From an uncultured Candidatus Bathyarchaeia archaeon (GTDB taxonomy: Archaea > Thermoproteota > Bathyarchaeia > Bathyarchaeales > Bathyarchaeaceae): 64,000 nucleotides of DNA. The translations under genes were made by a program, and so were the position numbers. Numbering within the stretch: the stretch's first letter is position 1; each line of letters opens with the position of its first letter. The stretch lies in the NCBI GenBank assembly GCA_964418675.1, contig CAYQMM010000002.1, forward strand, positions 196,875 through 260,874, written 5' to 3'. The notes beneath the pieces were generated by a model. That model searched no databases and was not told where the DNA came from. It worked only from the letters and a program-made list of their open reading frames with translations. Below are positions 1-64,000 of the stretch, one piece after another.

Positions 1-1317
1 GAGTTCACCGATTTCCGGCACAGGATATTTGTTTGCGTCGATGACGTTATCTAAGAAGTGGACAGCTGTTCTGGTGACTCGCCTCAGTTTCTCCCAGTTC
101 AATTCATTATTTTCAATCATTTTAGCCAAGTTGATGGAGCCTAGATTACATGATTCGTAGGGCAGCAATGGCTGTTCTCCACAAGGATTGGTGCTCCGAA
201 TCTCTCCCACCTGCGGAGTTGGATTATGCCGATTTATCTCATCAATAAATATGAGACCGGGGTCTCCCGTTCTCCAGGCATTGGAGACTATCAAGTCAAA
301 AATGTGGCGCGCCCGCAGCTTCCCTTCAACCTCTCCGTTTCGAGGATTTATCAGGGCAACTTCACCATCTTTCTCTACTGCATCCATAAACTCGTCTGTA
401 ACTGCCACTGAAATGTTGAAGTTCGTCAAAATTCCCTCTCTCGACTTTGCTTCAATGAACTTTATGATGTCGGGGTGGGTCACGTCCAATATTGCCATGT
501 TGGCTCCCCTTCTTCGTCCTCCCTGTTTAATTACGTTGGTGGCAGCGTCGTAGATTGTCATGAAAGAGACTGGTCCGGAGGCTACTCCCTTGGTGGATCC
601 CACTATGTCTCCTGCAGGTCTCAACTTCGAGAAGGAGAAGCCTGTTCCCCCGCCTGACTGGTGAATCATTGCCATTTGCTTTAATGTGGTGAATATCCCA
701 TCTATCGAATCCTCCACAGGCAAAACGAAACAGGCGGAGAGCTGACCAAGTCTGGTGCCGGCGTTCATAAGGGTTGGAGAGTTAGGTAGAAACTCCCGGT
801 TCGCCATAACCTGATAGAATGTTTCCTCAGTCTCCTCCACCTCTGCTTTCTTGTCATAGAGAAGGTCGGCTTCAGCCACTGCTTTGGCAACTCTGCGAAA
901 CATCTGGCGGGGAGTCTCGATTACTTTTCCTTCATAATCTTTCATGAGATACCTGTTTTTCAGCACTTTTATGGCATTGACTCCCAGCTTTAAATCGTCA
1001 ACAACACCAAAGAACTGTTTGGTTTCTCTAATTTCTGTGCGCTTCTGACGGTACAAAATGTACGCTTTAGCCACATCAGCGTAGCCGTCTCTGATAAGAA
1101 CCTCCTCAACGATATCCTGAACGTTCTCGACGCTAGGGATCTTATCCTTAAACCGTTCGTTGATGAGCTTCACAGCATCTTCCGAAAGCTTTTTTGCAGC
1201 GTCTTTATCTCCTCTCTCGACAGCCTCTAATGCCTTACGAATGGCATTCGTTATCTTGGTCTCATCGAAATCAACTATTCGACCGTCCCTCTTTGTGATT
1301 TGAGAAACTCTAACCAA
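1..1317 (-). CDS. nrdJ: Class II (adenosylcobalamin-dependent) ribonucleotide reductase, N-terminal ~439 codons; the C-terminus lies beyond the window start
   Basis: Absent from the ORF track because it is open to the window edge. Hand translation of the minus strand from TTG 1317-1315 gives [39 protein letters not shown] (ATP-cone). Further on it gives [63 protein letters not shown], typical of class II RNR. Confidence 0.8.
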
Positions 1318-1501
1318 CTTCAGCCCACAAAGTACTAATGTTCGCCCTTACTTTAATCTATAACCTATAACCCTAAAATTAAGAATGATTTTCGAATTGA
1401 CCTAATGATCAGAAAGGGATTTTCTGCTATAAGAAAGGCGGATTAACTTAACAAAAAAGAGAAGGGGGAATTTTCAGAATTTCAGTGCTATTTAGCTGTG
1501 C

Positions 1502-2887
1502 TTAGTAGGGGAGCGTTTCCAACCAGGGATAAAGCTCCTTTATCTTCGCTACTGCCTTCTGCACCTTTTCCTCTGGGTAATTGTATGGTAGCAGTTTGCC
1601 GTGATTGTAGTCATCGTAAGCTTGCATATCAAAGTAGCCATGACCACAGAGCAGGAAGAGCAAGGTCTTCTCCTCTCCAGTCTTCTTACACCTCAAAGCC
1701 TCATCAATGACAGCCTTAATGGCATGAGTAGGCTCGGGAGCAGGAATTATCGCCTCGCTTTCTATGAAGCGTTTTGCAGCATCAAAGACCTCTACCTGAT
1801 TATAGGCAGCGGTCTCTACCACATTTGCTTCATGCAAGACGCTTAACGTTGGAGCTATACCGTGGTAGCGCAGACCTCCAGCATGGATTGGTGGTGGAAT
1901 GAAGTCATGTCCTAAAGTGTGCATTTTAACTAAAGGCGTAATTTTTGCTGTGTCCCCGTGGTCGTACATGTATATTCCCTTGGTAATCGATGGTGCAGCA
2001 GTTGCTTCAGTTGCTACAAATCGGGTTTCTTTTGGAGCCTTTTTTGTGACTTTGTCGTAGTAGAAAGGCCACATGAGACCTGAGAAGCTGCTGCCGCCAC
2101 CTATGCATCCGTAAATTACGTCGGGGTAGTCATCTACTTTTTCAAGCTGTTTCTTAGTTTCCAGTCCTACCACTGTTTGATGCAAAAGAACATGATTGAA
2201 GACACTGCCTATACCATAATTTGCTTCTTGGTGGTTCAGAGCGTCTTCTACAGCTTCGCTGATGGCAATTCCTAGGCTTCCTGTGCTGTTAGGATCTTCC
2301 GCTAAAATGTCTCTGCCAGCTTTCGTCTCTTTGCTTGGGCTCGCGTAAACTTTGGCGCCGTAACTTTCCATCAATACGCGTCTGTAGGGCTTTTGGTCGT
2401 AGCTAATCCTGACCATGTATACTGTACAGCCGATGTTAAAAGTCATGCAACCAAATGCAAAAGCTGAGCCCCACTGGCCAGCTCCAGTTTCGGTGGCCAT
2501 GCGTTCTTTTCCCTCTTTCATATTGTAGTAGGCTTGTGGAACCGCAGTGTTGGGTTTGTGGCTTCCCGAGGGGCTGACTCCCTCGTATTTGTAGTAGATT
2601 TTGGCTGGTGTTTTGAGGGCTTTTTCCAATCGAGTGGCTCTGATAAGGGGTGTGGGTCTCCAGATACGATAGACCTCCCTCACTTCGTCAGGGATATTTA
2701 TCCATCTTTCTTGGCTCATCTCTTGCCCAAGAATTTCTTTGGGAAATATCAGAGGGACGATGCCGGGTCCAGGTTCCTTAGTTTTTGGGTCTATAATTGG
2801 AGGCAATGGTTTAGGCAGGTCGGGCAGTATGCAGTACCATTGTTTGGGTATTTCTTCCTCGTCTAGCAATATTTTTTTGGGTACCAT
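1502..2887 (-). CDS. trpB2: TrpB2-type tryptophan synthase beta-like PLP enzyme (stand-alone; no trpA nearby)
   Basis: 461-aa ORF. It has the long N-terminal extension ([18 protein letters not shown]) and [12 protein letters not shown]-lysine motif characteristic of TrpB2. Confidence 0.8.
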
Positions 2888-2944
2888 TAGTTTTTCACTC
2901 TCTTTTTCGGATTTGAAGAATACTTTTTTTATGCCATGAAGTTG

Positions 2945-2952
2945 TTATATAA
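2945..2952 (-). promoter_or_regulatory. Candidate TATA box (TTATATAA, preceded on the minus strand by GCAAAGC) for trpB2
   Basis: AT-rich octamer ~58 nt upstream of the trpB2 ATG in the 104-bp divergent intergenic region. A very similar string (GTTATAAGCTTTTCGCCGAA) occurs in the cysH promoter at 25451-25470. Confidence 0.3.
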
Positions 2953-2991
2953 GCTTTGCCGAATAACAGTGTGCCTTAAGGAGGGGTAAGT

Positions 2992-3495
2992 ATGTGGAGC
3001 CAAATCAAAGATTTCTTCAAAGATTTACCTGCTCAAGAGAGGGTGGCAAGGCTCTTGTTTGAGAGGGGCTTCCAAGTCAGGGAAGACGGCAAGGTCGTGA
3101 GCGGTGGAATCGAGATTCCCCACACCCAGATTGCGAAGGAAGTGGGAGTTGAACGCCGAGCCGTCGACAACACCGTTCAAACAATACTCGCGAAGAGCGA
3201 GCTGAAGAGGATTTACATGAATCTTAGGCAGGTGTATTCGCTGCAGGAGGTTGCTCGCGAATTCAACCTGAGCGTAATAGTTTTCGTTCCTGAGGATGCT
3301 CGCCAGACAGGCATCATTGCGAAGGTTACGAAGAAAGTGTCAGAGAAGGGGCTTAGTATAAGGCAGGCTCTGGCAGAAGACCCCAGCATAAGTGAACATC
3401 CGAAACTGACCTTAATCATTGAGGGCGATATTCCCTCTGAACTGATCGGCGAGATAAGGAGACTGCCGGGAACCAGAAGCATCACAGTGTATTAG
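2992..3495 (+). CDS. Putative amino-acid-responsive regulator: N-terminal HTH-like region plus C-terminal ACT domain
   Basis: 167-aa ORF with an AGGAGG-like SD upstream. The N-terminal part (IPHTQIAKEVGVERRAVDNTV) looks HTH-like. The C-terminal LSVIVFVPEDARQTGIIAKVTKKVSEKGLSIRQ looks like an ACT fold. Confidence 0.55.
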   Translation: MWSQIKDFFKDLPAQERVARLLFERGFQVREDGKVVSGGIEIPHTQIAKEVGVERRAVDNTVQTILAKSELKRIYMNLRQVYSLQEVAREFNLSVIVFVPEDARQTGIIAKVTKKVSEKGLSIRQALAEDPSISEHPKLTLIIEGDIPSELIGEIRRLPGTRSITVY

Positions 3496-3506
3496 CTGAT
3501 TCAGAA

Positions 3507-4067
3507 TCAAGTTGATTTGCTGATGTAGATTTTGATGGCTGAGTACATAATCCATGCGACAACAAGTTTTGATATGGTTTCTGGAACAGCAATGCCAATG
3601 TTGAATATGCCTAATCCATATAGCATCCATGAGCCGAGAACTATCAGAAAGGTTGTTAGAGCTACGGCTGACCTTCTTTCTATGGTGTAAACGATGGAAG
3701 TGATGCTCAGCATTACGAAATGGGGCACCGCCACCGCATAGTGAAGAGAACCGTATACCTCATTGAAAGCTGCCAGCAACTGGATTAAAAAAGATGAAGC
3801 CAACAGGCAGAAGCTACTGTACTTAGCGTGTTCTTTGAAGACCGTTGCCGCGTAGACAATCAGAAGAAAACCCGCTAGCAACAGACCAAGATTAAATATG
3901 GGGGCAGCATTGCTCGTAACGGCGTGTCCGAGGTCGCTTAAGGCGTTGCTTTCCCAACTGAACCCTGGAGAAAGAACTAATGATGCTGCAATTGAAAAGT
4001 AAACTAGCAAGGGTCCAGAAATGCCGAACAGAGCATAGACCCTTTTTTCCATATCCGGGCACCCCAA
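3507..4067 (-). CDS. Polytopic membrane protein (resembles the DUF998 family)
   Basis: 186-aa ORF with about six hydrophobic segments. Confidence 0.6.
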   Translation of the reverse strand: MGCPDMEKRVYALFGISGPLLVYFSIAASLVLSPGFSWESNALSDLGHAVTSNAAPIFNLGLLLAGFLLIVYAATVFKEHAKYSSFCLLASSFLIQLLAAFNEVYGSLHYAVAVPHFVMLSITSIVYTIERRSAVALTTFLIVLGSWMLYGLGIFNIGIAVPETISKLVVAWIMYSAIKIYISKST

Positions 4068-4109
4068 GAAAATAGACCTTCTTGGTTAGTTGCTTATAAT
4101 CCATTCCTT

Positions 4110-4517
4110 TCATGTATAGCTTCTAAACTTCACTTCCTCCGCTGCACCCTCCGCAACAATTTTTCTCTCCAGTTCTTCCACTTTGCATTTGCATCTGGAA
4201 ACGTCGGCTACAACAACCCATTCAGCTGATTTTCCTCTCCGCAGAGTTCTGGATTGGCTGGAAAGCAGGTCGACTCCCTGAGTTGCTAGGATGTTTGCGG
4301 CTTTTGCGAGGGCGCCAGGGATGTCTGAGAAGGTGATGCGCAATTCAACCAGTTTTGCTTCTGGGTCGGCGAAGGGGGTGATTCTAACCTCTTTTTCGTC
4401 TAAATCGGCTATCAGCATTACGTACATTCCCTCTGAGAGCCTCACGGCTTCACGAATGGAGGAGGGCATGGTGACTCTTCCTCTGGAGTCTATTCGAACT
4501 ATCTCGGTCATCCGCAA
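4110..4517 (-). CDS. AbrB/SpoVT-type DNA-binding domain fused to an ACT domain
   Basis: 135 aa. The N-terminus IVRIDSRGRVTMPSSIREAVRLSEG is a SpoVT/AbrB swapped-hairpin signature. The C-terminus ITFSDIPGALAKAANILATQGVDLLS is ACT-like. It lies divergent to the his operon. Confidence 0.65.
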   Translation of the reverse strand: MRMTEIVRIDSRGRVTMPSSIREAVRLSEGMYVMLIADLDEKEVRITPFADPEAKLVELRITFSDIPGALAKAANILATQGVDLLSSQSRTLRRGKSAEWVVVADVSRCKCKVEELERKIVAEGAAEEVKFRSYT

Positions 4518-4627
4518 TGTTCTCTGGTCTCCACTATTTTCTTTCAGAAACCTTTATATAAGATGTGCGTAATATGGGTTCCAACCCACAAATTACCCAC
4601 ATGGAGGACAAACGATGACAGGGAGGA

Positions 4628-5905
4628 ATAACGTTCACCAGACTACACACCCCGAAAGGAACCAGAGACTACCTGCCTAACGAAGTCCAACAATACCGCT
4701 ACATCGAAGACCAGCTAAAAGAAATTTTTGAACTATGGAACTACAGCGAAGTCCGCTCCCCCACCATCGAATTCGTAGAAACCCTATCCACAGGCGTCGG
4801 ACCTGAACTGGTAGACGCCATGTTCAAGTTCCAAGACTTCGACGGAAAAATTTTGGCGCTGAGAGCCGAAATGACGGCGCCAGTCGCCAGAATCGTGACA
4901 ACCCGCATGCCCTCCGTGCCCGAGCCGATTCGCCTGTTTTATGTAACCAATGTTTTCAGGTACAGCCAATCTTACCTCAAGAGAGAAAGAGAGTTCTGTC
5001 AGGCTGGAGTTGAACTTGTCGGCTGCAACACCCCTGAAACTGATGGAGAAATCTTGGCTCTGCTCATTTCGTCTCTGAAGAAAATTGGCTTGAAGGAAGT
5101 GCGGATCGACCTAGGTCACGCTAGCCTTCTCAAAGACCTCTTGGATGCGGCAGGCTTGGATAAAGAAAAGAAAGGCAATCTTCAGAATCTTCTATCGTGT
5201 CGAGATGCTGTGAATCTAAGGAAGTTCATGGAAGAGAACGATTTTTCCTCCAAACTCAGGGAAGCTTTCCTTCAGCTTTCTTGTTGCAGAAGATTAGATG
5301 AAGTTTCGTCAATATCCCTCAACAAATCAAAATATCCAAAGGCTAACAAACATCTAGAAAGCATCCTAGAACTTCAGGAAATCCTAGCTGACTACGACAT
5401 AGAAGACATGGTTTTCTTCGATTTTTCTTTAACAAAAGAGATTGAATACTACACTGGGATGGTGTTTGAAGCTTCCGTTCCAAACATGGGTCTTCCACTC
5501 GGCGGCGGAGGCAGATATGACAACTTCATCGAAAAATTTGGAAAACTCGAGCTCCCAGCAACAGGATTCGCACTGGAAATAGGAAAACTCCTCCAAGCCC
5601 TCACGGCTCAGGGCTTTGAGTTCCCAGAAGAGACAAAAGCCAAAGTCATCGTCTCGTCTAGGTCCAGAAGTACTGCGGTGGAAGCAGTTAAGACTCTTCG
5701 TGAAGCCGGAGTCATCGCCTCACTGGAGGTAACGAGGAGGAGCCTTGAGAAAACGTTGGAATACGGAAAGCTTGCTGGAACAGATTACGTGGTTTCAGTC
5801 GGCTCATCCCTCAAGTCCCCTATAACCGTCTACGATGTAAAGTCAAACATTTCAAGAAGTATAATGCTCGAAGCTTTCCTTCGAGAACTCGGAGGGCAAT
5901 CCTGA
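4628..5905 (+). CDS. hisZ: ATP phosphoribosyltransferase regulatory subunit (HisRS paralogue); the start codon is unresolved
   Basis: The ORF track starts at ATG 4820. The same frame is open from 4619 and encodes PKGTRDYLPNEVQQYRYIEDQLKEIFELWNYSEVRSPTIEF, the conserved HisS/HisZ N-terminus. No ATG/GTG/TTG lies in frame between 4619 and 4820; ATA at 4628 is the nearest candidate. The gene sits directly upstream of a short-form hisG. Confidence 0.75.
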   Translation: MTFTRLHTPKGTRDYLPNEVQQYRYIEDQLKEIFELWNYSEVRSPTIEFVETLSTGVGPELVDAMFKFQDFDGKILALRAEMTAPVARIVTTRMPSVPEPIRLFYVTNVFRYSQSYLKREREFCQAGVELVGCNTPETDGEILALLISSLKKIGLKEVRIDLGHASLLKDLLDAAGLDKEKKGNLQNLLSCRDAVNLRKFMEENDFSSKLREAFLQLSCCRRLDEVSSISLNKSKYPKANKHLESILELQEILADYDIEDMVFFDFSLTKEIEYYTGMVFEASVPNMGLPLGGGGRYDNFIEKFGKLELPATGFALEIGKLLQALTAQGFEFPEETKAKVIVSSRSRSTAVEAVKTLREAGVIASLEVTRRSLEKTLEYGKLAGTDYVVSVGSSLKSPITVYDVKSNISRSIMLEAFLRELGGQS

Positions 5906-5906
5906 A

Positions 5907-6548
5907 ATGAAGAAAAGAATTCGCATCGCCCTACCAAACAAGGGGCGCCTAAAGCAACCCGCGATGGAGGTGCTGGGGCAGGCGGGCATAGAAATTCTGG
6001 AGGAGAAACGAACTTACGTTTCCAAGACCTCTGACCCAAGATTCGAGGCGGTCTTCGCCAGAGCCTACGATATACCCGTCTACGTCCACTACGGCGCCGT
6101 TGACCTAGGCATCACTGGTCACGACCTGATTATCGAGAGAGAAGCAGATGTTCTCGAGTTATTGGACCTCGAATTCGGCAAGTGCACTCTCGTCGTCGCT
6201 GTTCCAGAATCCTCAACCATCAATGCGGTCAGTGAGATTCCCGCTCTGACAAGAGTAGCAACCGAATTTCCAGTCCTTGCCAGAAAATATTTCGAAGGAT
6301 TAGGAAAGCAGGTGGAAGTTTTGGAGGTTAGCGGAACCTCAGAACTTGCCCCTAAACTGGGTTTGGCTCAGGTAATCGTGGACATCACATCAAGCGGCGA
6401 AACCCTGCGGAAAAACAGCCTCAGGATAATCGCCACCATCATGGACTCAACTACCCGATTAGCCTGCAATAAGATCGCCTATAGAACCTTCGAGAAGCAA
6501 ATCACCGAGCTATTATCCAGACTGCGAGGAGGGTTAGGAAAAAAATGA
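5907..6548 (+). CDS. hisG: ATP phosphoribosyltransferase, short form
   Basis: 213 aa. IRIALPNKGRL and DITSSGETLRKN motifs. Operon position. Confidence 0.9.
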   Translation: MKKRIRIALPNKGRLKQPAMEVLGQAGIEILEEKRTYVSKTSDPRFEAVFARAYDIPVYVHYGAVDLGITGHDLIIEREADVLELLDLEFGKCTLVVAVPESSTINAVSEIPALTRVATEFPVLARKYFEGLGKQVEVLEVSGTSELAPKLGLAQVIVDITSSGETLRKNSLRIIATIMDSTTRLACNKIAYRTFEKQITELLSRLRGGLGKK

Positions 6549-7846
6549 GAATTGTAACCGCTCAAGAATTCAAAAAGGAACTGCTTAACCAAGTGACGAA
6601 CAGGGGAAAATCTGACCTATCCACGATCTATTCTTCGGTTATACCGATAATAGATGATGTCAGAGAAAAGGGTGACAAAGCCCTTCTGAAATATACGGAA
6701 AAGTTCGACAAAGTGCGCCTTCCCCCATCAAAGCTCAAAGTTGACGAGAGGGAGATAAAAGAGGCATACAAAAAACTGGAAAAAAATCAGATCAGCGCTT
6801 TAAGGAAAGCCGCAGATAACATCGTAAGTTTCCACAAGAAACAGGTCAGAGACAAGTGGACCATGGAGATTGCGGAGGGCGTAACCGTTGGGCAGGTTAC
6901 TCGACCCCTATCGTCTGTTGGTGTCTACGTTCCCGGAGGAAGAGCATCCTATCCTTCTTCGGTGCTGATGTGTGCCATCCCAGCACGAGTAGCTGGAGTC
7001 GAAAAGACCATTATATGTTCACCACCGGGAAAGGGTGGAGACGTTAATCCGGCGCTTTTGGTGGCTGCCGACATAGCTGGAGTAACGGAGATTTATCGTG
7101 TTGGGGGAGCCCAAGCCATAGCCGCCATGGCTTACGGCACAGAAATAGTGCCAAAAGTAGACAAGATTGTGGGTCCGGGAAACGTTTTTGTGACAGCCGC
7201 GAAACTGGAGGTAAGCAAGGACGTTGCTATTGACGTTCCAGCTGGTCCAAGCGAGGTTTTGATAATCGCTGATGAGAGTGGCAAGGCTTCCTTTATTGCT
7301 TCGGACCTCCTTGCCCAAACAGAACACGACCCCCAAGCATGGGCGATTCTCCTCACCACATCCGAAGCTTTAGCGTCAGCGGTTAAAGAAGAGGTTAACA
7401 GGCAGATGAAGTCCCTCTCCAGAACAGAAGTCATAAAGTCCTCCATCCAAAAAGGAGGGCTAATAGTGGTCGTTAGGAACATCGAAGAGGCAATAGAATA
7501 CGCAAATCTGATAGCTCCTGAACACCTACAAATCCAAACCAAGGCTCCCACCGAAGTCTTCAACAAGATTCGAAACGCCGGAGCAGTCTTTCTGGGCGGT
7601 TACTCGCCAGTGGCTTTTGGCGATTACTCCTCCGGATTGAATCACGTCCTTCCCACCAGAGGCTATGCACGATTTTACTCCGGTCTTTCAACGTTAGATT
7701 TTGTTAAGACAATAAACTTTCTCCAGTGCAGTAGAGCGGGCTACGAGACGCTGAAGGAGACAGCAGTTACCCTCGCAAAGATGGAGGGCTTCGACGGACA
7801 CGCAAAATCAGTCGCAATAAGAGAGGATGAAAAAGATGAAAATTGA
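6545..7846 (+). CDS. hisD: Histidinol dehydrogenase
   Basis: 433 aa. Motifs VGVYVPGGRASYPSSVLM, QTEHDP, GDYSSGLNHVLPT. 4-nt overlap with hisG. Confidence 0.92.
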   Translation: MRIVTAQEFKKELLNQVTNRGKSDLSTIYSSVIPIIDDVREKGDKALLKYTEKFDKVRLPPSKLKVDEREIKEAYKKLEKNQISALRKAADNIVSFHKKQVRDKWTMEIAEGVTVGQVTRPLSSVGVYVPGGRASYPSSVLMCAIPARVAGVEKTIICSPPGKGGDVNPALLVAADIAGVTEIYRVGGAQAIAAMAYGTEIVPKVDKIVGPGNVFVTAAKLEVSKDVAIDVPAGPSEVLIIADESGKASFIASDLLAQTEHDPQAWAILLTTSEALASAVKEEVNRQMKSLSRTEVIKSSIQKGGLIVVVRNIEEAIEYANLIAPEHLQIQTKAPTEVFNKIRNAGAVFLGGYSPVAFGDYSSGLNHVLPTRGYARFYSGLSTLDFVKTINFLQCSRAGYETLKETAVTLAKMEGFDGHAKSVAIREDEKDEN

Positions 7847-8927
7847 GGAACTAATTCAAAAGGAAGTTAGAAATCTTTCCTCCTATGAGGTTGAAACCAT
7901 CCTTGGACGAAAACTTTGTGAAAAGATCGTGAAGTTGGACTTCAACGAGAATTTTGCCATGCCAAGCGATATTATAGAAAGGCTGTTGCTTGATGCTTGC
8001 CGAAGCGTTGACGTTAGAGCGTATCCTCCTCCTCGCGGATGCATGGCTGTCAAGGCTGTCTCTAGTTTCCTCGGCTTCAGCGAATCTGAGGTATCGGTGG
8101 CTAACGGTGCAGATGAGATCATTGATTTGCTTATGAAGGTGTTTGTCCGAAGGGGTTCGAAGGTCGTGGTGGTTGAGCCCACGTTTCCCATGTATACTTT
8201 CTTCACGCAGTTGTATGGAGGCAGCAAAGTCACTGCCATGTTGGGACCTAACTTCGAGTTGGATGTTGACTCTGTATTGAAGAAGGCTGACAGGGAAGCT
8301 TCGTTGCTCTTCGTTTGTTCTCCAAACAACCCCACCGGCAACCAATTCCGCGAAGCGGACATCAAAAAACTCTTGCAGGAATTCAAGGGTGTTGTGGTGG
8401 TGGATGAAGCATATGGTGACTTCGCTGGATATTCGGTCATCAAGTGGGTGAGAGACTATGATAACCTTGTTGTATTGCGAAGCTTTTCGAAGGCTTTCGG
8501 TTTGGCTGGACTCCGCCTCGGCTATCTGGTTTCAAACAAATCCATCGTGGAGTATGTTCAGAGAGTGATAAGTCCCTTCAACTTGAATGTGGTAACTCAG
8601 CAGCTCATAACCTTGGCTCTACAGAATTGGAATTACTTCGAAGAACGAATCAAGTTCGTAGTCAACGAACGGCAATGGCTGATGGAGAACCTAACAAGAA
8701 TCGATGGGGTAACTCCTTATCCTTCTGATGCAAATTTCATTCTCTTCAAAGTAACTAAAAGCAATCTCACTTCAGCCACCGTTAAAGAGAGGCTGGAAAC
8801 CCGAAATGTCTTGGTGAAGGACAGGGGGCACCTGCCTCTCCTAGAGAATTGCATACGCGTCACCGTTGGCACCCGAAACATGAACGAAACCTTCCTTTCA
8901 GCCCTTAAAGAGGCTCTGGAGGAATAG
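7827..8927 (+). CDS. hisC: Histidinol-phosphate aminotransferase
   Basis: 366 aa. Class II aminotransferase features (SPNNPTGN, RSFSKAFGLAGLRLGY). Overlaps the hisD end. Confidence 0.9.
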   Translation: MKKMKIEELIQKEVRNLSSYEVETILGRKLCEKIVKLDFNENFAMPSDIIERLLLDACRSVDVRAYPPPRGCMAVKAVSSFLGFSESEVSVANGADEIIDLLMKVFVRRGSKVVVVEPTFPMYTFFTQLYGGSKVTAMLGPNFELDVDSVLKKADREASLLFVCSPNNPTGNQFREADIKKLLQEFKGVVVVDEAYGDFAGYSVIKWVRDYDNLVVLRSFSKAFGLAGLRLGYLVSNKSIVEYVQRVISPFNLNVVTQQLITLALQNWNYFEERIKFVVNERQWLMENLTRIDGVTPYPSDANFILFKVTKSNLTSATVKERLETRNVLVKDRGHLPLLENCIRVTVGTRNMNETFLSALKEALEE

Positions 8928-8933
8928 GCAAGG

Positions 8934-10130
8934 ATGGCTTACCAATTATTGAGTAAAGAAAGGCGGATATACCTGAGGGAAGACGCCGAGGAGACTCTTC
9001 GTGGAATAGACAAGATAATCTTCGATTTCGACGGTGTGCTAGTTCAAACCTCAGAGTCATACCGCCAGACCATAAGGAAGGTTGTTGACTACTACTTCCT
9101 AGAGATTCTGGGTCTTGAGGGAGAAGAGGGGAAGCTAGCTACTTTACGGGATATTCAGAAGTTTAAGGATACGGGACTGTACAACAACGATTGGAACCTC
9201 TCCTACGCCTTCATCACCTACTACCTCAACCTCACAATGAAAGAGCTTGAACAAAAAAGCGCCCTCCAAGATTTCATAAAACGATTCTACAACCTCCAAT
9301 TCTCAGATGCAGAGAACTTCCTTCAAAATCTAAGCGAAGTCGGTTACTATCTAAGACAGAACGGAATTAATGGAACTGACCTAGCCAACCTAAAGAACGA
9401 CGACCTTGTAGGCTTGGATTTGTTCTTGACACAAGTCAACCTTAAAAAACCGAAGCCCATTGAAGCCTCTCTTGTGGGTGTTGACCCAGAAGTTGAAAAT
9501 GACGAAAAAAGGCTTGCTAGGCGCTTGATACCCTACGACCTCGAAAAACCTGACCTTCTGAAGCGCCTGTTTGAAGAGACATATCTGGGCAGAATGTTAT
9601 TCAACAAGTTTTATGGCGTGCCATCCATTTTCAAGTTTGATGCAAGCTTCATAGACAAAGAGACGTTCACTCCCACAAAGGAGACCCTTGATGTGCTTCG
9701 GCAAGAGTTTGGCAAGTTTGGAATATACTCTGGAAGACCCAGAATCCAGGGCATGTACATCCTAGAGAAATACAACTATCTGGAATATTTTGACGAAGAG
9801 GAATCAGTGTTCCTTGGAGACCTGCTTAAATCTGAGGTTGAAATGGAGAAGCTTGGAAAACCAGACCCCACTCTCTTCATCGAGTTGATAGAGAAGTTCT
9901 TCGGGGAGGCAAGTGGGGTGGCTTATGTGGGAGATGGCATCGCAGACGCCCTGCTGGTTGAAAACGCAAGGTCTGAAGGTCTTGAGAACCTATCGTTTCT
10001 AGGCGTCCTGTCCTCATCGGAGGATTCAAATAAACTTTTTACTGAATACGCCAAACATGGAGCTGACGCCATAATAACGGATGTGAATGACATTCCAGGC
10101 ATACTCAAGAGTCTGGGAGGAAGTGTTTGA
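8934..10130 (+). CDS. HAD-superfamily phosphatase with an oversized cap insertion; candidate histidinol-phosphate phosphatase
   Basis: 398 aa. HAD motifs I FDFDGVLVQT, II GIYSGRP, III LGKPDP, IV VGDGIAD. About 230 residues separate motifs I and II. Located between hisC and hisB with 6-nt and 1-nt gaps. Confidence 0.6.
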   Translation: MAYQLLSKERRIYLREDAEETLRGIDKIIFDFDGVLVQTSESYRQTIRKVVDYYFLEILGLEGEEGKLATLRDIQKFKDTGLYNNDWNLSYAFITYYLNLTMKELEQKSALQDFIKRFYNLQFSDAENFLQNLSEVGYYLRQNGINGTDLANLKNDDLVGLDLFLTQVNLKKPKPIEASLVGVDPEVENDEKRLARRLIPYDLEKPDLLKRLFEETYLGRMLFNKFYGVPSIFKFDASFIDKETFTPTKETLDVLRQEFGKFGIYSGRPRIQGMYILEKYNYLEYFDEEESVFLGDLLKSEVEMEKLGKPDPTLFIELIEKFFGEASGVAYVGDGIADALLVENARSEGLENLSFLGVLSSSEDSNKLFTEYAKHGADAIITDVNDIPGILKSLGGSV

Positions 10131-10131
10131 A

Positions 10132-10710
10132 ATGAGAAAAGTGAAGGTTGAAAGAAAAACGAAAGAAGTGAACATAACCGTGGAGCTAGATGTGGACGGA
10201 AAAGGAAAAATAGAGGTGGAGACGGGCATCAAATTTCTGAACCACCTTCTAGTCACCCTAGCGAAACATGGTCTCTTCGACCTGAAAGTCAAAGCCACAG
10301 GAGACCTGAAGCACCACATAAGCGAGGATGTAGCCTTGGTTTTGGGCGAGGCACTGCGTAAAGTAGTGGATAAAGGGCAGGGAATCAAACGGTTCGGATC
10401 AGCCTATGTTCCCATGGACGAATCCCTTGCAAGAGCAACTGTCGACTTGGGCGGAAGACCCTACATCATCCGAAACCTCAGATTAATGCAACCAGAAATT
10501 GAAGACCTGAAAACCGAGGACATAGAACACTTCTTCGACTCCCTAGCCCAAGCCTCGAAAGCCAACCTGCACATAACAGTTCTCTACGGCAGCAACGAAC
10601 ACCACAAAATAGAAGCAGCCGTAAAAGCCTTAGCTCTGGCGTTGAGGGAAGCTTTACAACTAGACCCAAGAATCGGAGATCAGGTTCCAAGCGCAAAGGG
10701 GGTTCTGTAA
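10132..10710 (+). CDS. hisB: Imidazoleglycerol-phosphate dehydratase
   Basis: The ORF track begins at 10087. The internal ATG 10132 (MRKVKVERKTKEVNITVELDVDG) starts 1 nt after the HAD gene stop. Motifs HHISEDVALVLG and SNEHHKIEA. Confidence 0.9.
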   Translation: MRKVKVERKTKEVNITVELDVDGKGKIEVETGIKFLNHLLVTLAKHGLFDLKVKATGDLKHHISEDVALVLGEALRKVVDKGQGIKRFGSAYVPMDESLARATVDLGGRPYIIRNLRLMQPEIEDLKTEDIEHFFDSLAQASKANLHITVLYGSNEHHKIEAAVKALALALREALQLDPRIGDQVPSAKGVL

Positions 10711-10721
10711 CGGCACCTCAG

Positions 10722-11321
10722 GTGGCAGTCGTGAATTACGGCGTGGGAAACCTGAGAAGTATCAAACGAGGACTCGAAAAATCGGGAGCTCAGGTTCAGA
10801 TTACCCACAGCATCAAGGAACTGCGCAGTTCAGATGCTATCGTTCTGCCGGGTGTGGGCGCCTTTGCACCAGCAGTCAAAAATCTTGTGCCAATAACTGA
10901 CGTTGTAACTGAGACTATGGAGGCGGATAAGCCTATTCTTGGGGTGTGTTTGGGTCTTCAGCTTCTCTTCACGCGGAGCAGCGAAGGCGGCTCAATTCGG
11001 GGACTGGACTTCATCTCAGGAGACATCGTCAAACTGCCTGAGAGTGTAAAGATTCCCCAGATGGGATGGAACACCATCGACTTCACACATGCTCATCCGC
11101 TGCTTGAGGGAGTTAAAAACCACTCCTACGTCTACTTCGTTCACTCCTACTATCCACAGCCCTCGGACCCGAAAGTAATCATAGCCACTACGGAATATGG
11201 AGTCAAGTTTTCTTCGATTGTGGCAAAAAAGAATCTCTTTGCAACACAATTTCACCCTGAGAAGAGCAGCAAAACCGGATTAACCATCCTGAAGAACTTC
11301 GTAAAGATCGTGGAGAGGTAG
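10722..11321 (+). CDS. hisH: Imidazole glycerol phosphate synthase, glutaminase subunit
   Basis: 199 aa with a GTG start. GVCLGLQLL catalytic Cys and QFHPEKS. Confidence 0.9.
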   Translation: MAVVNYGVGNLRSIKRGLEKSGAQVQITHSIKELRSSDAIVLPGVGAFAPAVKNLVPITDVVTETMEADKPILGVCLGLQLLFTRSSEGGSIRGLDFISGDIVKLPESVKIPQMGWNTIDFTHAHPLLEGVKNHSYVYFVHSYYPQPSDPKVIIATTEYGVKFSSIVAKKNLFATQFHPEKSSKTGLTILKNFVKIVER

Positions 11322-11326
11322 CCAGC

Positions 11327-12046
11327 ATGCTAATCATCCCAGCAGTGGACATCCTAGAGGGGAAATGCGTCAGACTAGTTCGAGGAGACCCAGAGAAAAG
11401 CAAGGTCTACTACAATGATCCCCTAGAGGCGGCTCAACTGCTGGAGAACCAAGGGGCAGAACTCATCCATCTAATCGACCTCGACGCAGCCTTAGGTTCT
11501 GGACAAAACATGGAAACAATCAAAAAAATATTAGAAACTGTAAGCGTGAAGGTGCAGATAGGCGGAGGAATCAGAACCCTCGAAAAAGCCGATTCTCTCC
11601 TGAAACTCGGCGCCTACCGCGTAATCTTCGGAACAGCCGCAGTTCAGAAACCCCAATTGGTAGAAGAGGCTGCCCGTCGCCACGGATCAAAAAGCGTTGC
11701 CGTAGCTGTGGACGAGAAAGAGGGAAAAGTGGCTGTCCACGGCTGGAAGAGCCGCTCCGAAATAGATTACTTGGACCTCGCCCGCTCTTTCGAAGCCATG
11801 GGAGTTGGCGCCTTAATCTTCACATCAATCAGCGTGGATGGAACCTTGAAGGGACCAAGAATGGAAAAAATCGTGAAACTAGTGGAAGCTGTGAAAGTTC
11901 CGGTCATCGCATCTGGTGGCGTAGCCACTCTAGCGGACTTGGTGGAGTTGGCTGGGACTGGTGTGGAGGGTGTGGTGGTTGGCACCGCCCTTTACGAGAA
12001 AAAGTTTACCCTTAAAGAGGCGTTGGAGGCTGTCAAGGAATGTTAG
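11327..12046 (+). CDS. hisA: ProFAR isomerase
   Basis: 239 aa. [31 protein letters not shown]. Confidence 0.9.
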
Positions 12047-12849
12047 CTAAGAGAATAGTGCCCTGTCTTGATGTCATGGACGGCAAGGTTGTGAAGGGCG
12101 TGCAATTCGTGAACTTGAGAATCGAGGGAGACCCTCCGGAGCTTGCTGCGGTCTATGAAGAACAGGGCGCTGACGAGGTGGTTTTCCTAGATATAACTGC
12201 TTCTCACGAGAAACGAGACACAATGTTGGATGTGGTAAGAAAAACCTCGGATATGATTTCCATCCCCTTCACTGTGGGCGGAGGCATCAGAAACATAACT
12301 GACATTCAGAATGCTCTCTCTTCTGGAGCAGATAAGGTTTCCATAAACACTGCGGCGGTGAGAGAGCCAAAAATCGTGAAGGAATCTGCTGAGGTTTTTG
12401 GCAGTCAATGCATAGTTGTTGCCATAGACTCTAAGAGAGTTTACGTGGACACCAACTTGCCTGACAGGATTGTCGTAGATACTCCTGCGGGGAGGTGCTG
12501 GTGGGAAGTCTATGTTGAGGGTGGAAGAGTGCCCACGGGAATAGATGCCCTAGCTTGGGCTAAGACTGTTAAAGAATTGGGTGCAGGGGAGCTCTTGCCA
12601 ACCAGCATGGACTGTGATGGCACCCAGAACGGGTACGACATAGCTTTGACACGCTCCATGAGTGAAGCAACCAATTTGCCGATAATCGCCAGCGGAGGCG
12701 CAGGAAATCTCAATCACATCTATGAAGTTTTGACGGATGGAGACGCTGACGCCGCTCTGGCAGCCTCCATCTTCCATCGGAGTCAATATTCTGTGGGAGA
12801 AGTTAAGAGGTACCTCGTAGAGAAAGGAGTGCCCATGCGTCTAGTCTAA
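12040..12849 (+). CDS. hisF: Imidazole glycerol phosphate synthase, cyclase subunit
   Basis: 269 aa. [21 protein letters not shown]. 7-nt overlap with hisA. Confidence 0.92.
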
Positions 12850-12863
12850 AGGAGATAGAAGAA

Positions 12864-13532
12864 ATGGTATTGCAACTAAATGAAACCGAGATTGAAGAAT
12901 TCATCAAGAAAGTGAACTTTGAAAAAGGAGATGGGCTTGTTCCCGCCATTGTTCAAGACACGTCAAACGACAGGGTGTTGATGCAGGCTTACATGAACGA
13001 GGAGGCGTTGCGGTTGACGCTGGAGAGTGGCAAAATGCATTTCTGGAGCAGAAGCCGTAAAAGAATATGGCTTAAAGGCGAAGAGTCTGGACACCACTCC
13101 CTAGTGCAGAATGCTGTTCTAGATTGTGACAGTGACGCAATTCTCTTCAAAGTTCAGCAGATAGGCGCGGTCTGTCATACTGGCGAAGAAACGTGCTTCC
13201 ACAAGCCCTTCATAGCAGAAGAAGAGCAGGAAGTTGATGCAAAGATAGTTGAAAGGATTTTCGAGGTGGTGAAAGAACGGATTCGAAATCCCACAGAGAA
13301 GTCCTATGTCTCCCGCTTAACTGCCGAAGGAGAGGATGCCGTTCTTCAGAAGATAGGGGAAGAATCTGTGGAACTTGTTCTTGCAGTAAAAGAAGGCAAT
13401 GCGAAGGAGATTACACATGAAGCCGCTGACGTGCTCTTTCACATCCTCGTGCTCTTCGCCAAAAAAGGACTCAAGCTTACCAGCATCTTCGAAGAACTGG
13501 AACGTCGCCACAAAAGAAAAACAGAAAATTAA
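12864..13532 (+). CDS. hisIE: Bifunctional phosphoribosyl-AMP cyclohydrolase / phosphoribosyl-ATP pyrophosphatase
   Basis: 222 aa. HisI part (LVPAIVQD, WLKGEESGH, CDSDAILFKV). HisE part (KIGEESVELVLA, EAADVLFH). Confidence 0.9.
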   Translation: MVLQLNETEIEEFIKKVNFEKGDGLVPAIVQDTSNDRVLMQAYMNEEALRLTLESGKMHFWSRSRKRIWLKGEESGHHSLVQNAVLDCDSDAILFKVQQIGAVCHTGEETCFHKPFIAEEEQEVDAKIVERIFEVVKERIRNPTEKSYVSRLTAEGEDAVLQKIGEESVELVLAVKEGNAKEITHEAADVLFHILVLFAKKGLKLTSIFEELERRHKRKTEN

Positions 13533-13560
13533 CAAAAATGACGGAGATTTGCCAAACCGT

Positions 13561-14079
13561 TTAAGCTTCACTTCCATCCAAAGCTTCAATCAATGTGTCG
13601 GCGCCGTCCGGCGTAAACTGCGATTCCACATTTCTCACTTTCTTTCCCGTGACCGACTGGAAAATTGCCATGGCTATGAGCGCATAGGTGCAGGCCACGT
13701 CCTTCGGCTTCAGCAGATCGTGGCAGGTTTCAGCAAAGGTGCAGCATCCAACGTGAAACATGTATTTTTCGTTACCAAGCTTCTTGAAGGTAGCTTCCTT
13801 CAAAAATCCTGTTCTCATAAGTTCTTTCGCGAAGTTATTAAAAACCTCGTCTAGCGTTTCCCCTTTGATTAAGTTAAGGCCTTTTTGCCGTTCAATTAGG
13901 TTGATGGTATCCAGCACTGGATGTACGAAAACTGCTTCTCCAGAGCCTAGGATGTCCTTGAGTTTCTTCTGGTACGCGAAGAGTATGGTGTGGAAGAATG
14001 TAGGAAGATCAAATTTGCTTTGTGGCCCAGTCAACTTTACAACGCATCCATTGTAGAAGATGTTTTTCTGTTGTGGCAT
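13561..14079 (-). CDS. Hypothetical cytosolic protein (weak resemblance to V4R-type small-molecule-binding domains)
   Basis: 172-aa ORF. It contains a HVGCCTFAETCH cysteine cluster. No confident family assignment from reading alone. Confidence 0.5.
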   Translation of the reverse strand: MPQQKNIFYNGCVVKLTGPQSKFDLPTFFHTILFAYQKKLKDILGSGEAVFVHPVLDTINLIERQKGLNLIKGETLDEVFNNFAKELMRTGFLKEATFKKLGNEKYMFHVGCCTFAETCHDLLKPKDVACTYALIAMAIFQSVTGKKVRNVESQFTPDGADTLIEALDGSEA

Positions 14080-14343
14080 AAAAGTTTATTGAAAAATCAA
14101 TACAGATTTTGTATATCATTATTTTGTTATTACACGTTTAGTTCAGATATTCTTATTTTCCATCGGATTCTGAAAGTGAACAGTAATTTTCAATTCATAC
14201 CCATGCTTCACATGATTTAAAACCGTAAAGTTACTAAATCATAACTTCGTGCATATTAATCTCAGATGCGTTCTCAAAGGAGCATCAAATCTTTCCTTTC
14301 TTAAGGGGCGCTCATCATGTAGAGGGAACGCGTCGATGGAGAC

Positions 14344-14350
14344 AAAAAAA
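14344..14350 (-). terminator. Oligo-T run (T7 on the minus strand) downstream of the MBL-fold gene
   Basis: A7 on the plus strand, 56 nt past the stop at 14406. Archaeal terminators are typically oligo-T tracts. Confidence 0.3.
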
Positions 14351-14405
14351 TGCACTCATTCCCCTTTTTTTCATGGACCCACATGCTTCTATCAAGTTGG
14401 ACGCT

Positions 14406-15182
14406 TCAAAGTGTAAGTTCCAAGCCGTCAAATGCTGCGGTTGTTTCATGAAATATCTTCTTCGCCGCAGATTCTGCCTCTTTTCGATTCTTCACAGTTT
14501 CGTAAATGCTGGCGTCAAAATGGGTCAGCGCTAGTTTCTTTACATGTGCCTGTTTGGCGACATTTGCTGCATCTTCGGGTTTCAGATGAGACCAGCCCCA
14601 TTCAACTTGTCCCGGCTTAAATGAACATTCAGCTATTAGTAAATCTGCATTTTCAGAAAGTTCAATCATGTTTTCGCAAACTCTGGTGTCTACGCAATAG
14701 GCGATGATTTTATCCTCTAATTCAAGTCTGTATCCTAGACATGGATCTGCGTGGACAAGAAGTTTGCAAGTGAAAGGAAAGGGTTTATGATGTTTTCCCT
14801 CTTTTAGTTCGTGAATTTGTATTTTTAAAGGTAAATCATTAAAGGGAACAGAGTATGGGTGGCGAATTATCTTCAGCCCATCTTTTGTGCCTGTGTATCC
14901 GTATATATTCAGCGGTTGCTTGAATTTGAATTTGCTAAGCGCGTGAAGCCCTACTATATGATCAAGATGCAAATGGCTCAAAAACAGGTTTATCGGCTTC
15001 TCGGTCTTGATATACCTGTCTAACTTGAACAGCCCGTCACCAGCGTCTAGAATTACGTAGGACTCCTTTGAATCCACCAAAACGCACTGCGTATTACCTA
15101 AGCCTGTTGAATACCATCCATTAGTCCCGAGAAACACAACTTTCAAGACCTTAACCTCAATTGGATTAAAACAATAAGTCAC
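14406..15182 (-). CDS. MBL-fold metallo-hydrolase (RNase Z-like)
   Basis: 258 aa. LSHLHLDHIVGLH (HxHxDH) motif. Confidence 0.8.
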   Translation of the reverse strand: MTYCFNPIEVKVLKVVFLGTNGWYSTGLGNTQCVLVDSKESYVILDAGDGLFKLDRYIKTEKPINLFLSHLHLDHIVGLHALSKFKFKQPLNIYGYTGTKDGLKIIRHPYSVPFNDLPLKIQIHELKEGKHHKPFPFTCKLLVHADPCLGYRLELEDKIIAYCVDTRVCENMIELSENADLLIAECSFKPGQVEWGWSHLKPEDAANVAKQAHVKKLALTHFDASIYETVKNRKEAESAAKKIFHETTAAFDGLELTL

Positions 15183-15231
15183 TATGACAAGAAAAGAGTA
15201 ACGTTAAGAACTTCTTCTGGTCTGGCTTTGT

Positions 15232-16368
15232 TTACACGATTTCCTTGAATAATTTTCCAAGACCAGCTATTTTGTAAACATATTGCAGATGAATTATTCT
15301 CTTCACCATTTGGGCAAGTCGTCCTTCCATCTTCACTCCAGAGATCATTCCTATACCATATTTCTCCCCTACGGCTAAGATTAGCCCACTAAACTTCGGA
15401 ACGAAAACACTCCTCTCAGCCCCAGTTAAATCTGCATACAAGTTCTTAGCCACTGCTTCAGCTTGCTGCAAGGCAATCTCAATACATTGCGGAAGGATTT
15501 CTCTGGTTTTGGAATCTACAACAAGAGCGCAATCACCCACCACATAAACTCCAGGGAACCCAACAGCTTCACAAAACTCGTTAATCTCCACCCTATTATT
15601 CTTTCCAATCTTCAACCCGCTCCTACTAGTTACCCCAGAACCCTGAACCCCCCCCGTCCAAATAAAAAGGGAACAATCAATTTGGCTGCCGTCATTCAAA
15701 ACAATAGTGTCTGCCTTAACCTCAACGATATATTTGCCGAAAATAATTTCGGCGCCCATCTCTGTTAAAAGGGCAGTCACCTTTCTAGAAAATTCTGGCA
15801 TATCCCATGATGGAAGCAAGCTTTTAGAGCCTTCAATTATGGTGACATGGCATTTGAGTTCGTCCAGAATTTCACCTGCCACCTCAGCACCTGTAAATCC
15901 CCCACCGCCCACGACGATAGTAGCATCTTTATCTTGCGCTAAAGCCTTCTTCAACTTGTCCCTGATTTGAGCAGCTGCCTCTACAGAACTAACACAGAAA
16001 GATTGCTCCTCAGCCCCTTTAATATGATAATAGTTTGGTTCGCTTCCAAGGGCAACTACGAGTTTGTAATATGGTAAGTCGCCGTTATTGGTCTTAATCA
16101 CTTTGTTTGTGAAGTCAATCTCATGGACGGTTGCCTGAAAAAACTGAATTTTCCTTTTCTCCAGCAACTCATTCAAAGGTACTGTGATATCAGAAGCTTT
16201 CTTTGCATCTGTAATAATTTCATAGGCAAGATGCAAGTATTGATGGTAATCATTTTTGTCAACGAGAACAATCTCAATATCATCTGAAGGCTTTATCTTC
16301 TCTTCAAGCTCAACCGCTGTCAGCAAACCACCATATCCAGCTCCAAGAATTACCAATCGCTTCTTCAA
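15232..16368 (-). CDS. ndh: FAD-dependent pyridine nucleotide-disulfide oxidoreductase, type II NADH dehydrogenase-like
   Basis: 378 aa. Two Rossmann motifs (VILGAGYGG, VVGGGGFTGAE) and GDCA near the C-terminus. Confidence 0.7.
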   Translation of the reverse strand: MKKRLVILGAGYGGLLTAVELEEKIKPSDDIEIVLVDKNDYHQYLHLAYEIITDAKKASDITVPLNELLEKRKIQFFQATVHEIDFTNKVIKTNNGDLPYYKLVVALGSEPNYYHIKGAEEQSFCVSSVEAAAQIRDKLKKALAQDKDATIVVGGGGFTGAEVAGEILDELKCHVTIIEGSKSLLPSWDMPEFSRKVTALLTEMGAEIIFGKYIVEVKADTIVLNDGSQIDCSLFIWTGGVQGSGVTSRSGLKIGKNNRVEINEFCEAVGFPGVYVVGDCALVVDSKTREILPQCIEIALQQAEAVAKNLYADLTGAERSVFVPKFSGLILAVGEKYGIGMISGVKMEGRLAQMVKRIIHLQYVYKIAGLGKLFKEIV

Positions 16369-16442
16369 TAACTAAACCAACCAACTGTGAACATATTCCT
16401 AATTAACCTAACTTCTTAATCCCGCTTAATTATGCGCCAGAA

Positions 16443-16718
16443 TTACCATTGGCTCCACATTTGCATTTTGTCTCGTCCCCAGATGATCCACATCAAGCCA
16501 ATGAGCACACCAGTGATGCATAGAGACACGACGAAGACAACGATGTTTTGAAACAGATTAAACTCTTCTGACCAGTACAAAGCAAAGATCAGGATGAAGA
16601 CAAGCCACACGAGAAAGACAACAACCGAAGCAACGATAAGCCCCATTGGAAATATTTTCTGCATGTCCACAGGAGGCGCGCCCTCGTTTTCAGTTGCCAT
16701 ATATTTTTGGTTCAACAT
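16443..16718 (-). CDS. Small membrane protein, two TM helices
   Basis: 91-aa ORF with two strongly hydrophobic segments. Confidence 0.45.
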   Translation of the reverse strand: MLNQKYMATENEGAPPVDMQKIFPMGLIVASVVVFLVWLVFILIFALYWSEEFNLFQNIVVFVVSLCITGVLIGLMWIIWGRDKMQMWSQW

Positions 16719-16834
16719 GTTGTTTAGTTATTTTCTTAGCTTTCAATATTTATGACTGTTGGTCTTCGAAAGTTGGCTAACTTCAGAAGGTTTTGCGATA
16801 TGTATTTCTCTCAGTTTAAGCAATCATCCTTAAA

Positions 16835-17563
16835 ATGTCACTTAAACCAATGTTTACCCGAGTAGTGAAAAGATACGACCTCCTCAACCACCTCCTCACC
16901 TGGGGGCTTGATACAGTCTGGCGAAAGACATGCGCCAAAGAGTGCGCGTCTGATGGAGTCATCGTTGACCTCTGTTGCGGAACTGGCGACCTTGCACTAA
17001 ACATATCAACCTATGCTGCTTCAGAGACAACCATGCTTGGACTGGACTTCAGCAAGATGATGCTCAAACGGGCGAAAGGCAAAGAACATTCAGAAAGACG
17101 AAGAAACGATATTAAACAGAAGAAAATAGGAGACGGCAAAAGCGACATAAACTTTATCCTTGCAGATGCAGCTCACCTCCCATTCAAAGATGATGCCATT
17201 AATCGAATAGGCATCTCATTCTCCTTCCGCAACCTAATCTACAGGAACCCCAAGGCAAAGACATTTCTAATGGAGGTTCTAAGGACACTTCGCCTCCATG
17301 GAAAGTTCATATTTGTGGAGACCAGCCAACCAAAATCACTGCCCTTAAGAATTCTCTATCACTTGTACCTCAGCAAAGCTGTGCCCCTTCTCGGATGGCT
17401 CATATCAGGAAACAAAGGCGCCTATCGTTACCTTGGAACATCAGCAACAAATTTTCCCTCAGCAGAAGAAGTTGCCAACATGCTATTCAACGCTGGATTC
17501 CAAAGCGTATTATTCAAGCATATAACTTTCGGAGCAGTGGCACTACACGTTGGGGTGAAGTAG
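16835..17563 (+). CDS. ubiE: UbiE/MenG-family (demethyl)menaquinone/ubiquinone C-methyltransferase
   Basis: 242 aa. YDLLNHLLTWGLDTVWRK is the UbiE signature. DLCCGTGD is the SAM motif. Confidence 0.75.
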   Translation: MSLKPMFTRVVKRYDLLNHLLTWGLDTVWRKTCAKECASDGVIVDLCCGTGDLALNISTYAASETTMLGLDFSKMMLKRAKGKEHSERRRNDIKQKKIGDGKSDINFILADAAHLPFKDDAINRIGISFSFRNLIYRNPKAKTFLMEVLRTLRLHGKFIFVETSQPKSLPLRILYHLYLSKAVPLLGWLISGNKGAYRYLGTSATNFPSAEEVANMLFNAGFQSVLFKHITFGAVALHVGVK

Positions 17564-17637
17564 CTACCCGCACGTCCAAACTTGTTGAAGTATACGTTAG
17601 ATAAATCTCTCTTTTTATAAGATGCCACATTCTGTTA

Positions 17638-18231
17638 TTGGACGGTGAGATTATGTTTAATGAATTGGCTTTGATGATGCTGATGATGTGGCCAGCAATA
17701 CCGATGTCTCTAATTCAACTACACCTAGTCCCCAGTTTTTGGAGAAAACTAGGCGTCCGGACATACCTTGTCTGGCTGTTGGAATGGTTGCCCGTCGCCT
17801 ACGTAATACGTTCCTTGCAAGATGCACTTCTTCAAAATGAAATCCCTGTTAATTCACCTATAATTGCTATTGGAGTCTTCTTCGTAGTCGCGGGCATTGC
17901 TCTTCATGCGTGGACAGCTAAACTGCTTGGAATCAAGGCTACAGTTGGCTACACGGAGCTGAAGCCAGAAACTGATGCTAATGGGAGTCTGGTAATGTCT
18001 GGTCCTTTCTCTGTGGTGAGGCACCCGTCTTATGGGGCGCACTCCCTCATTCTTGTAGGTACATTCCTGATTACAAGCGTTATCGCTGTTGGAATTATGG
18101 CATTAACTGACCTGCTGATTGCTTACTTCGTTACCATGGAACTGGAAGAACGAGAATTACTGGAAAGATTCGGAGACCAGTACGAGAAATATCGGATGAA
18201 AGTCCCTAAATTCTTCCCCAAAATCGGCTAA
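17638..18231 (+). CDS. Isoprenylcysteine carboxyl / phospholipid methyltransferase-family membrane protein
   Basis: 197 aa, polytopic. VVRHPSYGAHSL and EERELLERFGDQYEKY motifs. Confidence 0.65.
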   Translation: MDGEIMFNELALMMLMMWPAIPMSLIQLHLVPSFWRKLGVRTYLVWLLEWLPVAYVIRSLQDALLQNEIPVNSPIIAIGVFFVVAGIALHAWTAKLLGIKATVGYTELKPETDANGSLVMSGPFSVVRHPSYGAHSLILVGTFLITSVIAVGIMALTDLLIAYFVTMELEERELLERFGDQYEKYRMKVPKFFPKIG

Positions 18232-18265
18232 AGACAGCCCTTGATGCCCCGTAAAATTCGTCGTT

Positions 18266-18850
18266 CTAGGTTTGCGTCTTTATTGGTTTGAAGGATCGGA
18301 GACCAATAAATCGGGGCACGTTCTTACAATACTCTTCGTATGGTTTTCCATATTGTTGCCGTAGCCAAGGCTCTTCGCTAAAAGGAAGTATCACAAACAC
18401 AGCCACAACAATGGTTCCTGTGACTAAAGCCATGAATGAGCTTGTGGCAAGAATTACTCCCGCATACAGAAGAATGAAACCCACATATTGCGGATTTCGC
18501 GTAAACCGATACGGACCAGCCGTCACCAGTTTTCCCTTCAAACCAAGGCTCTGATGTGTACTCAAGGTTAGGGTTCCCCAATAGGCAAAGCTGCCTCCTA
18601 TCAGAATCATCAAACCCCCAATCAAAAAGCGAGACCAATGGGCATAACCTAACGTCTCCAAGTCGAGGATTCCAACTAATGGCACCCCACCCATGCCAAT
18701 CGCCGAAAGGACCCAGCTGACCCAGAACTGCCACGAATTCTTTCTTGGAGGTGGCCAGATACGAAATTTTGGAAAAAGCGCGCTGACGGCAACCCCGAGG
18801 AGCAGCAGGAGATTTACTGAAAGAACAACAGCAAATAACGCGAATTTCAT
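18266..18850 (-). CDS. Second ICMT/PEMT-family membrane methyltransferase paralogue
   Basis: 194 aa, polytopic. FTRNPQYVGFILLY and EEPWLRQQYGKPYEEY motifs. Convergent with the previous gene. Confidence 0.65.
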   Translation of the reverse strand: MKFALFAVVLSVNLLLLLGVAVSALFPKFRIWPPPRKNSWQFWVSWVLSAIGMGGVPLVGILDLETLGYAHWSRFLIGGLMILIGGSFAYWGTLTLSTHQSLGLKGKLVTAGPYRFTRNPQYVGFILLYAGVILATSSFMALVTGTIVVAVFVILPFSEEPWLRQQYGKPYEEYCKNVPRFIGLRSFKPIKTQT

Positions 18851-18925
18851 GGCTCTATTTTAGTGTATACACGGCTTAAAAGCATTGTATGCAACATAAG
18901 CTGCGCTTGTTAGACAAGTTAGTTA

Positions 18926-19915
18926 TTAGATTCGAAGCAGTTCTATCTCTTCATCACTTGCTGCACTGGCTGCTAGGGTCTTCACCTTTTCGGCTACATA
19001 TTTAACATCCACTTCGACGCCTTCTGCAGCATCGGAGTATCTGACAGTGATCTCCGCAGCCTTCTTAACCACCTTATCTGGGCATCCGTCTTCTAACACA
19101 GTTATCGGACCCATGTAACCAACAACCTCTAGATAGGGTCGCTTTCTTTGTCTAGCAATGGACAATAAGCGGTTATTCTCCTCTTCGTTTCTTCCCACAA
19201 CAATTTTGCAGCCATCAACCCTGAAGTGCCTGCCAATTCTCAAGAGCGATATATCATCTATTTCTAGGCGCTCGTTATGCTTCAGGAACTCCCTGAGTCT
19301 ATCAGCGAACCGTGGGTCAGTCAGCAGACATCCTCCCGACGGACAAGGATAATCGTTAATTCCCCACTCTTTAGCCAGGCTCATCTGTGGCAATCTTCGC
19401 CTGCCACGAATCGAAAAGAGCTTCTCCCTATCTACCAGCCCACTTTTCTCAGCCTCTGTTTCTGGTAATAGTTTGGCTGATAGAGGTCTCAGAATCTCTC
19501 CCTCCATTCCCGCCTCCTTTTCTATGCGTTCCATAGACCTCTTAGTTTGGGAGAAAGGTCTTTCATCCAGAACCTCCCCGGTTACGACACATTCTGCCCC
19601 AATTTTCTGTGCCAGCTCCTTGGCTTTTCTCAGCATCAATATTCTGCAGTCGATACAGGGGTTCATCCGGCTTCCATAGCCATGGGGAGGATCTGTCACC
19701 AAATCCAAGTATTCTTTGCCCAGAAAGACTGTGTGAGCCTTTATTCCAAACTTTTTCACCGCAGATTCTGCTGCACACTTGTCGCAAAGACAAAAAGGAG
19801 TGGTAAAAATGGCTGCCTCCACATCCACACCCTGCTCAAGCATTGCTTTAACAGCTAATGTGCTGTCTAAGCCACCGGAGAGCAGGACCAGCACTTTTCT
19901 ATTCTTCTCAGTCAA
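18926..19915 (-). CDS. PP-loop ATPase, ThiI/MnmA-like sulfurtransferase without a THUMP domain
   Basis: 329 aa. LLSGGLDST PP-loop, NPCIDCRILM, CPSGGCLLTD. Last gene of the sulfur array. Confidence 0.65.
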   Translation of the reverse strand: MTEKNRKVLVLLSGGLDSTLAVKAMLEQGVDVEAAIFTTPFCLCDKCAAESAVKKFGIKAHTVFLGKEYLDLVTDPPHGYGSRMNPCIDCRILMLRKAKELAQKIGAECVVTGEVLDERPFSQTKRSMERIEKEAGMEGEILRPLSAKLLPETEAEKSGLVDREKLFSIRGRRRLPQMSLAKEWGINDYPCPSGGCLLTDPRFADRLREFLKHNERLEIDDISLLRIGRHFRVDGCKIVVGRNEEENNRLLSIARQRKRPYLEVVGYMGPITVLEDGCPDKVVKKAAEITVRYSDAAEGVEVDVKYVAEKVKTLAASAASDEEIELLRI

Positions 19916-19964
19916 TACCCTGTCACCAACATGAACGAAGAACCGTTTCTTGGAGGTTCCAGAT

Positions 19965-21080
19965 TCACGAGATTAATTTTTCAGAGATGCCAAGCCCATC
20001 CACAAGTGTTTCGCGGAAAAAGTTTAGGGCTTCCTGCTTTTCTTTGAGGCCTTCTACGATCATGACTCCGCTTTTAAGAATGCTGGCGGAGACTTCTTGA
20101 TCTTTGTCAAAGGTTAAGCCGAGGGAAGCGCTGATTTTTACTTTGAAACCGTTTTTCTTGAGATAGGGTTGTAATTCAGCTAGGTTAATTTGGAGATTCT
20201 TTCTTGGGATGATGACGAAGACTTTTTTTCCGCTTCTTCCACAGATTTCTTCAACGAGCTCTCGTTTAAGAGGCATAGGAGAATCTTGAGGTTTTGAGCC
20301 GCAGACTGGGCATTCGTCAACTTTTGAGAGGCGAATTTCGTTGAATTCCATATGTTCTAGGTCAACGTGGAAGAGCCTGTTGGCTAAAAGAGGCTGCTTT
20401 CCTGTAAGTATCCTAATGGCTTCACTGACTTCCAAGCTTGCTATTATACTCAGCAATGATGGATGAACTCCCACCACTCCGCATTTGGGTAGCTTGTCAT
20501 CTTCGAGGTTGCCGTAGAAGCATTCGAGGCATGCTGTTTTTCCCGGGATTATCGTAGAGACGTTGCCTGTGGTTGTTATTGCGGCTGCAAAAATGTAGGG
20601 TATGCCAAGTTTGACGCATGCTCGGTTAATGGCGTAGCGGGGTGTCATGCTGTCTAAGCAGTCAATCACCACATCCATGCCCTTTACTATTTCTTCAGCG
20701 TTGTCCTCTGTTATGTAGAGGGGAAGAGGCTCTATTTCGATGTAAGGATTCAATCTATGCAACTTCTTGGCGGCAACCTCAACCTTTGGGTATCCCACGT
20801 CATCAACTCCGTAGAGGTGCTGCCTATGCAGATTAGCTAATTCCACAACATCCCTGTCAACGAGACGCAAATGTCCAACTCCAATCGCGGCTAATTGAGT
20901 CACAGCTGGAGAGCCTAATCCACCCAAACCCAGCAGGCAAGCCTTGGAGTTTTTAAGTTTCAATTGGGCGCTGTATCCCAGTTCAGCCAGAACAATCTGT
21001 CTTGAATAATATTCCATTTCCTCGCGGGAAAGGTCTGCCTCATTTTGTTTGGTTTTTTTTGTCTCGCTGGTGGGGGTCAT
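19965..21080 (-). CDS. ThiF/MoeB/UbaA-family E1-like adenylyltransferase with an extra ~110-aa C-terminal domain
   Basis: 371 aa. YSRQIVLAELG, GLGGLGSP nucleotide loop, two CxxC pairs (CLEC, CPVC). Confidence 0.85.
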   Translation of the reverse strand: MTPTSETKKTKQNEADLSREEMEYYSRQIVLAELGYSAQLKLKNSKACLLGLGGLGSPAVTQLAAIGVGHLRLVDRDVVELANLHRQHLYGVDDVGYPKVEVAAKKLHRLNPYIEIEPLPLYITEDNAEEIVKGMDVVIDCLDSMTPRYAINRACVKLGIPYIFAAAITTTGNVSTIIPGKTACLECFYGNLEDDKLPKCGVVGVHPSLLSIIASLEVSEAIRILTGKQPLLANRLFHVDLEHMEFNEIRLSKVDECPVCGSKPQDSPMPLKRELVEEICGRSGKKVFVIIPRKNLQINLAELQPYLKKNGFKVKISASLGLTFDKDQEVSASILKSGVMIVEGLKEKQEALNFFRETLVDGLGISEKLIS

Positions 21081-21087
21081 TTAAGTT

Positions 21088-21366
21088 TTAGCCTCCGACT
21101 ACTGCCGGAAGAATCAACACTTCGTCCCCATCGTTGAGTGGAGTGTTGAGCTTCTTAAGGAAGCGGATATCTTTACCGTTTATATAGATTCTGATATGCC
21201 TTCTCGGATTTCCTGCGCTATCAAGTATCTTTGTCTTGAACTCTTCACCGTGTTCCTCAATCAAAGAGTCAAGAACCTCCTTCAACGAAGAGCCTTCTGC
21301 CCCCACTTCCTTCTTTCCCAAGGCTGTAGCTAAAGTTGCGAAAACCCGTAAAGTTACTTTCGCCAC
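21088..21366 (-). CDS. MoaD/ThiS-family ubiquitin-like sulfur-carrier protein ending in Gly-Gly
   Basis: 92 aa. The C-terminus is ...DEVLILPAVVGG followed directly by the stop. Overlaps the ThrC-like gene by 13 nt and lies 7 nt upstream of the E1 gene. Confidence 0.85.
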   Translation of the reverse strand: MAKVTLRVFATLATALGKKEVGAEGSSLKEVLDSLIEEHGEEFKTKILDSAGNPRRHIRIYINGKDIRFLKKLNTPLNDGDEVLILPAVVGG

Positions 21367-22613
21367 TTCAACTCCTCCAAGTTAAAGGCTTTCGCAAAGG
21401 ACTTTAGGTTGGGTTCAATTTCAACTGGTTTCGGGATATGAGGCAGAACCGCTTCGGTTGCTTTCAATCCATTACCTGTCACGTAGCATACAACCTTTTC
21501 ATCTGGTGAAATGTCTCCGCTTTCAACTAGCTTCTTCAGAACCGCTATGGTTACGCCGCCTGCTGGTTCCGTGAATATTCCTTCGGTCTTCGCTAAAAGT
21601 TTAATTGCGTCCACCACCTCAGCGTCTGTGGCGGATTCTGCTGTTCCCCCCGATTGGCGTATGGTTTCAACGGCGTGAACTCCATCGCCTGGGTCTCCTA
21701 CAGCCAAGCTTTTCGCGATGGTATCTGGGTATTCGATTGGGGTGACATCGGTGGAGTTGGATTTGAAGGCGTTTACTACAGGGGCGCATCCTGAGGGCTG
21801 AGCGCCGGACACCCTGATTTTTGTGTCTTCGATTAGGTTGAGTTTCTTGAATTGGTTGAATCCTCGTTGGATGGCGCAGAGCAGGGCTCCGCTGCCCATC
21901 GGCACTACCACATGGTCTGGGTTTTCCCATCTAAGTTGCTCACATACTTCGAAGGCTAAGGTTTTTGAGCCTTCAACGTAGTAGGGGCGTACGTTGATGT
22001 TGGCAAAAGCCCAGTCATAGATTTCTGCGGCTTGGGCGGCGAGCCTGTTAGCGTCATCGTAGGTTCCTTTTACAGCCACTATTTTGGCTCCGTAGATTGA
22101 AGCTTGAACAATCTTGTTAGGTTCTATGTCAGCAGGGATAAATACGTAACATGGCAGTCCCGCTTTGGCTGCGTGGGCGGCTACGGCGGCGGCTAAGTTA
22201 CCAGTTGATGCGGCTCCGAAGGCTTTGGAGTTAAATTCCACGGCTTTGGATGCTGCTACTGTGGCTGGGCGGTCCTTGAAGGAGTATGTTGGGTTGACGC
22301 TGTCGTCTTTGGCGTATAGCGTTTTCAATCCAAGGGCTTTGGCTAGCCTGTTACATTTATGCAGGATTGTATAGCCTGCGCCTAGGTCCACGATTTTCGT
22401 TTTGTCCTGTACTGGTAGCAGTTCGAAGTATCGCCAAACTGTGTTTGGTCTGTTATGGAATGATTTTCTGTCTAGTTCTATGGAGTTGAAGTTGTATGTT
22501 ACTTCTAAGGGTCCAAAACATTCTTCGCAAACATAGGTTTTGGTGGGCGGATATTCTCTGCCGCATTGCCTACATTTGAGGGATTTTATGTGGTTGAGTT
22601 TCGAGACCTCCAT
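21354..22613 (-). CDS. Threonine synthase-family PLP enzyme with an N-terminal zinc ribbon (possibly a thiocarboxylate-dependent homocysteine synthase)
   Basis: 419 aa. CRQCGREY...CEECFG ribbon and SFKDRPA PLP-lysine motif. Confidence 0.8.
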   Translation of the reverse strand: MEVSKLNHIKSLKCRQCGREYPPTKTYVCEECFGPLEVTYNFNSIELDRKSFHNRPNTVWRYFELLPVQDKTKIVDLGAGYTILHKCNRLAKALGLKTLYAKDDSVNPTYSFKDRPATVAASKAVEFNSKAFGAASTGNLAAAVAAHAAKAGLPCYVFIPADIEPNKIVQASIYGAKIVAVKGTYDDANRLAAQAAEIYDWAFANINVRPYYVEGSKTLAFEVCEQLRWENPDHVVVPMGSGALLCAIQRGFNQFKKLNLIEDTKIRVSGAQPSGCAPVVNAFKSNSTDVTPIEYPDTIAKSLAVGDPGDGVHAVETIRQSGGTAESATDAEVVDAIKLLAKTEGIFTEPAGGVTIAVLKKLVESGDISPDEKVVCYVTGNGLKATEAVLPHIPKPVEIEPNLKSFAKAFNLEELKWRK

Positions 22614-22711
22614 TAGTGTTTTAACGATTTGGATGTTATTCTCTTATTAATATCTTCTTGATAGTTTTATTCCCATCGGAATATCAGCTCTCAGAACCAC
22701 CACAGCCTGTT

Positions 22712-23479
22712 TCATTGAAGAACCCTGAACAGCATGTATATGCTGAGCAATATCACTCCAAATCCCACAAGTTGCCCGAATTTTCTTCGTGTACCACAAT
22801 GCACCAATCTTTTGCAGAGCAACACTGCAATGGGGGCAGAAATCAAGCCACCTACTATCAACGCAGCAACCAGACTCCAATCAAAGCCGCTAGGACCCAA
22901 AAGAATGAAGAAAGTTGAGGCTATCGCTACAGTTACAAAAAACCTTGCGAAGTTCACAGAACCAACAACTTCTCGGGGGTCATTATGGTTCAAAATCAGC
23001 GTGGGTGTAACTATTGGACCCCATCCTCCGCCGCCCATGGCATCCAAAAAGGCTCCCATAAACCCTAATGCAAGAAGCGTTCTGGTAGACTTTTTTTTCA
23101 CCTTGATGTGGATACCGTCGAATGTGAATCTGTAGAGGACAAGGCACCCCAGCGCAAGAAGTATGACACCCACTAGGACTCTTAGCGGGGTAATTGGCGT
23201 GAAAATAAGCCCATATGCACCTATAATTCCTCCTATGCAGCCAGATACTACGAGAGGCAGAACAATTTCCCGTTTGACATTGCCTATCTTGAAGTGGGCG
23301 ACACCTGAGATGAGAGAGGTGAAAATTCCAGATGTATGTACGCTTGAGCTGGCAATAGCGGGGATTACGCCGAAGGAGAGGAGGAAAGTTGTTGATGTGA
23401 CTCCATAGCCCATGCCTATTGAGCCGTTGATGAATTGCGCCAAGAACCCAATTATGGCGTAAATAAAGAATAGATACAA
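22712..23479 (-). CDS. TSUP (TauE/SafE) family anion permease
   Basis: 255 aa, about 8 TM segments, Gly-rich repeats (GGGGWGPIVTP). Confidence 0.7.
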   Translation of the reverse strand: MYLFFIYAIIGFLAQFINGSIGMGYGVTSTTFLLSFGVIPAIASSSVHTSGIFTSLISGVAHFKIGNVKREIVLPLVVSGCIGGIIGAYGLIFTPITPLRVLVGVILLALGCLVLYRFTFDGIHIKVKKKSTRTLLALGFMGAFLDAMGGGGWGPIVTPTLILNHNDPREVVGSVNFARFFVTVAIASTFFILLGPSGFDWSLVAALIVGGLISAPIAVLLCKRLVHCGTRRKFGQLVGFGVILLSIYMLFRVLQ

Positions 23480-23497
23480 ATTGGTGACCCTTTGGGT

Positions 23498-24658
23498 CTA
23501 CACGAGTAGACCAGTGTATTTTCTCAGTATCTTGGCGATTTCTGGGCGCATCATCTCCGGTGGAGGCAGCTCACCGTTTTTGAGCATCTCTCTTAAAGCC
23601 GTCATGCTTATTCTGATGTGATTCTCGATGATGTGCCCGCAAGTCTTGTCTGTAGCTACAAGGCGGCATTGTTTACAGAAGAAGGATTCTCTGAACAAGA
23701 TTGGTTCTATGCCCAAATCCAGTTTTTTGAAGGCTTCATGGGCTGAGTAGGGACCGTAATAGTTTCCTACACCTGCTATGTCTCTGCCTACCACGAAGTG
23801 TGTGCAGCCGTAGTTTTTTCTGATGATTGCTAGGAAGATTGCGGCTTTTGGTCCTGCATACCTCATGGATAACGATAGGGTGGCTAAGACGGCGCGGTCC
23901 TTGGGATAATAGTTCTGTGTAAGGTACTCGTAGGCTTCCATTATTGCATCTGGTGGAAAGTCCCCTTTCTTCAGCTTTCCAATAACAGGGTGGATGAAGA
24001 GTCCATCAACCATTTCTAGGGCGCATCTCTGAAGATATTCGTGGACCATGTGCGGCGGGTTTCTGGTCTGGTACGCCGCGATTGATTTCCATCCTCGTTC
24101 TTCAAAGATTCTTCGGGTTTCGGAGGGCGTTAGTTCGTATTTTGCAGCGGGAAAGTCTACGTGCTGGATGAGGTTGATTTCTCCGCCGACTAACGTCTCT
24201 CCGTTCTTGTATAGTTCGCTAACGTTGGGGTGTTGGGGGTCAGTTGTTCCAAAGGTCTGCTTTGCAAGTTCTTTTTTGTCGTACTTGAATTTCTCCTGTA
24301 CATGGAGTATGGCAATGGGTTTTTCGGTGTAAAAGAGGGCGATGTCCTCGCCTTCCTTTATTGTCTTTAGTGTTTCGTGATTTCTTTTTCCGTTGGGGGC
24401 AAGTATGATTGGTATCGTCCATGGGAGTCCATTTGTCAGTTGCCCTTCATGCACTACGTTTGTGTAGTCTTCTTTTGTCATGAATCCTTCTAGGGGACTG
24501 AATGCTCCTACCGCGATTTTGTCAGCATCCAAGATTGATTCTGTGTTAACATCTAATCTGGGCAGCTCCTCCGCTTCTTTGAGTGCCGCTTCTATATTAT
24601 CACTAGCTATGACTCGGTTGACGAGTTTTCCTCCGTGGGGTTTTGGTAAGCCGCTCAT
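23498..24658 (-). CDS. sat: Sulfate adenylyltransferase (ATP sulfurylase)
   Basis: 386 aa. QTRNPPHMVHEYL (QxRNPxHxxH). VVGRDIAGVG sits where GRDHAG is usual. Confidence 0.88.
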   Translation of the reverse strand: MSGLPKPHGGKLVNRVIASDNIEAALKEAEELPRLDVNTESILDADKIAVGAFSPLEGFMTKEDYTNVVHEGQLTNGLPWTIPIILAPNGKRNHETLKTIKEGEDIALFYTEKPIAILHVQEKFKYDKKELAKQTFGTTDPQHPNVSELYKNGETLVGGEINLIQHVDFPAAKYELTPSETRRIFEERGWKSIAAYQTRNPPHMVHEYLQRCALEMVDGLFIHPVIGKLKKGDFPPDAIMEAYEYLTQNYYPKDRAVLATLSLSMRYAGPKAAIFLAIIRKNYGCTHFVVGRDIAGVGNYYGPYSAHEAFKKLDLGIEPILFRESFFCKQCRLVATDKTCGHIIENHIRISMTALREMLKNGELPPPEMMRPEIAKILRKYTGLLV

Positions 24659-24661
24659 CTT

Positions 24662-25411
24662 TCACGCTTCCTTTTGGTGAGGGTGCAGTCCGCACTCTTT
24701 GGTGAGGTCTATTTCCCACCACCATCTTCCAGCCCTGAGGTCTTCTCCCGGTTTGATTGCTCTGGTGCAAGGTTCGCAGCCTATGCTGGGAAAACACTTG
24801 TCATGTAACTTGTTGTATGGAAGTTTCTCTGCCTTGACGTAGTCCCAAACTTGCTCGTTTGTCCAATCGGCTAGAGGGTTAATCTTGATTATTCCATCGT
24901 TGAAATGGTCAACTTCAACTTTCTGGATGTCTGCTCTTGAAACGTTCTGTAATCTTCTTAGACCCGTAATCCATGCGTCAAGCCCTTTAAGCGCTCTTTT
25001 CAGCGGCTCTATCTTCCGTACTTGGCAGCAGAGCTTACGCAATTCTGGGCTTGTGTAAAACAGGTTCACGCCATGCTCTCTCACCATCTTCTCCGCGGAG
25101 GCGGCATCTGGATAGTACACTTCGATTTTGAGGTTGTATTTTCGTCTAACATCATCGATTAGCTCGTATGTCTCTTGATTGAGGCGTCCCGTATCTAGAG
25201 TGAAGATTATGATGTCTGGGTTAATTTTTTGAAGCATGTCAATGAGCACGACGTCTTCTGCGCCGAAGCTGGATGCGAAGGCGATCTTGGGATAAAACGT
25301 CTCTGCAGCCCACTCTAAAACTTTTTCAGCTTTTTTTCCTTCGAGTTGTGCTGCGATTTTCTTTACATCGTTTTCGTTTGGTGTCATTTTTGTGTCTCCT
25401 TCTTGATCCAT
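24662..25411 (-). CDS. cysH: Assimilatory adenylylsulfate (APS) reductase, CysH family with Fe-S cysteines
   Basis: 249 aa. CC (KLCCQVRK) plus CEPC cysteines, and C-terminal KECGLH. Confidence 0.85.
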   Translation of the reverse strand: MDQEGDTKMTPNENDVKKIAAQLEGKKAEKVLEWAAETFYPKIAFASSFGAEDVVLIDMLQKINPDIIIFTLDTGRLNQETYELIDDVRRKYNLKIEVYYPDAASAEKMVREHGVNLFYTSPELRKLCCQVRKIEPLKRALKGLDAWITGLRRLQNVSRADIQKVEVDHFNDGIIKINPLADWTNEQVWDYVKAEKLPYNKLHDKCFPSIGCEPCTRAIKPGEDLRAGRWWWEIDLTKECGLHPHQKEA

Positions 25412-25415
25412 CTGC

Positions 25416-25430
25416 TATAACACTGTTATG
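25416..25430. promoter_or_regulatory. Palindromic operator candidate P1: TATAACACTGTTATG
   Basis: 15-bp dyad (TATAAC-N3-GTTAT) 5 nt upstream of the cysH ATG. One of four near-identical sites. Confidence 0.55.
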
Positions 25431-25441
25431 ACCACATAGCC

Positions 25442-25456
25442 TATAACACCGTTATA
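25442..25456. promoter_or_regulatory. Palindromic operator candidate P2: TATAACACCGTTATA, overlapping the likely cysH TATA box
   Basis: Perfect 6-bp arms. Centre is 26 bp from the P1 centre. Adjacent to an AAGCTTTTCGCC BRE-like string on the minus strand. Confidence 0.55.
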
Positions 25457-25585
25457 AGCTTTTCGCCGAAACAACAACCATTCTCAAAACGTTCAAACAA
25501 GTGCAAAAACTTCAAAGCCTTCTGAGGGAAAGATGGACGGAAAAAACGTAATGTTTATATCCTTTGTTGCTAGGTGTAAAATAAC

Positions 25586-25600
25586 TATTACAGTGTTATG
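25586..25600. promoter_or_regulatory. Palindromic operator candidate P3: TATTACAGTGTTATG (reverse complement CATAACACTGTAATA)
   Basis: Lies between an AT-rich TATA-like TAAAATAA (25576-25583) and the start of the CysM-like gene at 25618. Confidence 0.5.
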
Positions 25601-25617
25601 AGGGATATAGATGGCTG

Positions 25618-26661
25618 GTGGATATGTTTGTTCAACCCCAAAAATCTTCCTTAATATCAGTCGATTCTCTTCCATCTAGCTCTTACCTCAAAAAGATACA
25701 TCTTCTCAAACAGAAAATCGGAAAAACCCCACTTGTACACATAGATAACGTCAACGGCAGCTCCATCTACGCAAAACTCGAATATTACAACCCTTTAAGC
25801 CACTCCGTTAAAGACAGAGCAGCAATATACATGCTGGAAGGAGCAATAAAGCAGGGTCTAGTAACATCCGAAAACAGCGTCTTCGTTGAAGCCTCTTCAG
25901 GAAATCTTGGAATCGCCTACGGAAAAGCTGGCAGCTTCTTAGGTCTAAAAACATTAATTGTGATACCGAGCGTTGTCGGCAAAAAAACCTTTGAAAGAAT
26001 AATCGAGGCGGGAGCAACGGTTGAAAAAACCCCAGACGGTTACTGCCCAAGAAGAAACGAACGAGACGGCGCCATAGCAAAAGTCAAGGACATGTACCTT
26101 GATGATCCAAAAAAGATATGGCTAGACCAATACAGCAACCAAGACAACCTGAGAGCCCATATGGAAGGAACAGGACCTGAAATCTGGAACCAAACCGACG
26201 GAAAACTAACAAACATCGTTCTGGGAGTCGGCACAGGCGGGTCAATTGTAGGCATAACCCGTTACCTGAAGGTAGAGAATCCTGAATTGGAAAGTATAGC
26301 GGTTCAGCCCCAAGAAAACCATCACATCCAAGGATTAAGGAACTTCCAAGAATCCTTAGAGCCAACTCTAATCAGAAAAAACAGGGACTTAATTGACAAT
26401 TGGAGTGAAGTCAGCGATAAAGAAAGCTTTGAAGCTACAAAGTACCTGTGGAGAAGAGGCTATCTCGTAGGCACATCATCAGGACTAAACTACTTCGCCG
26501 CAAGAAAGATAGCAAAGGAAAACCAAGGCTCAACCATAGTTACACTCTTCCCAGACACATGCCTCAACTCCTTCAAAGTGATGCAAAAACACATTCTAAA
26601 CGGTGACCTCACAAAACACGGAAAGAGAGAGTTACCCCATGAAATCAGAAAACAAGACTAA
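25618..26661 (+). CDS. Cysteine synthase-family (CysK/CysM-like) PLP enzyme
   Basis: 347 aa. HSVKDRAA PLP-lysine, SSGNLGIAYG, GVGTGGSIVG, GTSSGLN. Confidence 0.8.
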   Translation: MDMFVQPQKSSLISVDSLPSSSYLKKIHLLKQKIGKTPLVHIDNVNGSSIYAKLEYYNPLSHSVKDRAAIYMLEGAIKQGLVTSENSVFVEASSGNLGIAYGKAGSFLGLKTLIVIPSVVGKKTFERIIEAGATVEKTPDGYCPRRNERDGAIAKVKDMYLDDPKKIWLDQYSNQDNLRAHMEGTGPEIWNQTDGKLTNIVLGVGTGGSIVGITRYLKVENPELESIAVQPQENHHIQGLRNFQESLEPTLIRKNRDLIDNWSEVSDKESFEATKYLWRRGYLVGTSSGLNYFAARKIAKENQGSTIVTLFPDTCLNSFKVMQKHILNGDLTKHGKRELPHEIRKQD

Positions 26662-26708
26662 CCTAAACAGGAATATTAACTTAATAAAACACCACAACCC
26701 ATCAGAAG

Positions 26709-28256
26709 GTGAAGTCATACCCAAGAGATGAAACAATCTTGGCAAAGATAGAAACAGCAGACATAGAACGGTTCATGGGTCGATTCTCTATTGGACGCGA
26801 CAGCAATCCCATGAATCCAACAGGCTCCCTCCACTTCTTAAGACTAAAAGTCCCCGGAGGCTTCTTAACCACCAAACAGTTTCGGGGAGTAGCTGAGTTA
26901 GCTGAAGAATACGGTAGATCACGGGCGGAGATAACTGACAGACAGGACATACAGCTTCACTGGATAGACGCTGCAGATGCCCTAGAAATCTTTTCAAAAA
27001 TGGATGAACTAGGGTTCACCACAGACATGTGCGGACAGAGCTTTGGCGGCGCAAGATATGGAGACGCAAGAAACATCGTGCTTTGTCCAGCCTCCGGAAT
27101 CGAAAAAGATGAGTTGCTGAATGGCTACCCCCTCATGAACGAGCTAAGCAACTTTCTAATTGGAAACCCTGATTTCCAAGACATGCCCCGAAAATTCAAG
27201 TTTTCAATATCAGGATGCGGGTCTGACTGTACACGAGCAGCAACAAATGATCTTTCCTTTGTAGCTGTCAAAAAGAATGATGAAATAGGATACACCACGT
27301 TGCTGGGAGGCAGCATGGGCGCATCGCTGCCCGGTCCCAGATTAGCCAAGCCATCTGGCATGTTTTTGAAGCCTGAGGACGCATTCAATGTAGCAATCGC
27401 CACTATCGAAATTCACCGGGACAATGGAAACAGAGAGACCAAGGCTAAGGCACGGTTTAAGTGGCTCCTTGAAGAGTGGGGCATCGAAAAGTTCCGGAAT
27501 GCGTTAGAAAGCAAACTTGGACGACCCCTTGAAAGCTACGCTGGTCCCGCTTTCACCAAATATGAGGGGCACGATGGGGTGCAACCACAGAAGCAGAGAG
27601 GCTACTATTACGTGAATCTTCCCCTCATTGGCGGCGCTTTATCTGCTGAACAGATGTTTTCTCTTGCGGACCTTGCCGACGAATATGGAAGCGGTGAACT
27701 GAGGCTAACATGCACACAGAACCTTATCTTACCCAACATTAAGAAGAAGGAACCAGTTCTGAAGCGCTTAGAAGCATTAGGTTTTTTCCTTCAAGGTTCC
27801 AAGTTACGCTGGACCAGCATGGGATGTGCTTCAAATTTTTGCGGGAAGACCAAGAGCCCTCACGCCAAGGAAATCTTTAGAGAGGTTGTGGAGTTCCTTG
27901 AGAGCAGTTTCGCTAAGGAGGTTCTGGCGGAGGCAAAGTTTCGGATACATGCCAGTGGCTGTCTCAACAACTGTTGCGCGAATCTCATAGCTGAAGTAGG
28001 TTTGCGTGGCAGGCTCCTTAGGGATGAAGAGAAACTGAAACAGGGCTATGATATAATGCTACTTGAAAAATGCGAACAAGAACAATGTTTCGGAAGTGTC
28101 ATTGAGGGGTCTGTTCCTGCGGCGGATGTGAAGTACAAGCTCAAGGCTCTTTTATCAAATTACTTGAAACACAGAAAACCGACCGAGGACCTGAGGCAGT
28201 TCTGCAAAAGACATACAACAGAAGAACTGAGGAAGTATCTGGAGGGTGAAGTATGA
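26709..28256 (+). CDS. sir: Assimilatory sulfite (nitrite/sulfite family) reductase, siroheme/4Fe-4S type
   Basis: 515 aa with a GTG start. Internally duplicated NiR/SiR fold with cysteine clusters (GCASNFCG ... SGCLNNCC). Confidence 0.8.
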   Translation: MKSYPRDETILAKIETADIERFMGRFSIGRDSNPMNPTGSLHFLRLKVPGGFLTTKQFRGVAELAEEYGRSRAEITDRQDIQLHWIDAADALEIFSKMDELGFTTDMCGQSFGGARYGDARNIVLCPASGIEKDELLNGYPLMNELSNFLIGNPDFQDMPRKFKFSISGCGSDCTRAATNDLSFVAVKKNDEIGYTTLLGGSMGASLPGPRLAKPSGMFLKPEDAFNVAIATIEIHRDNGNRETKAKARFKWLLEEWGIEKFRNALESKLGRPLESYAGPAFTKYEGHDGVQPQKQRGYYYVNLPLIGGALSAEQMFSLADLADEYGSGELRLTCTQNLILPNIKKKEPVLKRLEALGFFLQGSKLRWTSMGCASNFCGKTKSPHAKEIFREVVEFLESSFAKEVLAEAKFRIHASGCLNNCCANLIAEVGLRGRLLRDEEKLKQGYDIMLLEKCEQEQCFGSVIEGSVPAADVKYKLKALLSNYLKHRKPTEDLRQFCKRHTTEELRKYLEGEV

Positions 28257-28510
28257 GCAAAAAATTTGAATTGGAAAAGATTGGTGAAAAACGTTATTCT
28301 CTGGATGTTCGCGGCTCCGTATGTCCCTATCCCCAAATATTGACGTTACGTGCCCTCAACAGCCTTTCTTCAGATGGCATTCTTGAGGTGATTCTTGACA
28401 ATCCCCCATCCGTCCGGGACATCCCTCCTGTTCTGAAAGAAAAGAAATACATGGTCGAAGTGTCAGACGTAGCCAAGGGAACATGGAAAATAATCGTAAG
28501 CCGCAAGTAA
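28253..28510 (+). CDS. tusA: TusA/SirA-like sulfur-relay protein
   Basis: 85 aa. LDVRGSVCPYPQILT (CPxP active-site motif). ATGA overlap with the sir stop. Confidence 0.8.
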   Translation: MSKKFELEKIGEKRYSLDVRGSVCPYPQILTLRALNSLSSDGILEVILDNPPSVRDIPPVLKEKKYMVEVSDVAKGTWKIIVSRK

Positions 28511-28579
28511 CGGCTACACTGCATTTATAAGCCGATTCCATGTTGCATACAACCAATTGAAGCCTCGGCTGGATGAAGA

Positions 28580-29635
28580 ATGAGTTGGGAGAAAACCTTA
28601 GACAGTTATGGCGCGGTAATTGAGGAGCATCTCAAAAAATTTTTGGCGGAAACCTTGAAAGAAGCGGGAGCTTACCATCCCTTCATTGCGAGGGTTTACT
28701 CTGATCTTGAAGAGTTTGTGCTTAGGAAGGGCAAGAGGTTGGCTTCCTGCAGCACGCTCCTCACATACAAAGGTTACAGCGGAAAGGTGGATGACAAAAT
28801 CTTAGATGTCTGTGTCGGAATCGAGCTGTACCGCCACGCCATTCTGGTTCACGACGATCTAGTTGACATGGACGATCTCAGGAGAGGAGGAAGTACACTG
28901 CACAAAAAATTCATGAAGAGCTACGACCCCTACACACCCCGGTTTGGGGAGGGAACTGCCATCTTCGCTGGCAACATCGCATATTCCTTGGCGCTCAAAT
29001 CTATAATCGATTCTGGTTTTCCTGAAGAGAAAATTGGCAAAGTGTTATCTCTCCTTTCTGAGGGTTACAGGGATGTCAATGAGAGCCAAATCCTCGATTT
29101 GCTATTCGAGTTTAAGGATGTGGATGTTAACGAATGGATGGTTATGGCGGCTAAGAGGGCTGCTTCCCTCTTCAAGGTTACAATGCTGGCTGGCGCAGTC
29201 CTAGGCGGCACCCCAGAGAAGGATCATTCTATTTTGGGTGAAGCAGCAGAGAACATGGGCTACTCCTTCGACATTCAAGACGACATCATCGACAGCTTCG
29301 CCCCTGAAGACAAGTATGGTCGACCTCCATGCGTGGACATCGCCACAGGCAAGAAACCTCTTCACGTAATTTATGCCCTCAACTCGGCAGACAAGGAGAA
29401 ATCTGAAGCTTTAAGGTGTCTTCTTGGAAAGAAAAATCTCAACCATGGAGAGATAGAGTTGGTGAGAACGGTGCTTAGGGAGAGCGGAGGATTAGAAGCC
29501 GCAAAGAAAACATCAAGGAAACATGCTGAAGAGGCGAAAGTGCTCCTCACTCAAACAAGCCTGAGTGATGAAGTTAAAGAGTTTTTTAAAAGCTTCGTTT
29601 CATACATAGAGGAAAGCCTAGACTGGTACAAATAG
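28580..29635 (+). CDS. Polyprenyl (geranylgeranyl) diphosphate synthase
   Basis: 351 aa. First Asp-rich motif HDDLVDMDDLRRG and second FDIQDDIID. Confidence 0.85.
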   Translation: MSWEKTLDSYGAVIEEHLKKFLAETLKEAGAYHPFIARVYSDLEEFVLRKGKRLASCSTLLTYKGYSGKVDDKILDVCVGIELYRHAILVHDDLVDMDDLRRGGSTLHKKFMKSYDPYTPRFGEGTAIFAGNIAYSLALKSIIDSGFPEEKIGKVLSLLSEGYRDVNESQILDLLFEFKDVDVNEWMVMAAKRAASLFKVTMLAGAVLGGTPEKDHSILGEAAENMGYSFDIQDDIIDSFAPEDKYGRPPCVDIATGKKPLHVIYALNSADKEKSEALRCLLGKKNLNHGEIELVRTVLRESGGLEAAKKTSRKHAEEAKVLLTQTSLSDEVKEFFKSFVSYIEESLDWYK

Positions 29636-29702
29636 AAAAAGACGATTAAAACTTTATATTTGTCTATGGGCATTGAGGGGTTCATTCGGGTGTCGTGAAT
29701 GA

Positions 29703-32700
29703 GTGGTGGCCGCGAAATTCAAGGCTAATTCTAGACCTCTGCTGACCCAAAACTATCGCCCACTCGAGCTTGAACGTGAAGTTCGCGATTACTGGGAAAA
29801 AAATCAGACACTCCAGAAACTGGCGGGATACCGCGAAAAAAATAACAAGGGACTTCTAGGCTACGTTGAGGGTCCACCGACCTTAAACGGCATTCAGCAT
29901 GTCGGTCATGCTCGAGGTAGGGTTATAAAGGATTTTCGTTATCGCCTGAAGACAATGCAGGGATTTTATTTTACTTTCTGGGCTGGCTGGGACACTCAAG
30001 GCTTGCCCGTTGAGCTGGAGGTGGAGCAGACTCTTGGTGCGAAGAATAAGAAGGAGCTGCTGGAGCGGGTGGGTGAAGAGCGCTTCGTTGAGGAGTGCAA
30101 GAAGAGCATTATGAAGTATCACCGCATGTGGGTTGAGGCTGACAAGAAACTGGGCATGTTCATAGACCAAGACAAAGCCTACTATACCCACCAAGACAGG
30201 TATATCGAGCGGGAGTGGCAGTACCTCAAACGGGCATGGGAACAAAACCTCCTCGGCGAAGGCTACTATGTTGTTGCCTACTGCCCCCACTGCCAAACAT
30301 CCCTCAGCAACGCCGAAGTAGGCCTCGGATACAAAGAAGTTGAGGACCCCTCCATCCACTTCAAATTCAGGCTAAGCGAAACCGAAAACGAATACTTCAT
30401 CATCTGGACCACCATGCCCTTCACTCTAATCACAGATATGATAATCGGAGTCAACCCCAAGGAGGAGTACGCACGGGTTAAAGTGGAAAACGAAGTCTGG
30501 ATTCTTGCTAGTGGACGCGTCGAACCAATCATGGAAGAAATTGGAGTCGAAGAGTACAAAGTTCTCGAAATTGCGAAGGGCAAGGACTTGGTGGGCATGA
30601 AATACGAGTACCCCTTCAAGGACATTATTCCCAAACAAGGAGAACTGGACAAATTACCCCTCATCCACACCGTGGTAGGAGAAAGTTTCGTAGACGTTTC
30701 CACAGCCACAGGCATAGTGCACCTCTCCCCAGCAAACGGGGAAGACGACTTTTTAGCCTCCCAGAAACGCAAATTACCCATGTACGCTCCCTTTGATGAC
30801 GAAGCCATGTTCACGAAGGAGGCGGGCGAGTTTGCTGGTTTCTTCGTCAGGAAAACTGACAGTATGGTTGTGGAGGAGCTTCGCAAGAGGGGACTATTGC
30901 TTAAAGTGAAGACTATCACTCATGAATATCCGACCTGCTGGAGGTCCCACCACAAACTCGTGTGGCTGGCTCGGAGAGAATACTTCCTTTGGACAGACAA
31001 AATAAACGACAAAGTTGTAAAAGCCGCACAAAAAGTAAACTACTTCTACGAAAGCCCAAAAAACAGATTCTTCGCCTTCCTGAAAGAAGGAAAACCATGG
31101 TGCATCTCCAGAGACAGAGTCTGGGGCTCGCCTTTACCCATCTGGGTCTGCGAAAAATGCGGCTCCAAAACCATGGTAGCCAGCAAGAAGGAGTTGATTG
31201 AGAAAGCCTTGGAGTTGCCTGGCAAAGACTTTGAACTCCACAAACCGTGGATAGACCGTGTAATACTGAAGTGCGAGAAGTGTGGAGGCATGATGCTGAG
31301 GGAACATTTTGTGTTGGATGTCTGGCACAACAGCGGCGCCTCACCTTACGCCAGATTCACCGATGAAGAATTCAATAAGTTTGTTCCAGTGAACTTTCTG
31401 ACTGAAGCTGTGGATCAGACGAGGGGATGGGCAAACTCGCTTCTCCTCGAACACGTGATATTAACGGGCAAAGCCGAGGCTCCTTACGAAGAGTTTCTTT
31501 TTCAGGGTTTTGTGTTGGACGCGAAAGGAAGAAAGATGAGTAAGAGCCTTGGAAACGTGATAGAAATCAACCAGCTACTCCAGAATCGCTCAGCCGATGT
31601 CTCCCGCTTCTACTTCCTATGGAAAACTTCACCTATCGATTCGATGAACTTCGACACCCAAGACCTTAGGGGGCGCCCATACCAAGTTCTCAGCACCCTC
31701 TATCACCTCCACAACTTCTTCCTGCAAAACGCCGAATACGACCGCTTCAACCCGAAAAAACACACGCTCCAATGGGCGAATAAAGAGGATTCCCTTAAAA
31801 CTCCTGATCGGTGGCTCCTGTCCAAACTGCAAAGTCTCATAAAGGATTTCACCTCAGATGCTGAGGCATGCGAATTCAATTCTGCCCTCTCCAAACTTGA
31901 AGACTACGTTGTCAACATTCTGAGCCGTGAGTATGTCCCTATGATTCGAAAAGATCTGTGGAGCGACGCCCCAGAAACCCTGAACCGGCGACTAACCATC
32001 TATGCAACCCTCTGGTATGTCCTAAAAACGTTGGTTCTCCTCTTCAACCCCACTACACCATTTCTGAGCGAAGCACTGCATCAGAAGGTCTACAGGGAAC
32101 TGGATAGCTCCCTCTCCGAGACTGTGAATCTGGAAAGCTGGCCAGAACCAGATGCTAATTTGAAGGATGCTGCCTTAGAGGAAGAATTTGAGATTCTGCT
32201 ACAAAGCCTTCCTCTGGTATATTCTGCCCGGCAGGATGCCCAGCTGAAACGGCGATGGCCTCTGGCAAAGGCAGTGGTTGTTGCACCCAAAAAGGTTCAG
32301 AAAGCCCTAAAAAAATTGGAGATGCTGTTTCTTGAGCTGGCGAACATAAAGGAGGTCAAGTATGCGGAGGAGCTTCCCAAAGTTGACTCGAAGAGGTGGG
32401 CGATGGCTTCTGAAGGTGAACTGCATGTTCTGCTTGACACGCATCGTAACGTGGCTCTTGAGGGGGAAGGTCTTATGCGGGACCTAGCCCGCCGAGTTCA
32501 GGCCCTCAGGAAAGAGCTTGGATTCTCACCCACCGACATACTTGAGGCAGTTCACATTGCGGAACTGGACCCAACGAGTATAAAGCTGTTGAAGCCTTAC
32601 GTGACTGAGATGGAGGAGCTTGTTCGCGCCAGAAACGTCCTTGTTCACAAGGAGCGTATTGGAGTCGATGCTGATTGGCATGAAAGCAAGCTGGACCGAA

Positions 32701-32726
32701 AGAAAGTATACGTTGCCGTCTTGTAG
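29703..32726 (+). CDS. ileS: Isoleucyl-tRNA synthetase
   Basis: 1007 aa. HVGH (HIGH), KMSKSLGN, WCISRDRVWGSPLPIW, zinc knuckles CPHC/CEKC. Confidence 0.88.
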   Translation: MVAAKFKANSRPLLTQNYRPLELEREVRDYWEKNQTLQKLAGYREKNNKGLLGYVEGPPTLNGIQHVGHARGRVIKDFRYRLKTMQGFYFTFWAGWDTQGLPVELEVEQTLGAKNKKELLERVGEERFVEECKKSIMKYHRMWVEADKKLGMFIDQDKAYYTHQDRYIEREWQYLKRAWEQNLLGEGYYVVAYCPHCQTSLSNAEVGLGYKEVEDPSIHFKFRLSETENEYFIIWTTMPFTLITDMIIGVNPKEEYARVKVENEVWILASGRVEPIMEEIGVEEYKVLEIAKGKDLVGMKYEYPFKDIIPKQGELDKLPLIHTVVGESFVDVSTATGIVHLSPANGEDDFLASQKRKLPMYAPFDDEAMFTKEAGEFAGFFVRKTDSMVVEELRKRGLLLKVKTITHEYPTCWRSHHKLVWLARREYFLWTDKINDKVVKAAQKVNYFYESPKNRFFAFLKEGKPWCISRDRVWGSPLPIWVCEKCGSKTMVASKKELIEKALELPGKDFELHKPWIDRVILKCEKCGGMMLREHFVLDVWHNSGASPYARFTDEEFNKFVPVNFLTEAVDQTRGWANSLLLEHVILTGKAEAPYEEFLFQGFVLDAKGRKMSKSLGNVIEINQLLQNRSADVSRFYFLWKTSPIDSMNFDTQDLRGRPYQVLSTLYHLHNFFLQNAEYDRFNPKKHTLQWANKEDSLKTPDRWLLSKLQSLIKDFTSDAEACEFNSALSKLEDYVVNILSREYVPMIRKDLWSDAPETLNRRLTIYATLWYVLKTLVLLFNPTTPFLSEALHQKVYRELDSSLSETVNLESWPEPDANLKDAALEEEFEILLQSLPLVYSARQDAQLKRRWPLAKAVVVAPKKVQKALKKLEMLFLELANIKEVKYAEELPKVDSKRWAMASEGELHVLLDTHRNVALEGEGLMRDLARRVQALRKELGFSPTDILEAVHIAELDPTSIKLLKPYVTEMEELVRARNVLVHKERIGVDADWHESKLDRKKVYVAVL

Positions 32727-32827
32727 AGACAAACACGAATTTGTTGCCATAAAAGCTTAATTATATTAGTTTTTGACGCCAACACATTTCCTCGTAGATA
32801 GTAGACTCGAAAGGAGATGTGCAAGCG

Positions 32828-33781
32828 GTGGATAAAATCAAATTCGGCGTGTTCCTTCCCTTTTATGCTTTCAGAACTGAAACAAGTTCGCAATTGTTTA
32901 ATCTGCTTCAAGATGCCGTCTTGGAATGTGAGCGGTTAGGGTACCATTCGGTTTGGCTGGACGATCATCTTATGCTAGATAAAATGCCGATTCTCGAGTG
33001 CTGGACGACCCTCTCAGCCCTCTCCTCAATTACGGAAAGGATACGGCTGGGCACCATGGTAACCTGTAACTCCTTCAGGAACCCCTCATTGCTAGCCAAG
33101 ATGGGTGCCGCCATCGATAACATATCAAAGGGAAGATTAGAGCTGGGCATGGGAGCGGGAGTCCAGAAGAAGGAGCACATAGCCTACGGCTTTCCCTTCC
33201 CCTCTTTGAAGACCAGGGTAGAGCGGTTGAAGGAGGCTGTGGAAATCGTGAAGAAACTGTGGACAGAAGAGAAGGCAAGCTACAAGGGGAAACATTACAG
33301 GATATGGGAGGCTGTTTGTGAGCCTAAGCCATTGCAGAAGCCTCATCCCCCAATAACCATTGGTGGAGGAGGAGAAAAACTAACGTTGAGAGTAACCGCT
33401 CAACATGCGGACAGGTACGACTGGGGCTATATACCTTCCCTGGAACTGTATAAGCGTAAGCTCAAGGTTTTGGAAAAACACTGCATGGCGGTGGGTAGAA
33501 GCCTTCAAGAAATTGAGAAGTCATGCTGGCCTGCAGGACAGATATTCATTGGAGAGAACCGAGAAAAACTAGAAGCAAGAGTTCTGCAGTGGGTACCGAA
33601 AGGTGTTTCTCTGGAAGATTTTGTGCGAACAAACCTTGTGGGCACTCCCGAAGATTGCCTAAACCAAATACGGCAGTATACGAATCTGGGCGTGACGCAT
33701 TTTATGCTGTTTTTCGGTGATCTTCCTGATTTGAGGGGATTGAGGCTCTTCGCCGAAGAAGTTGTTCGAAAGATAGATTAA
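32828..33781 (+). CDS. Luciferase-like (LLM) F420-dependent oxidoreductase family protein
   Basis: The ORF track starts at GTG 32819. GTG 32828 has better spacing from the AAGGAG at 32811. Typical LLM TIM-barrel sequence (FGVFLP, LGTMVT, GRLELGMGAG). Confidence 0.7.
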   Translation: MDKIKFGVFLPFYAFRTETSSQLFNLLQDAVLECERLGYHSVWLDDHLMLDKMPILECWTTLSALSSITERIRLGTMVTCNSFRNPSLLAKMGAAIDNISKGRLELGMGAGVQKKEHIAYGFPFPSLKTRVERLKEAVEIVKKLWTEEKASYKGKHYRIWEAVCEPKPLQKPHPPITIGGGGEKLTLRVTAQHADRYDWGYIPSLELYKRKLKVLEKHCMAVGRSLQEIEKSCWPAGQIFIGENREKLEARVLQWVPKGVSLEDFVRTNLVGTPEDCLNQIRQYTNLGVTHFMLFFGDLPDLRGLRLFAEEVVRKID

Positions 33782-33843
33782 AGCAACTGAAGAAATTTTT
33801 TGTTGGACGCTAATCAGTTATTTGATACGTTTCATGTCGGAGC

Positions 33844-34920
33844 CTAAAAGAGGGGGCTTAATGGCACTATAGAGAGGACAAATATGGCGGCGAGCCCGAT
33901 GGCACCTACTTTTCTAAGGGCAGTAAGTTTGGAAACGTCATCTAAAGGTCCAGGATGTTCAGCAACAGAAAAGAAGAGAGCTAAGAGAGCCATTGGCCAC
34001 GCAATGAACATTAACAGAGCAATGCCGAGGTATGAAAGAATTTTGTGGAATCTACGTCCAACCAAACTTCGAGCAACGTGACCGCCATCAAACATGCCTG
34101 AGGGAACCAGATTAAGCATGGTGACCACCATGCCAATCCAACCAGCAAAAACAAGAGGATGCGGTGTTACCGTAGCGCCTGCGGGCACATTGGGCGGAAA
34201 CATCATAAGAATAAACCGATATATCAGGGGGTACAATTCATTCATTGGTATTCCCGGTTGGATGGGGTTTTGCTCAACTTGGAAGGGCAACTGGATTCCG
34301 ATGAGCATAATGATCACTGAGATTATGAATCCTGTTATTGGTCCCGTGAATCCAACATCGAAGAGGGCATCCCTGTTTGGGGGAAGAGCTTTCTGTCGGA
34401 TGAGGGCTCCGAAAGTACCAATACCGTAAGGAAACGGAAGGCCTGGAATGAAGTATGGGTAGGTGGCTTCAACATCATGTTTGTCTGCCAGTAGCTTGTG
34501 TCCCATCTCATGGGTACCCAGTATTGCCATGATGGCTCCAGTGAACAGTAGGGCACCTGTAATGTCTGATTCTGCCAGATAGTATCCGGAGAGAAAAACC
34601 GTTCCAAGCGTCGCAAAAAACAGGGCGATGTTTATTATGTTTCGGCTTGGTTGTGTGGGGGGTTTAGCCATGATTCGAAGTACAACTTTTTCTTCTCTTC
34701 GTCTGAGGATTGGAAGAAGCTCCAGTGATTCTAGGCGTTTCATAAGCCTCAGGAAGGCTTCTTTCGAGTCTTCTCGGAGCCTTACGATGAATGTTGGGAC
34801 ACCATGGTCAACAAAGCTTTCTTCTACGTTGAATTCTGCCTCAACCATGACTTGAACTTGTTCAAAATGAGGCAAGCCGACGGGGTCAGCAAAGTATTCG
34901 TCTGAAGATGCACAGCACAT
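33844..34920 (-). CDS. Site-2 protease-family (M50) membrane metalloprotease
   Basis: 358 aa, polytopic, HEMGHKL (HExxH). Confidence 0.8.
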   Translation of the reverse strand: MCCASSDEYFADPVGLPHFEQVQVMVEAEFNVEESFVDHGVPTFIVRLREDSKEAFLRLMKRLESLELLPILRRREEKVVLRIMAKPPTQPSRNIINIALFFATLGTVFLSGYYLAESDITGALLFTGAIMAILGTHEMGHKLLADKHDVEATYPYFIPGLPFPYGIGTFGALIRQKALPPNRDALFDVGFTGPITGFIISVIIMLIGIQLPFQVEQNPIQPGIPMNELYPLIYRFILMMFPPNVPAGATVTPHPLVFAGWIGMVVTMLNLVPSGMFDGGHVARSLVGRRFHKILSYLGIALLMFIAWPMALLALFFSVAEHPGPLDDVSKLTALRKVGAIGLAAIFVLSIVPLSPLF

Positions 34921-35026
34921 GGTGACCTCGTATTGGACTCGCTTCGAAGTATTAGAATGTTATGTAAATCAGTTTGCAGCCCTCACTTTCACGAAGTTTT
35001 AATGAATAGCTGGTATACGCAAGCTT

Positions 35027-35041
35027 TATGACAGTGTTATA
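35027..35041. promoter_or_regulatory. Palindromic operator candidate P4: TATGACAGTGTTATA (reverse complement TATAACACTGTCATA)
   Basis: Same 15-bp dyad as P1-P3, 28 nt upstream of the cysK GTG start. Confidence 0.5.
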
Positions 35042-35068
35042 GAATGATTATAGACAAAAGTATAACCG

Positions 35069-36079
35069 GTGAAGAAAACGATTGTGAATAACATCCTCGA
35101 TTTAATCGGAAACACTCCGATGGTACGAATTAATCATCTAAATCCAAACCCTAAGCTTGAGATGTTCCTGAAACTTGAAAAATTCAATCCAGGCGGCTCA
35201 GTTAAAGACCGCATAACAAAATACATGATTGAACACGCAGAGAAGGATGGAAAGCTGAAGAAAGGGATGACGGTCATTGAACCCACCAGCGGAAACACAG
35301 GCATCGGGCTCGCCTTGGTCTGCCGCGTAAAAGGATACGACCTAGCTCTGGTAATGCCCGACACCATGACACGGGAGAGACGCCAGATACTGCTAGCCTT
35401 AGGCGCCAAAGTCATTCTCAGCAAAGGCTCAAAGGGAATGGACGGAGCCGAAGACCTAGCCCACGAGATTGCCAAACAGAACCCAGATAAATACTTCATA
35501 CCCAACCAATTCGCAAATCCAGCCAACGTCCTCGCTCACTACGAAACCACAGCCGAAGAAATATGGAGAGACACAAAAGGCAAAATCACACATTTCGTTG
35601 CGGGCTTAGGCACAAGCGGCACCCTAATGGGAGTCTCCAAGAGACTGAAAGAACTTAAACCTAATGTTCAAATTATTGCTGTTCAACCCGAAGCCGGCAC
35701 CGCCATCCAAGGGCTGAAGAACATAGAAACCCAGTATGTTCCCGCCATCTGGAAACAGGAATTGGTAGATGAAATCCATACGGCTTCTCCAAAGGACGCT
35801 GAGGAGTCAGCGAGAATCTTGGGTCTTCAAGAAGGTCTCTTTGTTGGACCGAGCTCGGGGGCTATTTTTCACATCGCCAGAAAGAAGGCGAGGGAGATCA
35901 AGGGAGGAGTGATGGTGGCGATAGCTCCTGATGGTGGAGAAAAATATCTCAGCACATCTCTATGTGACCCAGCTCTATGCGTGGAAGCCGTCAGAAAGTT
36001 TGGAATCCAGTGCTCCTATAAAGACGGAAAACCAGTAACAGAGGCTACGACCACAACCCTCAAAGAGTCTTCGCCCTAA
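35069..36079 (+). CDS. cysK: Cysteine synthase (O-acetyl/O-phosphoserine sulfhydrylase) with a Cys-containing C-terminal extension
   Basis: 336 aa. GGSVKDRI, TSGNTGIGLA, GLGTSGTLMG, GPSSGA. Confidence 0.85.
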   Translation: MKKTIVNNILDLIGNTPMVRINHLNPNPKLEMFLKLEKFNPGGSVKDRITKYMIEHAEKDGKLKKGMTVIEPTSGNTGIGLALVCRVKGYDLALVMPDTMTRERRQILLALGAKVILSKGSKGMDGAEDLAHEIAKQNPDKYFIPNQFANPANVLAHYETTAEEIWRDTKGKITHFVAGLGTSGTLMGVSKRLKELKPNVQIIAVQPEAGTAIQGLKNIETQYVPAIWKQELVDEIHTASPKDAEESARILGLQEGLFVGPSSGAIFHIARKKAREIKGGVMVAIAPDGGEKYLSTSLCDPALCVEAVRKFGIQCSYKDGKPVTEATTTTLKESSP

Positions 36080-36085
36080 AGGGCG

Positions 36086-36970
36086 TTAATCATCATCTTC
36101 TGTACACCACGCTTTACATTCAATACCTGAACAAAAATACTTGCTTTCAAGCTCGACTGTCGAGTGCTCAATATGATGCTTCTTCAGCACTTCTTTGATG
36201 GCTTTTCTGGTTTGATCTGGCTTTTTAAGCCGCACTTCATCTGCTACGATATGTGCTGTTAAGATGTCGGTTTCCCCTTCCAAAGACCAAATGTGCATGT
36301 CATGCGCTCCCATTACCCCATCAATTGCCAAAAGGTCTCGTTTGACCTCGTTAATGTTGATGTGCTTCGGCACTCCTTCAAGCAGGATGTTCACTGCTTC
36401 CTTCAAATTCTTGGATACGTTGTAAAGGATAAAGACCGTTAAGCCCAGAGTCATTATAGGGTCAAGCAGGTAAACATCCCAGAAGTTGATGATGATGCCC
36501 CCAATTAGGATGGTCACCCATCCAAGCACATCCTCCAATAGATGCCATGACAGGACTTTTTCATTCAAGCTTTCTCCTCTTTTTAACAGGAAAAAACCTG
36601 CCCCATTGAATAAGACGCCGATGATTGCTAATCCAACCATGCCAGTTGCATTTACAGTTGCTGGATTAAGAACTCGGGGTATGGCTTGGAAGATAATCAC
36701 TATGGAGCCCCCTATTAGAACCATCGCAGAAAAGAGAGCGGAAAACAGGGAGAGCCGTTGATAGCCAAAGGTTCGGGTGGTGTCAGGTGATTTGCGTGCC
36801 CCCCGTTCAAAAAGCCATGAAGCCAGTAATGCTACGCTGTCGCCGAAGTCGTGGAGAGCGTCTGATAGGATTGCCAAGCTGTTTGTCCAAAAGCCACCAA
36901 CAATTTCTAGAATGGTGAAGCCAACGTTTAGCAGTGCTGCGATTTGAACTCTTTTCTCTCGCTTGGGCAT
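36086..36970 (-). CDS. Cation diffusion facilitator (CzcD/ZnT-like) metal efflux protein
   Basis: 294 aa. Six TM segments plus a cytosolic domain. LSDALHDFGD motif. Confidence 0.8.
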   Translation of the reverse strand: MPKREKRVQIAALLNVGFTILEIVGGFWTNSLAILSDALHDFGDSVALLASWLFERGARKSPDTTRTFGYQRLSLFSALFSAMVLIGGSIVIIFQAIPRVLNPATVNATGMVGLAIIGVLFNGAGFFLLKRGESLNEKVLSWHLLEDVLGWVTILIGGIIINFWDVYLLDPIMTLGLTVFILYNVSKNLKEAVNILLEGVPKHININEVKRDLLAIDGVMGAHDMHIWSLEGETDILTAHIVADEVRLKKPDQTRKAIKEVLKKHHIEHSTVELESKYFCSGIECKAWCTEDDD

Positions 36971-37159
36971 ATTTCATGCTACTCTCTTAGTTGAATAAAA
37001 AGCTGACCCATACTAATTTATTATCGATATGCTTAACCCTTTTTGCTAACACAAAATTTTCGGCTCTGCATATAGCTTAGGTGGGACTCAAAAATCTCCA
37101 GAAGGCTTCCCTACACCTTGTTGTCTATAAACTGTTCAAGTATTTGGTTTAGTGCCGTT

Positions 37160-37624
37160 CTATAAGAACAGTTTGCCGAACCGCGAGTTAACAGGGAACG
37201 CGGTATCATTAATTAAGGCGAATTCTACGCTATCAACACTCGGCTCTTTCCTGATTTCATTCACTAACGCTTTAAGGCTATTCAAGTCTTTGACTGGTGC
37301 AATGCCTATTATCTCGAAATCTCCAATCATCTCGCTGACTATGAATACGTTTCGCATTTTTTTGAGAGCAGCTATTGTCTTTGATTTATCGTGGTTTGGT
37401 GCGTTCGTGATCATCAAGAAAACTTTGCCTTGATATCCAATTTTCGAGAGGTCGATTGATATTGAACAGTGCCTGATTGTTCCTTCTTCCTTCATTTTTA
37501 TGTATCTTTGTCTGACAGTTTCCGGTGAAACGCCAAGTTTCTTTGCGATTCTTAGGAAAGGCGTTTGAGCATCTTTTATTAATTCTCTTATTATTTGGAG
37601 GTCAATTTTATCCATAACCATCAA
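37160..37624 (-). CDS. Lrp/AsnC-family transcriptional regulator
   Basis: 154 aa. HTH (DLQIIRELIKDAQTPFLRIAKKLGVSPETVRQR) plus a RAM domain. Confidence 0.8.
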   Translation of the reverse strand: MMVMDKIDLQIIRELIKDAQTPFLRIAKKLGVSPETVRQRYIKMKEEGTIRHCSISIDLSKIGYQGKVFLMITNAPNHDKSKTIAALKKMRNVFIVSEMIGDFEIIGIAPVKDLNSLKALVNEIRKEPSVDSVEFALINDTAFPVNSRFGKLFL

Positions 37625-38103
37625 ACTCTTGTCGGTTGCAGGTCTAGATGTTCAAGAAAGAAATATGGTTCGGAAACCCATATGTTGACAGCCACTCTTT
37701 TTACACCACGCTGTTTCCTTATAGCCTGTGTAATACTGTCCAGTTCTTGAAGGCTTTTTGTGAGCATGAAGGCGGTTAAGTCGTACTTCCCGATACTTGA
37801 AGAAAGCTCAATTAAATTCGTTTTCGTCCGCTCTAGGATCAATTTAACGATTTCGTCTTCTTGTGCATAATCTAAGTTGACTCCAATAGTTGCTACGTGC
37901 GTGAAACCAAATTTTCTTGCATCAGGATACAATGTTGTTCCCACGATTACTCCGATACTTTTTAAGTGTTTGATTCGTTTGATAATAGCGTTAGATGATA
38001 GGTCGCAATCTTTTGCTATTTTTTTCAGTTTTGTGCGTGCATCTCTTATCAAAGCGCTTAAAATCTTGACGTCAATTTCGTCAAGTTCTACTTCGGGGTC
38101 CAT
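37621..38103 (-). CDS. Lrp/AsnC-family transcriptional regulator (4-nt overlap with its paralogue)
   Basis: 160 aa. HTH (DVKILSALIRDARTKLKKIAKDCDLSSNAIIKRI) plus a RAM domain. Confidence 0.8.
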   Translation of the reverse strand: MDPEVELDEIDVKILSALIRDARTKLKKIAKDCDLSSNAIIKRIKHLKSIGVIVGTTLYPDARKFGFTHVATIGVNLDYAQEDEIVKLILERTKTNLIELSSSIGKYDLTAFMLTKSLQELDSITQAIRKQRGVKRVAVNIWVSEPYFFLEHLDLQPTRV

Positions 38104-38302
38104 TTTTGTTCGCTTAAGGAAGATTGGTCCATTATGTAAATAAGCTTTTTAGTTAGGCATTCCAAGTTTAGTTGCTTGTAAAAAGCAACATCTTCATTGC
38201 TTGCAGATAATAATTTCCATTAGAAGAGCGGAATTCTGGAAAAATTTATATGTTTAACGAAAATAACCTTTATGTGTCAACAAAAAAGAGAAGAGATCAG
38301 AA

Positions 38303-40987
38303 ATGAAATTTTGGAAAAATAAATCGAAGATTACTGCTATTGCTTTTGTTCTGTTGCTATCCTTTGGTGTTATGTTTGTTGCTTTGCCTATCGTTGGTGC
38401 TCATGATCCTTCATGGCAGATTCCAACATATGCCTATCTCGGTGTTTCACCTAACCCCGTTGGCGTCGACCAAACTGTGTTCATTCTAATGTGGATTGAC
38501 AAGATTCCCCCGACAGCAGGGGGTATTGGCGGTGAAAGATGGGAAAACTTCAACATTGTAGTTACAAAACCTGACGACACCACCGAGGACCTTGGCTTAT
38601 TCACGTCCGACGCTACATCATCAACGTATACGCTATACACACCTGACCAAGTCGGCACATATACATTCAATTTCACATTTCCAGGACAGGTGGCAGACCT
38701 GTATGGTCCAACCGGAATACCTGGCATCCCTAGCGCCAATGAAAATGACACTTACTTAGCTAGCACTACAACTGAGACACTTACTGTTCAGGCAGACCCC
38801 GTGGCTGAGCCTCCAGCTTATCCGCTTCCAAGCAGGTTCTGGACGCGTCCCATAGAAGGACAGAACACTCCTTGGTCCAGCGTTGCATCAAACTGGCTGG
38901 GTTGGGGTAGTGGTCAAATTGTTGGAGGAGGAAATTGGGGTGGGGGTGGGGTTCAACCGGACGGCATTGCACCTAACAGCCCTCACATAATGTGGACAAA
39001 GCCGCTGCAGGATGGAGGTGTTGTCGGAGGAACTTATTCAATCGATGGCGTAGGCTACTATTCAGGGCTTTCATATGAAGGCAGATTCAACAATCCACTA
39101 GTCGTTGGCGGAAGGCTCTTCTACGACACACCACTGAGTGATAATCCTACTGCTGGACCATATGTAGCCGTAGATCTGACTACTGGAGAAACATTATGGA
39201 CAAGAGATGACATCTCACCATCATTTGGTCAACTCTACCTTTACGAATCATTTAACCAACACGGTGTCATCGGAGACGGCTACCTTTGGCAGACTCAAGG
39301 TAGGACGTGGAGAGCCATGGACCCACGCACTGGAGTCAATCTGTTCAACCTGACCAACGTTCCTTCTGGCACACCTGTATACAGTCCAAACGGGGAGATA
39401 CAACGTTACGTGCTTAACTATGCGGAACGCTCGCTGTCCTTGTGGACCTCAGCTGCACTACCAAATTCAAGTTTGGTATCGATACCCGGAACCGGAACCG
39501 ATGCTTACCAGTACAGACCTATCGGAAAGGAGGTTAATATGGAAAACAATACTCTGTGGAACGTGACAATACCGGATTTACCGGGTCTCGGAAATCCTGC
39601 CATTCTCAGCGTTATCCCTGATGATTTAGTATTTGGCACTTCCACAGCCTTCCCGCCATTCTTTGGATTTGGGACTCCAGATCCCTACACATTTTGGGCA
39701 ATAAATCTGAACGAATCAAAAGGTGACGTAGGTGAACTGTTGTGGATTCAGAATTATACCGCACCTTCAGGCAACCAAACTCTAGTGTTCTTGGGAACAC
39801 CGAATGTGGTAAACCGCAACCAACAAGTGGATGCAGTGAACCGCGTATTCTTTGCGACAGTTAAAGAGACTATGCAGTGGTATGGCTACGACCTCGACAC
39901 TGGCGAAATGTTGTGGGGTCCGATTGGAGATTTCAGAGACTTCCAGTACTATGGCACTACTTCAAACCCTCCGGCGCCAGGCTACGTCTATAATGGCAAG
40001 TTTTACGTTGCCGGTTACGGTGGAGAACTCCACTGTTACAATTCTAGGACTGGTGCTCTAGAGTGGGTATACAACAACACTAACAGCGGCGAGGAAACAC
40101 CTTGGGGTAATTATCCCCTCTTCGTGAGCACTTTTGCCGACGGAAAAATCTACCTGTTCAGCAGCGAACACTCTCCCAACTCACCACTATACAAGGGTTC
40201 AAGGATACGCGCCGTTAACGCTACAGATGGAACTGAAATATGGACTATGCTGGGCTGGTTTGCTAGCAGCAGTTTTGGTCAATTGGGCAGTCCAATCGCA
40301 GACGGCTACTACATATTCTTCAACATATACGACAATCAAATCTACTGCATCGGCAAGGGACCAAGCAAAACAACAGTCACTGCAGCACCAAAAGTTGTAT
40401 CCTCTGGGTCCAGCATAATAGTTGAAGGCACGGTGACTGATCAATCTGCTGGTGCTAAAAGGAAGGTAGAGAGCGGCGAGTTCAGTGTGGTGCCAGCCAT
40501 GGCTGATGAATACATGGGCGAATGGATGGAGTACGTGTACATGCAGAAGCCTATACCCGCAATGGCTCAAGGAGTTACAGTGCATCTATATGCTATTGAC
40601 CCCAACGGCAACTACCAAGACATAGGAGAAACTCACACCGATCAGTGGGGCAACTTCGGAAAGAGCTGGAAACCACCGGTCCCAGGCGATTATCTCATCA
40701 TAGCTGAATTTACTGGCACAGAATCTTACTGGCCCTCATCAGATTCAACCTATCTAGCAGTGAATCCAGCACCATCAGCCGGACAGCCAATGGAAACTGA
40801 AGAACCAACAACCCCAGCACCACCAACAACTGAAGAGCCATCAACCGCGCCACCAACAACTGAAGAGCCTACAGCAGTGCCGACTGAAGCACCTGTCATA
40901 ACCACAGAAGTGCTCATCATCGCAGCCGTTGGCGTAGCAGCCATCATAGGCGTCGGTGCCTACTGGGTACTCAGAAGACGAAAATAA
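38303..40987 (+). CDS. Large secreted cell-surface glycoprotein: signal peptide, PQQ-like beta-propeller repeats, Ig-like region, Pro/Thr linker, C-terminal TM anchor
   Basis: 894 aa. N-terminal signal-like ITAIAFVLLLSFGVMFVALPIVGA. Many N-x-S/T sequons. Repeated G-x-LW / Y-x-YD blade-like motifs. The C-terminus has PAPPTTEEPSTAPPTTEEP, then VLIIAAVGVAAIIGVGAYWVL and RRRK. Confidence 0.7.
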   Translation: MKFWKNKSKITAIAFVLLLSFGVMFVALPIVGAHDPSWQIPTYAYLGVSPNPVGVDQTVFILMWIDKIPPTAGGIGGERWENFNIVVTKPDDTTEDLGLFTSDATSSTYTLYTPDQVGTYTFNFTFPGQVADLYGPTGIPGIPSANENDTYLASTTTETLTVQADPVAEPPAYPLPSRFWTRPIEGQNTPWSSVASNWLGWGSGQIVGGGNWGGGGVQPDGIAPNSPHIMWTKPLQDGGVVGGTYSIDGVGYYSGLSYEGRFNNPLVVGGRLFYDTPLSDNPTAGPYVAVDLTTGETLWTRDDISPSFGQLYLYESFNQHGVIGDGYLWQTQGRTWRAMDPRTGVNLFNLTNVPSGTPVYSPNGEIQRYVLNYAERSLSLWTSAALPNSSLVSIPGTGTDAYQYRPIGKEVNMENNTLWNVTIPDLPGLGNPAILSVIPDDLVFGTSTAFPPFFGFGTPDPYTFWAINLNESKGDVGELLWIQNYTAPSGNQTLVFLGTPNVVNRNQQVDAVNRVFFATVKETMQWYGYDLDTGEMLWGPIGDFRDFQYYGTTSNPPAPGYVYNGKFYVAGYGGELHCYNSRTGALEWVYNNTNSGEETPWGNYPLFVSTFADGKIYLFSSEHSPNSPLYKGSRIRAVNATDGTEIWTMLGWFASSSFGQLGSPIADGYYIFFNIYDNQIYCIGKGPSKTTVTAAPKVVSSGSSIIVEGTVTDQSAGAKRKVESGEFSVVPAMADEYMGEWMEYVYMQKPIPAMAQGVTVHLYAIDPNGNYQDIGETHTDQWGNFGKSWKPPVPGDYLIIAEFTGTESYWPSSDSTYLAVNPAPSAGQPMETEEPTTPAPPTTEEPSTAPPTTEEPTAVPTEAPVITTEVLIIAAVGVAAIIGVGAYWVLRRRK
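40821..40870 (+). repeat. Two copies of CCACCAACAACTGAAGAGCC with a 30-bp period (the PPTTEEP linker repeat)
   Basis: Identical 20-mers at 40821-40840 and 40851-40870, inside the surface-protein ORF. Confidence 0.85.
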
Positions 40988-41005
40988 ACCATCAATTTCC
41001 CTCCC

Positions 41006-41013
41006 TTTTTTTT
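41006..41013 (+). terminator. T8 tract flanked by CTCCC/GGGGAG complementarity, 19 nt after the surface-protein stop
   Basis: TCCCTCCCTTTTTTTTATGGGGAG. Confidence 0.45.
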
Positions 41014-41247
41014 ATGGGGAGTAAAGCATCATCGGAAAATGGGGGCTGAGAAGGCTCCAGCATGGGAAAAATGAAACCTAACCAAAAGCAATAGCAGTAG
41101 TAGCCTTTGGAGTTTCATTTTTTTCTCCTCAATTGCCCGTGTGCGGAGCCTCAGCAAACCCTTTATTGACTAAAAATTGTTAAATATCCAGTTTTCCTTT
41201 CCTTTACTTACCTCAAAATCTCCATCATAATAGGAGAAAAGGGAAAG

Positions 41248-41904
41248 ATGGTTAAAAACAATGAATTTTCGCAGTTAACTGAGGCTCTTGTGGATAAGTC
41301 GCTGACGAAGGAGGAGCTTCTCATTAGGGTTAGACAGGACTTTAGCCTGCTTCCTTTCCTGCTCAGCGGTGTTCATTCCTCAAAAGCCGCTGTTAGATAT
41401 GGTTGTGCAAAAGTATTGATGGATTTAAGCGAAGAGAATCCGGAGAAACTGTATCCCCACCTGGATTTGTTCATTAATCTTTTAGACAGCAAATACAGAA
41501 TCTTAACGTGGAATGCCCTAGCTATCATTGCGAATCTGACCAGAGTTGATGCAGACAAGAAGTTTGATGCCGTCTTCGGCAAGTATTACAGCTTCTTAAG
41601 TAACGACTACATGGTCACAGTTGCGAACGTTGTTGGTAATTCTAGTAAGATTGCCCAAGCAAAACCATATCTTATACCTAAGATAACAGATGAACTGCTG
41701 AAAGTTGAAAGCATTTCTACGACCCCGCATCTAACAGAAGAGTGCAGAAGAGTCATAGCTGAAAAAACCATCAAGTCTCTAGATGTGTTTTTTGACGGAG
41801 TTGAACAGAAAGATAGAGTAATCTCCTTTGTTAAAGCGCATCTTGATAGCCCACGAAAAAGCCTGAGAGTAGCAGCAGAAAACTTTCTCAAGAAATGGGG
41901 CTAA
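41248..41904 (+). CDS. Hypothetical all-helical protein (HEAT/ARM-like repeats?)
   Basis: 218-aa ORF. Periodic helical-repeat appearance. No confident family. Confidence 0.5.
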   Translation: MVKNNEFSQLTEALVDKSLTKEELLIRVRQDFSLLPFLLSGVHSSKAAVRYGCAKVLMDLSEENPEKLYPHLDLFINLLDSKYRILTWNALAIIANLTRVDADKKFDAVFGKYYSFLSNDYMVTVANVVGNSSKIAQAKPYLIPKITDELLKVESISTTPHLTEECRRVIAEKTIKSLDVFFDGVEQKDRVISFVKAHLDSPRKSLRVAAENFLKKWG

Positions 41905-42220
41905 TCAACCTTCTGCCTTAATGTTCATAGTGTATCTTTGTTTTACATGTCTACAAAACCGAATTCTAGATTCGGAAGATTTTTTATTTTAGTATACGTA
42001 ACTCTCTATAGTTTGGTGCCGAGTCTCCAGATGAAAATTAAACATTCCTTTGAGCTTATGCTCAAACAGCAGGGTTGCTCTGAGAAGGCGATAAAAGAAT
42101 TGTGGAAATGGTATAATCCCTCAGAGAAAAGAGGAGTTGCAAGTTTCTAATTTAGGGTTGTTTTGTGAGGAGAAGTTTTTAATGGCGAAGTTGTAACTAT
42201 ACTATCCAGAGTGGCTCAAA

Positions 42221-42961
42221 ATGGCTCAGCAACTTCATTCAACTTCCATTAAACTAGCCCTTTCAGCCTTCTTCACGGCTTTGGTGTTTGTAGCCACCGT
42301 GATTTTCAGCAGCTATGTTCCTCAAACAACAGGTTTCTTCAATATCGGTGAAACTATGGTTTATACCACTGCCTTACTTTTTGGTCCTTTGGTTGGTGCT
42401 TTCGCTGGGGGGGTTGGTTCTATGCTTGCAGACTTATTCTTGAATTATCCCCTTTTTGCTCCTGCTACTCTTATCATAAAGGGCTGTGAAGGAGCAATAG
42501 TTGGTTTTCTTAGTCGCAAGAAACTTGGGTTAAATTCTAAACTTCAGTGGAGGATTTTCACGTTTGTTGTTGGTTTAGTTGCTGGTCTTCTGTTGGCGGG
42601 TGTGGGTTCAATCTATTATAGTGGGTCTGTTGAGTTGTATATTGGTATTCCTCCGCCTCTAACTCCCAATTTTGTGTTGTCTGTTCCGCCCCTGTTTTGG
42701 TATGGTTTAGGAGCCCTGATTACTGTGCTTATTGCTTTGATGGGTTTTGTGTTTGATCCGGAGTTTGGTTGGCTTGTTCTTACGATTATTGTTGGTGGTT
42801 TGGTGATGGTTTCGGGGTATTTTCTTTATGAGCAGTTCTTTCTTGGTGTGGCGGCGGTGGCGGAGATTCCTATTAATGTGGGGCAGATGAGTGTTGGTCT
42901 TATCGTTTCGATTCCTATTGTGCGGGCTGTGTGGCGTTATCTTCCTTCCCTCAGAACTTAG
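42221..42961 (+). CDS. ECF-transporter S-component-like membrane protein
   Basis: 246 aa, about six TM segments. FFNIGETMVYTTALLFGPLVGAFAGGVGSMLADL resembles substrate-capture S components. Confidence 0.6.
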   Translation: MAQQLHSTSIKLALSAFFTALVFVATVIFSSYVPQTTGFFNIGETMVYTTALLFGPLVGAFAGGVGSMLADLFLNYPLFAPATLIIKGCEGAIVGFLSRKKLGLNSKLQWRIFTFVVGLVAGLLLAGVGSIYYSGSVELYIGIPPPLTPNFVLSVPPLFWYGLGALITVLIALMGFVFDPEFGWLVLTIIVGGLVMVSGYFLYEQFFLGVAAVAEIPINVGQMSVGLIVSIPIVRAVWRYLPSLRT

Positions 42962-44325
42962 TTTTTTGTCTTTTTGAGGGCGTGTATATTTTTTAGTCTC
43001 GGTGTGTAGATGTGTTGGGGTGGGCTGGTGGTGTCAATGGAGCCTAAGAGGTTGGAGAGGGTTCTGGTGGTTTCTAAGGCTGACCCATCTGAGGTTAATG
43101 GGGTTTTGGTTGCTGGGGGCTTCAGGGTTGTTGAGGAGAATCCTGATTTTGTTGTTTGTTTTGGGGGTGATGGTACGGTTTTGTTTGGGGAGAGGAGTTT
43201 CCCTGGGGTTCCTAAGCTTATTGTGAAGACCTCGAGGGTTTGGAGGGAGTGGGATTATACTCTGGAGAACTTGAATGATGTTTTGTCTGGGATTAGGGCG
43301 GGGGATTTTCGGTTGCGTGGGGAGATGAAGTTGGTGGCGGAGGCGGGGGGTGTGAGGTTGGTGGGGTTGAATGAGGTTCAGGTTCATTTGAAGTTGCCGA
43401 TTTCTGCTGTGAGGTTTAGTGTTTCTGTTGATGGGAGGGAGTTTGGTGGTTTGGTGGGTGATGGGGTTGTTGTTGCTACGCCTTTTGGTTCAACGGGGTA
43501 TTATGAGGCGACTGGAGGAGAAAGATTCGAGAAGGGCATTGGTATTTCCTTTAACAACTTGCACAACAGGAAGATAGGGAGTTTTGTGGTTTCGGAGGAT
43601 TCTGTGGTGAAGTTGAGGGTGAGGAGGGGTCCTGCGTGGCTTTTGGCGGATAATAATGAGAATTTTGTTGAGTTGAATGGTGGGGATTCTGCGGTTGTGC
43701 GGAGGGCTGATGGTGTGGCGAGGTTCATTGTTGTTTCTGGGAGGTGAAGGGTGATTGTTGAGGGTTGGGCACCGGGGGGCTAGGGCTTATGAGCCTGAGA
43801 ATACGTTGCGGAGTTTTGGGAGGGCTATTGAGTTGGGGGTTGATGCGGTGGAGTTGGATGTGAGGAGGACGGCGGATGGGGAGGTTGTTGTTGTTCATGA
43901 TGCTAAGGTGGATCGGGTTACGGATGGGAGGGGTTTGGTGGGGGAGCTTACGTTGGAGGAGATTAAGGGGTTCACTGCTGAGAAGGGGGAGAAGATTCCT
44001 ACTTTGGGGGAGGCGTTGGATTTCTTGAAGGGAAAGGTGAAGGTGTTGATAGAGCTGAAGGAAAGTGGCATTGAAGAGCAGGTTGTGGATTTGATTCGTG
44101 AGAGGGGGATGGTGGAGTCTGTGATTGTTGTCTCTTTTTTGGAGGAGGCTCTTGGGAGGGTGAGGGAGTTGGATGAGGGGGTGGCGACGGGCTTGATTTA
44201 TGTTCGGTACAAGAAGCCTGTTGAGGCGGCTTTGGAGTTGGGAGCGGAGTATCTGCTTCCGTTGTATAGGTTTACGCATTCTGCGGATGTGAGGAAGGCT
44301 CATGAGGCTGGGTTAAAGGTGATCG
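42380..44325. other. Tract with a G+T-rich plus strand (A- and C-depleted); the right edge is sharp and falls inside the GDPD ORF
   Basis: Hand count of 43021-43080: G26 T17 A10 C7. 35 of the first 40 codons from 43010 end in G or T. The intergenic stretch 42962-43009 shares the bias. Confidence 0.8.
43037..43747 (+). CDS. nadK: NAD kinase
   Basis: The ORF track starts at 43010. ATG 43037 (MEPKRLERVLVV) gives a typical N-terminus. GGDGTVL and ATPFGSTGY motifs. Confidence 0.85.
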   Translation: MEPKRLERVLVVSKADPSEVNGVLVAGGFRVVEENPDFVVCFGGDGTVLFGERSFPGVPKLIVKTSRVWREWDYTLENLNDVLSGIRAGDFRLRGEMKLVAEAGGVRLVGLNEVQVHLKLPISAVRFSVSVDGREFGGLVGDGVVVATPFGSTGYYEATGGERFEKGIGISFNNLHNRKIGSFVVSEDSVVKLRVRRGPAWLLADNNENFVELNGGDSAVVRRADGVARFIVVSGR

Positions 44326-44417
44326 TCTGGACCATCAACACCCCAGAAGAAGTTAATGAATACATGAAGAAGGGCGTAGACGGCATAGCAACAGACAAAC
44401 CAGACATCTTCAAATAA
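43755..44417 (+). CDS. Glycerophosphodiester phosphodiesterase
   Basis: 220 aa with a TTG start. GHRGA, EPENTLRSF, ELDVRRTADGEVVVVHD. Confidence 0.85.
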   Translation: MLRVGHRGARAYEPENTLRSFGRAIELGVDAVELDVRRTADGEVVVVHDAKVDRVTDGRGLVGELTLEEIKGFTAEKGEKIPTLGEALDFLKGKVKVLIELKESGIEEQVVDLIRERGMVESVIVVSFLEEALGRVRELDEGVATGLIYVRYKKPVEAALELGAEYLLPLYRFTHSADVRKAHEAGLKVIVWTINTPEEVNEYMKKGVDGIATDKPDIFK

Positions 44418-44423
44418 TAAAAA

Positions 44424-44472
44424 CAGAAAAAAGCTAGTTTTCAACAATGAAGTATTATTAGGCTCCAAATAG
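44424..44472 (+). repeat. Left copy of the 48/49-bp inverted repeat (39-bp perfect core at 44428-44466)
   Basis: CAGAAAAAAGCTAGTTTTCAACAATGAAGTATTATTAGGCTCCAAATAG equals the reverse complement of 59504-59551, apart from one extra A and one A/T mismatch. Confidence 0.95.
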
Positions 44473-44509
44473 CTCATGTGAAAAGAGCTAAAAAGGTTCG
44501 TTTTTTAAA

Positions 44510-45475
44510 CTATAATATGCATTCCTGTCTTCGGATAAACAAAAAAATGCTATTGATAGCGGTTAAAGTCACAAGGAAAACCTCAATTGGGAGGTCACTA
44601 GACACATCCCAACTTTGATTATTAATTTCAGTATCCGTTGTATGTTTGAACGCATTTCTCATTTGACCGACAAATTGGATGAAACCAAGTTGTTTCTTGG
44701 TAATCTTTCCAGCTGACTTTAATCTGTTACCTATCTCTATGAAGCCTCTTGTTCTCGTTATGTTAACAGATTCATCATTTGCACATTTCTTGAGAAAGTC
44801 TTCAAAAACATCTGCCGTTTCTTTTATGCAAGAAATTGGCGCTGATTCAAACTTCATGCCAGCTGAAATGAGTTTTTCCTTTAAATCTCCTAAATATTGA
44901 ACAACTGCATCATCTAATTGATTTGCAACATAAGCCTCAATCTGCGCTTCATCATTTAGAGTGTTCTGGATTGATTTGAAAACGTTAAGTATTTCTGGTT
45001 GCTCTTTGAAAATAGGTTCAACACCTCTCTCTGTTTCTGCAAACACTTGTGAAAAACTCCCAAGTTCAAGAAGAGTATTTTTAAGAATTGTTATGCTTCC
45101 TGTAACGTTGAAAACTGTTTTGGTTTTGATTGTTGCACGGGTTACATCTTCCCCCCTGAGAATAAGACCGAAAAAGAATTTGAAAGGCTTGTATTGCATA
45201 AGCAAAAATTTCAAAATAGCTTTTTTATCATTGGCTTTCGCGTTTGAGAGCAAACGGGCAAATGGAAGTGTTGCTTTATAGAGTCCCCCATCATTTTTAA
45301 CAAGCTTAAGTTGCATTGCCATTTTTAATGCCTTTTCAGCTGTATCTGAATCAATATCGGAATATTGAACAATTTCGGGTAGCGTTGCCCTATCTCGTAA
45401 AACAATAACAGCCTCTACAACATCTAGAAGATTTCTATGGTTCACTTCAACAGCTTCATAGTTGCTGGAACTCAT
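44510..45475 (-). CDS. Hypothetical protein: N-terminal winged-helix-like region plus a C-terminal helical domain with a HEPN-type R-x4-H motif (QMRNAFKH); candidate RNase/toxin
   Basis: 321-aa ORF in an AT-rich island. ATGA overlap with the upstream ORF. Motif read directly from the translation. Confidence 0.45.
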   Translation of the reverse strand: MSSSNYEAVEVNHRNLLDVVEAVIVLRDRATLPEIVQYSDIDSDTAEKALKMAMQLKLVKNDGGLYKATLPFARLLSNAKANDKKAILKFLLMQYKPFKFFFGLILRGEDVTRATIKTKTVFNVTGSITILKNTLLELGSFSQVFAETERGVEPIFKEQPEILNVFKSIQNTLNDEAQIEAYVANQLDDAVVQYLGDLKEKLISAGMKFESAPISCIKETADVFEDFLKKCANDESVNITRTRGFIEIGNRLKSAGKITKKQLGFIQFVGQMRNAFKHTTDTEINNQSWDVSSDLPIEVFLVTLTAINSIFLFIRRQECIL

Positions 45476-46257
45476 TCCGTTGCTTCCCCACGTTTTTCAG
45501 AATGAATCAAATAGTTCCTAATCTTCCTAATAGCTTCAGCAATTTCCTGCAAGTCAGACTCTTCTGGGTGTATTGGAACCTGAAAATCCAGTCGAATCTG
45601 AATTTGCATTGGAATTTCCTTTTTTTCTAAAACTCTATATTTTTGGAGTTGTAGCTGTTTTGTTGTAACCTCGGTTCCACTCAATTTTGCTGTAACTTCT
45701 GTCCTAGGTGTCTCCCTCAGTTTCCCAGCAAGTTCAGTGGCAGTGATGTTATCACCCTCTCTTTCAACTAATTTAGAAGTAACGAGAATGTCAATTACTG
45801 CTTGTGCTCCAATGGTCGATCTTGGGTCCTTTTTTGTAACCTTTGCCCGTTTTCCAATTTCATCCCTTAACTGATAATTAGAAATACTGCCTCGGGTTTT
45901 TATCGAAAATACTAAACTTTTCAAAAATTCGTTTTCATAGATTAATGTTCTAAATGCAGAAGAAATCCCTTCCTCGTCACCGTACTCAATTGAGTAAGCT
46001 AGGTCTATGCCTTCCTTGGTTAATGAATAAGCAGTACCTTCTTTTTCTACTATGCCCATGAACTCAATAGCCTTAATATTCTGGCTAACCATTGCAGGGT
46101 GTCTTCCGATATATGTTGACACAGTCTTTGTGGAAACTGGTTGCTTCTCTGCACCAGCATTCAAGAAGCCTTTGATTATGCTTAAAAAAAGGTCATAACT
46201 CCCCCGAGGTAATTCTATCAGTTCTTCGGTTGACAATATGTCTCCCTCATTAATCAA
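45472..46257 (-). CDS. Hypothetical protein with a MarR-like winged helix (possibly two wH units); candidate regulator/partner of the HEPN-like protein
   Basis: 261-aa ORF. VSTKTVSTYIGRHPAMVSQNIKAIEFMGIVEKEGTAYSLTKEG looks like a wHTH. The C-terminus has IRKIRNYLIHS. Confidence 0.45.
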   Translation of the reverse strand: MINEGDILSTEELIELPRGSYDLFLSIIKGFLNAGAEKQPVSTKTVSTYIGRHPAMVSQNIKAIEFMGIVEKEGTAYSLTKEGIDLAYSIEYGDEEGISSAFRTLIYENEFLKSLVFSIKTRGSISNYQLRDEIGKRAKVTKKDPRSTIGAQAVIDILVTSKLVEREGDNITATELAGKLRETPRTEVTAKLSGTEVTTKQLQLQKYRVLEKKEIPMQIQIRLDFQVPIHPEESDLQEIAEAIRKIRNYLIHSEKRGEATE

Positions 46258-46489
46258 TGCATAGCATGTCTTTAATTCTGCTCTTTAGTGTTTCGGTGTA
46301 ATTATATTGATTCATTCGAAACTTTTTTGTTGGATGCATGAACCCTGCCTTGAAGTTTTAGCTATTACTTAATTAGCGAGATCATTACTTTCCTTGTTTA
46401 TTGTGACGTAATAGAAAGTAGCGGGGAAAAGGCGAGAGTATCAGAAAAATGAAGAAACTACATAATTTCATATCTGTAGAACTGTGTTG

Positions 46490-47701
46490 TTACCAGATTG
46501 TTATTTTTCCTTTGATTAGTTGTTGGCAGAAGTTTTCTATGTTTGCCAGTTCAGCGTCTATCACGTCGATTATCCGCTTCTCCACACTCTTCTCCAACGC
46601 GCCGCCACCATCCATAACCACCTGAGCCGCAGCAATCGCAGGCTGATCAATCGGCTTACCAATCCGACTCAACAACCAAACACAAACCTCAGCCGCCTCA
46701 GGCACCTCATCACAAACCCGCCGAGCAATCCTATGACTCAAAGCATTGTAAATCTTCCCCACATGACTAACCGGATTCTTCCCAGCCGCAGCCTCAGTCC
46801 CAATCGGACGATTCAAAGAAATAACACCATTCACCTTATTCCCCCGCCCCACCTGACCAGAATCCGCACCATCCGCACTCGTACCCAAAACAGTCAAATA
46901 CACACCATCCACACCCCGACCCTCAACATCCAAAGTATTCAAACTCACAAAATGCTTCTCAAAACGCCCCTTCCCCTCAACAAACTTGCGGACGTCCTCC
47001 AGCATCGCCGCCTTCTTCTCCATATAATCCCGCTCGCCAGATACAAACCTGTCAACAAAAGCCATAGCGATAGTTAAGTCAAGGCATTCCCCATACCTGA
47101 AACCCATAACCTTCACATCCTCCCCAGCCGCAGGAAACCGATCCTTAAACCCTTTCGAATTCACGTACCTCTCAGTCTCCAAAACCGTATTCTCAACCCT
47201 ACTCAAAGGAGCATAACCCACAGCCGCACTAGTATCATTAGCACCAAACATACACACCTTCCTCCTGAAAATGTCAGTAAGCCCCTGACTACCCGGCTTC
47301 AACTCCACCTGATACCTCATATGCACATCAGGATCAACAAACCGCAAATTCTTCTTCAACCAATCCTTAGCCGTCTCAACAGCAATCTCCCCCACAGGAA
47401 TCTTCTTCCCATCAGCCTCAAAAGTCGCCCGATCACCAAAAATAAGAAGCATTGGCTCATTCACAACACCCCCACCAAACCGGCACTCAACCTCACCCGC
47501 AACCAACAACGACTTATCAGCATTATGATGCAAAATCGCCCCAAACTCATCCAAATACGCCTTACTCAAACCCACAGAAACCTGATCCATAATCGCATCA
47601 CACATAGAATCAGGATGCCCAACACCCTTCCGCTCAACAATCTCAATCTGCTGCTTCTCAAGAGGAATCCGCCTCGAACCAGACACCATAATATTCCGCA
47701 T
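46490..47701 (-). CDS. metK: Archaeal-type S-adenosylmethionine synthetase
   Basis: The ORF track starts at 47728. The internal ATG 47701 gives MRNIMVSG...IEIVERKGVGHPDSMCDAI, the canonical archaeal MAT N-terminus. Confidence 0.88.
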   Translation of the reverse strand: MRNIMVSGSRRIPLEKQQIEIVERKGVGHPDSMCDAIMDQVSVGLSKAYLDEFGAILHHNADKSLLVAGEVECRFGGGVVNEPMLLIFGDRATFEADGKKIPVGEIAVETAKDWLKKNLRFVDPDVHMRYQVELKPGSQGLTDIFRRKVCMFGANDTSAAVGYAPLSRVENTVLETERYVNSKGFKDRFPAAGEDVKVMGFRYGECLDLTIAMAFVDRFVSGERDYMEKKAAMLEDVRKFVEGKGRFEKHFVSLNTLDVEGRGVDGVYLTVLGTSADGADSGQVGRGNKVNGVISLNRPIGTEAAAGKNPVSHVGKIYNALSHRIARRVCDEVPEAAEVCVWLLSRIGKPIDQPAIAAAQVVMDGGGALEKSVEKRIIDVIDAELANIENFCQQLIKGKITIW

Positions 47702-49380
47702 AGAAACACCTTGCCGAATGGCTAACACAAATAATTCATATATACCTTACGATACAACGAGCACCAAAACCCAACACACAACACCTATTCCATCTCGCAC
47801 CACCAAAACTTTTCCACCCCCAATTTTTGCCATAAAATTGTAGCAAACATTGATAAACAAGACCACTCCATACTGCAAAATATGCTAGAACATTTAAAAG
47901 AAGCCTGCGGAGTCTTCGGAGCACAAGACCACCAAAACAAACCCATATTCCCCTACATCTACTGGGGACTACGCGCCCAAAACCACCGCGGACACCAATC
48001 CCACGGCTTCCTCACCTACGACAGCGGAGCATTCCACAGCCACAAAGGACTAGACCTAGTCCCAAAAATAAGAAACGAAGAAATCAACGAATGGCTCACA
48101 AAACTCCCCGGACCAACCGGACTAGGACACGTAAGATACAGCACCTCAGGCGGAACCGACCAACAATCCCTCGTAAAAAGCACCCAACCCATCCTAGAAA
48201 CATACGGAACCAAACAAATCGCCCTAGCCTTCAACGGCAACGTCGTCAACACCCCCCAAATAATCCAAGAAATAAGAGAAGACTACCCCAACTTCCGCTT
48301 CAACTACGACGCAGAACTAATCTCCAGAAAACTCCTAAGACTCGGAAAAAAAGACGACCTAGCCTCATCCATCAAAAGATGCATGAAAGAAATCGAAGGC
48401 GCCTTCTCCGTAGCAGGAATAACCGAAAAAGGAGAACTCTTCGCCTTCAAAGACCCACGCGGAATAAGACCCCTATGCTGCGGCTGCAGCAGAGACAGAA
48501 AAACTTGCGTAGTCTCATCAGAAACCGTGGGCCTAGACATAAACGACTTCCAACTAGATTTTGAAATAAACCCCGGAGAACTCGTAACCGCCACAAAAGA
48601 CGGATTCAACCGGGAACAACTGGTAAACGGAGAAAAAAAGGCATTATGCGCCTTCGAATTCGCCTACTTCTCCAGACCAGACTCAAAACTAGGAGACAAG
48701 CACGTTTACGAAGTAAGAGAAGAATTCGGAAGAAACTTCGCTTGGGAATACCCAGAAACCACCAGCAAAGTAGACATAATCCTATCCATGCCCGAAACAG
48801 GCAACGACGCCGCCTTCGGATTCCACGAACTAACACGCATAAGATGGGAAAGAGCCTCAAGAAGACACAGATACGTAGCAGAAAGAGCCTTCATCCTCCT
48901 ACCCGAAGAACGATACACAACAATAAACAGAAAAATCAACATCGTCGACCACAAACTAATCGGAAAAAACGTCGCAGTAGTAGATGACAGCATCGTCAGA
49001 GGCGACACCACCAAAGTCGTAGTGAAAAAACTCCGCGAAATGGGCGCAAAAAAAATCTACCTCTTCATCACCTTCCCCCGAATAATAGGCCCCTGCTTCT
49101 ACGGAGTCGACATGGCAACCTACCGAGAACTCATAGGATCACGATACGAACCCGAAGAGATAGCAGAGATAGTGGGCGCCGACGCCGTAAACTACCAATC
49201 AGTAGAAGGACTTGTCAAAGCCACCGGCATGAACAAAGACGAACTATGCCTAGGATGCATCACAGGCAAATATCCCACGCCCATGGCACAGAGACTGGCA
49301 GACGAAATGAAAGAAAGATTCGCGAACGGCTACAACGAACAAGGAAGAATATACGAGACTGCCATCAACTAACCCAGAAT
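46570..49380. other. Tract with an A+C-rich plus strand (G- and T-depleted) spanning most of metK (minus strand), the divergent intergenic region and all of purF (plus strand)
   Basis: Hand counts: 47401-47460 A19 C19 G8 T14; 48091-48150 A20 C20 G13 T7. 37 of the first 40 purF codons end in A or C. The intergenic stretch 47729-47881 has only about 10 G. Confidence 0.8.
47882..49372 (+). CDS. purF: Amidophosphoribosyltransferase
   Basis: 496 aa. Propeptide then CGVFG. Ntn-amidotransferase and PRTase (VVDDSIVRGDT) motifs. Confidence 0.9.
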   Translation: MLEHLKEACGVFGAQDHQNKPIFPYIYWGLRAQNHRGHQSHGFLTYDSGAFHSHKGLDLVPKIRNEEINEWLTKLPGPTGLGHVRYSTSGGTDQQSLVKSTQPILETYGTKQIALAFNGNVVNTPQIIQEIREDYPNFRFNYDAELISRKLLRLGKKDDLASSIKRCMKEIEGAFSVAGITEKGELFAFKDPRGIRPLCCGCSRDRKTCVVSSETVGLDINDFQLDFEINPGELVTATKDGFNREQLVNGEKKALCAFEFAYFSRPDSKLGDKHVYEVREEFGRNFAWEYPETTSKVDIILSMPETGNDAAFGFHELTRIRWERASRRHRYVAERAFILLPEERYTTINRKINIVDHKLIGKNVAVVDDSIVRGDTTKVVVKKLREMGAKKIYLFITFPRIIGPCFYGVDMATYRELIGSRYEPEEIAEIVGADAVNYQSVEGLVKATGMNKDELCLGCITGKYPTPMAQRLADEMKERFANGYNEQGRIYETAIN

Positions 49381-49394
49381 GCGGGTGACCCCGG

Positions 49395-50804
49395 ATGGAA
49401 AAAGTTGGCATCCTAGTGGTTTCGTACGGCTCAAGAGCAGTTGCCATGATAGACACTTTCCTCCGCAGCGAAGAATACGCCCCAGAAATCTACGTTGTGG
49501 ACAAACAGAAAAACCCCTTCAACGTAAAACGGGCTGAGAGACACATTGTTATTTCTGACTTCAATTTAAAGGAAATTGTGAGGTTCGCCAAAAGGCACGA
49601 AGACAGAATAGACTTTGGGATAGTTGGCCCTGAAAAGCCCATCATTGCTGGCGTGCGAGACCTCGTCGAGAAGGAAACACGTATACCAATGATATGCCCC
49701 ACCAAGAGATATGCCATCGAAGGCAGCAAGGTGGCTCAGCGGCAGCTGTTCCAGAGGGTTGCCCCCGAAGTAAACCCGAAATTCAAGGTTTTTGACCCGA
49801 AGGATTACGGCAGCGTGGGGCATGTTAAGAAGAGCGTTTACGCTTGGCTTAAAGAACTCAACAACGAGGTGGCGGTGAAGCCTGACAGAGCAACTGCTGG
49901 AAAGGGGGTCGGCGTTTGGGGTGACCATTTCAGCACTCGCGAAGAGGTTTTCGAGCATTTTCTCTCCAACTACCAGTATGGTCCAGTGATAATTGAGGAG
50001 AAAGTTGAGGGAGAAGAGTCCAGTTTCCAAACGTTCTGCGATGGAAAGCGTTTGGTTCCCTTGCCTGAGACCCGTGACTACAAGAGAGCCTTTGATGGCG
50101 ATAAGGGTCCAAACACTGGGGGGATGGGTTCCTACAAAGACTCCGGAGATATTCTTCCATTCATGAATTCAAGGGATAGGGAGAAAGAAATTGAACTTGT
50201 TAACAGGGTTTTCAGGGAACTGAAGGGAAAAGGAAGCAATCCCGAGTTGCGAGGCATCCCCTTCTACTCCGCCTTCATCCACACCAGCAAAGGACCAAAA
50301 ATCTTGGAGAATAACAGTCGACCCGGAGACCCAGAGATAATGAACCTTCTTCCCGTCCTGAAGGACGACTTCGTTGAGTTTTGCTATAAAATGTTGGATG
50401 GAAACCTGAGGAAGGTCGATTTTAGGGGGATGGCGACTGTTGTGACCTACAAGGTTCCGCCCAGCTACGGTGGCTACTCAACAGAGTTTCCTGAACGAGT
50501 GGAGAAGAATGAAGTAGATACTCCTGTAGATTTGTCGGGAGCACAAAAACTGGTTGAGAAAGAGGGGGAGAGAATAAGGGTTTATCCGGGGTCTTTGGAG
50601 TTGAGGGATAGAGAGAATTTTGCCCTTGGGTCTCGTGCCGTCTGTGTCGTCGGCATTGGAGATGACATTCAGGAGGCTAGGGAAAGCTCCTTGGAGGGCA
50701 TAGGGGCGATTAAAGGCGGAGCTCTTTGGAACAGAGATGATATTGCCGCAGCAGAACATATTAAGAAAAGCGTGCGACACATGGAAAAGCTGAGGAGGCG
50801 CTGA
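49395..50804 (+). CDS. purD: Phosphoribosylamine-glycine ligase
   Basis: 469 aa. ATP-grasp features (GKGVGVWG, GPNTGGMGSY, ENNSRPGDPE). Confidence 0.88.
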   Translation: MEKVGILVVSYGSRAVAMIDTFLRSEEYAPEIYVVDKQKNPFNVKRAERHIVISDFNLKEIVRFAKRHEDRIDFGIVGPEKPIIAGVRDLVEKETRIPMICPTKRYAIEGSKVAQRQLFQRVAPEVNPKFKVFDPKDYGSVGHVKKSVYAWLKELNNEVAVKPDRATAGKGVGVWGDHFSTREEVFEHFLSNYQYGPVIIEEKVEGEESSFQTFCDGKRLVPLPETRDYKRAFDGDKGPNTGGMGSYKDSGDILPFMNSRDREKEIELVNRVFRELKGKGSNPELRGIPFYSAFIHTSKGPKILENNSRPGDPEIMNLLPVLKDDFVEFCYKMLDGNLRKVDFRGMATVVTYKVPPSYGGYSTEFPERVEKNEVDTPVDLSGAQKLVEKEGERIRVYPGSLELRDRENFALGSRAVCVVGIGDDIQEARESSLEGIGAIKGGALWNRDDIAAAEHIKKSVRHMEKLRRR

Positions 50805-51910
50805 TGGCACCAGAAGCGTCGCAAAAGAATTCCAGAATTTTCGTTACGGATTGTGAGGGTCCTATTTCGAAGAATGACAATGCCTTCGAGTTGACGAGCA
50901 GCTTTGTTCCCAAGGGAGACCGCTTCTTTGCTTTGGTGAGTAAATATGATGATGTTCTAGCGGATGTTGTCAAAAAGCCCGGATACAAGGCTGGGGACAC
51001 TCTGCGATTGATTCTTCCCTTCCTGAAGGCTTATGGAGCAAGCGATGAGAAGATGAGAGATTACTCTTCCAGAAACGTTCTTCTGGTTCCCGGCGCCCGG
51101 GACATGCTCCAATTTGTGAAGAAGCTGATGCCATCCTTTATTGTCAGCACCAGCTACGAGCAGTATATCTCTTCCTTGTGCCAGCTAACTGGTTTTCCAT
51201 TCGGCAACGCCTACTGCACCCGCCTGAACATCGACAAGTATGGTATCAGCGAGGAAGAGGTGAAGAGGCTCCAAAAGCTTGGGGAGGAGATAGCGGCTAT
51301 GCCCATGATTGAAATCCCAGAAAACAGCCGCTCTATCCAAGATTTTTACCCGAGAGACCAAGCAACAATAGAGCGATTAGATGAGATATTCTGGGAAATA
51401 ATTCCAAGAATGGAATCCGGCAGAATGCTGAGGGAGGTTAATCCTGTTGGCGGGTCAGAGAAGGCGAAGGCTGTGCAGGATATTGTTGAGAAGTTAGGTA
51501 GCAGCCTTGACAGGGTAATGTATGCGGGCGACAGCATCACAGACGTCCCGCCATTAAGGTTAGTTAGAGAAAATGGGGGATTAACGGTCTCTTTCAATGG
51601 GAACGATTATGCGGTACGAGAGGCTGAAGTTGCCGTGCTTTCAGGCAACACAATAGTGACATCTGTTCTCGCAGAATCCTTCAGCAGATTAGGCAAGAAT
51701 CAGATACTGAAGTTGATTGAAGAGTGGACCCCCTCAGGACTGAAAAAGTATTGTGTTAATTCAGCGTTACAAGAGCGGATGTTGGCGTTGTATCCCGATG
51801 GCTTTCCTCAAGTTGAAGAGATAAATGCTAACAATATGGAGAGACTGAAAAGGGAAAGCAGTATCTTTAGGAAGAGTGTGAGAGGAGAGGCTATAGGAAA
51901 GTTAGGATAA
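50804..51910 (+). CDS. HAD-fold protein of unknown function, with D-x-E in place of D-x-D in motif I
   Basis: 368 aa. Motifs FVTDCEGPIS, IVSTSYEQ, GGSEKAKA, AGDSITDV. 1-nt overlap (TGATG) with purD. Confidence 0.6.
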   Translation: MAPEASQKNSRIFVTDCEGPISKNDNAFELTSSFVPKGDRFFALVSKYDDVLADVVKKPGYKAGDTLRLILPFLKAYGASDEKMRDYSSRNVLLVPGARDMLQFVKKLMPSFIVSTSYEQYISSLCQLTGFPFGNAYCTRLNIDKYGISEEEVKRLQKLGEEIAAMPMIEIPENSRSIQDFYPRDQATIERLDEIFWEIIPRMESGRMLREVNPVGGSEKAKAVQDIVEKLGSSLDRVMYAGDSITDVPPLRLVRENGGLTVSFNGNDYAVREAEVAVLSGNTIVTSVLAESFSRLGKNQILKLIEEWTPSGLKKYCVNSALQERMLALYPDGFPQVEEINANNMERLKRESSIFRKSVRGEAIGKLG

Positions 51911-51928
51911 GCATATGACAGTGATTCC

Positions 51929-52834
51929 ATGAAGGCAGAAATCGAAGACACCTATGCAGAAGCTTTCGACGGATTATACGCAAGAGTCATCGTCACCGCA
52001 GACCACAAAGAAGTGCTAAAGAGAGCCGCAGAAGACGCCACAGCAACACCCTCCATAGTCATCGGCAGAATCGAGGGCGGCATCGAAAAATATCTAAACA
52101 CAAAGGAAACACCAGATGGACGCAGCGGCGCCCTTCTACAATTCTGGGGAGGCATCAACGAAACCAAGCCTCTAGAGGAAGATGTGAAAAAGTTTGAGAA
52201 AGAGCTCTCATATCGAATACGGCAGGACATCCTCGTGAAGCCCTTCACTGCCCTCTTTGACTTCCTGCCGAAACCGGATGGAAAGATTGGGATGATGGAG
52301 AGGGTTGGTCACTGCGGAGACGGTTTCGAATGGACAGAAAAACGTTACGGACGAAACATGATAATCATCCCCCTCATGGTCTCTAACTTTTTGATAGAAA
52401 GTAAACTGGGCTATGCCAAAGGAGTAATGGGAGCAAACTTCTGGTATATGTGCAAAACCAAGCAGGCAGTTATGGAAGCGGGAAGAAGAGCGCTGGATGC
52501 CATCCACCAAATTTCAGAGGTCATAACTCCCTTTGATGTCTGCTCAGCAGGGTCAAAACCCGAGACGAAATTTCCATCTATCGGTCCCACAACCAATCAT
52601 CCATACTGTCCTACCCTGAAGGAAAAATTAGGAAAAAAGTCAAAGGTTCCGGAAGGCGTGAAGTACATTCCGGAGATAGTGATCAACGGCACCTCCCTTG
52701 AAGCTGTGAAGAAGGCTATGCGAGTCGGTATCCAAAGTGCCTGCAACGTGGAGGGGGTCGTTAGGATTTCAGCGGGAAATTATGGGGGAAAACTTGGCAG
52801 GCACAGAATAGCCCTGCGGGAGCTGTTTCCATGA
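51929..52834 (+). CDS. ftr: Formylmethanofuran:tetrahydromethanopterin formyltransferase family (Ftr/FhcD-like)
   Basis: 301 aa. [10 protein letters not shown]-terminus and C-terminal [24 protein letters not shown]...[14 protein letters not shown], as I recall from Ftr proteins. Confidence 0.75.
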
Positions 52835-53733
52835 AGTTCCAGGTTGTAGGCTTCGGCGCCCTCAACTTGGACAAGCTGTACAAGGTGAACATGATTGCCA
52901 AAGAAGAGGAGGAGGGCTTCGTCACGGGCTTCAAGGAATCCGCTGGCGGCTCAGCAGCCAACACCGTTGTGGGCTTGGCTAGGCTGGGGCTGAAAACGGG
53001 TTTCATAGGGAAGGTTGCCGCAGACCATGAAGGTAACTTTCTCCTTGAAGACTTCAGAACCGAGGGGGTTGACACCGACGGCATAACGGTTTCTGAAGAG
53101 GGCAGAAGCGGCGTGGTTATGGGATTCATCGATATAAAGGGAGACAGAGCCTTGTACGTTGACCCCGGCGTCAACAACCTGACAGAATTTAGCGACATCA
53201 ACTTGGATTACGTGGCTAACACCGAATTTCTGCATCTATCATCTTTTGTTGGAGACAAACCCCTGAAAGCCCAAAAACAACTCATAGAACAGCTTTCCGA
53301 TATCAAGATAAGTTTCGACCCCGGCGCCCTCTACGCAAGAAAAGGCTTGAGAGCACTAAGACCAGTAATCAAAAGATGTTATGTCATGTTTCCCAATGCC
53401 ATAGAAACGAAAATGCTTACAGGACGGGACTATGAGGAAGGCGCCAAAACCTTCACAAAATTAGGCGCTGAAATCGTTGCAGTTAAGCTCGGCAGGAAGG
53501 GCTGCTACGTCACTGACGGAAAGGAGAACCATCTGGTTGAGGCTTACAAGGTGGACGCGGTAGATACAACTGGCGCTGGCGACGCTTTCTGTGCAGGCTT
53601 TCTCTACGGTTTAATCAAGGGAAAAGACTTGGTTGAGTGCGGAAGGCTGGGAAACTTTGTTGCATCCCGTTGCGTAGCAAAGATGGGCGCCAGAACCGGA
53701 TTGCCTAGATTAGAAGACCTGAAAGACCTCTAG
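52831..53733 (+). CDS. PfkB/ribokinase-family sugar or nucleoside kinase
   Basis: 300 aa. GGSAANT and [16 protein letters not shown] motifs. ATGA overlap with ftr. Confidence 0.8.
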
Positions 53734-53738
53734 AAACC

Positions 53739-54557
53739 TCAGAAACGTTTCTTCAGATATTCGACCATGGATTCGAAAACTAGTTTTCCATCGCCATACT
53801 CTGGCATGTTTTCTGTTTTGGTCCAGTCAGGGAGTTGCCAACCGTAAAAGGCTCGTTCTGGATGTGGCATCAAACCAAAAATGGTTCCTGTGGGGTCGCA
53901 GATGCCCGCGATGTCGTGGAAGGCACCGTTAGGATTCACTGGATATTTGCCCTCTGCATACTCGCCCATTTGGTTGCAGTACCTGAAGACAAGCTGGTCA
54001 TTATCATACAACTTCTCCAGATACCTGTTCTCCTTCTCCTTTGAAAAGAGGAACCGCCCTTCGCCATGAGCCACCGGTATCCGCAGCACCTTTCCTTTCG
54101 GAATTTTTTGTGTGAAGAGGCACTTGCCAGAATTTTCATGCTTAACATAGACCCACCGGCAATTATAGCCAATGGGAATGTTAGTTGCTAATGCTGCCTC
54201 AGGATACTCGCTAACTCCTTCGTAGGCAGGTAGCAAGCCTGCTTCAACCAGAACCTGAAAACCGTTGCAAATTCCCAAGATAGGTCTTCCCTCATCAACG
54301 AACGTTTCAAGTTCGCTACGAAGTTTTGTCAGGGTTCCCTTGGCTAAGATGGCTCCAGCCCGCACGTAATCGCCGTAGGAGAATCCACCAGGAAAAACAA
54401 GGGCATTATAGTCTAGGAGATTGGCATTTTTCACTACCTCGTTAAGATGAACGACCTCCGCCTTGACTCCCACTTCGTCTAAGGCTCTCTTGGTCTCTGC
54501 GTCACAGTTTGTTCCGCCCACCCTCATGACGCAGACGCGAACATCCCCTATTTTCAC
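53739..54557 (-). CDS. purQ: FGAM synthase, glutaminase subunit
   Basis: The ORF track extends to 54629, which overlaps purL. GTG 54557 (MKIGDVRVCVMRVGGTNCD) begins 1 nt after the purL TAG stop. ICNGFQVL catalytic Cys and MPHPER. Confidence 0.85.
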   Translation of the reverse strand: MKIGDVRVCVMRVGGTNCDAETKRALDEVGVKAEVVHLNEVVKNANLLDYNALVFPGGFSYGDYVRAGAILAKGTLTKLRSELETFVDEGRPILGICNGFQVLVEAGLLPAYEGVSEYPEAALATNIPIGYNCRWVYVKHENSGKCLFTQKIPKGKVLRIPVAHGEGRFLFSKEKENRYLEKLYDNDQLVFRYCNQMGEYAEGKYPVNPNGAFHDIAGICDPTGTIFGLMPHPERAFYGWQLPDWTKTENMPEYGDGKLVFESMVEYLKKRF

Positions 54558-54558
54558 A

Positions 54559-56934
54559 CTATTGCCCTCCCAACGTGCTCTTCCAGCGTCTCCGCAACTC
54601 AGGCAACCCGGCACAAACAACGTTTTCACCCTTCAACCCATAAACCGAAAGACTGCCCTCTTTCTTGACTCTGCCAATTTCTGTGCAATCGCCGCCTTTC
54701 ATCAGGGCTTCGAAGTCTTCTCTGCGCTTTTCTGTGACTTCCACAAGGAATCTGCTGTTTGATTCCGAGAAGAGAAGAAAATCGTTTCTACTGATTTTAT
54801 TGGTTCTTGGAACATTCTTGAGGTGCAGTTCCGCACCGTATCCGCTACTGAAAGACATCTCCGCCGAAGCAACAACCAAACCTCCATCAGAAAGGTCGTG
54901 GCATGACCTTACATAGCCGGAGTCAATGGCTTTCGTCACCAAATCCATCGTTTTCTTAGCTTGGTCAATCCTCACTCTCGGAACTGCCCTTCCAGTGTAG
55001 CCCTTGAGTTGATAGTATCGAGAGCCTCCTAGCTCGGCGTAGGTTTTGCCGACCAGGTAGATGAGGTTTCCCGGCTGCTTCAACTCCATGGAAACTGCCT
55101 TTCGTATGTCGGGGATTACTCCAACTGCTGTGATTAAGAGCGTTGGGGTAACCGGTCCCAGAGGAGATTCGTTGTAGAGGCTGTCTTTTCCCGAAATGAA
55201 GGGGGTCTGGAAGCCCTTGGCGAAGTCGTAGCAGGCTCTGCAGGCTCTCACCAGAGACCCCAGCCTATCAGGCTTTTCCGGGTTTCCCCAAGTGAAGTTG
55301 TCGAGTAGTGCAGCTCTTCTTCCGCCAACGGCAGTGTTGTTTCTCAGCGCCTCGTCGATGCTGGAAGCTGCCATCCAGTAGGGGTCAATCTTCCCATAAT
55401 TTGGGTTCATTCCACAGGAGATAACGACTCCCCGCCAAGAATCTGACAATGGTTTTATGACAGCGGCATCGTTTGGTCCGCCGTACTTGCTTTGGAGGGG
55501 CTTTAGAGCGGTGTTTCCTTTCACTTCATGGTCGTAGGTTCTTACCACCGATTCCTTGCTGGCGATGCTGAGTAAAGAGAGGAGCTTGAAAACTTCATCT
55601 GTTAGGTCCTTTGGTTCTGGGAAACTGTGCTCTTCGTGGTTGGGTTCTTGCCACTCAGCGGTGCTTCTGACTTTTGGGGGGTTGAACATGAAGTCTATGT
55701 CTAGCTCTGCGACTCTCTGCCCCAGATAATCAACTTTGAGGACTCCGTCATCAGTGAATTTGCCTATGGGCGTGGCTTCGACGTTTTCGGTTTCAAAAAT
55801 TTCCAGAGCCCTTCTGAGATTCTTTTCTGGAACTGATAGGAGCATTCTCTCTTGTGATTCGGAGATGTAGATTTCCCAAGGAGCCAAGCCCGGATATTTC
55901 AGCGGAATCCTGTCGAGGTCTACGTGAATTCCGCAGTTGGACCGGTCAGCCATTTCTCCAGTAGCGCAGGAGATTCCGCCGCCGCCTATGTCGGTTATGG
56001 CAGAGCCTAAGCCTTCGTCTCTCAGTTTTATGATGGCTCGCTTGACTTTCTCCTCCACTATGGGGTTCGCAATCTGAACTGCGGGTCTTGAAACCTCTTC
56101 AGACTCCTTGGTTAATTCTGCCGAGGCGAAGGTTACGCCGTGGATTCCGTCTCTTCCCGTCTCTCCGCCCACAAGAAGGGCAATGTCTCCTGGTTTCGTG
56201 GCTTTCGCGAACTTGTTTTTTGGGAGAATTCCTATGCAGCCGCAGTAGACTACTACGTTGCCGACGTAGCTTTCGTCGAAGTGTATGGCTCCGTTGACTG
56301 TGGGTATTCCCATGTTGTTTCCGTAGTTTCCTATGCCCGCGACGACCCCCCTGTAAACGTATTTTGGATGTTTTGTTCCGGCTGGAAGCTTACTGTAATC
56401 ATAGTCTAATGGACCGAAGCATAGGACGTCGGTGCAGGCTATGGGGTCAGCCCAGACGCCCAGTATGTCTCGTATGACGCCTCCTGTTCCTGTGGCTGCT
56501 CCTCCGAAAGGCTCTATGGCAGAGGGGTGATTGTGGGTTTCAACCTTAGCTGCGATGACATTGTTTCCTTCAAACTCTATTATTCCCGCGTTGTCTTCGA
56601 AGACCGAAACGCACCAAGAAGGATTAAGCTCCTTTGTTGCTTTGGCGATGTATGTTTTGAAGAGGCTCTTGATTTCGCCCTCGGGTGTTGTTATGTCGCC
56701 TTTGAAGGTTTTGTGGTAGCAATGTTCAGACCATGTTTGACCTATGGTTTGAAGCTCCACATCCGTGGGGTTTCTTTTCTTTCTGGAAAAGTAGTTTCTA
56801 ACAGCCTTCATCTCAGTTAGGTTCAAGCCGATTCCTAGTTCTCTGCTGATTTGGAGCAGTTGCTTGTTATCTGCGTCGTGCAGGTTTATTTCTACAAGTT
56901 CGTAGGGTACACCTCTCTTGACGTAACGGCTCAT
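54559..56934 (-). CDS. purL: FGAM synthase II (large subunit)
   Basis: The ORF track extends to 56997. ATG 56934 (MSRYVKRGVPYELVEINL) overlaps the purS stop (ATGA). SEHCYHKTF, ETHNHPSAIEPFGGAATG. Confidence 0.9.
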   Translation of the reverse strand: MSRYVKRGVPYELVEINLHDADNKQLLQISRELGIGLNLTEMKAVRNYFSRKKRNPTDVELQTIGQTWSEHCYHKTFKGDITTPEGEIKSLFKTYIAKATKELNPSWCVSVFEDNAGIIEFEGNNVIAAKVETHNHPSAIEPFGGAATGTGGVIRDILGVWADPIACTDVLCFGPLDYDYSKLPAGTKHPKYVYRGVVAGIGNYGNNMGIPTVNGAIHFDESYVGNVVVYCGCIGILPKNKFAKATKPGDIALLVGGETGRDGIHGVTFASAELTKESEEVSRPAVQIANPIVEEKVKRAIIKLRDEGLGSAITDIGGGGISCATGEMADRSNCGIHVDLDRIPLKYPGLAPWEIYISESQERMLLSVPEKNLRRALEIFETENVEATPIGKFTDDGVLKVDYLGQRVAELDIDFMFNPPKVRSTAEWQEPNHEEHSFPEPKDLTDEVFKLLSLLSIASKESVVRTYDHEVKGNTALKPLQSKYGGPNDAAVIKPLSDSWRGVVISCGMNPNYGKIDPYWMAASSIDEALRNNTAVGGRRAALLDNFTWGNPEKPDRLGSLVRACRACYDFAKGFQTPFISGKDSLYNESPLGPVTPTLLITAVGVIPDIRKAVSMELKQPGNLIYLVGKTYAELGGSRYYQLKGYTGRAVPRVRIDQAKKTMDLVTKAIDSGYVRSCHDLSDGGLVVASAEMSFSSGYGAELHLKNVPRTNKISRNDFLLFSESNSRFLVEVTEKRREDFEALMKGGDCTEIGRVKKEGSLSVYGLKGENVVCAGLPELRRRWKSTLGGQ

Positions 56935-57182
56935 TTTGCTTCCTCGATTTCGTAGCTGTAGTCGTCTTTGGTTGGGTTGGCAAGGAGCCGTCTGCACATC
57001 TCCTCCACCGCTTTCTCTGCTTCTTCTCTGGAGTCTGCTTCAAAAATAACCGTGTAGACCTTGCTTACACCGACGCTTTTTACGGAGTACTTCAGTTCCC
57101 TGAGGGATTGGGCTGTCATTTCTCCTTCGGAGTCTGAATGCCCCGGCTTGAGACCAACTTCGATTCTTGCGCGATACATCAT
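56931..57182 (-). CDS. purS: FGAM synthase PurS subunit
   Basis: 83 aa. RARIEVGLKPGHSDSEGE pattern typical of PurS. Confidence 0.8.
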   Translation of the reverse strand: MMYRARIEVGLKPGHSDSEGEMTAQSLRELKYSVKSVGVSKVYTVIFEADSREEAEKAVEEMCRRLLANPTKDDYSYEIEEAK

Positions 57183-57251
57183 ATGGTTGTAAGTGAAAAT
57201 ACAAAATTTAAATGTTATCTAGATGAAAATTTAAGTAAACAGTTAAACCTG

Positions 57252-58337
57252 TTACCTCAACTCCAGCTTTCTCCCATTGTAATGGGCAACAATTTTCTCT
57301 GAAGCGGTTACATTTCCGATTCGCTCAGCTTCAACTCCACTTTTCTCAAAGACAGAAATCACGTCATCTTCGTCGTTTTTGTCCACAACAACGGCGAATC
57401 CCCATCCCATGTTGAAGGCTTTCAGCATCTCCTCGTCTGTTATCATGCCTTTAACCTCAGGGGCTGTCTTCTGAATCAACTCGAAGACCAGTTGAGGCTT
57501 AAAATTGGTGAATTCGAAGCCTACTCCTTTAGAGAATTTCATGAGTCGGTTGAACTTCAGGTAAGCGTCCCCTGTAACGTGAACTGCGCCCTTTATCTCC
57601 GCCTCTTTGGTTGCGTTCAGGAAAGGTTTAACGTATATTCTTGTGGGTTCCAAGACCTCGTAGATGATTTCTCTTGTGAAACCGTCTGGGATGTCGTTGG
57701 GCTCGTATTTGCCGCCCCACTCCTTGAAGAGAACTTTTCTCGCCAGGGATATCCCGTTGCTGTGAACTCCTGAGCTTCTTAAACCCACAACAGTGTCGCC
57801 CGGTTTGATTTTGTTTCCAAAGATAATGTCCTTTTCACACACTTCTCCTACGCTGGCGATTATCATGTCGAAGCCCCTTCCCGTTTTTATTCCTTTTATG
57901 AGGTCTGCTACGTCTCCTATCTCTCCTCCGGGTACTGAACAGGCTGCTTCGGTAGCGCCTTCAGCTATGCCCTTCATCCACTCCCTCACCAGGTCAGGGT
58001 CAGAGACCTGAGCGTGGATGTTGTCAACCAAGGCTAGGGGCGTGGCGCCGGACCTTATCACGTCGTTGACTGCCATGGCAACTCCGTCTATTCCGATGGT
58101 GTCGTACTTGTCTGCTAGCTGCGCCAAGAGGACTTTAGTTCCAACTCCTTCGATGACAAGGTCTAAGTATCTGTCTCCGATGGAGAAGATGTTGCCGTAG
58201 GGCAGTTGGACAACTTTTCCATATCTGCCTAGGTTGTAGGTTTGTTTCAGGGTTGAGAGAGCTTCCTTGGATTTTGCTCTCGTTTCTCTATCAACACCAG
58301 CTTCGGTATATGTGAACTTCTTTGGCAATGTTTTCAC
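57252..58337 (-). CDS. purM: Phosphoribosylformylglycinamidine cyclo-ligase (AIR synthetase)
   Basis: 361 aa. YTEAGVD, DLVIEGVGTK, DGVAMAVNDV. Confidence 0.9.
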   Translation of the reverse strand: MKTLPKKFTYTEAGVDRETRAKSKEALSTLKQTYNLGRYGKVVQLPYGNIFSIGDRYLDLVIEGVGTKVLLAQLADKYDTIGIDGVAMAVNDVIRSGATPLALVDNIHAQVSDPDLVREWMKGIAEGATEAACSVPGGEIGDVADLIKGIKTGRGFDMIIASVGEVCEKDIIFGNKIKPGDTVVGLRSSGVHSNGISLARKVLFKEWGGKYEPNDIPDGFTREIIYEVLEPTRIYVKPFLNATKEAEIKGAVHVTGDAYLKFNRLMKFSKGVGFEFTNFKPQLVFELIQKTAPEVKGMITDEEMLKAFNMGWGFAVVVDKNDEDDVISVFEKSGVEAERIGNVTASEKIVAHYNGRKLELR

Positions 58338-58445
58338 ATCTGTTCATTGGCGAATTTTTCTTATAAGTTACGCTGGTCCCTGCAAGGGAGGGTTAGCCAG
58401 CTTTTTTGTGAAGTTAAGTTAGCATCACAAGGTTTATATGGGTAT

Positions 58446-58482
58446 GTTATATATATCTAACATGAAGTTATAGATATATAAC
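58446..58482. promoter_or_regulatory. Two 16-bp near-palindromic boxes (GTTATATATATCTAAC / GTTATAGATATATAAC) with a 21-bp period, upstream of the membrane-protein/XRE operon
   Basis: Read directly. Each box is close to its own reverse complement. Located in the 254-bp purM / membrane-gene divergent region. Confidence 0.45.
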
Positions 58483-58591
58483 TTAATGTTGGAAATAATT
58501 AATGGAGATGGAGACCGATGAATAAAACTTTGAAACTGAGAAAACGGAAAAAAACGGCACACATCCTCAATCACCAAAGGGAGGAAACAAA

Positions 58592-58927
58592 ATGAACAAC
58601 ATAGAATGGCCCATCACAATGATCCTCATAGGGCTCATCGCGGTGCTATTTGCCATCATTCTAGTCTGGAAAACTGCCCAGCAGAGAAAATCTGGTCTCC
58701 CCTCTAAGGATGAGCGAACTGAACGAATCAAAGGCAAGGCTGCTCTAGGAGCCTTTTGGATTGGCTACGTTTTCATGGTTATGCAGTTGCTTGGGATAAT
58801 AATCGGGCAGGAGTTTCTGGGTTTCCCCGAGCCAGAAGCAGGATGGATGATTATCGCCGTCATGTTGGTGTCCAGCATTTCCTTTGGCATATTAAATTGG
58901 TACTACGGCAGAAAAGGAGACTTCTGA
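58592..58927 (+). CDS. Small membrane protein (resembles the DUF2178 family that pairs with XRE regulators)
   Basis: 111 aa, four hydrophobic segments, [16 protein letters not shown] loop, AGGGAGG SD upstream. Confidence 0.6.
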
Positions 58928-59157
58928 TGAAGTTCATAACGAGAATCAAAGAATTAAGGGCAAGATATGACTTGACGCAGGAGGACCTAGCAAAAGCGGT
59001 GGGGGTAAGAAGAGAGACCATACTCTACTTGGAGAAAGGGAAATATAATCCATCATTGAGCCTAGCCCACGATGTGGCTAATGCCTTAAAGACTACAATA
59101 GACGAGCTATTCATCTTCGAGGACCAAGAAGAATTTAACAATTATTCCCAAAGATAA
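58927..59157 (+). CDS. XRE-family helix-turn-helix regulator
   Basis: The ORF track begins at 58756. ATG 58927 overlaps the upstream TGA (TGATG). [41 protein letters not shown] is a classic XRE HTH. Confidence 0.8.
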
Positions 59158-59170
59158 GGAAGAGGCAAAC

Positions 59171-59305
59171 ATGAGTCTCGACCTTTTGGACATTGTGATA
59201 ATCGCAACAGGAGCACTAACAGGTGTAATAGCTTTAGCCATACTACGGCTGAGAGTAGAGCACGTGAAAAAAAGGAATACAAAAAACACAACTCCTTTCT
59301 TCTAA
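59171..59305 (+). CDS. 44-aa single-TM peptide
   Basis: Below the ORF-track length cutoff. Hand translation gives MSLDLLDIVIIATGALTGVIALAILRLRVEHVKKRNTKNTTPFF. Its stop overlaps the next ATG (TAATG). Confidence 0.4.
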   Translation: MSLDLLDIVIIATGALTGVIALAILRLRVEHVKKRNTKNTTPFF

Positions 59306-59490
59306 TGGGCGGAACTTGGTTCACGGTTGGATTGATTCTAGGAGCCTTTTACAGAAGAACAGGCGTTTTTGATTCACCACTTCTCAGTTTAGGACTGATA
59401 TTCTTATTCGCGGATATTGGTGTGATACTGAATACCTTAAACGCTAGAATGATCAGGAATACCCAAATATCAAGACTAGACGGATTTTAG
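59305..59490 (+). CDS. 61-aa two-TM peptide
   Basis: ORF-track entry. Hydrophobic. Translationally coupled to the previous ORF. Confidence 0.4.
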   Translation: MGGTWFTVGLILGAFYRRTGVFDSPLLSLGLIFLFADIGVILNTLNARMIRNTQISRLDGF

Positions 59491-59503
59491 GGTAGAAGCC
59501 GTT

Positions 59504-59551
59504 CTATTAGGAGCCTAATAATACTTCATTGTTGAAAACTAGCTTTTTCTG
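59504..59551 (-). repeat. Right copy of the 48/49-bp inverted repeat (39-bp perfect core at 59510-59548)
   Basis: The reverse complement reads CAGAAAAAGCTAGTTTTCAACAATGAAGTATTATTAGGCTCCTAATAG. Confidence 0.95.
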
Positions 59552-59571
59552 GAAAAACAGGCTGACGGGCT

Positions 59572-61002
59572 TTATGTGACTAGTTTCACGCTTTCGGCGA
59601 CGGTTTCAGCTCTTTTCAGGTTGTTGAGGAGAACCTGGAATCGGTAGGAGCTTTTGGCGATTTTAGCCAACTGTTTCACGATGTAGTCTGGGCGAATGAA
59701 GAATCTCTGGTAACCTTCATGGATCATCTCTTCAATCTCTTCGCAGGGTACAGCGTCCGGCGAGACTTCAGGCACCAGAACCCCGGTTTCCCAGTGTTTC
59801 TCTTCATCCAAGAAGCCCTGCATCTTCAGTTCCTCCCAGATGTCTGTTCCCGGAAAAGTGGCTAGAATGTTGAATTGGGGGATGTCCACCTGCAGCTTCC
59901 GCACATACTTTAGGGTGTTCTGGATTTCTCTTCTTGTTTCGTGGGGAGCCCCCAAAATAAAGGATGCAACAATCACATCTATCCCTGCCCTCCTAGCTTT
60001 TCGAACAGCATCGACTGCCTGTTGCGGGGTCGTCCGTTTATCGTAATAATCTAGAACCTTCTGGCTGGCGTTTTCGATTCCAAAATACATCATTTTACAG
60101 TTTGCCCTAGCCATCTCCTGTAGCATATCTTGGGGACAATGGTCAACTCTGCCTTCAGCAAAAAATTCCACCCCCACCCTCTCTTTCCTCAGCCTACGGC
60201 ATATCTTGATGACTCTTTTCGGGTTCAAAGTGAAGTTGTCATCCACAAAAAGAAACTGTTTGTAACCCTGACTGGAGAGAAGATGCAGCTCCTCAACTAT
60301 ATTCTCCACTGACCTAGACCGCCACAGGTCTCGAGCCAATCTTCTGCATCCACAAAAACGACATTGAAAAACGCAGCCTCTGGAGGAGACGAAGCTACTG
60401 AATTTTTTCGGGGCAACAACTATGCCAGCGGTCGTGTTGTGGTATTCTACGTCCAGCAATTCCCTGTCGGGGAACGGTAGGGAGTCAATATCCTTGATTA
60501 GGGGTCTATCAGGAGTTGAAATTATCTGACCATCATTTCTGAAGTTGATTCCCAAAACTTTCTTCAGCTCTCCCTTCTTCTCAAGGCACTTTGCCAGTTC
60601 GAGGCTGGTGTATTCTCCTTCTCCCCGAACAATCACATCCACAAAAGGATATTTCTTCAAGATTCTCTCAGCGTTGAAGGTGGCATAGAAATTGCCGAGA
60701 ACAGTGATGATGTCCGGGTTCTCCCTCTTCACTCTCTCCGCGATAAGTGCTGCTTTGCGTCCTGAACTGCTGCAGGTGGAGAAGCCTAGGATATCCGGGT
60801 TCTCTTTCTTCACCCAGTCAACTGTGCCCTTCAGGGAGTAGCCCTGTGTTGCCTCGTCTATGATGGAGACATCTATTCCGTTTTCTCTGAGGTAGGTTGC
60901 TATGTAAAGCATGCCGAGGGGAGGGGCTGCCCCCACCATCTTCCTAACATCTTCGATGGGAAGCTCAGGATTTGGACCCGGATTTATGAACGAGAACTTC
61001 AT
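59572..61002 (-). CDS. B12-binding-domain radical SAM protein (class B)
   Basis: 476 aa. N-terminal cobalamin-binding-like Rossmann domain. SSRGCVFQCRFCG (Cx3Cx2C). Confidence 0.8.
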   Translation of the reverse strand: MKFSFINPGPNPELPIEDVRKMVGAAPPLGMLYIATYLRENGIDVSIIDEATQGYSLKGTVDWVKKENPDILGFSTCSSSGRKAALIAERVKRENPDIITVLGNFYATFNAERILKKYPFVDVIVRGEGEYTSLELAKCLEKKGELKKVLGINFRNDGQIISTPDRPLIKDIDSLPFPDRELLDVEYHNTTAGIVVAPKKFSSFVSSRGCVFQCRFCGCRRLARDLWRSRSVENIVEELHLLSSQGYKQFLFVDDNFTLNPKRVIKICRRLRKERVGVEFFAEGRVDHCPQDMLQEMARANCKMMYFGIENASQKVLDYYDKRTTPQQAVDAVRKARRAGIDVIVASFILGAPHETRREIQNTLKYVRKLQVDIPQFNILATFPGTDIWEELKMQGFLDEEKHWETGVLVPEVSPDAVPCEEIEEMIHEGYQRFFIRPDYIVKQLAKIAKSSYRFQVLLNNLKRAETVAESVKLVT

Positions 61003-61074
61003 GCTGTCCCCTTTTTTTCAAGCCGTAACTTCTCTTTTCTGCAGAGGCATTTAAGTTTACTGTCAAAAGCGGTT

Positions 61075-62400
61075 TCATGGAGAATGCCAGTTTCTGATCA
61101 TTTCTTTGGGTGCACCCGTTTTTTCTCTTCCGTATCGGCAATGGGGCTTTGTTAGATGCCTCTGAGACCTTGAGGCAGTAATGTAGAGTCCCCTCTTGAG
61201 TTCACGTTCTTCCTCAACCCTCACTTTCTTAAGTTGCGAGGAACGAAAGCCACACTTCTCGCACCTGAACCCCTGATTCTTTCCCATGGACTTCATTCTC
61301 TTCCCGCATTCGGGGCAGCTTGGGTTAACAAGGATCGCCTTAGGCGCCAACTCAAGAATCCGCATCTTCTCAAGATTGATGGTTAACTGATAATTTGAAG
61401 AGGAGGGACGAACACCCCCGAAGACCCTAACTTTGTCTCCAGCAATCAGTTTTCTTGAAATTTTGCAGAGGTTCCCTGTAGGTTCATAAGCAGCACAATC
61501 CACTTCGCCGCTTGAATCCTCAATCGAGAAGATTACATGACCGCCCTGAATCACCCTTGGCTTCTTAGATACCAAGCCCTCAACAACCACTGGATTGTAA
61601 GGCTGAATCTCCCCAACAGCACTGACCCTTCGCAGGTGGGCGTCGGTTCCTTGGTTTGTGCGAAAAATCACCCATCGTTCAACCGGCTCATCTGAGCGAA
61701 CCATCTCATGGGCTTGCTTGACAGCCTCTGGCTGTTCGCCTCTGATTCCGTAAAGGATGGGGTCGGGTCCTCTGGGAGTAATGAGGATTCTGCCCGTTTC
61801 AGCGTCTACGTTGCTGAAGGTGAGGGATGAGGCTGCATCCATCTCTTTCACGGATGAAGCTTGTACCCTGCGTGGTTTGCCGCGGTTTTCTGGTGTTCTG
61901 TAAGATATGAGTTCAAAGGTGTGGTCTTTGTTCAGGTTTTCTCCGATGGCGGCTAATCCTCCGATGATTCCTCGTCCCTTCTTGAATCCCACGGCTTCGG
62001 CATTGAACCGTTTAATGAGTCCTAGGGCTTCCTCCAGCTTCACTATGCCCTGTTCGGCTTTTTTTGTGAAGTCCCTGATTTCTTTTGGGGTGTCATCAGA
62101 AAGGAAGACAACTCCGGGGTCGGTTCCGCTGTATCTTAGCTCAGCATTTTTCTCGATTGCTTCCAAGACTATCTCTTTGATTCCGTCTACATTGTCTTTG
62201 TGGCAATTGATTCGTAAGCAGAGGGCGCCGTTGCCTCGGGTCTTCCATGGGACGTTGGGGTTAAGCCTGATTAGGTTGGGGTAGTCTATGAAGGAGACGT
62301 CCATGCGGCTTAATTTTTCGACGAGGAGGGCGGCTATATAGGTTGTGCAGCCTCCCTTCGGGGAATCTGTGTCGTCGAATCCTATGTGCAGCTTAACCAT
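61075..62400 (-). CDS. tiaS: tRNA(Ile2) 2-agmatinylcytidine synthetase
   Basis: 441 aa. HIGFDDTDSPKGGCTTY N-terminus and a C-terminal zinc ribbon (CPECG...CEKCG). Confidence 0.8.
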   Translation of the reverse strand: MVKLHIGFDDTDSPKGGCTTYIAALLVEKLSRMDVSFIDYPNLIRLNPNVPWKTRGNGALCLRINCHKDNVDGIKEIVLEAIEKNAELRYSGTDPGVVFLSDDTPKEIRDFTKKAEQGIVKLEEALGLIKRFNAEAVGFKKGRGIIGGLAAIGENLNKDHTFELISYRTPENRGKPRRVQASSVKEMDAASSLTFSNVDAETGRILITPRGPDPILYGIRGEQPEAVKQAHEMVRSDEPVERWVIFRTNQGTDAHLRRVSAVGEIQPYNPVVVEGLVSKKPRVIQGGHVIFSIEDSSGEVDCAAYEPTGNLCKISRKLIAGDKVRVFGGVRPSSSNYQLTINLEKMRILELAPKAILVNPSCPECGKRMKSMGKNQGFRCEKCGFRSSQLKKVRVEEERELKRGLYITASRSQRHLTKPHCRYGREKTGAPKEMIRNWHSP

Positions 62401-62511
62401 TAGCTTCCGCTCGTTGGCTCCTATTAGGTTGTTGGATGGATAAGAATATTCAGATGGAGGTTATTTCTTTAGGGCTTAGGAAAAGGCGAATAGAAAAGGG
62501 GGAGGTGGAGG

Positions 62512-62751
62512 CTACTTTTGCCCTTCAATCACTATCATCGTCAGGGTTGACCGAACCTTGTCCAGTCTTCTTACGTGCCAAGTTACAATCTCTTTAAGTT
62601 TATCCATAGTGTTTGCGCTGACTTTTGCTACGACATCGTAAACGCCGTAAACCATGTAAGCTTCCTTCACTGCTTCGATCTTCTTCAGATCCTCTAAAAC
62701 CTCGTTTTCAGATCCTATCTCAGTGTTTATCAACACGAAAGCCATAGGCAT
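62512..62751 (-). CDS. Stand-alone Lrp/AsnC ligand-binding (RAM) domain protein
   Basis: 79 aa. AFVLINTEIGSENEVLEDLKKIEAVKEAYMVYGVYDVVAKV. Confidence 0.7.
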   Translation of the reverse strand: MPMAFVLINTEIGSENEVLEDLKKIEAVKEAYMVYGVYDVVAKVSANTMDKLKEIVTWHVRRLDKVRSTLTMIVIEGQK

Positions 62752-62888
62752 AATCTCATCTCCACAATCTATGATTACTCTGTCTCCCTAAAAAATTTGT
62801 GGATATTTCAGATGTTACATTGGGGTTTGATGGTCAAGTTATATAAAATCGACAAGTATAAAGAATCGGCTGTGATGAAATAGTTCAG

Positions 62889-63425
62889 GTGAGGCTTTTG
62901 GTGCAGTGCGAGGTCTGTGGTCGTCAAATATTCGGTAGCCCCATAAGGGCGATAATCGAAGGCGCCAAACTGGCCGTCTGCAGCGAATGCGCCAAACTGG
63001 GCTCTGGCTACTGGGAACCTAAGCCTCAACGCCGTGCAAAAAAGAGGATAAAACGTCAGCCGATAATTCCTGTCCAGAAACGAAAGCCGACTCCGTCGGT
63101 AACTGAAACGCTGGAGCTTGTGGATGATTTTGGTCAGCGGGTGAGGCAGGCTAGAAGAGGGCTGGAACTGAGCCATGAGGATTTGGGTAGAAAGATCAGG
63201 GAGAAGGTCTCGGTTCTCCGTAAGATTGAGAGTGGTAAAATGGCTCCTGACCTCGTTCTTGCAGAAAAGCTGGAGCACGCACTGAAGATAAAGCTTCGTG
63301 TTCCGCCCCAAGAGCCTGAAACCCAGTTTGTTTCATTATTTAAACCCCGTGGAACAACCTTGGGAGACCTTGTTTTGCTGAAAGAGAAGGGAAAGGAGGA
63401 AAAGAAGGAACGAAAGCAATCATAG
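62889..63425 (+). CDS. mbf1: Archaeal multiprotein bridging factor 1 (zinc ribbon plus XRE HTH)
   Basis: 178 aa. CEVCGRQI...CSECAK ribbon, then RQARRGLELSHEDLGRKIREKVSVLRKIESG HTH. Confidence 0.8.
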   Translation: MRLLVQCEVCGRQIFGSPIRAIIEGAKLAVCSECAKLGSGYWEPKPQRRAKKRIKRQPIIPVQKRKPTPSVTETLELVDDFGQRVRQARRGLELSHEDLGRKIREKVSVLRKIESGKMAPDLVLAEKLEHALKIKLRVPPQEPETQFVSLFKPRGTTLGDLVLLKEKGKEEKKERKQS

Positions 63426-64000
63426 TTCAACGGCGGCTTCCCTCCGAACCTTCAAGCCTAGACGAGCTCAAGAGTCTTGCTAAGGCAGCAGGATACACTG
63501 TTGCGGATTCCCTTGAACAGGTCAGGAGGCGGGACTCTCGCTATCAGATTGGGCGGGGAAAAACAAGGGAACTGGCAGATTTGGTGAAAGAAACTGGCGC
63601 CGAGAAGGTTATTTTCGATAATGAATTGACACCTGTTCAAGCCTACAACCTAGCTAAGGTTACAGGTATGGTGGCTATTGACCGCTTTCAACTCATCCTC
63701 GAAATCTTCTCCAGAAGAGCCTCAACCTACGAGGCGGAGCTTCAGATTCAGCTAGCAAGCCTCAGATACGAATTGTCAAGAGCAAAAGAGAGAGTGAGAC
63801 TGGCAAGAAAGGAAGAGCAGCCCGGTTTCATGGGGCTAGGAAAGTATGAGGTAGACCTTTACTACGAAACCGTGAGGCGGCGAATCACTTCTATCCAAGA
63901 CAAACTTGAGAAGAAACGAGAGAAACGGCAGCTTCATCGCCGCCGAAGAGTCGATTTGGGGTATTTCCTGATTTCCTTGGCTGGTTACACGAATGCTGGT
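63419..64000 (+). CDS. hflX: GTPase HflX, N-terminal domain (partial; 3' end beyond the window; start codon unresolved)
   Basis: Hand translation gives ...KAIIVQRRLPSEPSSLDELKSLAKAAGYTVADSLEQVRRRDSRYQIGRGKTRELADLVKETGAEKVIFDNELTPVQAYNLAKVTG...LQIQLASLRYEL. No ATG/GTG/TTG lies in frame between the TAA at 63341 and TTG 63572. Confidence 0.75.
   Translation, partial: MIVQRRLPSEPSSLDELKSLAKAAGYTVADSLEQVRRRDSRYQIGRGKTRELADLVKETGAEKVIFDNELTPVQAYNLAKVTGMVAIDRFQLILEIFSRRASTYEAELQIQLASLRYELSRAKERVRLARKEEQPGFMGLGKYEVDLYYETVRRRITSIQDKLEKKREKRQLHRRRRVDLGYFLISLAGYTNAG

Follow-up and report, generated by a model that had tools for sequence, protein, structure and literature searches.

The locus and its genes

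A gene for a threonine synthase (ThrC) homologue overlaps a gene for a small MoaD/ThiS-like protein ending in Gly-Gly in a 64,000-nucleotide stretch of DNA from an uncultured Bathyarchaeia archaeon, which we call the window. The pair is followed by an E1-like gene and surrounded by genes of sulfur assimilation, as listed here.

18926..19915, minus strand: ThiI-like PP-loop ATPase carrying an NFACT-R_2 domain at its C-terminus; final gene of the array
19965..21080, minus strand: E1-like adenylyltransferase (ThiF/MoeB family), 371 aa, beginning 7 nt past the carrier stop
21088..21366, minus strand: MoaD/ThiS-like carrier gene, 92 aa, GTG start 21366-21364, C-terminus ...LILPAVVGG
21354..21378, minus strand: putative coupling junction, with a Shine-Dalgarno-like motif, the carrier GTG and the enzyme TAA
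21354..22613, minus strand: ThrC-family, MetM-like PLP enzyme gene, 419 aa, ATG start, TAA stop 21356-21354
22275..22277, minus strand: codon of the predicted PLP Schiff-base lysine K113, motif NPTYSFKDRP
22518..22574, minus strand: N-terminal C4 zinc ribbon, CRQC-x11-CEEC (C14, C17, C29, C32)
22712-23479, minus strand: TauE/SafE-family permease, upstream and co-directional (Pfam/NCBIfam)
23498-24658, minus strand: ATP sulfurylase Sat, upstream and co-directional (Pfam/NCBIfam)
24662-25411, minus strand: APS/PAPS reductase CysH, upstream and co-directional (Pfam/NCBIfam)
25618..26661, plus strand: CysK/CysM/CBS-family PLP enzyme, 347 aa, divergent (PALP, 184 bits)
26709-28256, plus strand: assimilatory sulfite reductase (Pfam/NCBIfam), overlapping the TusA/SirA-like gene
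28253-28510, plus strand: TusA/SirA-like protein (Pfam/NCBIfam)

The enzyme and carrier genes overlap by exactly 13 nt (21354-21366), as the initial annotation had claimed and the ORF coordinates confirm, and a Shine-Dalgarno-like GGAGGAG (21378-21372) sits within the 3' end of the enzyme gene, 5 nt before the carrier GTG. Together, the overlap and the internal motif might well couple synthesis of the two proteins. Among 36 orthologue loci drawn from Bathyarchaeia, Hadarchaeota and Nitrosopumilaceae, six from different families and phyla have an enzyme-carrier distance of -13 nt (the same arrangement is seen in L019, L026, L029, L047 and L052), and in the remainder the distance runs from -11 to +32 nt. 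Since the -13 nt spacing recurs across families and phyla, the tight junction is no chance feature of one genome.

The 92-aa protein matches Pfam ThiS (61.2 bits) and NCBIfam moaD_arch (59.6 bits), and is the closest of the five MoaD-like paralogues in its genome to the MetO-like protein of Nonomuraea discussed below (36% identity, 62 bits). The neighbouring E1 has a ThiF domain (residues 25-259; 247 bits) followed by some 110 aa of C-terminal extension; a rhodanese domain is absent, and its C-terminal 119 residues are without any Pfam match. It is the only E1 homologue among the ORFs of the genome and must serve four other MoaD-like proteins, so its position is no proof that it is dedicated to the pair. 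The genome also encodes two Prok-JAB proteins, both unlinked to the cluster (C3:204299-204706 and C16:26793-27173), and there is no JAB protease within the window.

The initial annotation set the pair beside an E1 and sulfate-reduction genes; the E1 is indeed its neighbour, but the sulfate-reduction genes accompany the pair in only part of the clade, and CysH, Sat and the TauE/SafE permease are all absent at the same locus in a 90%-identical relative (L047). The CysK/M-like gene is kept divergent, next to the operon of enzyme, carrier and E1, in both L046 and L047. Its product reaches 212 bits with the cysKM model, under the cut-off, and its PDB matches are generic cysteine synthases and CBS enzymes, with no specific closeness to CysM of Mycobacterium tuberculosis (Mtb); it is possible that it uses the carrier thiocarboxylate as a second client, or that it is a sulfide-dependent cysteine synthase. 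The PP-loop ATPase was also considered as a member of the module and was rejected, since no homologue lies beside the E1 in L046-L061, and it probably falls outside the conserved unit. Within 18500-29000 no Rfam element was detected at E <= 0.1, and hence no SAM riboswitch.

The enzyme and its relation to threonine synthases

Judged by standard profiles, the 419-aa protein might simply be a working threonine synthase, perhaps a synthase/deaminase like the Microcystis enzyme, with an unrelated SAMP/MoaD-like neighbour. It has a Pfam PALP domain (residues 76-380, 254.8 bits) and a predicted PLP lysine motif, in which SFKDR begins at residue 111, that aligns with the lysine motif of all the solved threonine synthases (PDB 2zsj, 6cgq, 1uim, 2d1f and 1e5x). 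It is 38-40% identical to the bacterial structures and 32% identical to Arabidopsis 1e5x, and it passes the NCBIfam equivalog cut-offs for ThrC (TIGR00260, with 300.9 bits against 167.1, and also PRK08197). The neighbour, for its part, is marginally over the cut-off of the SAMP1 model (NF041918; 62.3 bits against 60), and the E1 is common to the whole genome. In addition, a cyanobacterial MetM homologue, from Microcystis, is reported to act in vitro both as a threonine synthase and as a threonine deaminase (PMC12172450). The TIGR00260 cut-off is, however, non-discriminating, because a riboswitch-linked, MetM-like protein of Nonomuraea is likewise above it (270.1 bits).

The N-terminal zinc ribbon that the initial annotation described is real (a Pfam NinF-type match at residues 13-37), but it is not diagnostic of the MetM-like group, because canonical archaeal ThrCs, a third paralogue clade and other clades carry one too, and its use to mark that group was rejected. 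HMM scores and PDB neighbours also spoke against a CysM-type assignment, which was dropped.

Three ThrC homologues are encoded in the genome. One of these, own_B (C2:85927-87297), has all ten of the canonical ThrC residues discussed below and falls among the solved ThrCs in the tree; threonine synthesis therefore does not require the window gene. In a careful maximum-likelihood tree (71 sequences; IQ-TREE under LG+C20+F+G4), a branch supported at 100/99 sets off a group of 35 sequences made up of the window clade together with the MetM-like clade. The canonical group, which includes the five solved threonine synthases and own_B, is separate from them with the same 100/99 support; quick and FastTree trees agree. 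This comparison, which the initial annotation had suggested, places the window protein outside the housekeeping ThrCs and together with metM-like genes of actinomycetes that are under SAM riboswitch control.

The MetM of our tree is a Nonomuraea proxy, recognised by the SAM riboswitch before its gene and the MetO-like gene beside it, and not the Streptomyces albulus protein (UniProt A0A059WBP2, with A0A059W7F4 as its MetO). At this Nonomuraea gerenzanensis locus (L062), a SAM riboswitch (RF00162, 68.7 bits) precedes a zinc-ribbon ThrC-like gene, whose product is 46.9% identical to the window protein, and 25 nt downstream lies a MoaD-like gene of 91 aa with the C-terminus AVAGG. The layout matches that reported for S. 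albulus, where a SAM riboswitch lies upstream of metM and metO is adjacent (PMC12172450). A homologue search with the Nonomuraea protein found Nonomuraea and Streptosporangiaceae (Streptosporangiales) only. One sequence, P0127, had been taken as a candidate for the published Microcystis enzyme and was dropped, as its termini differ from the residues quoted in the Microcystis paper.

Of particular interest is the active site, where ten columns that are invariant in canonical ThrC are replaced alike in the window clade and the MetM-like clade. In Thermus numbering, G64, T88, S155, N157 and R160 become P, L, I, R and Y in the window protein, and Q164, N188, N191, A240 and W249 become S, S, L, S and G. 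We take T88, S155, R160 and N188 to be the probable phosphate site of ThrC, as structural papers on the Thermus enzyme reportedly show. The residues flanking the PLP lysine differ as well, reading NPTYSFKDRP in the window protein versus the canonical NPTGSFKDRG. A pocket remodelled in this way (T88/S155/R160/N188/N191 to L/I/Y/S/L, with a new Arg for N157) would fit a changed reaction specificity. These replacements at all ten of the positions examined, the presence of a canonical ThrC in the same genome, the absence of the window gene from four genomes of the same genus and a carrier linkage that is conserved across phyla and specific to the window clade (see below) together make it very unlikely, in our view, that the window gene encodes a working threonine synthase.

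Linkage to the carrier in other archaea

The partnership with a MoaD-like protein is kept in relatives, which was the other point on which the initial annotation had made its proposal depend: a MoaD-like gene or MoaD-E1 fusion lies directly downstream in 33 of the 36 orthologue loci, and the 13-nt overlap itself reappears in distant lineages. None of 10 canonical-type archaeal thrC loci has either of these directly downstream. In many of the orthologue loci the next gene after the carrier encodes an E1, or carrier and E1 are fused, the MoaD-E1 fusions occurring in Nitrosopumilaceae. The conserved neighbours of the archaeal clade are the carrier and the E1, joined in Bathyarchaeum by the CysK/M-like gene, and in none of the orthologue loci examined does a member of this clade adjoin hom or homK. 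In a sister clade, a Euryarchaeota contig carries a ThrC-like gene with ThiS, homoserine dehydrogenase and GHMP kinase genes, a Thermoplasmatota contig carries a ThrC-like gene with ThiS and homoserine dehydrogenase genes, and ThiS stands beside the ThrC-like gene on two further contigs.

Within Bathyarchaeia, the enzyme-carrier module is accessory, being found in about 20 of 151 genomes. It is associated with assimilatory sulfite reductase, which 8 of the 20 genomes with the module encode, versus 2 of the 131 without it (odds ratio 43, p = 8.7e-7 across the class), and in G048, G053 and G028 the sulfite reductase lies on the same contig, 3-8 kb away. The company of sulfur genes noted at this one locus is thus matched by a statistical association across the class. 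In Hadarchaeota, a cysteine-desulfurase-like gene is associated with the module.

These associations bear on whether the 92-aa protein donates sulfur at all, or whether it might act as a ubiquitin-like modifier or regulatory subunit, through SAMPylation or allostery. Its likeness to SAMP1 would suit a modifier, as would the Nitrosopumilaceae fusions, which show that a free GG terminus is not present in every case. Against this, the ties of the module to sulfite reductase, to TusA and, in Hadarchaeota, to the cysteine-desulfurase-like gene point to sulfur transfer, and the characterised MetM/MetO system, which is homologous, employs its carrier as a thiocarboxylate (PMC13759103, preprint appendix 4). 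Gene context thus favours a role as sulfur carrier, and we regard the modifier explanation as highly improbable.

A predicted route to homocysteine

Canonical ThrC eliminates phosphate from its substrate and then adds water at C-beta. A different outcome was reportedly described by Hasebe and colleagues (2024, AEM 90:e0124724) for Streptomyces albulus, in which MetM and MetO form a thiocarboxylate pathway starting from O-phosphohomoserine, and GapMind 2026 (PMC13759103) gives a summary of it; to our knowledge, Streptomyces is the only genus in which this chemistry has been proven, and the proof dates from 2024. The initial annotation put the window pair forward as a candidate for the same chemistry, and the tree, the signature and the carrier linkage all support it. 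We put the probability at roughly 70% that the 419-aa protein is an archaeal enzyme of the MetM lineage and the 92-aa protein its MetO-like sulfur carrier, serving homocysteine synthesis, and by homology and context this is the most likely chemistry of the pair.

How might such a route run? Homoserine dehydrogenase (Hom) and the alternative homoserine kinase HomK, whose genes lie outside this locus, would supply O-phosphohomoserine. HomK passes TIGR02535 with 514.9 bits (cut-off 446.3), its gene adjoins a Homoserine_dh gene, and there is no canonical ThrB in the genome; HomK function has been shown in GapMind 2026 (PMC13759103). The E1 would adenylate the C-terminal Gly-Gly of the carrier, and sulfur would then turn the acyl-adenylate into a thiocarboxylate, with the adjacent route from Sat through APS reductase to sulfite reductase as the presumed source of that sulfur and the TusA-like protein possibly standing in for the rhodanese domain that the E1 is missing. 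The MetM-like enzyme would eliminate phosphate from PLP-bound O-phosphohomoserine and, by homology to S. albulus MetM, accept the carrier thiocarboxylate at C-gamma, yielding homocysteine. Release may proceed via a carrier-homocysteine adduct, to be hydrolysed by one or other of the JAB proteases encoded away from the cluster.

The module is not the only homocysteine route in this archaeon, because a complete HcyBio and NIL-ferredoxin (MA1821/1822-type) route coexists with it in the genome, which has no Cys_Met_Meta_PP enzyme (MetY/MetZ/MetB/MetC). Had the module been the sole homocysteine source, and so a replacement for HcyBio, the two should be complementary; instead they co-occur, with HcyBio in 15 of the 20 Bathyarchaeia genomes with the module and in 63 of the 131 without it. 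Neither MetE-type nor MetH-type methionine synthase domains (PF01717, PF02574) were detected in the genome, and with no methionine synthase to be recognised, some other terminal step may take up the homocysteine.

Both the separate homocysteine route and the undetected methionine synthase would be accommodated if the same carrier logic served another substrate and product, for example O-phosphoserine and cysteine or another thiol amino acid. The archaeal clade, which has the carrier, the E1 and the CysK/M-like gene (in Bathyarchaeum) for neighbours and is never beside hom or homK, would allow as much, and ThrC paralogues that act on O-phosphoserine are known, cysteate synthase among them. The window protein does match the cysteate synthase model TIGR03844 weakly (93.7 bits), but this is far under the cut-off of 324.9 and we have rejected that identity. 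Moreover, the identical ten-residue signature occurs in sister-clade members whose operons include homoserine dehydrogenase and GHMP kinase and in the actinomycete gene controlled by a SAM riboswitch, and the locus already has a CysK/M-like enzyme for cysteine. On balance we think a different substrate unlikely, and O-phosphohomoserine is the acceptor that we prefer.

Comparison with systems already described helps to place the module. Like the S. albulus pair, it combines a ThrC-homologous PLP enzyme, misannotated as threonine synthase, with an adjacent GG-terminated carrier of MoaD/ThiS fold. The genome also encodes an E1 and, away from the cluster, JAMM proteases that might serve the pair. 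The shared 100/99 group and ten-residue signature are with the actinomycete proxy and not with the characterised MetM itself, and even to that proxy the window protein is only 47% identical. The differences are an archaeal host, the lack of a SAM riboswitch, the sulfate-assimilation cluster around the module and an E1 that is in the same operon and, unlike MoeZ, without rhodanese, a TusA-like protein being present instead. The window carrier also ends exactly at GG and therefore needs no Mec-type trimming. Compared with canonical ThrC, the fold, the PLP-lysine motif and the presumed substrate O-phosphohomoserine are shared, but the separate clade, the ten replaced residues and the strict link to a sulfur-carrier gene are not.

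In the CysO/CysM/Mec+/MoeZ system of Mtb, sulfide is delivered by a protein thiocarboxylate, and the PLP enzyme that receives it is of fold type II, with an O-phospho amino acid as substrate. The window resembles it in the predicted thiocarboxylate donor to a fold-type-II PLP enzyme and in having a CysK/M-like gene in the locus, but its enzyme is on the ThrC branch, with O-phosphohomoserine as the expected acceptor. A protein-thiocarboxylate methionine pathway in Wolinella succinogenes, comprising HcyS, HcyF, HcyD and MetY, is said to have been described by Krishnamoorthy and Begley in 2011. Both it and class 4e of Iyer et al. 2006, which unites an E1 without rhodanese, SirA/TusA, sulfate-reduction genes, O-acetylhomoserine sulfhydrylase and JAB (PMC1779556), are like the window in gene content: a ThiS/MoaD carrier, an E1 without rhodanese, SirA/TusA, ATP sulfurylase, (P)APS reductase, sulfite reductase and a (here predicted) homocysteine-forming PLP enzyme, all within 18926-28510. 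They are unlike it in that the window cluster has no JAB gene and has a ThrC-like enzyme where O-acetylhomoserine sulfhydrylase stands, and MetY of Wolinella is of fold type I, in contrast to the fold-type-II, ThrC-like enzyme of the window with its predicted substrate O-phosphohomoserine.

If our reading is true, the MetM/MetO pathway proven in Streptomyces extends to several archaeal groups, with the same pair in Bathyarchaeia, Hadarchaeota and the ammonia-oxidising Nitrosopumilaceae and in relatives among Thermoplasmatota and Euryarchaeota. Current HMM libraries name MetM-type proteins threonine synthase, and a systematic misannotation would be corrected and a step of the methionine pathway filled in uncultured archaea. 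The ten-residue signature would then furnish a simple rule for separating MetM-like enzymes from true ThrC, as well as a hypothesis for how a beta-hydration enzyme is converted to a gamma-sulfhydrylase. The link to sulfite reductase would likewise suggest that the few sulfate-reducing Bathyarchaeia route their sulfur via a protein thiocarboxylate.

A rather doubtful extension of this idea is that the two sulfur amino acids of these archaea draw on one protein thiocarboxylate as their shared sulfur currency. The E1 and the TusA-like protein would load sulfide from sulfite reductase onto the MoaD-like carrier, which would give its sulfur both to the MetM-like enzyme, for homocysteine, and to the divergent CysK/M-like enzyme, for cysteine. 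Assimilated sulfate would in that case never become free sulfide, and HcyBio would serve sulfide-rich conditions.

The gene pair and its neighbourhood

The initial annotation described a ThrC-like gene whose stop overlaps by 13 nt the start of a gene for a GG-terminated MoaD-like protein, with an E1 and sulfate-reduction genes nearby, and all of this holds. The overlap was read from both the ORF listing and the raw sequence, and the core features are:

21354-22613, minus strand: A, the ThrC-family enzyme, 419 aa, ATG start, TAA stop at 21356-21354
21088-21366, minus strand: the carrier, 92 aa, GTG start at 21366-21364, ending ...LILPAVVGG
19965-21080, minus strand: ThiF-family E1, starting 7 nt past the carrier gene

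A GGAGGAG motif (21378-21372) stands 5 nt 5' of the carrier's GTG, within the 3' end of A, and the carrier has a Pfam ThiS domain. For A, Pfam returns a PALP domain (residues 76-380), with the PLP lysine K113 in the motif NPTYSFKDRP, and a small zinc-ribbon match (residues 13-37; C14, C17, C29 and C32), as had been annotated. The ribbon is not diagnostic of MetM-like enzymes, since most other clades have it too, as do 8 of 15 canonical sequences, namely every archaeal one whose N-terminus is complete.

A ThiI-like PP-loop ATPase gene comes next after the E1; TauE permease, ATP sulfurylase and APS/PAPS reductase genes lie upstream of A on the same strand, and the divergent side carries a CysK/M-like PLP enzyme, an assimilatory sulfite reductase and a TusA-like gene overlapping the latter. 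This block fits the gene set of class 4e, in which ThiS/MoaD is found with an E1 that is always without rhodanese, an always present SirA/TusA and sulfate-reduction genes (Iyer et al. 2006, PMC1779556), but the window has a ThrC-like enzyme where that class has O-acetylhomoserine sulfhydrylase, and its cluster is without a JAB gene, the genome's two JAB proteins being encoded elsewhere. By analogy, the block would thus join the logic of the Wolinella HcyS cluster with the chemistry of Streptomyces MetM. Three real TATAAC-N3-GTTATA-like palindromes (window 25416, 25442 and 25586) lie in the cysH/CysK/M-like intergenic region; the copy beside the CysK/M-like start is kept in two compared loci, L046/L047 (5814), in the CysK/M-like/MetM-like intergenic region.

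Threonine synthase or MetM-like enzyme

By model scores A would be named threonine synthase, as every homologue seen is: it reaches 300.9 bits against TIGR00260 in NCBIfam (cut-off 167.1) and 313 bits against PRK08197 (cut-off 303), and its closest PDB matches are true ThrCs. MetM-like proteins themselves pass or almost pass the TIGR00260 and NF006050 'equivalog' threonine synthase models, the riboswitch-linked Nonomuraea protein passing TIGR00260 with 270 bits (cut-off 167), and NCBIfam release 20 has no MetM-specific model. As Hasebe et al. 2024 is summarized in GapMind 2026 (PMC13759103), MetM of Streptomyces albulus is an "often misannotated" ThrC homologue that turns O-phosphohomoserine into homocysteine; in the same summary, the carrier MetO donates the sulfur as a thiocarboxylate, and MoeZ and Mec are also involved. 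The passages on S. albulus in a second source (PMC12172450) place a SAM riboswitch upstream of metM and metO adjacent to it, and ThrC and deaminase activities are reported there in vitro for a cyanobacterial MetM homologue. Unlike S. albulus metM, the window locus has no SAM riboswitch, nor any other element in our Rfam scan.

MetM is represented here by a proxy locus on the 11.85-Mb replicon of Nonomuraea gerenzanensis, which matches A with 46.9% identity (tblastn, PLSDB). There, a SAM riboswitch (RF00162, 68.7 bits) is followed by a zinc-ribbon ThrC-like gene and, 25 nt 3' of it, by a MoaD-like gene of 91 aa ending AVAGG, which is the metM-metO arrangement.

Trees were built from A orthologues (Bathyarchaeia genome search and contig scan), the best 50%-identity cluster representatives of a 1.84-billion-protein library, five solved ThrCs (sequences from alignments), one actinomycete homologue and the two other ThrC homologues of the source genome, own_B and own_C. 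FastTree (152 sequences), quick IQ-TREE and careful IQ-TREE (LG+C20+F+G4, 71 sequences) are concordant. A branch supported by 100 (ultrafast bootstrap) and 99 (SH-aLRT) sets the archaeal A clade, together with a second, MetM-like clade, apart from the remaining sequences. Canonical ThrC (the five solved proteins, own_B and ten archaeal thrC loci) makes up another group, also with 100/99 support; own_C belongs to a third. A, compared in this way with bona fide ThrCs, thus falls outside the canonical group and beside the clade that holds the Nonomuraea proxy. That sister clade also includes:

a Micromonosporaceae protein
a contig with a ThiS neighbour
a second contig with a ThiS neighbour
a Thermoplasmatota operon of ThrC-like, ThiS and homoserine dehydrogenase genes
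a Euryarchaeota operon of ThrC-like, ThiS, homoserine dehydrogenase and GHMP kinase genes

A further member, the long-branched P0143, comes from a short contig and lacks a ThiS neighbour there.

In an L-INS-i alignment, ten active-site positions that are (near-)invariant in the 15 canonical sequences are consistently replaced in the A and MetM-like clades alike. The canonical set is retained in own_B and the archaeal canonical ThrCs, and own_C shows a third pattern.

Residues at the ten signature positions, in the same order
Thermus numbering, canonical: G64, T88, S155, N157, R160, Q164, N188, N191, A240, W249
A: P116, L140, I206, R209, Y212, S216, S241, L244, S302, G311
own_C: S, A, S, N, Q, P, S, L, G, G

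We take T88, S155, R160 and N188 of Thermus ThrC to bind the substrate/product phosphate that steers water addition. If these roles are correct, the phosphate-retaining pocket would be rebuilt in A, with an arginine shifted to position 157, and such a pocket would fit an enzyme that admits a protein C-terminus at C-gamma.

The pair had been proposed as a candidate for MetM/MetO chemistry, and the sister-clade tree, the residue pattern and the carrier linkage support this, with MetM seen through the Nonomuraea proxy: A and its carrier are most likely an archaeal member of the MetM/MetO family. Such a reading would correct a widespread annotation, supply a residue signature for the family and connect sulfate assimilation in Bathyarchaeia with the module.

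Conservation of the enzyme-carrier pair

The linkage is kept in relatives, a MoaD-like gene lying directly 3' in 33 of 36 A-orthologue loci; the other three comprise a gene interrupted by a stop, a truncated one and a locus at a contig end. Six loci, spread over different families and including Hadarchaeota, show the same 13-nt overlap. No neighbouring MoaD or E1 gene occurs at any of ten canonical-type archaeal thrC loci. Twenty-three of the 33 carriers are standalone, nearly all ending GG, and the other ten are fused to the E1 (MoaD-E1, joined at ...AVAGG); these come from Nitrosopumilaceae (L053-L061) and one Bathyarchaeia genome (L019, G010). The fusions, of ~445 aa with the carrier N-terminal, lie 3' of the MetM-like gene, and at their junction (...PAVAGG, then S) a free GG end would require proteolytic release; a Ubl-E1-TBP architecture has been described in Thaumarchaeota (Makarova and Koonin 2010). 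The carrier of locus L051 (6973-7260) ends ...VSGGGD, two residues beyond GG, and by analogy with the maturation described for MetO it would have to undergo JAMM-type trimming.

The nearest named relative, Candidatus Bathyarchaeum sp. (L047, CP070820.1), has a protein 90% identical to A at a locus without Sat, CysH, TauE, Sir and TusA genes, where the CysK/M-like gene and the enzyme-carrier-E1 operon stand directly face to face. The two loci share a syntenic core (IleRS, prenyl synthase, CysK/M-like, enzyme, carrier, E1, his operon), around which cysH-sat-tauE, sir-tusA and the PP-loop gene are added in the source genome; this suggests that sulfate-reduction genes are gained or lost as cassettes. 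At the Hadarchaeota locus L052, a cysteine-desulfurase-like gene (2505-3725, recognized by sequence motif only) follows the trio, and cysteine would be the sulfur source there. Since the sulfate-reduction genes are missing in L047 and a desulfurase-like gene appears in Hadarchaeota, the conserved core consists of enzyme, carrier and E1, combined with varying sulfur sources.

Probable homocysteine routes in the genome and class

In the 2.04-Mb assembly, three ThrC homologues exceed the TIGR00260 cut-off, A and:

C2:85927-87297: own_B
C1:267488-268756, plus strand: own_C, 422 aa

No MoaD neighbour occurs at the own_C locus, whose neighbours are aminotransferase, 2-hydroxyacid dehydrogenase, enolase-like and carbamate kinase genes. 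Only about 20 of 151 Bathyarchaeia genomes have an A orthologue (at least 51% identity), and none was found in four genomes of the same genus, so A is an accessory gene.

The genome has no canonical GHMP-type ThrB, its three GHMP matches being shikimate, mevalonate and pantoate kinases. HomK/ThrB2, the phosphoglycerate-mutase-like homoserine kinase, scores above the TIGR02535 cut-off and adjoins homoserine dehydrogenase:

C3:185641-186666 and C3:187079-188293: homoserine dehydrogenase / HomK pair

HomK function has been confirmed by complementation (GapMind 2026, PMC13759103), and O-phosphohomoserine is thus available to both own_B and A.

No MetY/MetZ/MetB/MetC-type enzyme is encoded in the genome, and a complete HcyBio + NIL-ferredoxin system is. 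We considered the A module as a replacement of HcyBio across the class and rejected this, since the two co-occur (HcyBio in 15 of 20 genomes with the module and 63 of 131 without); they are parallel routes, perhaps with different sulfur sources. All five congeneric genomes keep HcyBio. Neither a MetE/Mes-type (PF01717) nor a MetH-type (PF02574) methionine synthase domain was found in the source genome, and PF01717 is also missing from genomes of the same genus (G081/G087) and family (G071/G120) and from the Bathyarchaeum chromosome.

Assimilatory sulfite reductase occurs in 8 of 20 genomes with the module and 2 of 131 without (odds ratio 43, Fisher p = 8.7e-7, on raw genome counts that ignore kinship), and in three other genomes module and reductase lie 3-8 kb apart on one contig.

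Five MoaD/ThiS-like GG proteins are encoded in the source genome:

C2:217962-218240: the window carrier
C1:173739-174125
C1:217652-217939
C3:208337-208630
C2:53775-54062

The window E1 is the genome's only E1-like enzyme and so must serve all five, presumably including MoCo, tRNA-thiolation or SAMP functions; the window carrier is the closest of the five to the Nonomuraea MetO-like protein.

Follow-up and report, generated by a model that had tools for sequence, protein, structure and literature searches.

The divergent promoter region between cysH and a cysM-like gene in this uncultured archaeon contains three copies of a 15-bp palindrome, which raises the question of whether these are operators and, if so, which genes they govern and which protein binds them. 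The window analyzed here is the whole 64-kb stretch of DNA. The three palindromes that an earlier note had placed at 25416, 25442, and 25586 were all found again in it: P1 (TATAACACTGTTATG) occupies 25416..25430, P2 (TATAACACCGTTATA), a perfect site, 25442..25456, and P3 (TATTACAGTGTTATG) 25586..25600, with matrix scores of 22.2, 24.0, and 17.1, respectively. The description of the dyad as TATAAC-N3-GTTATA was borne out; the central N3 is variable, so the 6-3-6 layout is correct. P4 (TATGACAGTGTTATA; 35027..35041), which lies before a second cysteine synthase gene, completes the four sites to which the note had alluded. The analyses described below make it likely that TATAAC-N3-GTTATA is the operator of a dimeric helix-turn-helix (HTH) factor that, in Candidatus Bathyarchaeum and related Thermoproteota, runs a regulon for the supply of sulfur, cysteine, and Fe-S, with a 130-aa protein as the candidate binder.

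The genes flanking the sites belong to sulfate assimilation and cysteine synthesis. On the minus strand, cysH (24662..25387) encodes a thioredoxin-dependent APS/PAPS reductase (Pfam PAPS_reduct; above the cut-off for the NCBIfam phosphoadenylyl-sulfate reductase and APS_reductase models). It is followed, 4 nt beyond, by sat (ATP sulfurylase; 23498..24658, minus strand; Pfam ATP-sulfurylase and PUA_2), and the unit is closed by a gene for a TauE/SafE-family sulfite/sulfonate permease (tauE; 22712..23479, minus strand; Pfam TauE). On the plus strand lie the gene for a cysM-like pyridoxal phosphate (PLP) enzyme (25624..26661; Pfam PALP), whose ORF opens with GTG at 25618; sir, encoding an assimilatory sulfite/nitrite reductase hemoprotein (26709..28256; Pfam NIR_SIR and NIR_SIR_ferr); and a gene for a tusA-like sulfur carrier (28253..28510; Pfam TusA). 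Because the cysM-like enzyme did not reach the NCBIfam cysK/cysM cut-offs, the reaction that it catalyzes can be named only tentatively. The target of P4 is a cysteine synthase gene (cysK/M; 35084..36079, plus strand; NCBIfam cysKM, 368 bits, above the cut-off), and 28 nt separate P4 from its ORF, which opens with GTG at 35069. Leftward beyond cysH-sat-tauE there is a 99-nt gap and then genes for a ThrC-like PLP enzyme, ThiS, a ThiF-type E1, and a ThiI-like protein. This sulfur-carrier-protein cluster (18926-22613), in which the ThrC-like enzyme has an N-terminal zinc ribbon, has its own promoter, free of the operator site, both in the present genome and in a related species of the genus (G024).

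The positions of the sites relative to the predicted promoters were then compared with those proposed in the note. P2 overlaps a conserved BRE/TATA-like sequence, CGAAA-N-G(C/T)TTATAAC, in agreement with its proposed place over the cysH TATA/BRE. In the window this putative element reads CGAAAAGCTTATAAC (25451..25465, minus strand), its TATA part being the left arm of P2, and the name BRE/TATA is given by likeness to the archaeal consensus. A TATA centre near 25455 puts the predicted cysH transcription start near 25429, within P1. P1 had been said to abut the cysH start codon; this holds for the first in-frame ATG (25411), an alternative start, but the likelier start is the ATG at 25387, which has AAGGAG 8 nt upstream. 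On the other side, P3 does lie between a TATA-like element and the cysM-like start, the conserved box being GTTTATAT (25553..25560, plus strand). This box is likely the TATA box of the cysM-like-sir-tusA operon; it is conserved in G024 and in two related metagenome contigs (L200 and L201), and it would put the start of the transcript near 25583, so that P3 would span approximately +3 to +17. The A/T run immediately 5' of P3 is not conserved in G024.

The motif proved to be more frequent than expected, both in the window and genome-wide. Six matches with at most two mismatches were present in the window versus 1.2 expected, and 0 of 100 shuffles gave six or more. A pattern scan of the 2.04-Mb, 25-contig assembly, which is blind to location, found 11 intergenic and 3 coding matches with at most one mismatch, where intergenic DNA makes up 11.2% of the genome according to gene calls from a crude, self-made ORF set. 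The 60 composition-matched control palindromes with permuted half-sites had a mean of 2.0 intergenic matches (maximum, 6) and 5.5 coding matches. The motif is approximately 5-fold overrepresented in intergenic DNA genome-wide. The matrix scan of the whole genome that the note had proposed revealed the enrichment in intergenic DNA before sulfur, cysteine, and Fe-S genes: the top 13 matches (at least 15.7 bits, 12 loci) were all intergenic and lower-scoring ones mostly coding, with a weight matrix partly trained on the sites that it then scored. Across 76 sites from the present genome and its relatives, the consensus unit is (T/A)ATAAC-N3-GTTAT(A/T) with a variable centre, and the most informative positions of the matrix are the C and G of AAC/GTT (1.9 bits).

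The 13 best hits mark cysH-sat-tauE, cysM-like-sir-tusA, cysK, two cysteine desulfurases, tusA, dsrE, dtxR-feoB, and a small regulator gene. Elsewhere in the genome, sites stand before a nifS/iscS cysteine desulfurase gene (iscS1; contig C3, 22539), tusA and a second cysteine desulfurase gene (tusA-iscS2; C4, 190771), a gene for a DsrE-like protein (C4, 177458), the dtxR(FeoA-fused)-feoB operon (C1, 193592), a 101-aa membrane ORF (C10, 24877), and the gene for the 130-aa HTH protein (C15, 34301, which is the same sequence as C6, 28, across a contig junction). The end of C15 (34243-34328) and the start of C6 (1-60) overlap in sequence, so that these contigs are adjacent in the chromosome, and the junction crosses the promoter of the candidate regulator gene. 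The 250 nt upstream of the sole tRNA-Cys gene found (C4, 83410-83485) contain no site.

The best-scoring site in the genome, a perfect one at C3, 197756-197770, has no conserved target. It was rejected as an operator of cdc6, of the gene for an 88-aa winged-HTH (wHTH) protein, or of moaCB, as relatives have no such site at their cdc6 locus. It also was rejected as a structured RNA: there was no Rfam match, and the neighboring "structure" is a copy of a dispersed repeat of approximately 60 bp, other copies of which lie at C2, 124856, and C10, 850. The site may be a promoter remnant left orphaned at a point of rearrangement. Only 4 of 23 genus members (the present genome, G024, G013, and G020) have the sulfur-type site before dtxR-feoB, on which account iron uptake was discarded as a conserved arm of the regulon. 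Regulon membership differs between species. In all 23 Bathyarchaeum genomes with the gene, the dtxR(FeoA-fused)-feoB promoter carries another conserved palindrome, AATTACGAG-N2-4-CTCGTAATT, which is sometimes doubled (C1, 193610-193630 in the present genome) and is probably a DtxR box.

Footprinting in relatives, which also had been suggested, revealed that the motif is kept at orthologous promoters. The genus is Candidatus Bathyarchaeum, judging by how near-identical homologous proteins are named. Among its 24 other species, the motif was counted 107 times genus-wide, compared with 30 for a reversed control; the motif is rare in other families of the order. In the alignment of iscS1 promoters (mean identity, 57%), 15 of 16 species keep TTTAAATA followed, after 1 to 3 nt, by the site, and 12 of 13 tusA-iscS2 promoters keep it immediately 5' of a conserved box, GATAAATA. 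Orthologous cysK promoters in G021, G014, G012, G015, and G023 have TATAAC-N3-GTTATA 27 to 40 nt upstream, and dsrE orthologues likewise carry the motif. Of nine full-length sir orthologues, from three other families, eight have an exact ATAAC-N3-GTTAT no more than 40 nt upstream, and the ninth has it where the promoter of a cysM-like-sir operon would be. A cysH orthologue (42% identical) in a genome of another family (G035) is preceded by three tandem sites just before its start. Thus, the motif neither occurs at background frequency nor is lost from orthologous promoters, the two outcomes that the earlier note had set against its proposal. That proposal, an operator for an archaeal repressor at both divergent sulfur operons, is supported by the enrichment and the conservation; the repression would follow from the position of the sites.

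In G035, the three-site intergenic region is shared by a divergent gene (locus L002, 2308-2784) for a 158-aa PadR-like regulator with a Cys-rich (TRASH-like) C-terminal tail. Approximately 100 nt 5' of iscS1, an upstream block, CCACTAGGTATCCGCTGATAGTCAG...GACAGAATTAC, is kept in 15 species (L050, approximately 1350-1440); it had no Rfam match and may be a small RNA or a second control element.

The cysH promoter itself could be followed in three metagenome contigs (L200, L201, and L204; CysH 91, 85, and 75% identical), all of which have the same divergent architecture and keep the cysH-sat-tauE block. All three retain CGAAA-N-G(C/T)TTATAAC-N3-GTTATA, followed after 11 nt by (C/T)ATAAC-N3-GTTA, and the remaining spacer is barely alignable. 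The P2-11 nt-P1 spacing is invariant in these contigs and the P2 sequence nearly so; CGAAA-N-G(C/T)TTATAAC is common to all four orthologous cysH promoters, with diverged flanks. P3 is unchanged in L200 and degenerate in the close relative L201, and L204, the third contig, has no cysM-like gene. L204, which is 90 kb long, also has a perfect site (TATAACGAAGTTATA; 6347-6361) 34 nt before a 65-aa gene downstream of cysH-sat-tauE, the product of which consists of a DtxR-type N-terminal DNA-binding domain only.

Both cysH-sat-tauE and sir-tusA are missing from the genomes of the 24 other species in the genus. The two species nearest to this one have the ThrC-like gene back to back with the cysM-like gene in divergent orientation, and the intergenic region keeps GTTTATAT and P3, which in G024 reads TATGACAGTGTTATG. 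This arrangement indicates that two blocks are additional in the present genome: cysH-sat-tauE, together with P1 and P2, and sir-tusA. Beyond a few metagenome relatives with 84 to 91% identity, the nearest CysH homologues are 65 to 68% identical and bear the names Nitrososphaerales/Nitrosocaldus. The comparison suggests that cysH-sat-tauE and sir-tusA may have been gained by transfer, with recruitment into the regulon after or alongside it.

The remaining question is which protein binds. The gene for the 130-aa HTH protein (C15, 33893-34285) lies on a contig other than that of the window. In 23 members of the genus, and likewise in four further families of the order, its promoter reads TTTATAAGC-AATAAC-N3-GTTATA; the sequence farther upstream is unconserved. 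TAAC-N3-GTTA lies no more than 75 nt upstream in approximately 10 of 26 distant orthologues and at 110 to 125 nt in another 3, where approximately 0.002 per locus would be expected; about half of the distant orthologues have no exact core upstream. No other regulator gene has a conserved site in its own promoter. Since the gene is unlinked to the window, this autoregulatory site is the sole tie between the protein and the operators, and it makes the 130-aa HTH protein the most likely binder as judged from comparative data. The ArsR gene near dsrE and the gene for the 88-aa wHTH protein were set aside, neither having a conserved site of its own. An Rrf2/IscR-type regulator also was dismissed, the genome's best PF02082 matches (24 and 20.7 bits) falling under the 30-bit cut-off.

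The protein is predicted to combine an XRE-like HTH with a helical domain after it, and it shows the conserved pattern C5...C94xxC97...C107xxH110...C120xxC123. Of 201 genomes sampled from the phylum, 120 encode a member of the family, which comprises approximately 1,000 clusters at 50% identity. In the family alignment, the HTH stretch LGxTQAAVSQYL..RG, which includes the recognition stretch TQAAVSQYL..RG, is conserved throughout; C5, C97, and C120 are invariant, C94, C107, and C123 are present in at least 90%, and H110 is the consensus. A search for a family name returned a generic Pfam HTH and nothing specific from NCBIfam, PDB sequence and profile searches, or Foldseek. The query scored 20.4 bits against Pfam HTH_3 (cut-off, 23), and 48 of 53 family members match this model at an E value of 0.01 or less. 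The protein had no NCBIfam match and, by phmmer, no PDB match; the family profile matched lambda-repressor-like chains in the PDB (E value, 2e-4) over the HTH only. The AlphaFold model is confident (pLDDT, 88.6; pTM, 0.82) and all-helical, and its best Foldseek match in the PDB (E value, 0.47) covers approximately 60 residues of the HTH, with no relative of the whole fold.

How the regulon might be switched can be read from where the sites lie. Every site overlaps a core promoter element, be it the BRE/TATA, the interval between TATA and the start, or the predicted start itself. The left arms of P2 and P4 are shared with likely TATA boxes (AAAGCTTATAAC and AAGCTTTATGAC, respectively); at iscS1 and the regulator gene, the site occupies the TATA-to-start interval; and at tusA and dsrE it is at the BRE position, upstream of a conserved A/T box. 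Because the sites overlap core promoter elements, steric repression is the best reading: from its position, the bound regulator would exclude TBP/TFB or RNA polymerase, which is also the simplest account. In this mechanism, a dimeric HTH transcription factor would occupy TATAAC-N3-GTTATA, sitting at P2 on the cysH BRE/TATA, at P1, 11 nt further, over the predicted start, at P3 just past the predicted start of cysM-like-sir-tusA, and at P4 on the TATA region of the second cysK. Sulfate activation, sulfite reduction, and cysteine synthesis would thereby be turned off together, and the 130-aa protein would repress its own gene through the same site. Its cysteines would either hold a metal or Fe-S centre or sense a thiol/persulfide and so report sulfur or Fe-S sufficiency; that they serve as an Fe-S/metal centre or in sulfane-sulfur sensing is conjecture on our part.

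Repression everywhere may be too simple. SurR, the sulfur-response regulator of the Thermococcales, is an activator when bound upstream of the TATA box and a repressor when bound downstream of it (PMC12162507). By this precedent, the regulation may be dual, since the site at tusA-iscS2 and dsrE lies upstream of the A/T box, where SurR activates: the factor would repress on or after TATA (cysH, cysM-like, cysK, iscS1, and its own gene) and activate from just upstream (tusA-iscS2 and dsrE). At tusA-iscS2, the conserved A/T box GATAAATA comes after the site and no conserved TATA before it, and dsrE is arranged in the same way. However, a site abutting TATA also takes up the BRE, an arrangement that more commonly blocks TFB, and for the three sites of the note this account makes the same prediction as repression alone. 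We think dual action unlikely. The operator might also be real and bound by another protein, such as the ArsR-type regulator encoded near dsrE, the PadR-like, TRASH-like regulator beside cysH in G035, or an Lrp or ACT-domain protein of the window, with the 130-aa gene a mere regulon member. DNA binding by the 130-aa protein is, after all, a prediction; in G020, the ArsR gene is divergent from dsrE with a site between them, and the PadR-like gene is divergent from cysH in G035. The G020 site, however, is closer to dsrE (37 nt) than to the ArsR gene (206 nt), and these two genes are apart in other genomes. The Lrp and ACT-domain regulators, which the note had put forward as candidates, and the window's other regulators have no site nearby, and the unlinked 130-aa gene alone retains a promoter site of its own at the level of genus, order, and phylum. 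A different binder is, in our judgment, distinctly improbable.

Two further accounts would do without a regulator. The arms TATAA/TTATA are TATA-like, and P2 and P4 overlap likely TATA boxes, so the palindrome could be a core promoter feature consisting of two opposed TATA-like boxes for bidirectional initiation. Yet a separate conserved TATA precedes the site at iscS1 and at the regulator gene, P1 and P3 lie downstream of TATA boxes, conservation peaks at the C and G of AAC/GTT, which is unlike a TATA box, and the motif is restricted to one functional gene set, all of which make this account very unlikely. Scarcely any credence is due to an RNA hairpin in 5' leaders or to an origin as part of a dispersed repeat. 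The palindrome could fold into a stem of 6 bp closed by a 3-nt loop, and a dispersed 60-bp repeat adjoins one site, but the hairpin would have a stability of only -1.4 to -1.9 kcal/mol, and deviations in its arms are uncompensated (e.g., TATTAC/GTTATG, AATAAC/GTTATA, and TATGAC/GTTATA). Several sites lie between TATA and the start and so are not transcribed, and conservation is confined to the 15 bp and does not extend to the flanks.

The system was compared with known regulators. The SurR operator is GTT-N3-AAC (-N5-GTT) (PMC12162507). Like SurR, the present system is archaeal, sulfur related, and predicted to be autoregulated, with a palindrome of GTT/AAC triplets at 3-bp spacing, operators on core promoters, and cysteine pairs as the likely switch. 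Unlike SurR, which comprises approximately 230 aa with two ArsR-like winged HTH domains and a CxxC in the N-terminal one, the candidate has 130 aa and HTH_3-type matches only, and its CxxC pairs (94-97 and 120-123) are in the C-terminal domain instead of the N-terminal DNA-binding domain. The polarity of the operator, AAC-N3-GTT, is opposite to that of SurR, and SurR targets hydrogenase and S0-reduction genes, whereas the genes here are those of assimilation, cysteine, and Fe-S. The bacterial Rrf2 proteins IscR and CymR share the logic that comparative evidence suggests for this system, that of an autoregulated Cys(/His) repressor acting through palindromes on cysteine desulfurase, cysteine synthesis, and Fe-S supply; in contrast to IscR, CymR, and NsrR, the candidate has no Rrf2 domain (PF02082), and fold, cysteine spacing, and operator sequence differ. 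SufR, the cysteine-ligated Fe-S-sensing repressor of cyanobacteria and actinobacteria, likewise has sites on Fe-S gene promoters and its own gene. Its DNA-binding fold and cysteine pattern probably differ from those of the candidate, and it is usually encoded beside suf genes, whereas the candidate gene is unlinked to its targets in the present genome. TrmBL1, with the Thermococcales glycolytic motif TATCAC-N5-GTGATA, offers an archaeal example of a TATA-like palindrome that defines a metabolic regulon, in which an operator at or downstream of TATA leads to repression. It differs in being a TrmB-family protein with a 5-bp spacer and a sugar regulon. Overall, the system has the defining features of neither the SurR family nor the Rrf2 (IscR/CymR/NsrR) family; its logic is IscR/SufR/CymR-like, and its operator style is SurR-like. 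A full-text literature search, which did not extend to approximately 1.7 million PubMed Central articles or to subscription-only papers, returned no paper on the motif or on such an archaeal regulator, and the searchable literature yielded no characterized regulator that controls genes for sulfate assimilation, cysteine synthesis, or Fe-S assembly in archaea.

On a wider scale, we tentatively put forward, at somewhat less than an even chance, that the 130-aa HTH protein and its AAC-N3-GTT-core operator act across the phylum, and possibly in all archaea, as a master switch for sulfur assimilation, cysteine synthesis, and Fe-S cluster supply, which senses Fe-S or sulfane sulfur through its Cys6(His) set and readily recruits patchy, possibly horizontally acquired genes, such as cysH-sat-tauE. 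If true, this would be an archaeal functional counterpart of IscR, SufR, and CymR with an unrelated fold. The Bathyarchaeia are an abundant, uncultured group of sediment archaea, and the locus provides a handle on archaeal control of sulfur supply: the operator and the regulon are defined, and there is one strong candidate for the regulator, whose family is without a specific model in Pfam or NCBIfam and without a solved structure. Recombinant protein and short DNA would suffice for a direct test of the operator and the candidate. A regulon that absorbs cysH-sat-tauE, missing from the nearest species genomes, also would help in reading sulfur metabolism from metagenomes.

The genome also encodes a paralogue of the candidate (C9, 19978-20391; 34% identical) with the same cysteine pattern. 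Its gene has a perfect palindrome of its own, GTCATAT-TA-ATATGAC, approximately 60 nt upstream, before a TATA box, and it is near a ferritin-like gene, so this may be a second regulon of the same family. A paralogue with a different palindrome fits the notion of a family of autoregulated factors with distinct predicted specificities.

What the first reader, a model, noticed from the sequence alone, without database searches (positions are those of the whole stretch)
42380..44325. Extreme keto (G+T) strand bias tract ending abruptly inside an ORF
From the second half of the ECF-S gene through nadK and most of the GDPD gene, the plus strand is strongly depleted in A and C (hand count of 43021-43080: G26 T17 A10 C7). 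Synonymous positions are almost saturated: 35 of the first 40 codons from 43010 end in G or T. The short intergenic spacers share the bias. Protein motifs remain intact (GGDGTVL, HRGA...ENT), so the changes are essentially synonymous. The bias stops sharply near 44325, about 90 nt before the GDPD stop, and the last ~30 codons have ordinary composition. Loss of both A and C on one strand is the signature expected from A-to-G plus C-to-T transitions on a strand that is repeatedly single-stranded, as in the heavy strand of vertebrate mtDNA. It is also what a chimeric assembly or a recombination tract from a very differently biased donor would produce.
Basis: seen in the sequence. Interest (0 to 1): 0.7.

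Follow-up and report, generated by a model that had tools for sequence, protein, structure and literature searches.

The report
Mirror-image strand-biased mutation tracts
On both sides of a gene-insertion hot spot in a Bathyarchaeia chromosome, almost every freely changeable A and C on one DNA strand has become G or T, in mirror-image orientation and in at least five related genomes. This looks like the evolutionary footprint of one strand being repeatedly exposed and used as the only template from a fixed site.

Summary
Tract 1 (42380-44325) is 71.7% G+T on the plus strand. A mirror tract 2 (46576 to about 49550) is G+T-rich on the minus strand. The rest of the window is 50.0% G+T. Third codon positions are 83-91% G/T in nadK, GDPD and metK, and 93% A/C in purF, which lies antisense to the G+T-rich strand. 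Non-coding spacers and amino-acid composition are biased too. This rules out codon selection and transcription direction as causes.

An independent assembly and orthologous loci in four other Bathyarchaeia genomes show the same paired tracts. Sister lineages show weaker versions. This rules out a chimera or a recent transfer.

The "ordinary" last 27-31 codons of GDPD and metK are unconverted ancestral sequence. Between the two tract ends lies a hot spot with different inserted genes in different genomes, or none.

Only transitions are asymmetric, about 10-25:1. Transversion differences are normal. Conversion was gradual.

The best-supported mechanism is inferred, not shown: recurrent breaks or nicks at the tract ends, 5'->3' resection, and deamination of the persisting 3'-ended strand. 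The main rival is a replication origin or fork barrier. I know of no described local, saturating asymmetry of this kind in a prokaryotic chromosome.

The parts
42380..44325 (+). Tract 1. The plus strand is G+T-rich (71.7%). It ramps up over 42380-42580, then is saturated up to a sharp inner end ('head') at about 44325.
46576..49550 (-). Tract 2, the mirror image. The minus strand is G+T-rich (plus strand A+C 67.3% over 46576-49372). It has a sharp head at about 46576, is saturated through metK, the intergenic region and all of purF, and fades in the first ~50 codons of purD.
42221..42961 (+). ECF-type riboflavin transporter S component. Third positions are 76% G/T, and the bias begins inside the gene.
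   Evidence: Pfam PF07155, 2.9e-27
43028..43747 (+). NAD-kinase-like gene (ORF from 43010). Third positions are 90-91% G/T.
   Evidence: Pfam PF20143, 4.9e-10
43755..44417 (+). Glycerophosphodiester phosphodiesterase (GDPD). It is G/T-saturated up to codon ~189.
   Evidence: Pfam PF03009, 2.8e-42
44326..44417 (+). Unconverted last ~31 codons of GDPD. They end in A/C, as in unbiased relatives.
44418..46489 (.). Variable segment between the two heads. GC is 0.38-0.40 and there is no strand bias. It holds two minus-strand ORFs (44510-45475, 321 aa; 45472-46257, 261 aa with an N-terminal winged helix). The segment is absent in L005 and replaced by other genes in L006 and L009.
44424..44472 (+). 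Copy of a ~50-nt dispersed element (CAGAAAAAAGCTAGTTTTCAACAAT...TTATTAGGCTCC) that follows many stop codons in Bathyarchaeia. A second copy lies at 59507-59555 on the minus strand. It is not specific to the tracts.
46490..46575 (-). Unconverted last ~28 codons of metK. The codons match those of unbiased relatives. The step at codon ~376 is shared by WIN, L005, L006, L009, L011 and L013.
46490..47701 (-). Archaeal S-adenosylmethionine synthetase (metK). Third positions are 89% G/T on its coding (minus) strand.
   Evidence: Pfam PF01941, 2.9e-159
47702..47881 (.). Divergent metK-purF intergenic region. It is 71% G+T on the minus strand (p = 3e-8). The same region is 68-75% G+T in six related genomes.
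47882..49372 (+). Amidophosphoribosyltransferase (purF), which lies antisense to the G+T-rich strand. 93% of its codons end in A/C. Only 24 non-Met/Trp codons of 496 end in G/T.
43492..43570 (+). Island of unconverted codons in nadK (codons ~163-183). It sits at the same position in L005 and L006.
47030..47100 (-). Island of partly unconverted codons in metK (codons ~201-222). It is specific to this genome.

Best explanation
Shown: the two tracts are the product of a long-lasting transition bias at the level of the DNA strand, anchored at fixed sites. On the strand whose 3' end points to the metK/GDPD junction, A->G and C->T have outrun their reversals by about 10-25 to 1. This happened in place, over the time in which a whole clade of Bathyarchaeia diverged. 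It acts regardless of gene direction, coding status or codon position.

Inferred mechanism: the tract ends ('heads'), about 80-90 nt inside the 3' ends of metK and GDPD, are sites of recurrent DNA breaks or nicks.
1. Each event is followed by 5'->3' resection over 1-4 kb.
2. The 3'-ended strand persists as single-stranded DNA, where C deaminates to U and A to hypoxanthine.
3. That strand then serves as the only template when the resected partner is rebuilt.
4. Lesions on the persisting strand are therefore fixed as C->T and A->G, while lesions on the partner strand are thrown away with it.

This model raises the forward rate and suppresses the reverse rate. It gives a plateau that ends where resection usually stops. 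It leaves the DNA nearest the break (repaired from a sister copy) and newly inserted DNA unconverted.
For: 1. Polarity. The plus strand loses C and A on the left, and loses G and T on the right. This is the order expected for bidirectional 5'->3' resection at a break: top-strand C mutated on the left, G on the right, as shown experimentally in yeast (PMC6786661, read).

2. The bias follows the DNA strand, not the gene.
- purF is 93% A/C-ending while the adjacent metK is 89% G/T-ending.
- The divergent promoter region between them is biased throughout.
- In L090 a 4-kb arm holds five genes on both strands, and all follow the strand.

3. Mutational nature.
- Non-coding spacers are biased.
- The amino-acid K-type/M-type ratio of GDPD (K-type = residues whose codons have G/T at positions 1-2: G, V, W, F, C; M-type = A/C at positions 1-2: K, N, T, H, Q, P) is 1.2-1.37, against 0.55-0.8 in most homologues.
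- metK protein divergence relative to purD rises from 0.68 to 1.01 with the bias.
- Only transitions are asymmetric. Two-fold codons give G:A 128:5 and T:C 136:25; purF gives A:G 84:6 and C:T 111:5; the control purD gives 41:51 and 61:37. Transversion differences equal the control.

4. The bias arose in place and is old.
- The same paired tracts occur in L004, L005, L006 and L009.
- Weaker versions with the same head occur in L011 and L013.
- More distant relatives lack it.

5. The heads are places where DNA is broken and rejoined. Between them lies nothing (L005), two unknown ORFs (this window; a different pair of ORFs in L006), or a TIR defence gene plus an integrase (L009). In L009 the metK head is joined to the head of a different biased operon, hbd-DUF35-thiolase. 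Elsewhere GDPD abuts cdc6 (L090) and hbd abuts a cooC-like gene (L088).

6. The shape is a plateau of 1.7-2.8 kb followed by a ramp. This fits a resection-length distribution better than an exponential decay.
Against: - No break, nick or single-stranded DNA has been observed. All of that is inference from geometry.
- The step at metK codon ~376 is only 3-5 codons wide and is shared by genomes whose metK proteins are about 80% identical. Probabilistic strand invasion or trimming does not predict such sharpness.
- The three different inserts between the heads show no bias at all. Either all are recent, or each head has its own anchor rather than sharing one central break.
- In L088 only one side of the junction is biased, so a symmetric two-ended break is not general.
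- Residual sites are nested between genomes. The process is therefore slow and cumulative, unlike the single-event clusters known from yeast and cancers.
- A->G asymmetry is at least as strong as C->T, although free cytosine deaminates much faster than adenine (own knowledge).
- Archaeal family-B polymerases stall at template U and hypoxanthine (PMC2794169, abstract as listed). A polymerase that copies them must therefore be assumed.
- Conserved unconverted islands are not explained.
Confidence: 0.4

Rival explanations
1. Replication-anchored asymmetry. The junction, or each head, is a replication origin or a polar fork barrier. At an origin, the leading-strand template stays single-stranded, or the first kilobases are made by a low-fidelity primase-polymerase. 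At a barrier, the nascent lagging strand is resected behind the arrested fork. Either way the same strand is always the exposed or persisting one for a few kb.
For: - The predicted polarity is the same as observed. The bias is independent of gene direction.
- In L090 the syntenic ecfS-nadK-GDPD operon is followed directly by orc1/cdc6, and a two-armed skew switch lies within about 0.5 kb of the end of cdc6.
- Several other Bathyarchaeia lineages have strong tracts in or next to cdc6: third-position G/T .13 in L160 and L162.21 in L164.73 in L153, and .87 in the gene after cdc6 in L142.
- PMC12999951 reports that Haloferax Ori3 sits at a local maximum of third-position and non-coding cumulative GC skew. 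That is the same inverted polarity.
Against: - No cdc6 homologue lies in the 64-kb window or within 10 kb in L004-L009.
- No ORB-like repeat (archaeal origin-recognition box) was found in the candidate origin regions.
- The polarity relative to cdc6 differs between lineages.
- A 2-4 kb reach is short for fork-direction effects, and the window shows no wider replication skew.
- Enrichment near cdc6 rests on few, non-independent lineages, in loci that were chosen because they contain cdc6.
Confidence: 0.25
2. Strand-specific biased repair or gene conversion in a recombination hot spot of a polyploid archaeon. Heteroduplex with a fixed strand make-up is corrected with a base-specific bias, giving a fixation bias rather than a mutation bias.
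For: - The forward rate is only moderately raised while reversal is strongly suppressed, and residual sites are nested. This is what a fixation bias of about 4Nes = 3 would give.
- The tract length of 1-4 kb resembles gene-conversion tracts (own knowledge).
- The junction is an insertion and rearrangement hot spot.
Against: To enrich G and T on one strand, the repair would have to excise the A+C-rich strand at G.T mismatches but the G+T-rich strand at A.C mismatches. No known repair system behaves this way (own knowledge). Known biased conversion enriches G+C on both strands, whereas GC content here is nearly unchanged.
Confidence: 0.08
3. Transcription-associated asymmetry. The non-template strand is exposed in transcription bubbles or R-loops, or the template strand is preferentially repaired. 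G-rich RNA may stabilise R-loops and reinforce the effect.
For: - For ecfS-nadK-GDPD, metK, hbd-DUF35-thiolase and a moaA-like gene, the G+T-rich strand is the coding strand.
- The unconverted ends occur only in the last gene of a transcription unit.
- The coding-strand excess of G+T matches the asymmetry described for mammalian genes (own knowledge: Green et al. 2003).
Against: - purF, the first part of purD, h166, h214 and jab in L090, and cdc6 in L160, L162 and L164 carry the bias on the template strand.
- The bias runs unbroken through a divergent promoter region, upstream of the metK TATA box.
- The tract stops about 80-90 nt before the stop codon, although transcription must continue past it.
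Confidence: 0.07
4. Selection on the nucleic acid or on decoding. Examples are choice of wobble-decoded G/U-ending codons to slow translation, structure-free mRNA or DNA, or avoidance of palindromes, promoters or nuclease sites.
For: - G/T-ending and A/C-ending codons are decoded differently in archaea (own knowledge).
- Background genes of the window prefer A/C-ending codons.
- The unconverted islands are conserved in position.
Against: - Neighbouring genes have opposite codon choice, set by the DNA strand.
- Non-coding DNA is biased.
- Amino-acid composition is dragged along and protein divergence is accelerated.
- Boundaries lie inside genes.
- A highly expressed gene (metK) lost its ancestral preferred codons.
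Confidence: 0.06
5. Foreign origin or artefact. This would be a recombination tract from a donor with extreme strand bias, a chimeric assembly, or a sequencing-chemistry artefact.
Against: - An independent assembly gives identical proteins, and both inner edges lie inside contigs.
- At least six assemblies from other samples show orthologous tracts at 80-92% protein identity.
- The bias is graded across the phylogeny with nested residual sites.
- Reading frames and Pfam domains are intact.
Confidence: 0.03

Closest known systems
Heavy-strand compositional asymmetry of vertebrate mitochondrial DNA (deamination of the displaced, single-stranded parental strand)
   Same: Both deplete A and C together on one strand through A->G and C->T. 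Both saturate synonymous sites, spill over into amino-acid composition, and are independent of gene direction (the mtDNA facts are own knowledge).
   Different: The mtDNA bias covers a whole small replicon and grades with the time spent single-stranded between two origins. Here the tracts are 2-4 kb islands in a chromosome that is otherwise unskewed. They have sharp heads and can pair in mirror image.
Strand-coordinated mutation clusters flanking double-strand breaks (yeast models; kataegis in cancers), PMC6786661
   Same: The mutated strand switches at one point with the polarity expected from 5'->3' resection: top-strand C on the left, G on the right. The reach is kilobases, and the cause is base damage in long single-stranded DNA.
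   Different: Those clusters arise in single events, are sparse, and are driven by APOBEC or added mutagens acting on C. Here the pattern is fixed over evolutionary time, saturating, cumulative (nested residual sites), involves A as strongly as C, and recurs at the same site in many species.
Replication-associated GC/TA skew of bacterial (and some archaeal) chromosomes
   Same: One strand carries an excess of G and T, with a sign change at a defined point.
   Different: Replication skew spans whole replichores and is typically a few per cent (PMC8941118 abstract, as listed). Here the GC skew reaches 0.63 over 1 kb and vanishes within 3 kb. If the centre were an origin, the polarity would be opposite to the bacterial rule. 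Archaeal genomes are reported to have little mutational skew (PMC12999951).
Transcription-associated mutational asymmetry (non-template strand C->T in bacteria; A->G excess and G+T-rich coding strands in mammals)
   Same: The base changes are the same, and in most affected genes the coding strand is the G+T-rich one.
   Different: The sign does not follow transcription in purF, purD, cdc6 or the L090 arm. The bias crosses promoters and ends before the stop codon.
Diversity-generating retroelements (mutagenic retrohoming)
   Same: Both are polar tracts at the 3' end of a gene, with a sharp 3' limit and a variable 5' limit (own knowledge, compared).
   Different: DGRs change only template adenines to any base, need a template repeat and a reverse transcriptase, act on about 100-150 bp, and diversify proteins. 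Here both A and C change, by transitions, over kilobases, mostly at synonymous sites. No long repeat partner was found in the region searched, 44200-46700.

Membership tests
ssDNA-deamination strand asymmetry (mtDNA heavy-strand type) | A and C are both depleted on the same strand, at synonymous and non-coding sites | tested here: met
   Tract 1 is A .165 and C .118, against .269 and .231 elsewhere. Spacers are biased. Third positions are 83-95% converted.
ssDNA-deamination strand asymmetry (mtDNA heavy-strand type) | The asymmetry is carried by transitions (A->G, C->T), with transversions unaffected | tested here: met
   Two-fold codons give G:A 128:5 and T:C 136:25, with the reverse in purF. 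Transversion differences at four-fold sites are .14-.27 in the tracts and .12-.31 in purD. Transition differences are .02-.13 against .15-.27.
ssDNA-deamination strand asymmetry (mtDNA heavy-strand type) | The bias grades with the time the strand spends single-stranded | tested here: inconclusive
   The profile is a plateau followed by a ramp of 0.2-1 kb. Saturation hides any gradient within the plateau.
ssDNA-deamination strand asymmetry (mtDNA heavy-strand type) | The strand is physically single-stranded in vivo | not testable with these tools
   This needs ssDNA, break or replication mapping in cells.
DSB-resection strand-coordinated clusters | The damaged strand switches once, with top-strand C on the left and G on the right | tested here: met
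   GC skew is +0.63 on the left and -0.49 on the right. The rule is stated in PMC6786661.
DSB-resection strand-coordinated clusters | The mutations of a cluster arise together in one repair event | tested here: not met
   Residual unconverted sites are nested between genomes (purF: 20 of WIN's 24 are also among L005's 63, with 3.1 expected). The bias is graded across clades. Accumulation was therefore gradual.
DSB-resection strand-coordinated clusters | A break lies at the switch point | not testable with these tools
   There is only indirect support: variable insertions and different gene junctions at the heads.
Replication-associated strand skew | The skew extends over replichores and changes sign only at the origin and terminus | tested here: not met
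   The skew is confined to about 2-3 kb on each side. The other 54 kb of the window are G+T .500, with third positions following gene direction only.
Replication-associated strand skew | The switch coincides with an origin (orc1/cdc6, ORB repeats) or a terminus | tested here: inconclusive
   There is no cdc6 in the window or in L004-L009. However, cdc6 directly follows GDPD in L090, next to a similar switch. No ORB-like repeats were found.
Transcription-associated mutational asymmetry | The sign of the bias follows the direction of transcription | tested here: not met
   purF (plus strand) is A/C-saturated beside metK (minus strand), which is G/T-saturated, on one continuous strand-level tract. 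The L090 arm holds genes on both strands. cdc6 in L160 and L162 is .13.
Translational codon-usage bias | The bias is confined to synonymous codon choice, with the same direction in co-expressed genes | tested here: not met
   Intergenic DNA is biased. Amino-acid composition is shifted. Neighbouring genes have opposite codon choice. Boundaries lie inside genes.
Diversity-generating retroelement target | Adenine-specific substitutions relative to a template repeat | tested here: not met
   Both A and C are depleted, by transitions. No long repeat partner was found in 44200-46700. Whether a reverse transcriptase is present was not examined.

The most novel reading that the evidence does not exclude
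Bathyarchaeia chromosomes contain fixed sites (fragile sites, fork barriers or origins) next to which one DNA strand acts for millions of generations as the persisting 'master' template, while its partner is repeatedly destroyed and re-made. This writes a saturating G+T signature a few kilobases long into housekeeping genes and even into their proteins. If so, such tracts are natural long-term recorders of where, and with what polarity, single-stranded DNA forms in uncultured archaea. Break sites, barriers or origins could then be read from sequence alone. The tracts would also mark preferred points of insertion and rearrangement.
Probability: 0.4. Interest if true: 0.85.

Novelty: new variant of a known kind. 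Interest (0 to 1): 0.78.

Why it matters
Strand-asymmetric mutation is usually a weak effect that spans a whole replicon, and archaeal chromosomes are reported to show almost none.

Here a local process overrides codon preference in a highly expressed gene. It converts about 95% of free sites, shifts amino-acid composition, and speeds up protein evolution. It does so with a defined start point and polarity, and it recurs at orthologous sites across species.

If the cause is recurrent breakage or fork arrest, three things follow:
- It is the first evolutionary-scale counterpart of the strand-coordinated clusters known from yeast and cancer genomes.
- It gives a sequence-only handle on DNA transactions in organisms that are barely culturable.
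- It links such sites to hot spots where defence and other accessory genes are inserted.

On the practical side, such tracts can mislead gene callers (they create long spurious antisense ORFs), codon-usage-based tests for horizontal transfer, phylogenies, and binning.

Tried and rejected
- Assembly chimera: rejected.
- Two-colour chemistry artefact (A->T, C->G): rejected, because proteins stay intact and the changes are transitions.
- att-site explanation for the unconverted gene ends (the ends supplied by an integrating element): no direct repeat of the metK or GDPD end lies at the far side of the insert, and L005 without any insert has the same ends.
- 'Reversed' bias at the gene ends: shown to be the ancestral codon preference.
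- The ~50-nt 3' element as the determinant of the tracts: rejected. It follows many unbiased genes in many lineages. It has no Rfam match and no significant fold.
- Known RNA families in 41000-50500: none.
- Polarising substitutions at four-fold sites with outgroups: blurred by saturation.
- First- and second-position changes: the direction fits in metK and purF, but the control purD also shifts, so the test is confounded.
- General hypermutation: rejected, because transversions are normal.
- Fast turnover of residual sites: rejected.
- cdc6 near the window locus: not found.
- ORB-like repeats upstream of cdc6 in L162 and L164: none convincing.
- Function of the inserted ORFs: no hits in Pfam, NCBIfam, PHROGs or PADLOC beyond weak winged-helix matches. 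There are no PDB sequence matches and no viral relatives. The AlphaFold model of the 321-aa ORF is unusable (pLDDT 37). The model of the 261-aa ORF shows only a generic winged helix. Its family has 324 cluster representatives, all unannotated.
- Literature searches for local extreme keto or GC skew in archaea: no precedent found.


Full report
**1. The observation**

Positions 43021-43080 hold G26 T17 A10 C7, and 35 of the first 40 codons from 43010 end in G or T.

- Over 42380-44325 the plus strand is 71.7% G+T. The other 54 kb of the window are 50.0%.
- In 200-nt windows the keto skew of the window has mean 0.00 and sd 0.157. The tract stays at +0.31 to +0.58 for 2 kb.
- The 1-kb window 43001-44000 has GC skew +0.625 and AT skew -0.292.
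- Third codon positions ending in G/T.76 in the ECF-S gene, with the bias starting inside it at about 42380-42580.91 in the NAD-kinase-like gene.83 in GDPD. Runs reach 73 consecutive codons.
- The other 52 ORFs of the window lie between .27 and .60.
- In 2.0 Mb of related archaeal DNA, 1481 ORFs have mean .476 and sd .095. Only 17 are as extreme, and nearly all of those are orthologues of the genes discussed here.

**2.

A second tract lies at 46576 to about 49550 and is the mirror image of the first. Here the plus strand is 67.3% A+C, so the minus strand is G+T-rich.

The second tract covers four features:
- metK on the minus strand: 89% of codons end in G/T.
- The 180-nt divergent intergenic region: 71% G+T on the minus strand, p = 3e-8.
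- The whole of purF on the plus strand: 93% of codons end in A/C. Of its 36 G/T-ending codons, 12 are obligatory Met or Trp.
- The first ~50 codons of purD.

The bias therefore belongs to a DNA strand. It does not follow the coding strand or the direction of transcription.

Both tracts end sharply on the inner side, at about 44325 and about 46576. Each end lies 27-31 codons before the stop of one of the two convergent genes. Both tracts fade gradually on the outer side.

Between the inner ends lie 2.2 kb of low-GC, unbiased DNA with two ORFs of unknown function.

**3. Not an artefact and not a recent import**

The organism is a member of Bathyarchaeia, close to Candidatus Bathyarchaeum.

- An independent Logan assembly of run SRR14802574 encodes identical ECF-S, GDPD, metK and purF proteins. 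It has both inner boundaries inside contigs.
- Its two contigs both end at about 44445, inside a ~50-nt sequence that is repeated at 59.5 kb. The repeat explains the break.
- Orthologous loci from other samples show the same pair of tracts. These are L004 (JGI 3300056879), L005 (complete genome CP070820.1), L006 (GCA_964623205.1) and L009 (CAZUDX010000001.1), with metK 80-92% identical.
- Sister lineages L011, L013 and L019 have a weaker, patchier version over purD-purF-metK. In L011 and L013 the tract has the same end point at metK codon ~373-376.
- More distant relatives, including Ca. Bathyarchaeum tardum, have none.

The tracts therefore evolved in place over a long time.

**4. The inner ends and the centre**

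The last ~27 codons of metK in the biased genomes carry the same A/C-ending codons as in unbiased relatives. These ends are simply unconverted. The same holds for GDPD.

What lies between the two ends differs between genomes:
- L005: nothing. The spacer is 100 nt, and about 280 bp lie between the two heads.
- L004: a ~350-nt AT-rich spacer.
- This window: two unknown ORFs. L006 carries a different pair of ORFs.
- L009: a TIR/ThsB-like defence gene plus an integrase.

In L009 the right-hand partner is not GDPD. It is another operon, hbd-DUF35-thiolase, which is equally G/T-saturated on its coding strand and has ~22 unconverted terminal codons.

- In a close relative of L009 (L088) that operon is just as biased but abuts an unbiased cooC-like gene.
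- In the genome of L005 the same operon sits elsewhere and is only patchily biased.
- In L090, a more distant lineage, the syntenic ecfS-nadK-GDPD operon is followed by orc1/cdc6.

The tract heads are thus points where different DNA has been joined or inserted.

**5. Nature of the bias**

It is a transition bias.
- In the G/T-coded genes, Lys/Glu/Gln codons are G:A = 128:5, and Asp/Asn/His/Tyr/Phe/Cys codons are T:C = 136:25.
- In purF the ratios are A:G = 84:6 and C:T = 111:5.
- The control purD gives 41:51 and 61:37.
- Allowing for the preference for C-ending codons, both A->G and C->T on the G+T-rich strand exceed their reversals by about 10-25 fold.

It is not general hypermutation. Pairwise transversion differences at four-fold sites are the same in the tracts (.14-.27) as in purD (.12-.31). 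Transition differences are depleted (.02-.13 against .15-.27).

Conversion was slow and reversal is rare. The few unconverted sites are largely shared and nested between genomes. In purF, 20 of this window's 24 are among L005's 63, where 3.1 would be expected by chance.

The pressure reaches the proteins.
- The ratio of K-type residues (G, V, W, F, C; codons with G/T at positions 1-2) to M-type residues (K, N, T, H, Q, P; A/C at positions 1-2) in GDPD is 1.2-1.37 in the biased clade. It is 0.55-0.8 in most homologues.
- metK protein divergence relative to purD rises from 0.68 in unbiased pairs to 1.01 in strongly biased pairs.

**6. What this excludes**

- Codon or translational selection. Non-coding DNA is biased, amino acids are dragged along, neighbouring genes have opposite codon choice, and boundaries lie inside genes.
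- Transcription-coupled asymmetry. purF, the start of purD and the promoter region upstream of the metK TATA box carry the bias on the 'wrong' strand. In L090 a 4-kb arm contains five genes on both strands that all follow the DNA strand. In L160 and L162 cdc6 itself is A/C-saturated.
- Ordinary replication skew. It spans replichores and is weak. Here the effect is confined to 2-4 kb in an otherwise unskewed region. Archaeal chromosomes are reported to have little mutational skew (PMC12999951).

**7. Most likely mechanism (inferred)**

The G+T-rich strands are the ones whose 3' ends point to the junction. These are exactly the strands left single-stranded by 5'->3' resection of a break there.

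In yeast, damage to such resected DNA gives clusters with top-strand C mutated on the left and G on the right of the break (PMC6786661). The window shows the same order.

I propose the following steps:
1. The heads are sites of recurrent breaks or nicks.
2. After each event the 5'-ended strand is degraded for 1-4 kb and re-made from the persisting 3'-ended strand.
3. That strand has meanwhile been exposed to deamination, C to U and A to hypoxanthine.
4. Lesions on the persisting strand become fixed, and lesions on the discarded strand are erased.

The model accounts for:
- the raised forward rate and the suppressed reverse rate;
- the independence from genes;
- the plateau-plus-ramp shape;
- the lack of bias in newly inserted DNA;
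- the role of the heads as insertion and rearrangement points.

Its weaknesses are:
- There is no direct evidence for breaks.
- The step in metK is very sharp and conserved.
- L088 is biased on one side only.
- The inserts are wholly unbiased.
- The A->G component is strong.
- Archaeal family-B polymerases stall at deaminated bases (PMC2794169, abstract as listed).
- The conserved unconverted islands are unexplained.

I put this mechanism at about 0.4.

**8. Main rival**

The anchor could instead be a replication origin or a polar fork barrier.
- At an origin, the leading-strand template is exposed, or the first kilobases are made by an error-prone enzyme.
- At a barrier, the nascent lagging strand is resected behind an arrested fork.
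Both predict the same polarity.

In favour:
- GDPD is adjacent to orc1/cdc6 in L090, and a two-armed switch lies within about 0.5 kb of the end of cdc6.
- Strong tracts lie in or next to cdc6 in several other lineages.
- Haloferax Ori3 sits at a maximum of third-position cumulative GC skew.

Against:
- There is no cdc6 near the locus in this clade.
- No origin-recognition-box (ORB)-like repeats were found.
- The polarity relative to cdc6 is inconsistent.
- The reach is short.

I put this at about 0.25. Biased repair or conversion (0.08), transcription (0.07), selection (0.06) and a foreign origin or artefact (0.03) follow.

**9. Comparison with known systems, and novelty**

The process works like the deamination asymmetry of the mtDNA heavy strand, and like resection-associated strand-coordinated clusters. 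It is not a member of either class as defined:
- It is local rather than replicon-wide.
- It is cumulative rather than a single event.
- It involves A as much as C.

Searches of the literature held here found no description of local, saturating keto skew in archaeal or bacterial chromosomes. I classify it as a new variant of a known kind, strand-asymmetric mutation through single-strandedness. The phenomenon itself is well supported. The mechanism remains open and could be settled with read-depth profiles, variant spectra and break or ssDNA mapping.

Noticed in passing
window 44424-44472 (+) and 59507-59555 (-); also L005 11232-11278, L009 13397-13443, L087 9217-9255, L088 11203-11241 and 5909-5947, and about 40 further copies in other loci: A ~50-nt element is conserved across many Bathyarchaeia lineages, with consensus roughly TTTTTCAGRAAAAAGCTAGTTTTCAACAAT-N7-9-TATTAGGCTCCTAATATG. 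It sits just downstream of stop codons, in the orientation of the gene. It has no Rfam match and no significant fold. It has an A-run, a short palindrome and a T-run, so it may be a bidirectional terminator or a protein-binding site. The Logan contigs break inside it.
   Followed up: partly
L160 7675-8850, L162 6222-7397, L164 9980-11161 and 12478-13449, L142 8305-9769, L153 9995-11935, L159 3479-3985, L090 7000-16000: In several other Bathyarchaeia lineages the orc1/cdc6 gene or its immediate neighbours (hth, moaC, moaB-like, moaA-like) carry strong third-position strand-bias tracts. Values are .13 in L160 and L162, .21 in L164, and .73-.87 in L153, L090 and L142. The polarity differs between lineages. 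L090 shows a two-armed switch just downstream of cdc6.
   Followed up: partly
L009 11272-13296: The segment between metK and the biased hbd operon carries a TIR/ThsB-like defence gene (PADLOC PDC-S66, 1.6e-62) and a tyrosine integrase (PHROG 216, 1.4e-10). This marks the junction as an integration site for mobile defence cargo.
   Followed up: partly
window 45472-46257 (-) and 44510-45475 (-): These are the two ORFs of the insert. The 261-aa protein has a confidently modelled N-terminal winged helix and belongs to an unannotated family with 324 cluster representatives. The 321-aa protein has no detectable relatives in any library and could not be modelled.
   Followed up: partly
window 43034-43387 (-), 43725-44303 (-), 46520-47077 (+), 47321-47725 (+), 48091-48564 (+), 48646-48987 (+): The biased tracts generate long spurious antisense ORFs, because an A+C-only third position leaves few stop codons. 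Their translations are rich in P, N, Q, H, T and R. These could be miscalled as genes.
   Followed up: no
window 40651-41000: This stretch is A+C-rich (keto skew about -0.33). It is the Thr/Pro/Glu-rich low-complexity linker near the C-terminus of the 894-aa secreted or anchored protein (38303-40987). It is a protein-composition effect, unrelated to the tracts.
   Followed up: no
window 21354-22613, 23498-24658, 25618-26661: These genes have a moderate preference for A/C-ending codons (coding-strand third-position G/T .27-.31). This produces the weaker skew signals at 24.0-24.5 kb and 26.4-26.8 kb. It appears to be the normal codon preference of this genome, not a tract.
   Followed up: no
L019 10850-11212: In L019 the last ~120 codons of metK are unbiased while the rest of metK and purF are biased. 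The downstream neighbourhood also differs. This suggests replacement of the 3' third of the gene by recombination.
   Followed up: no
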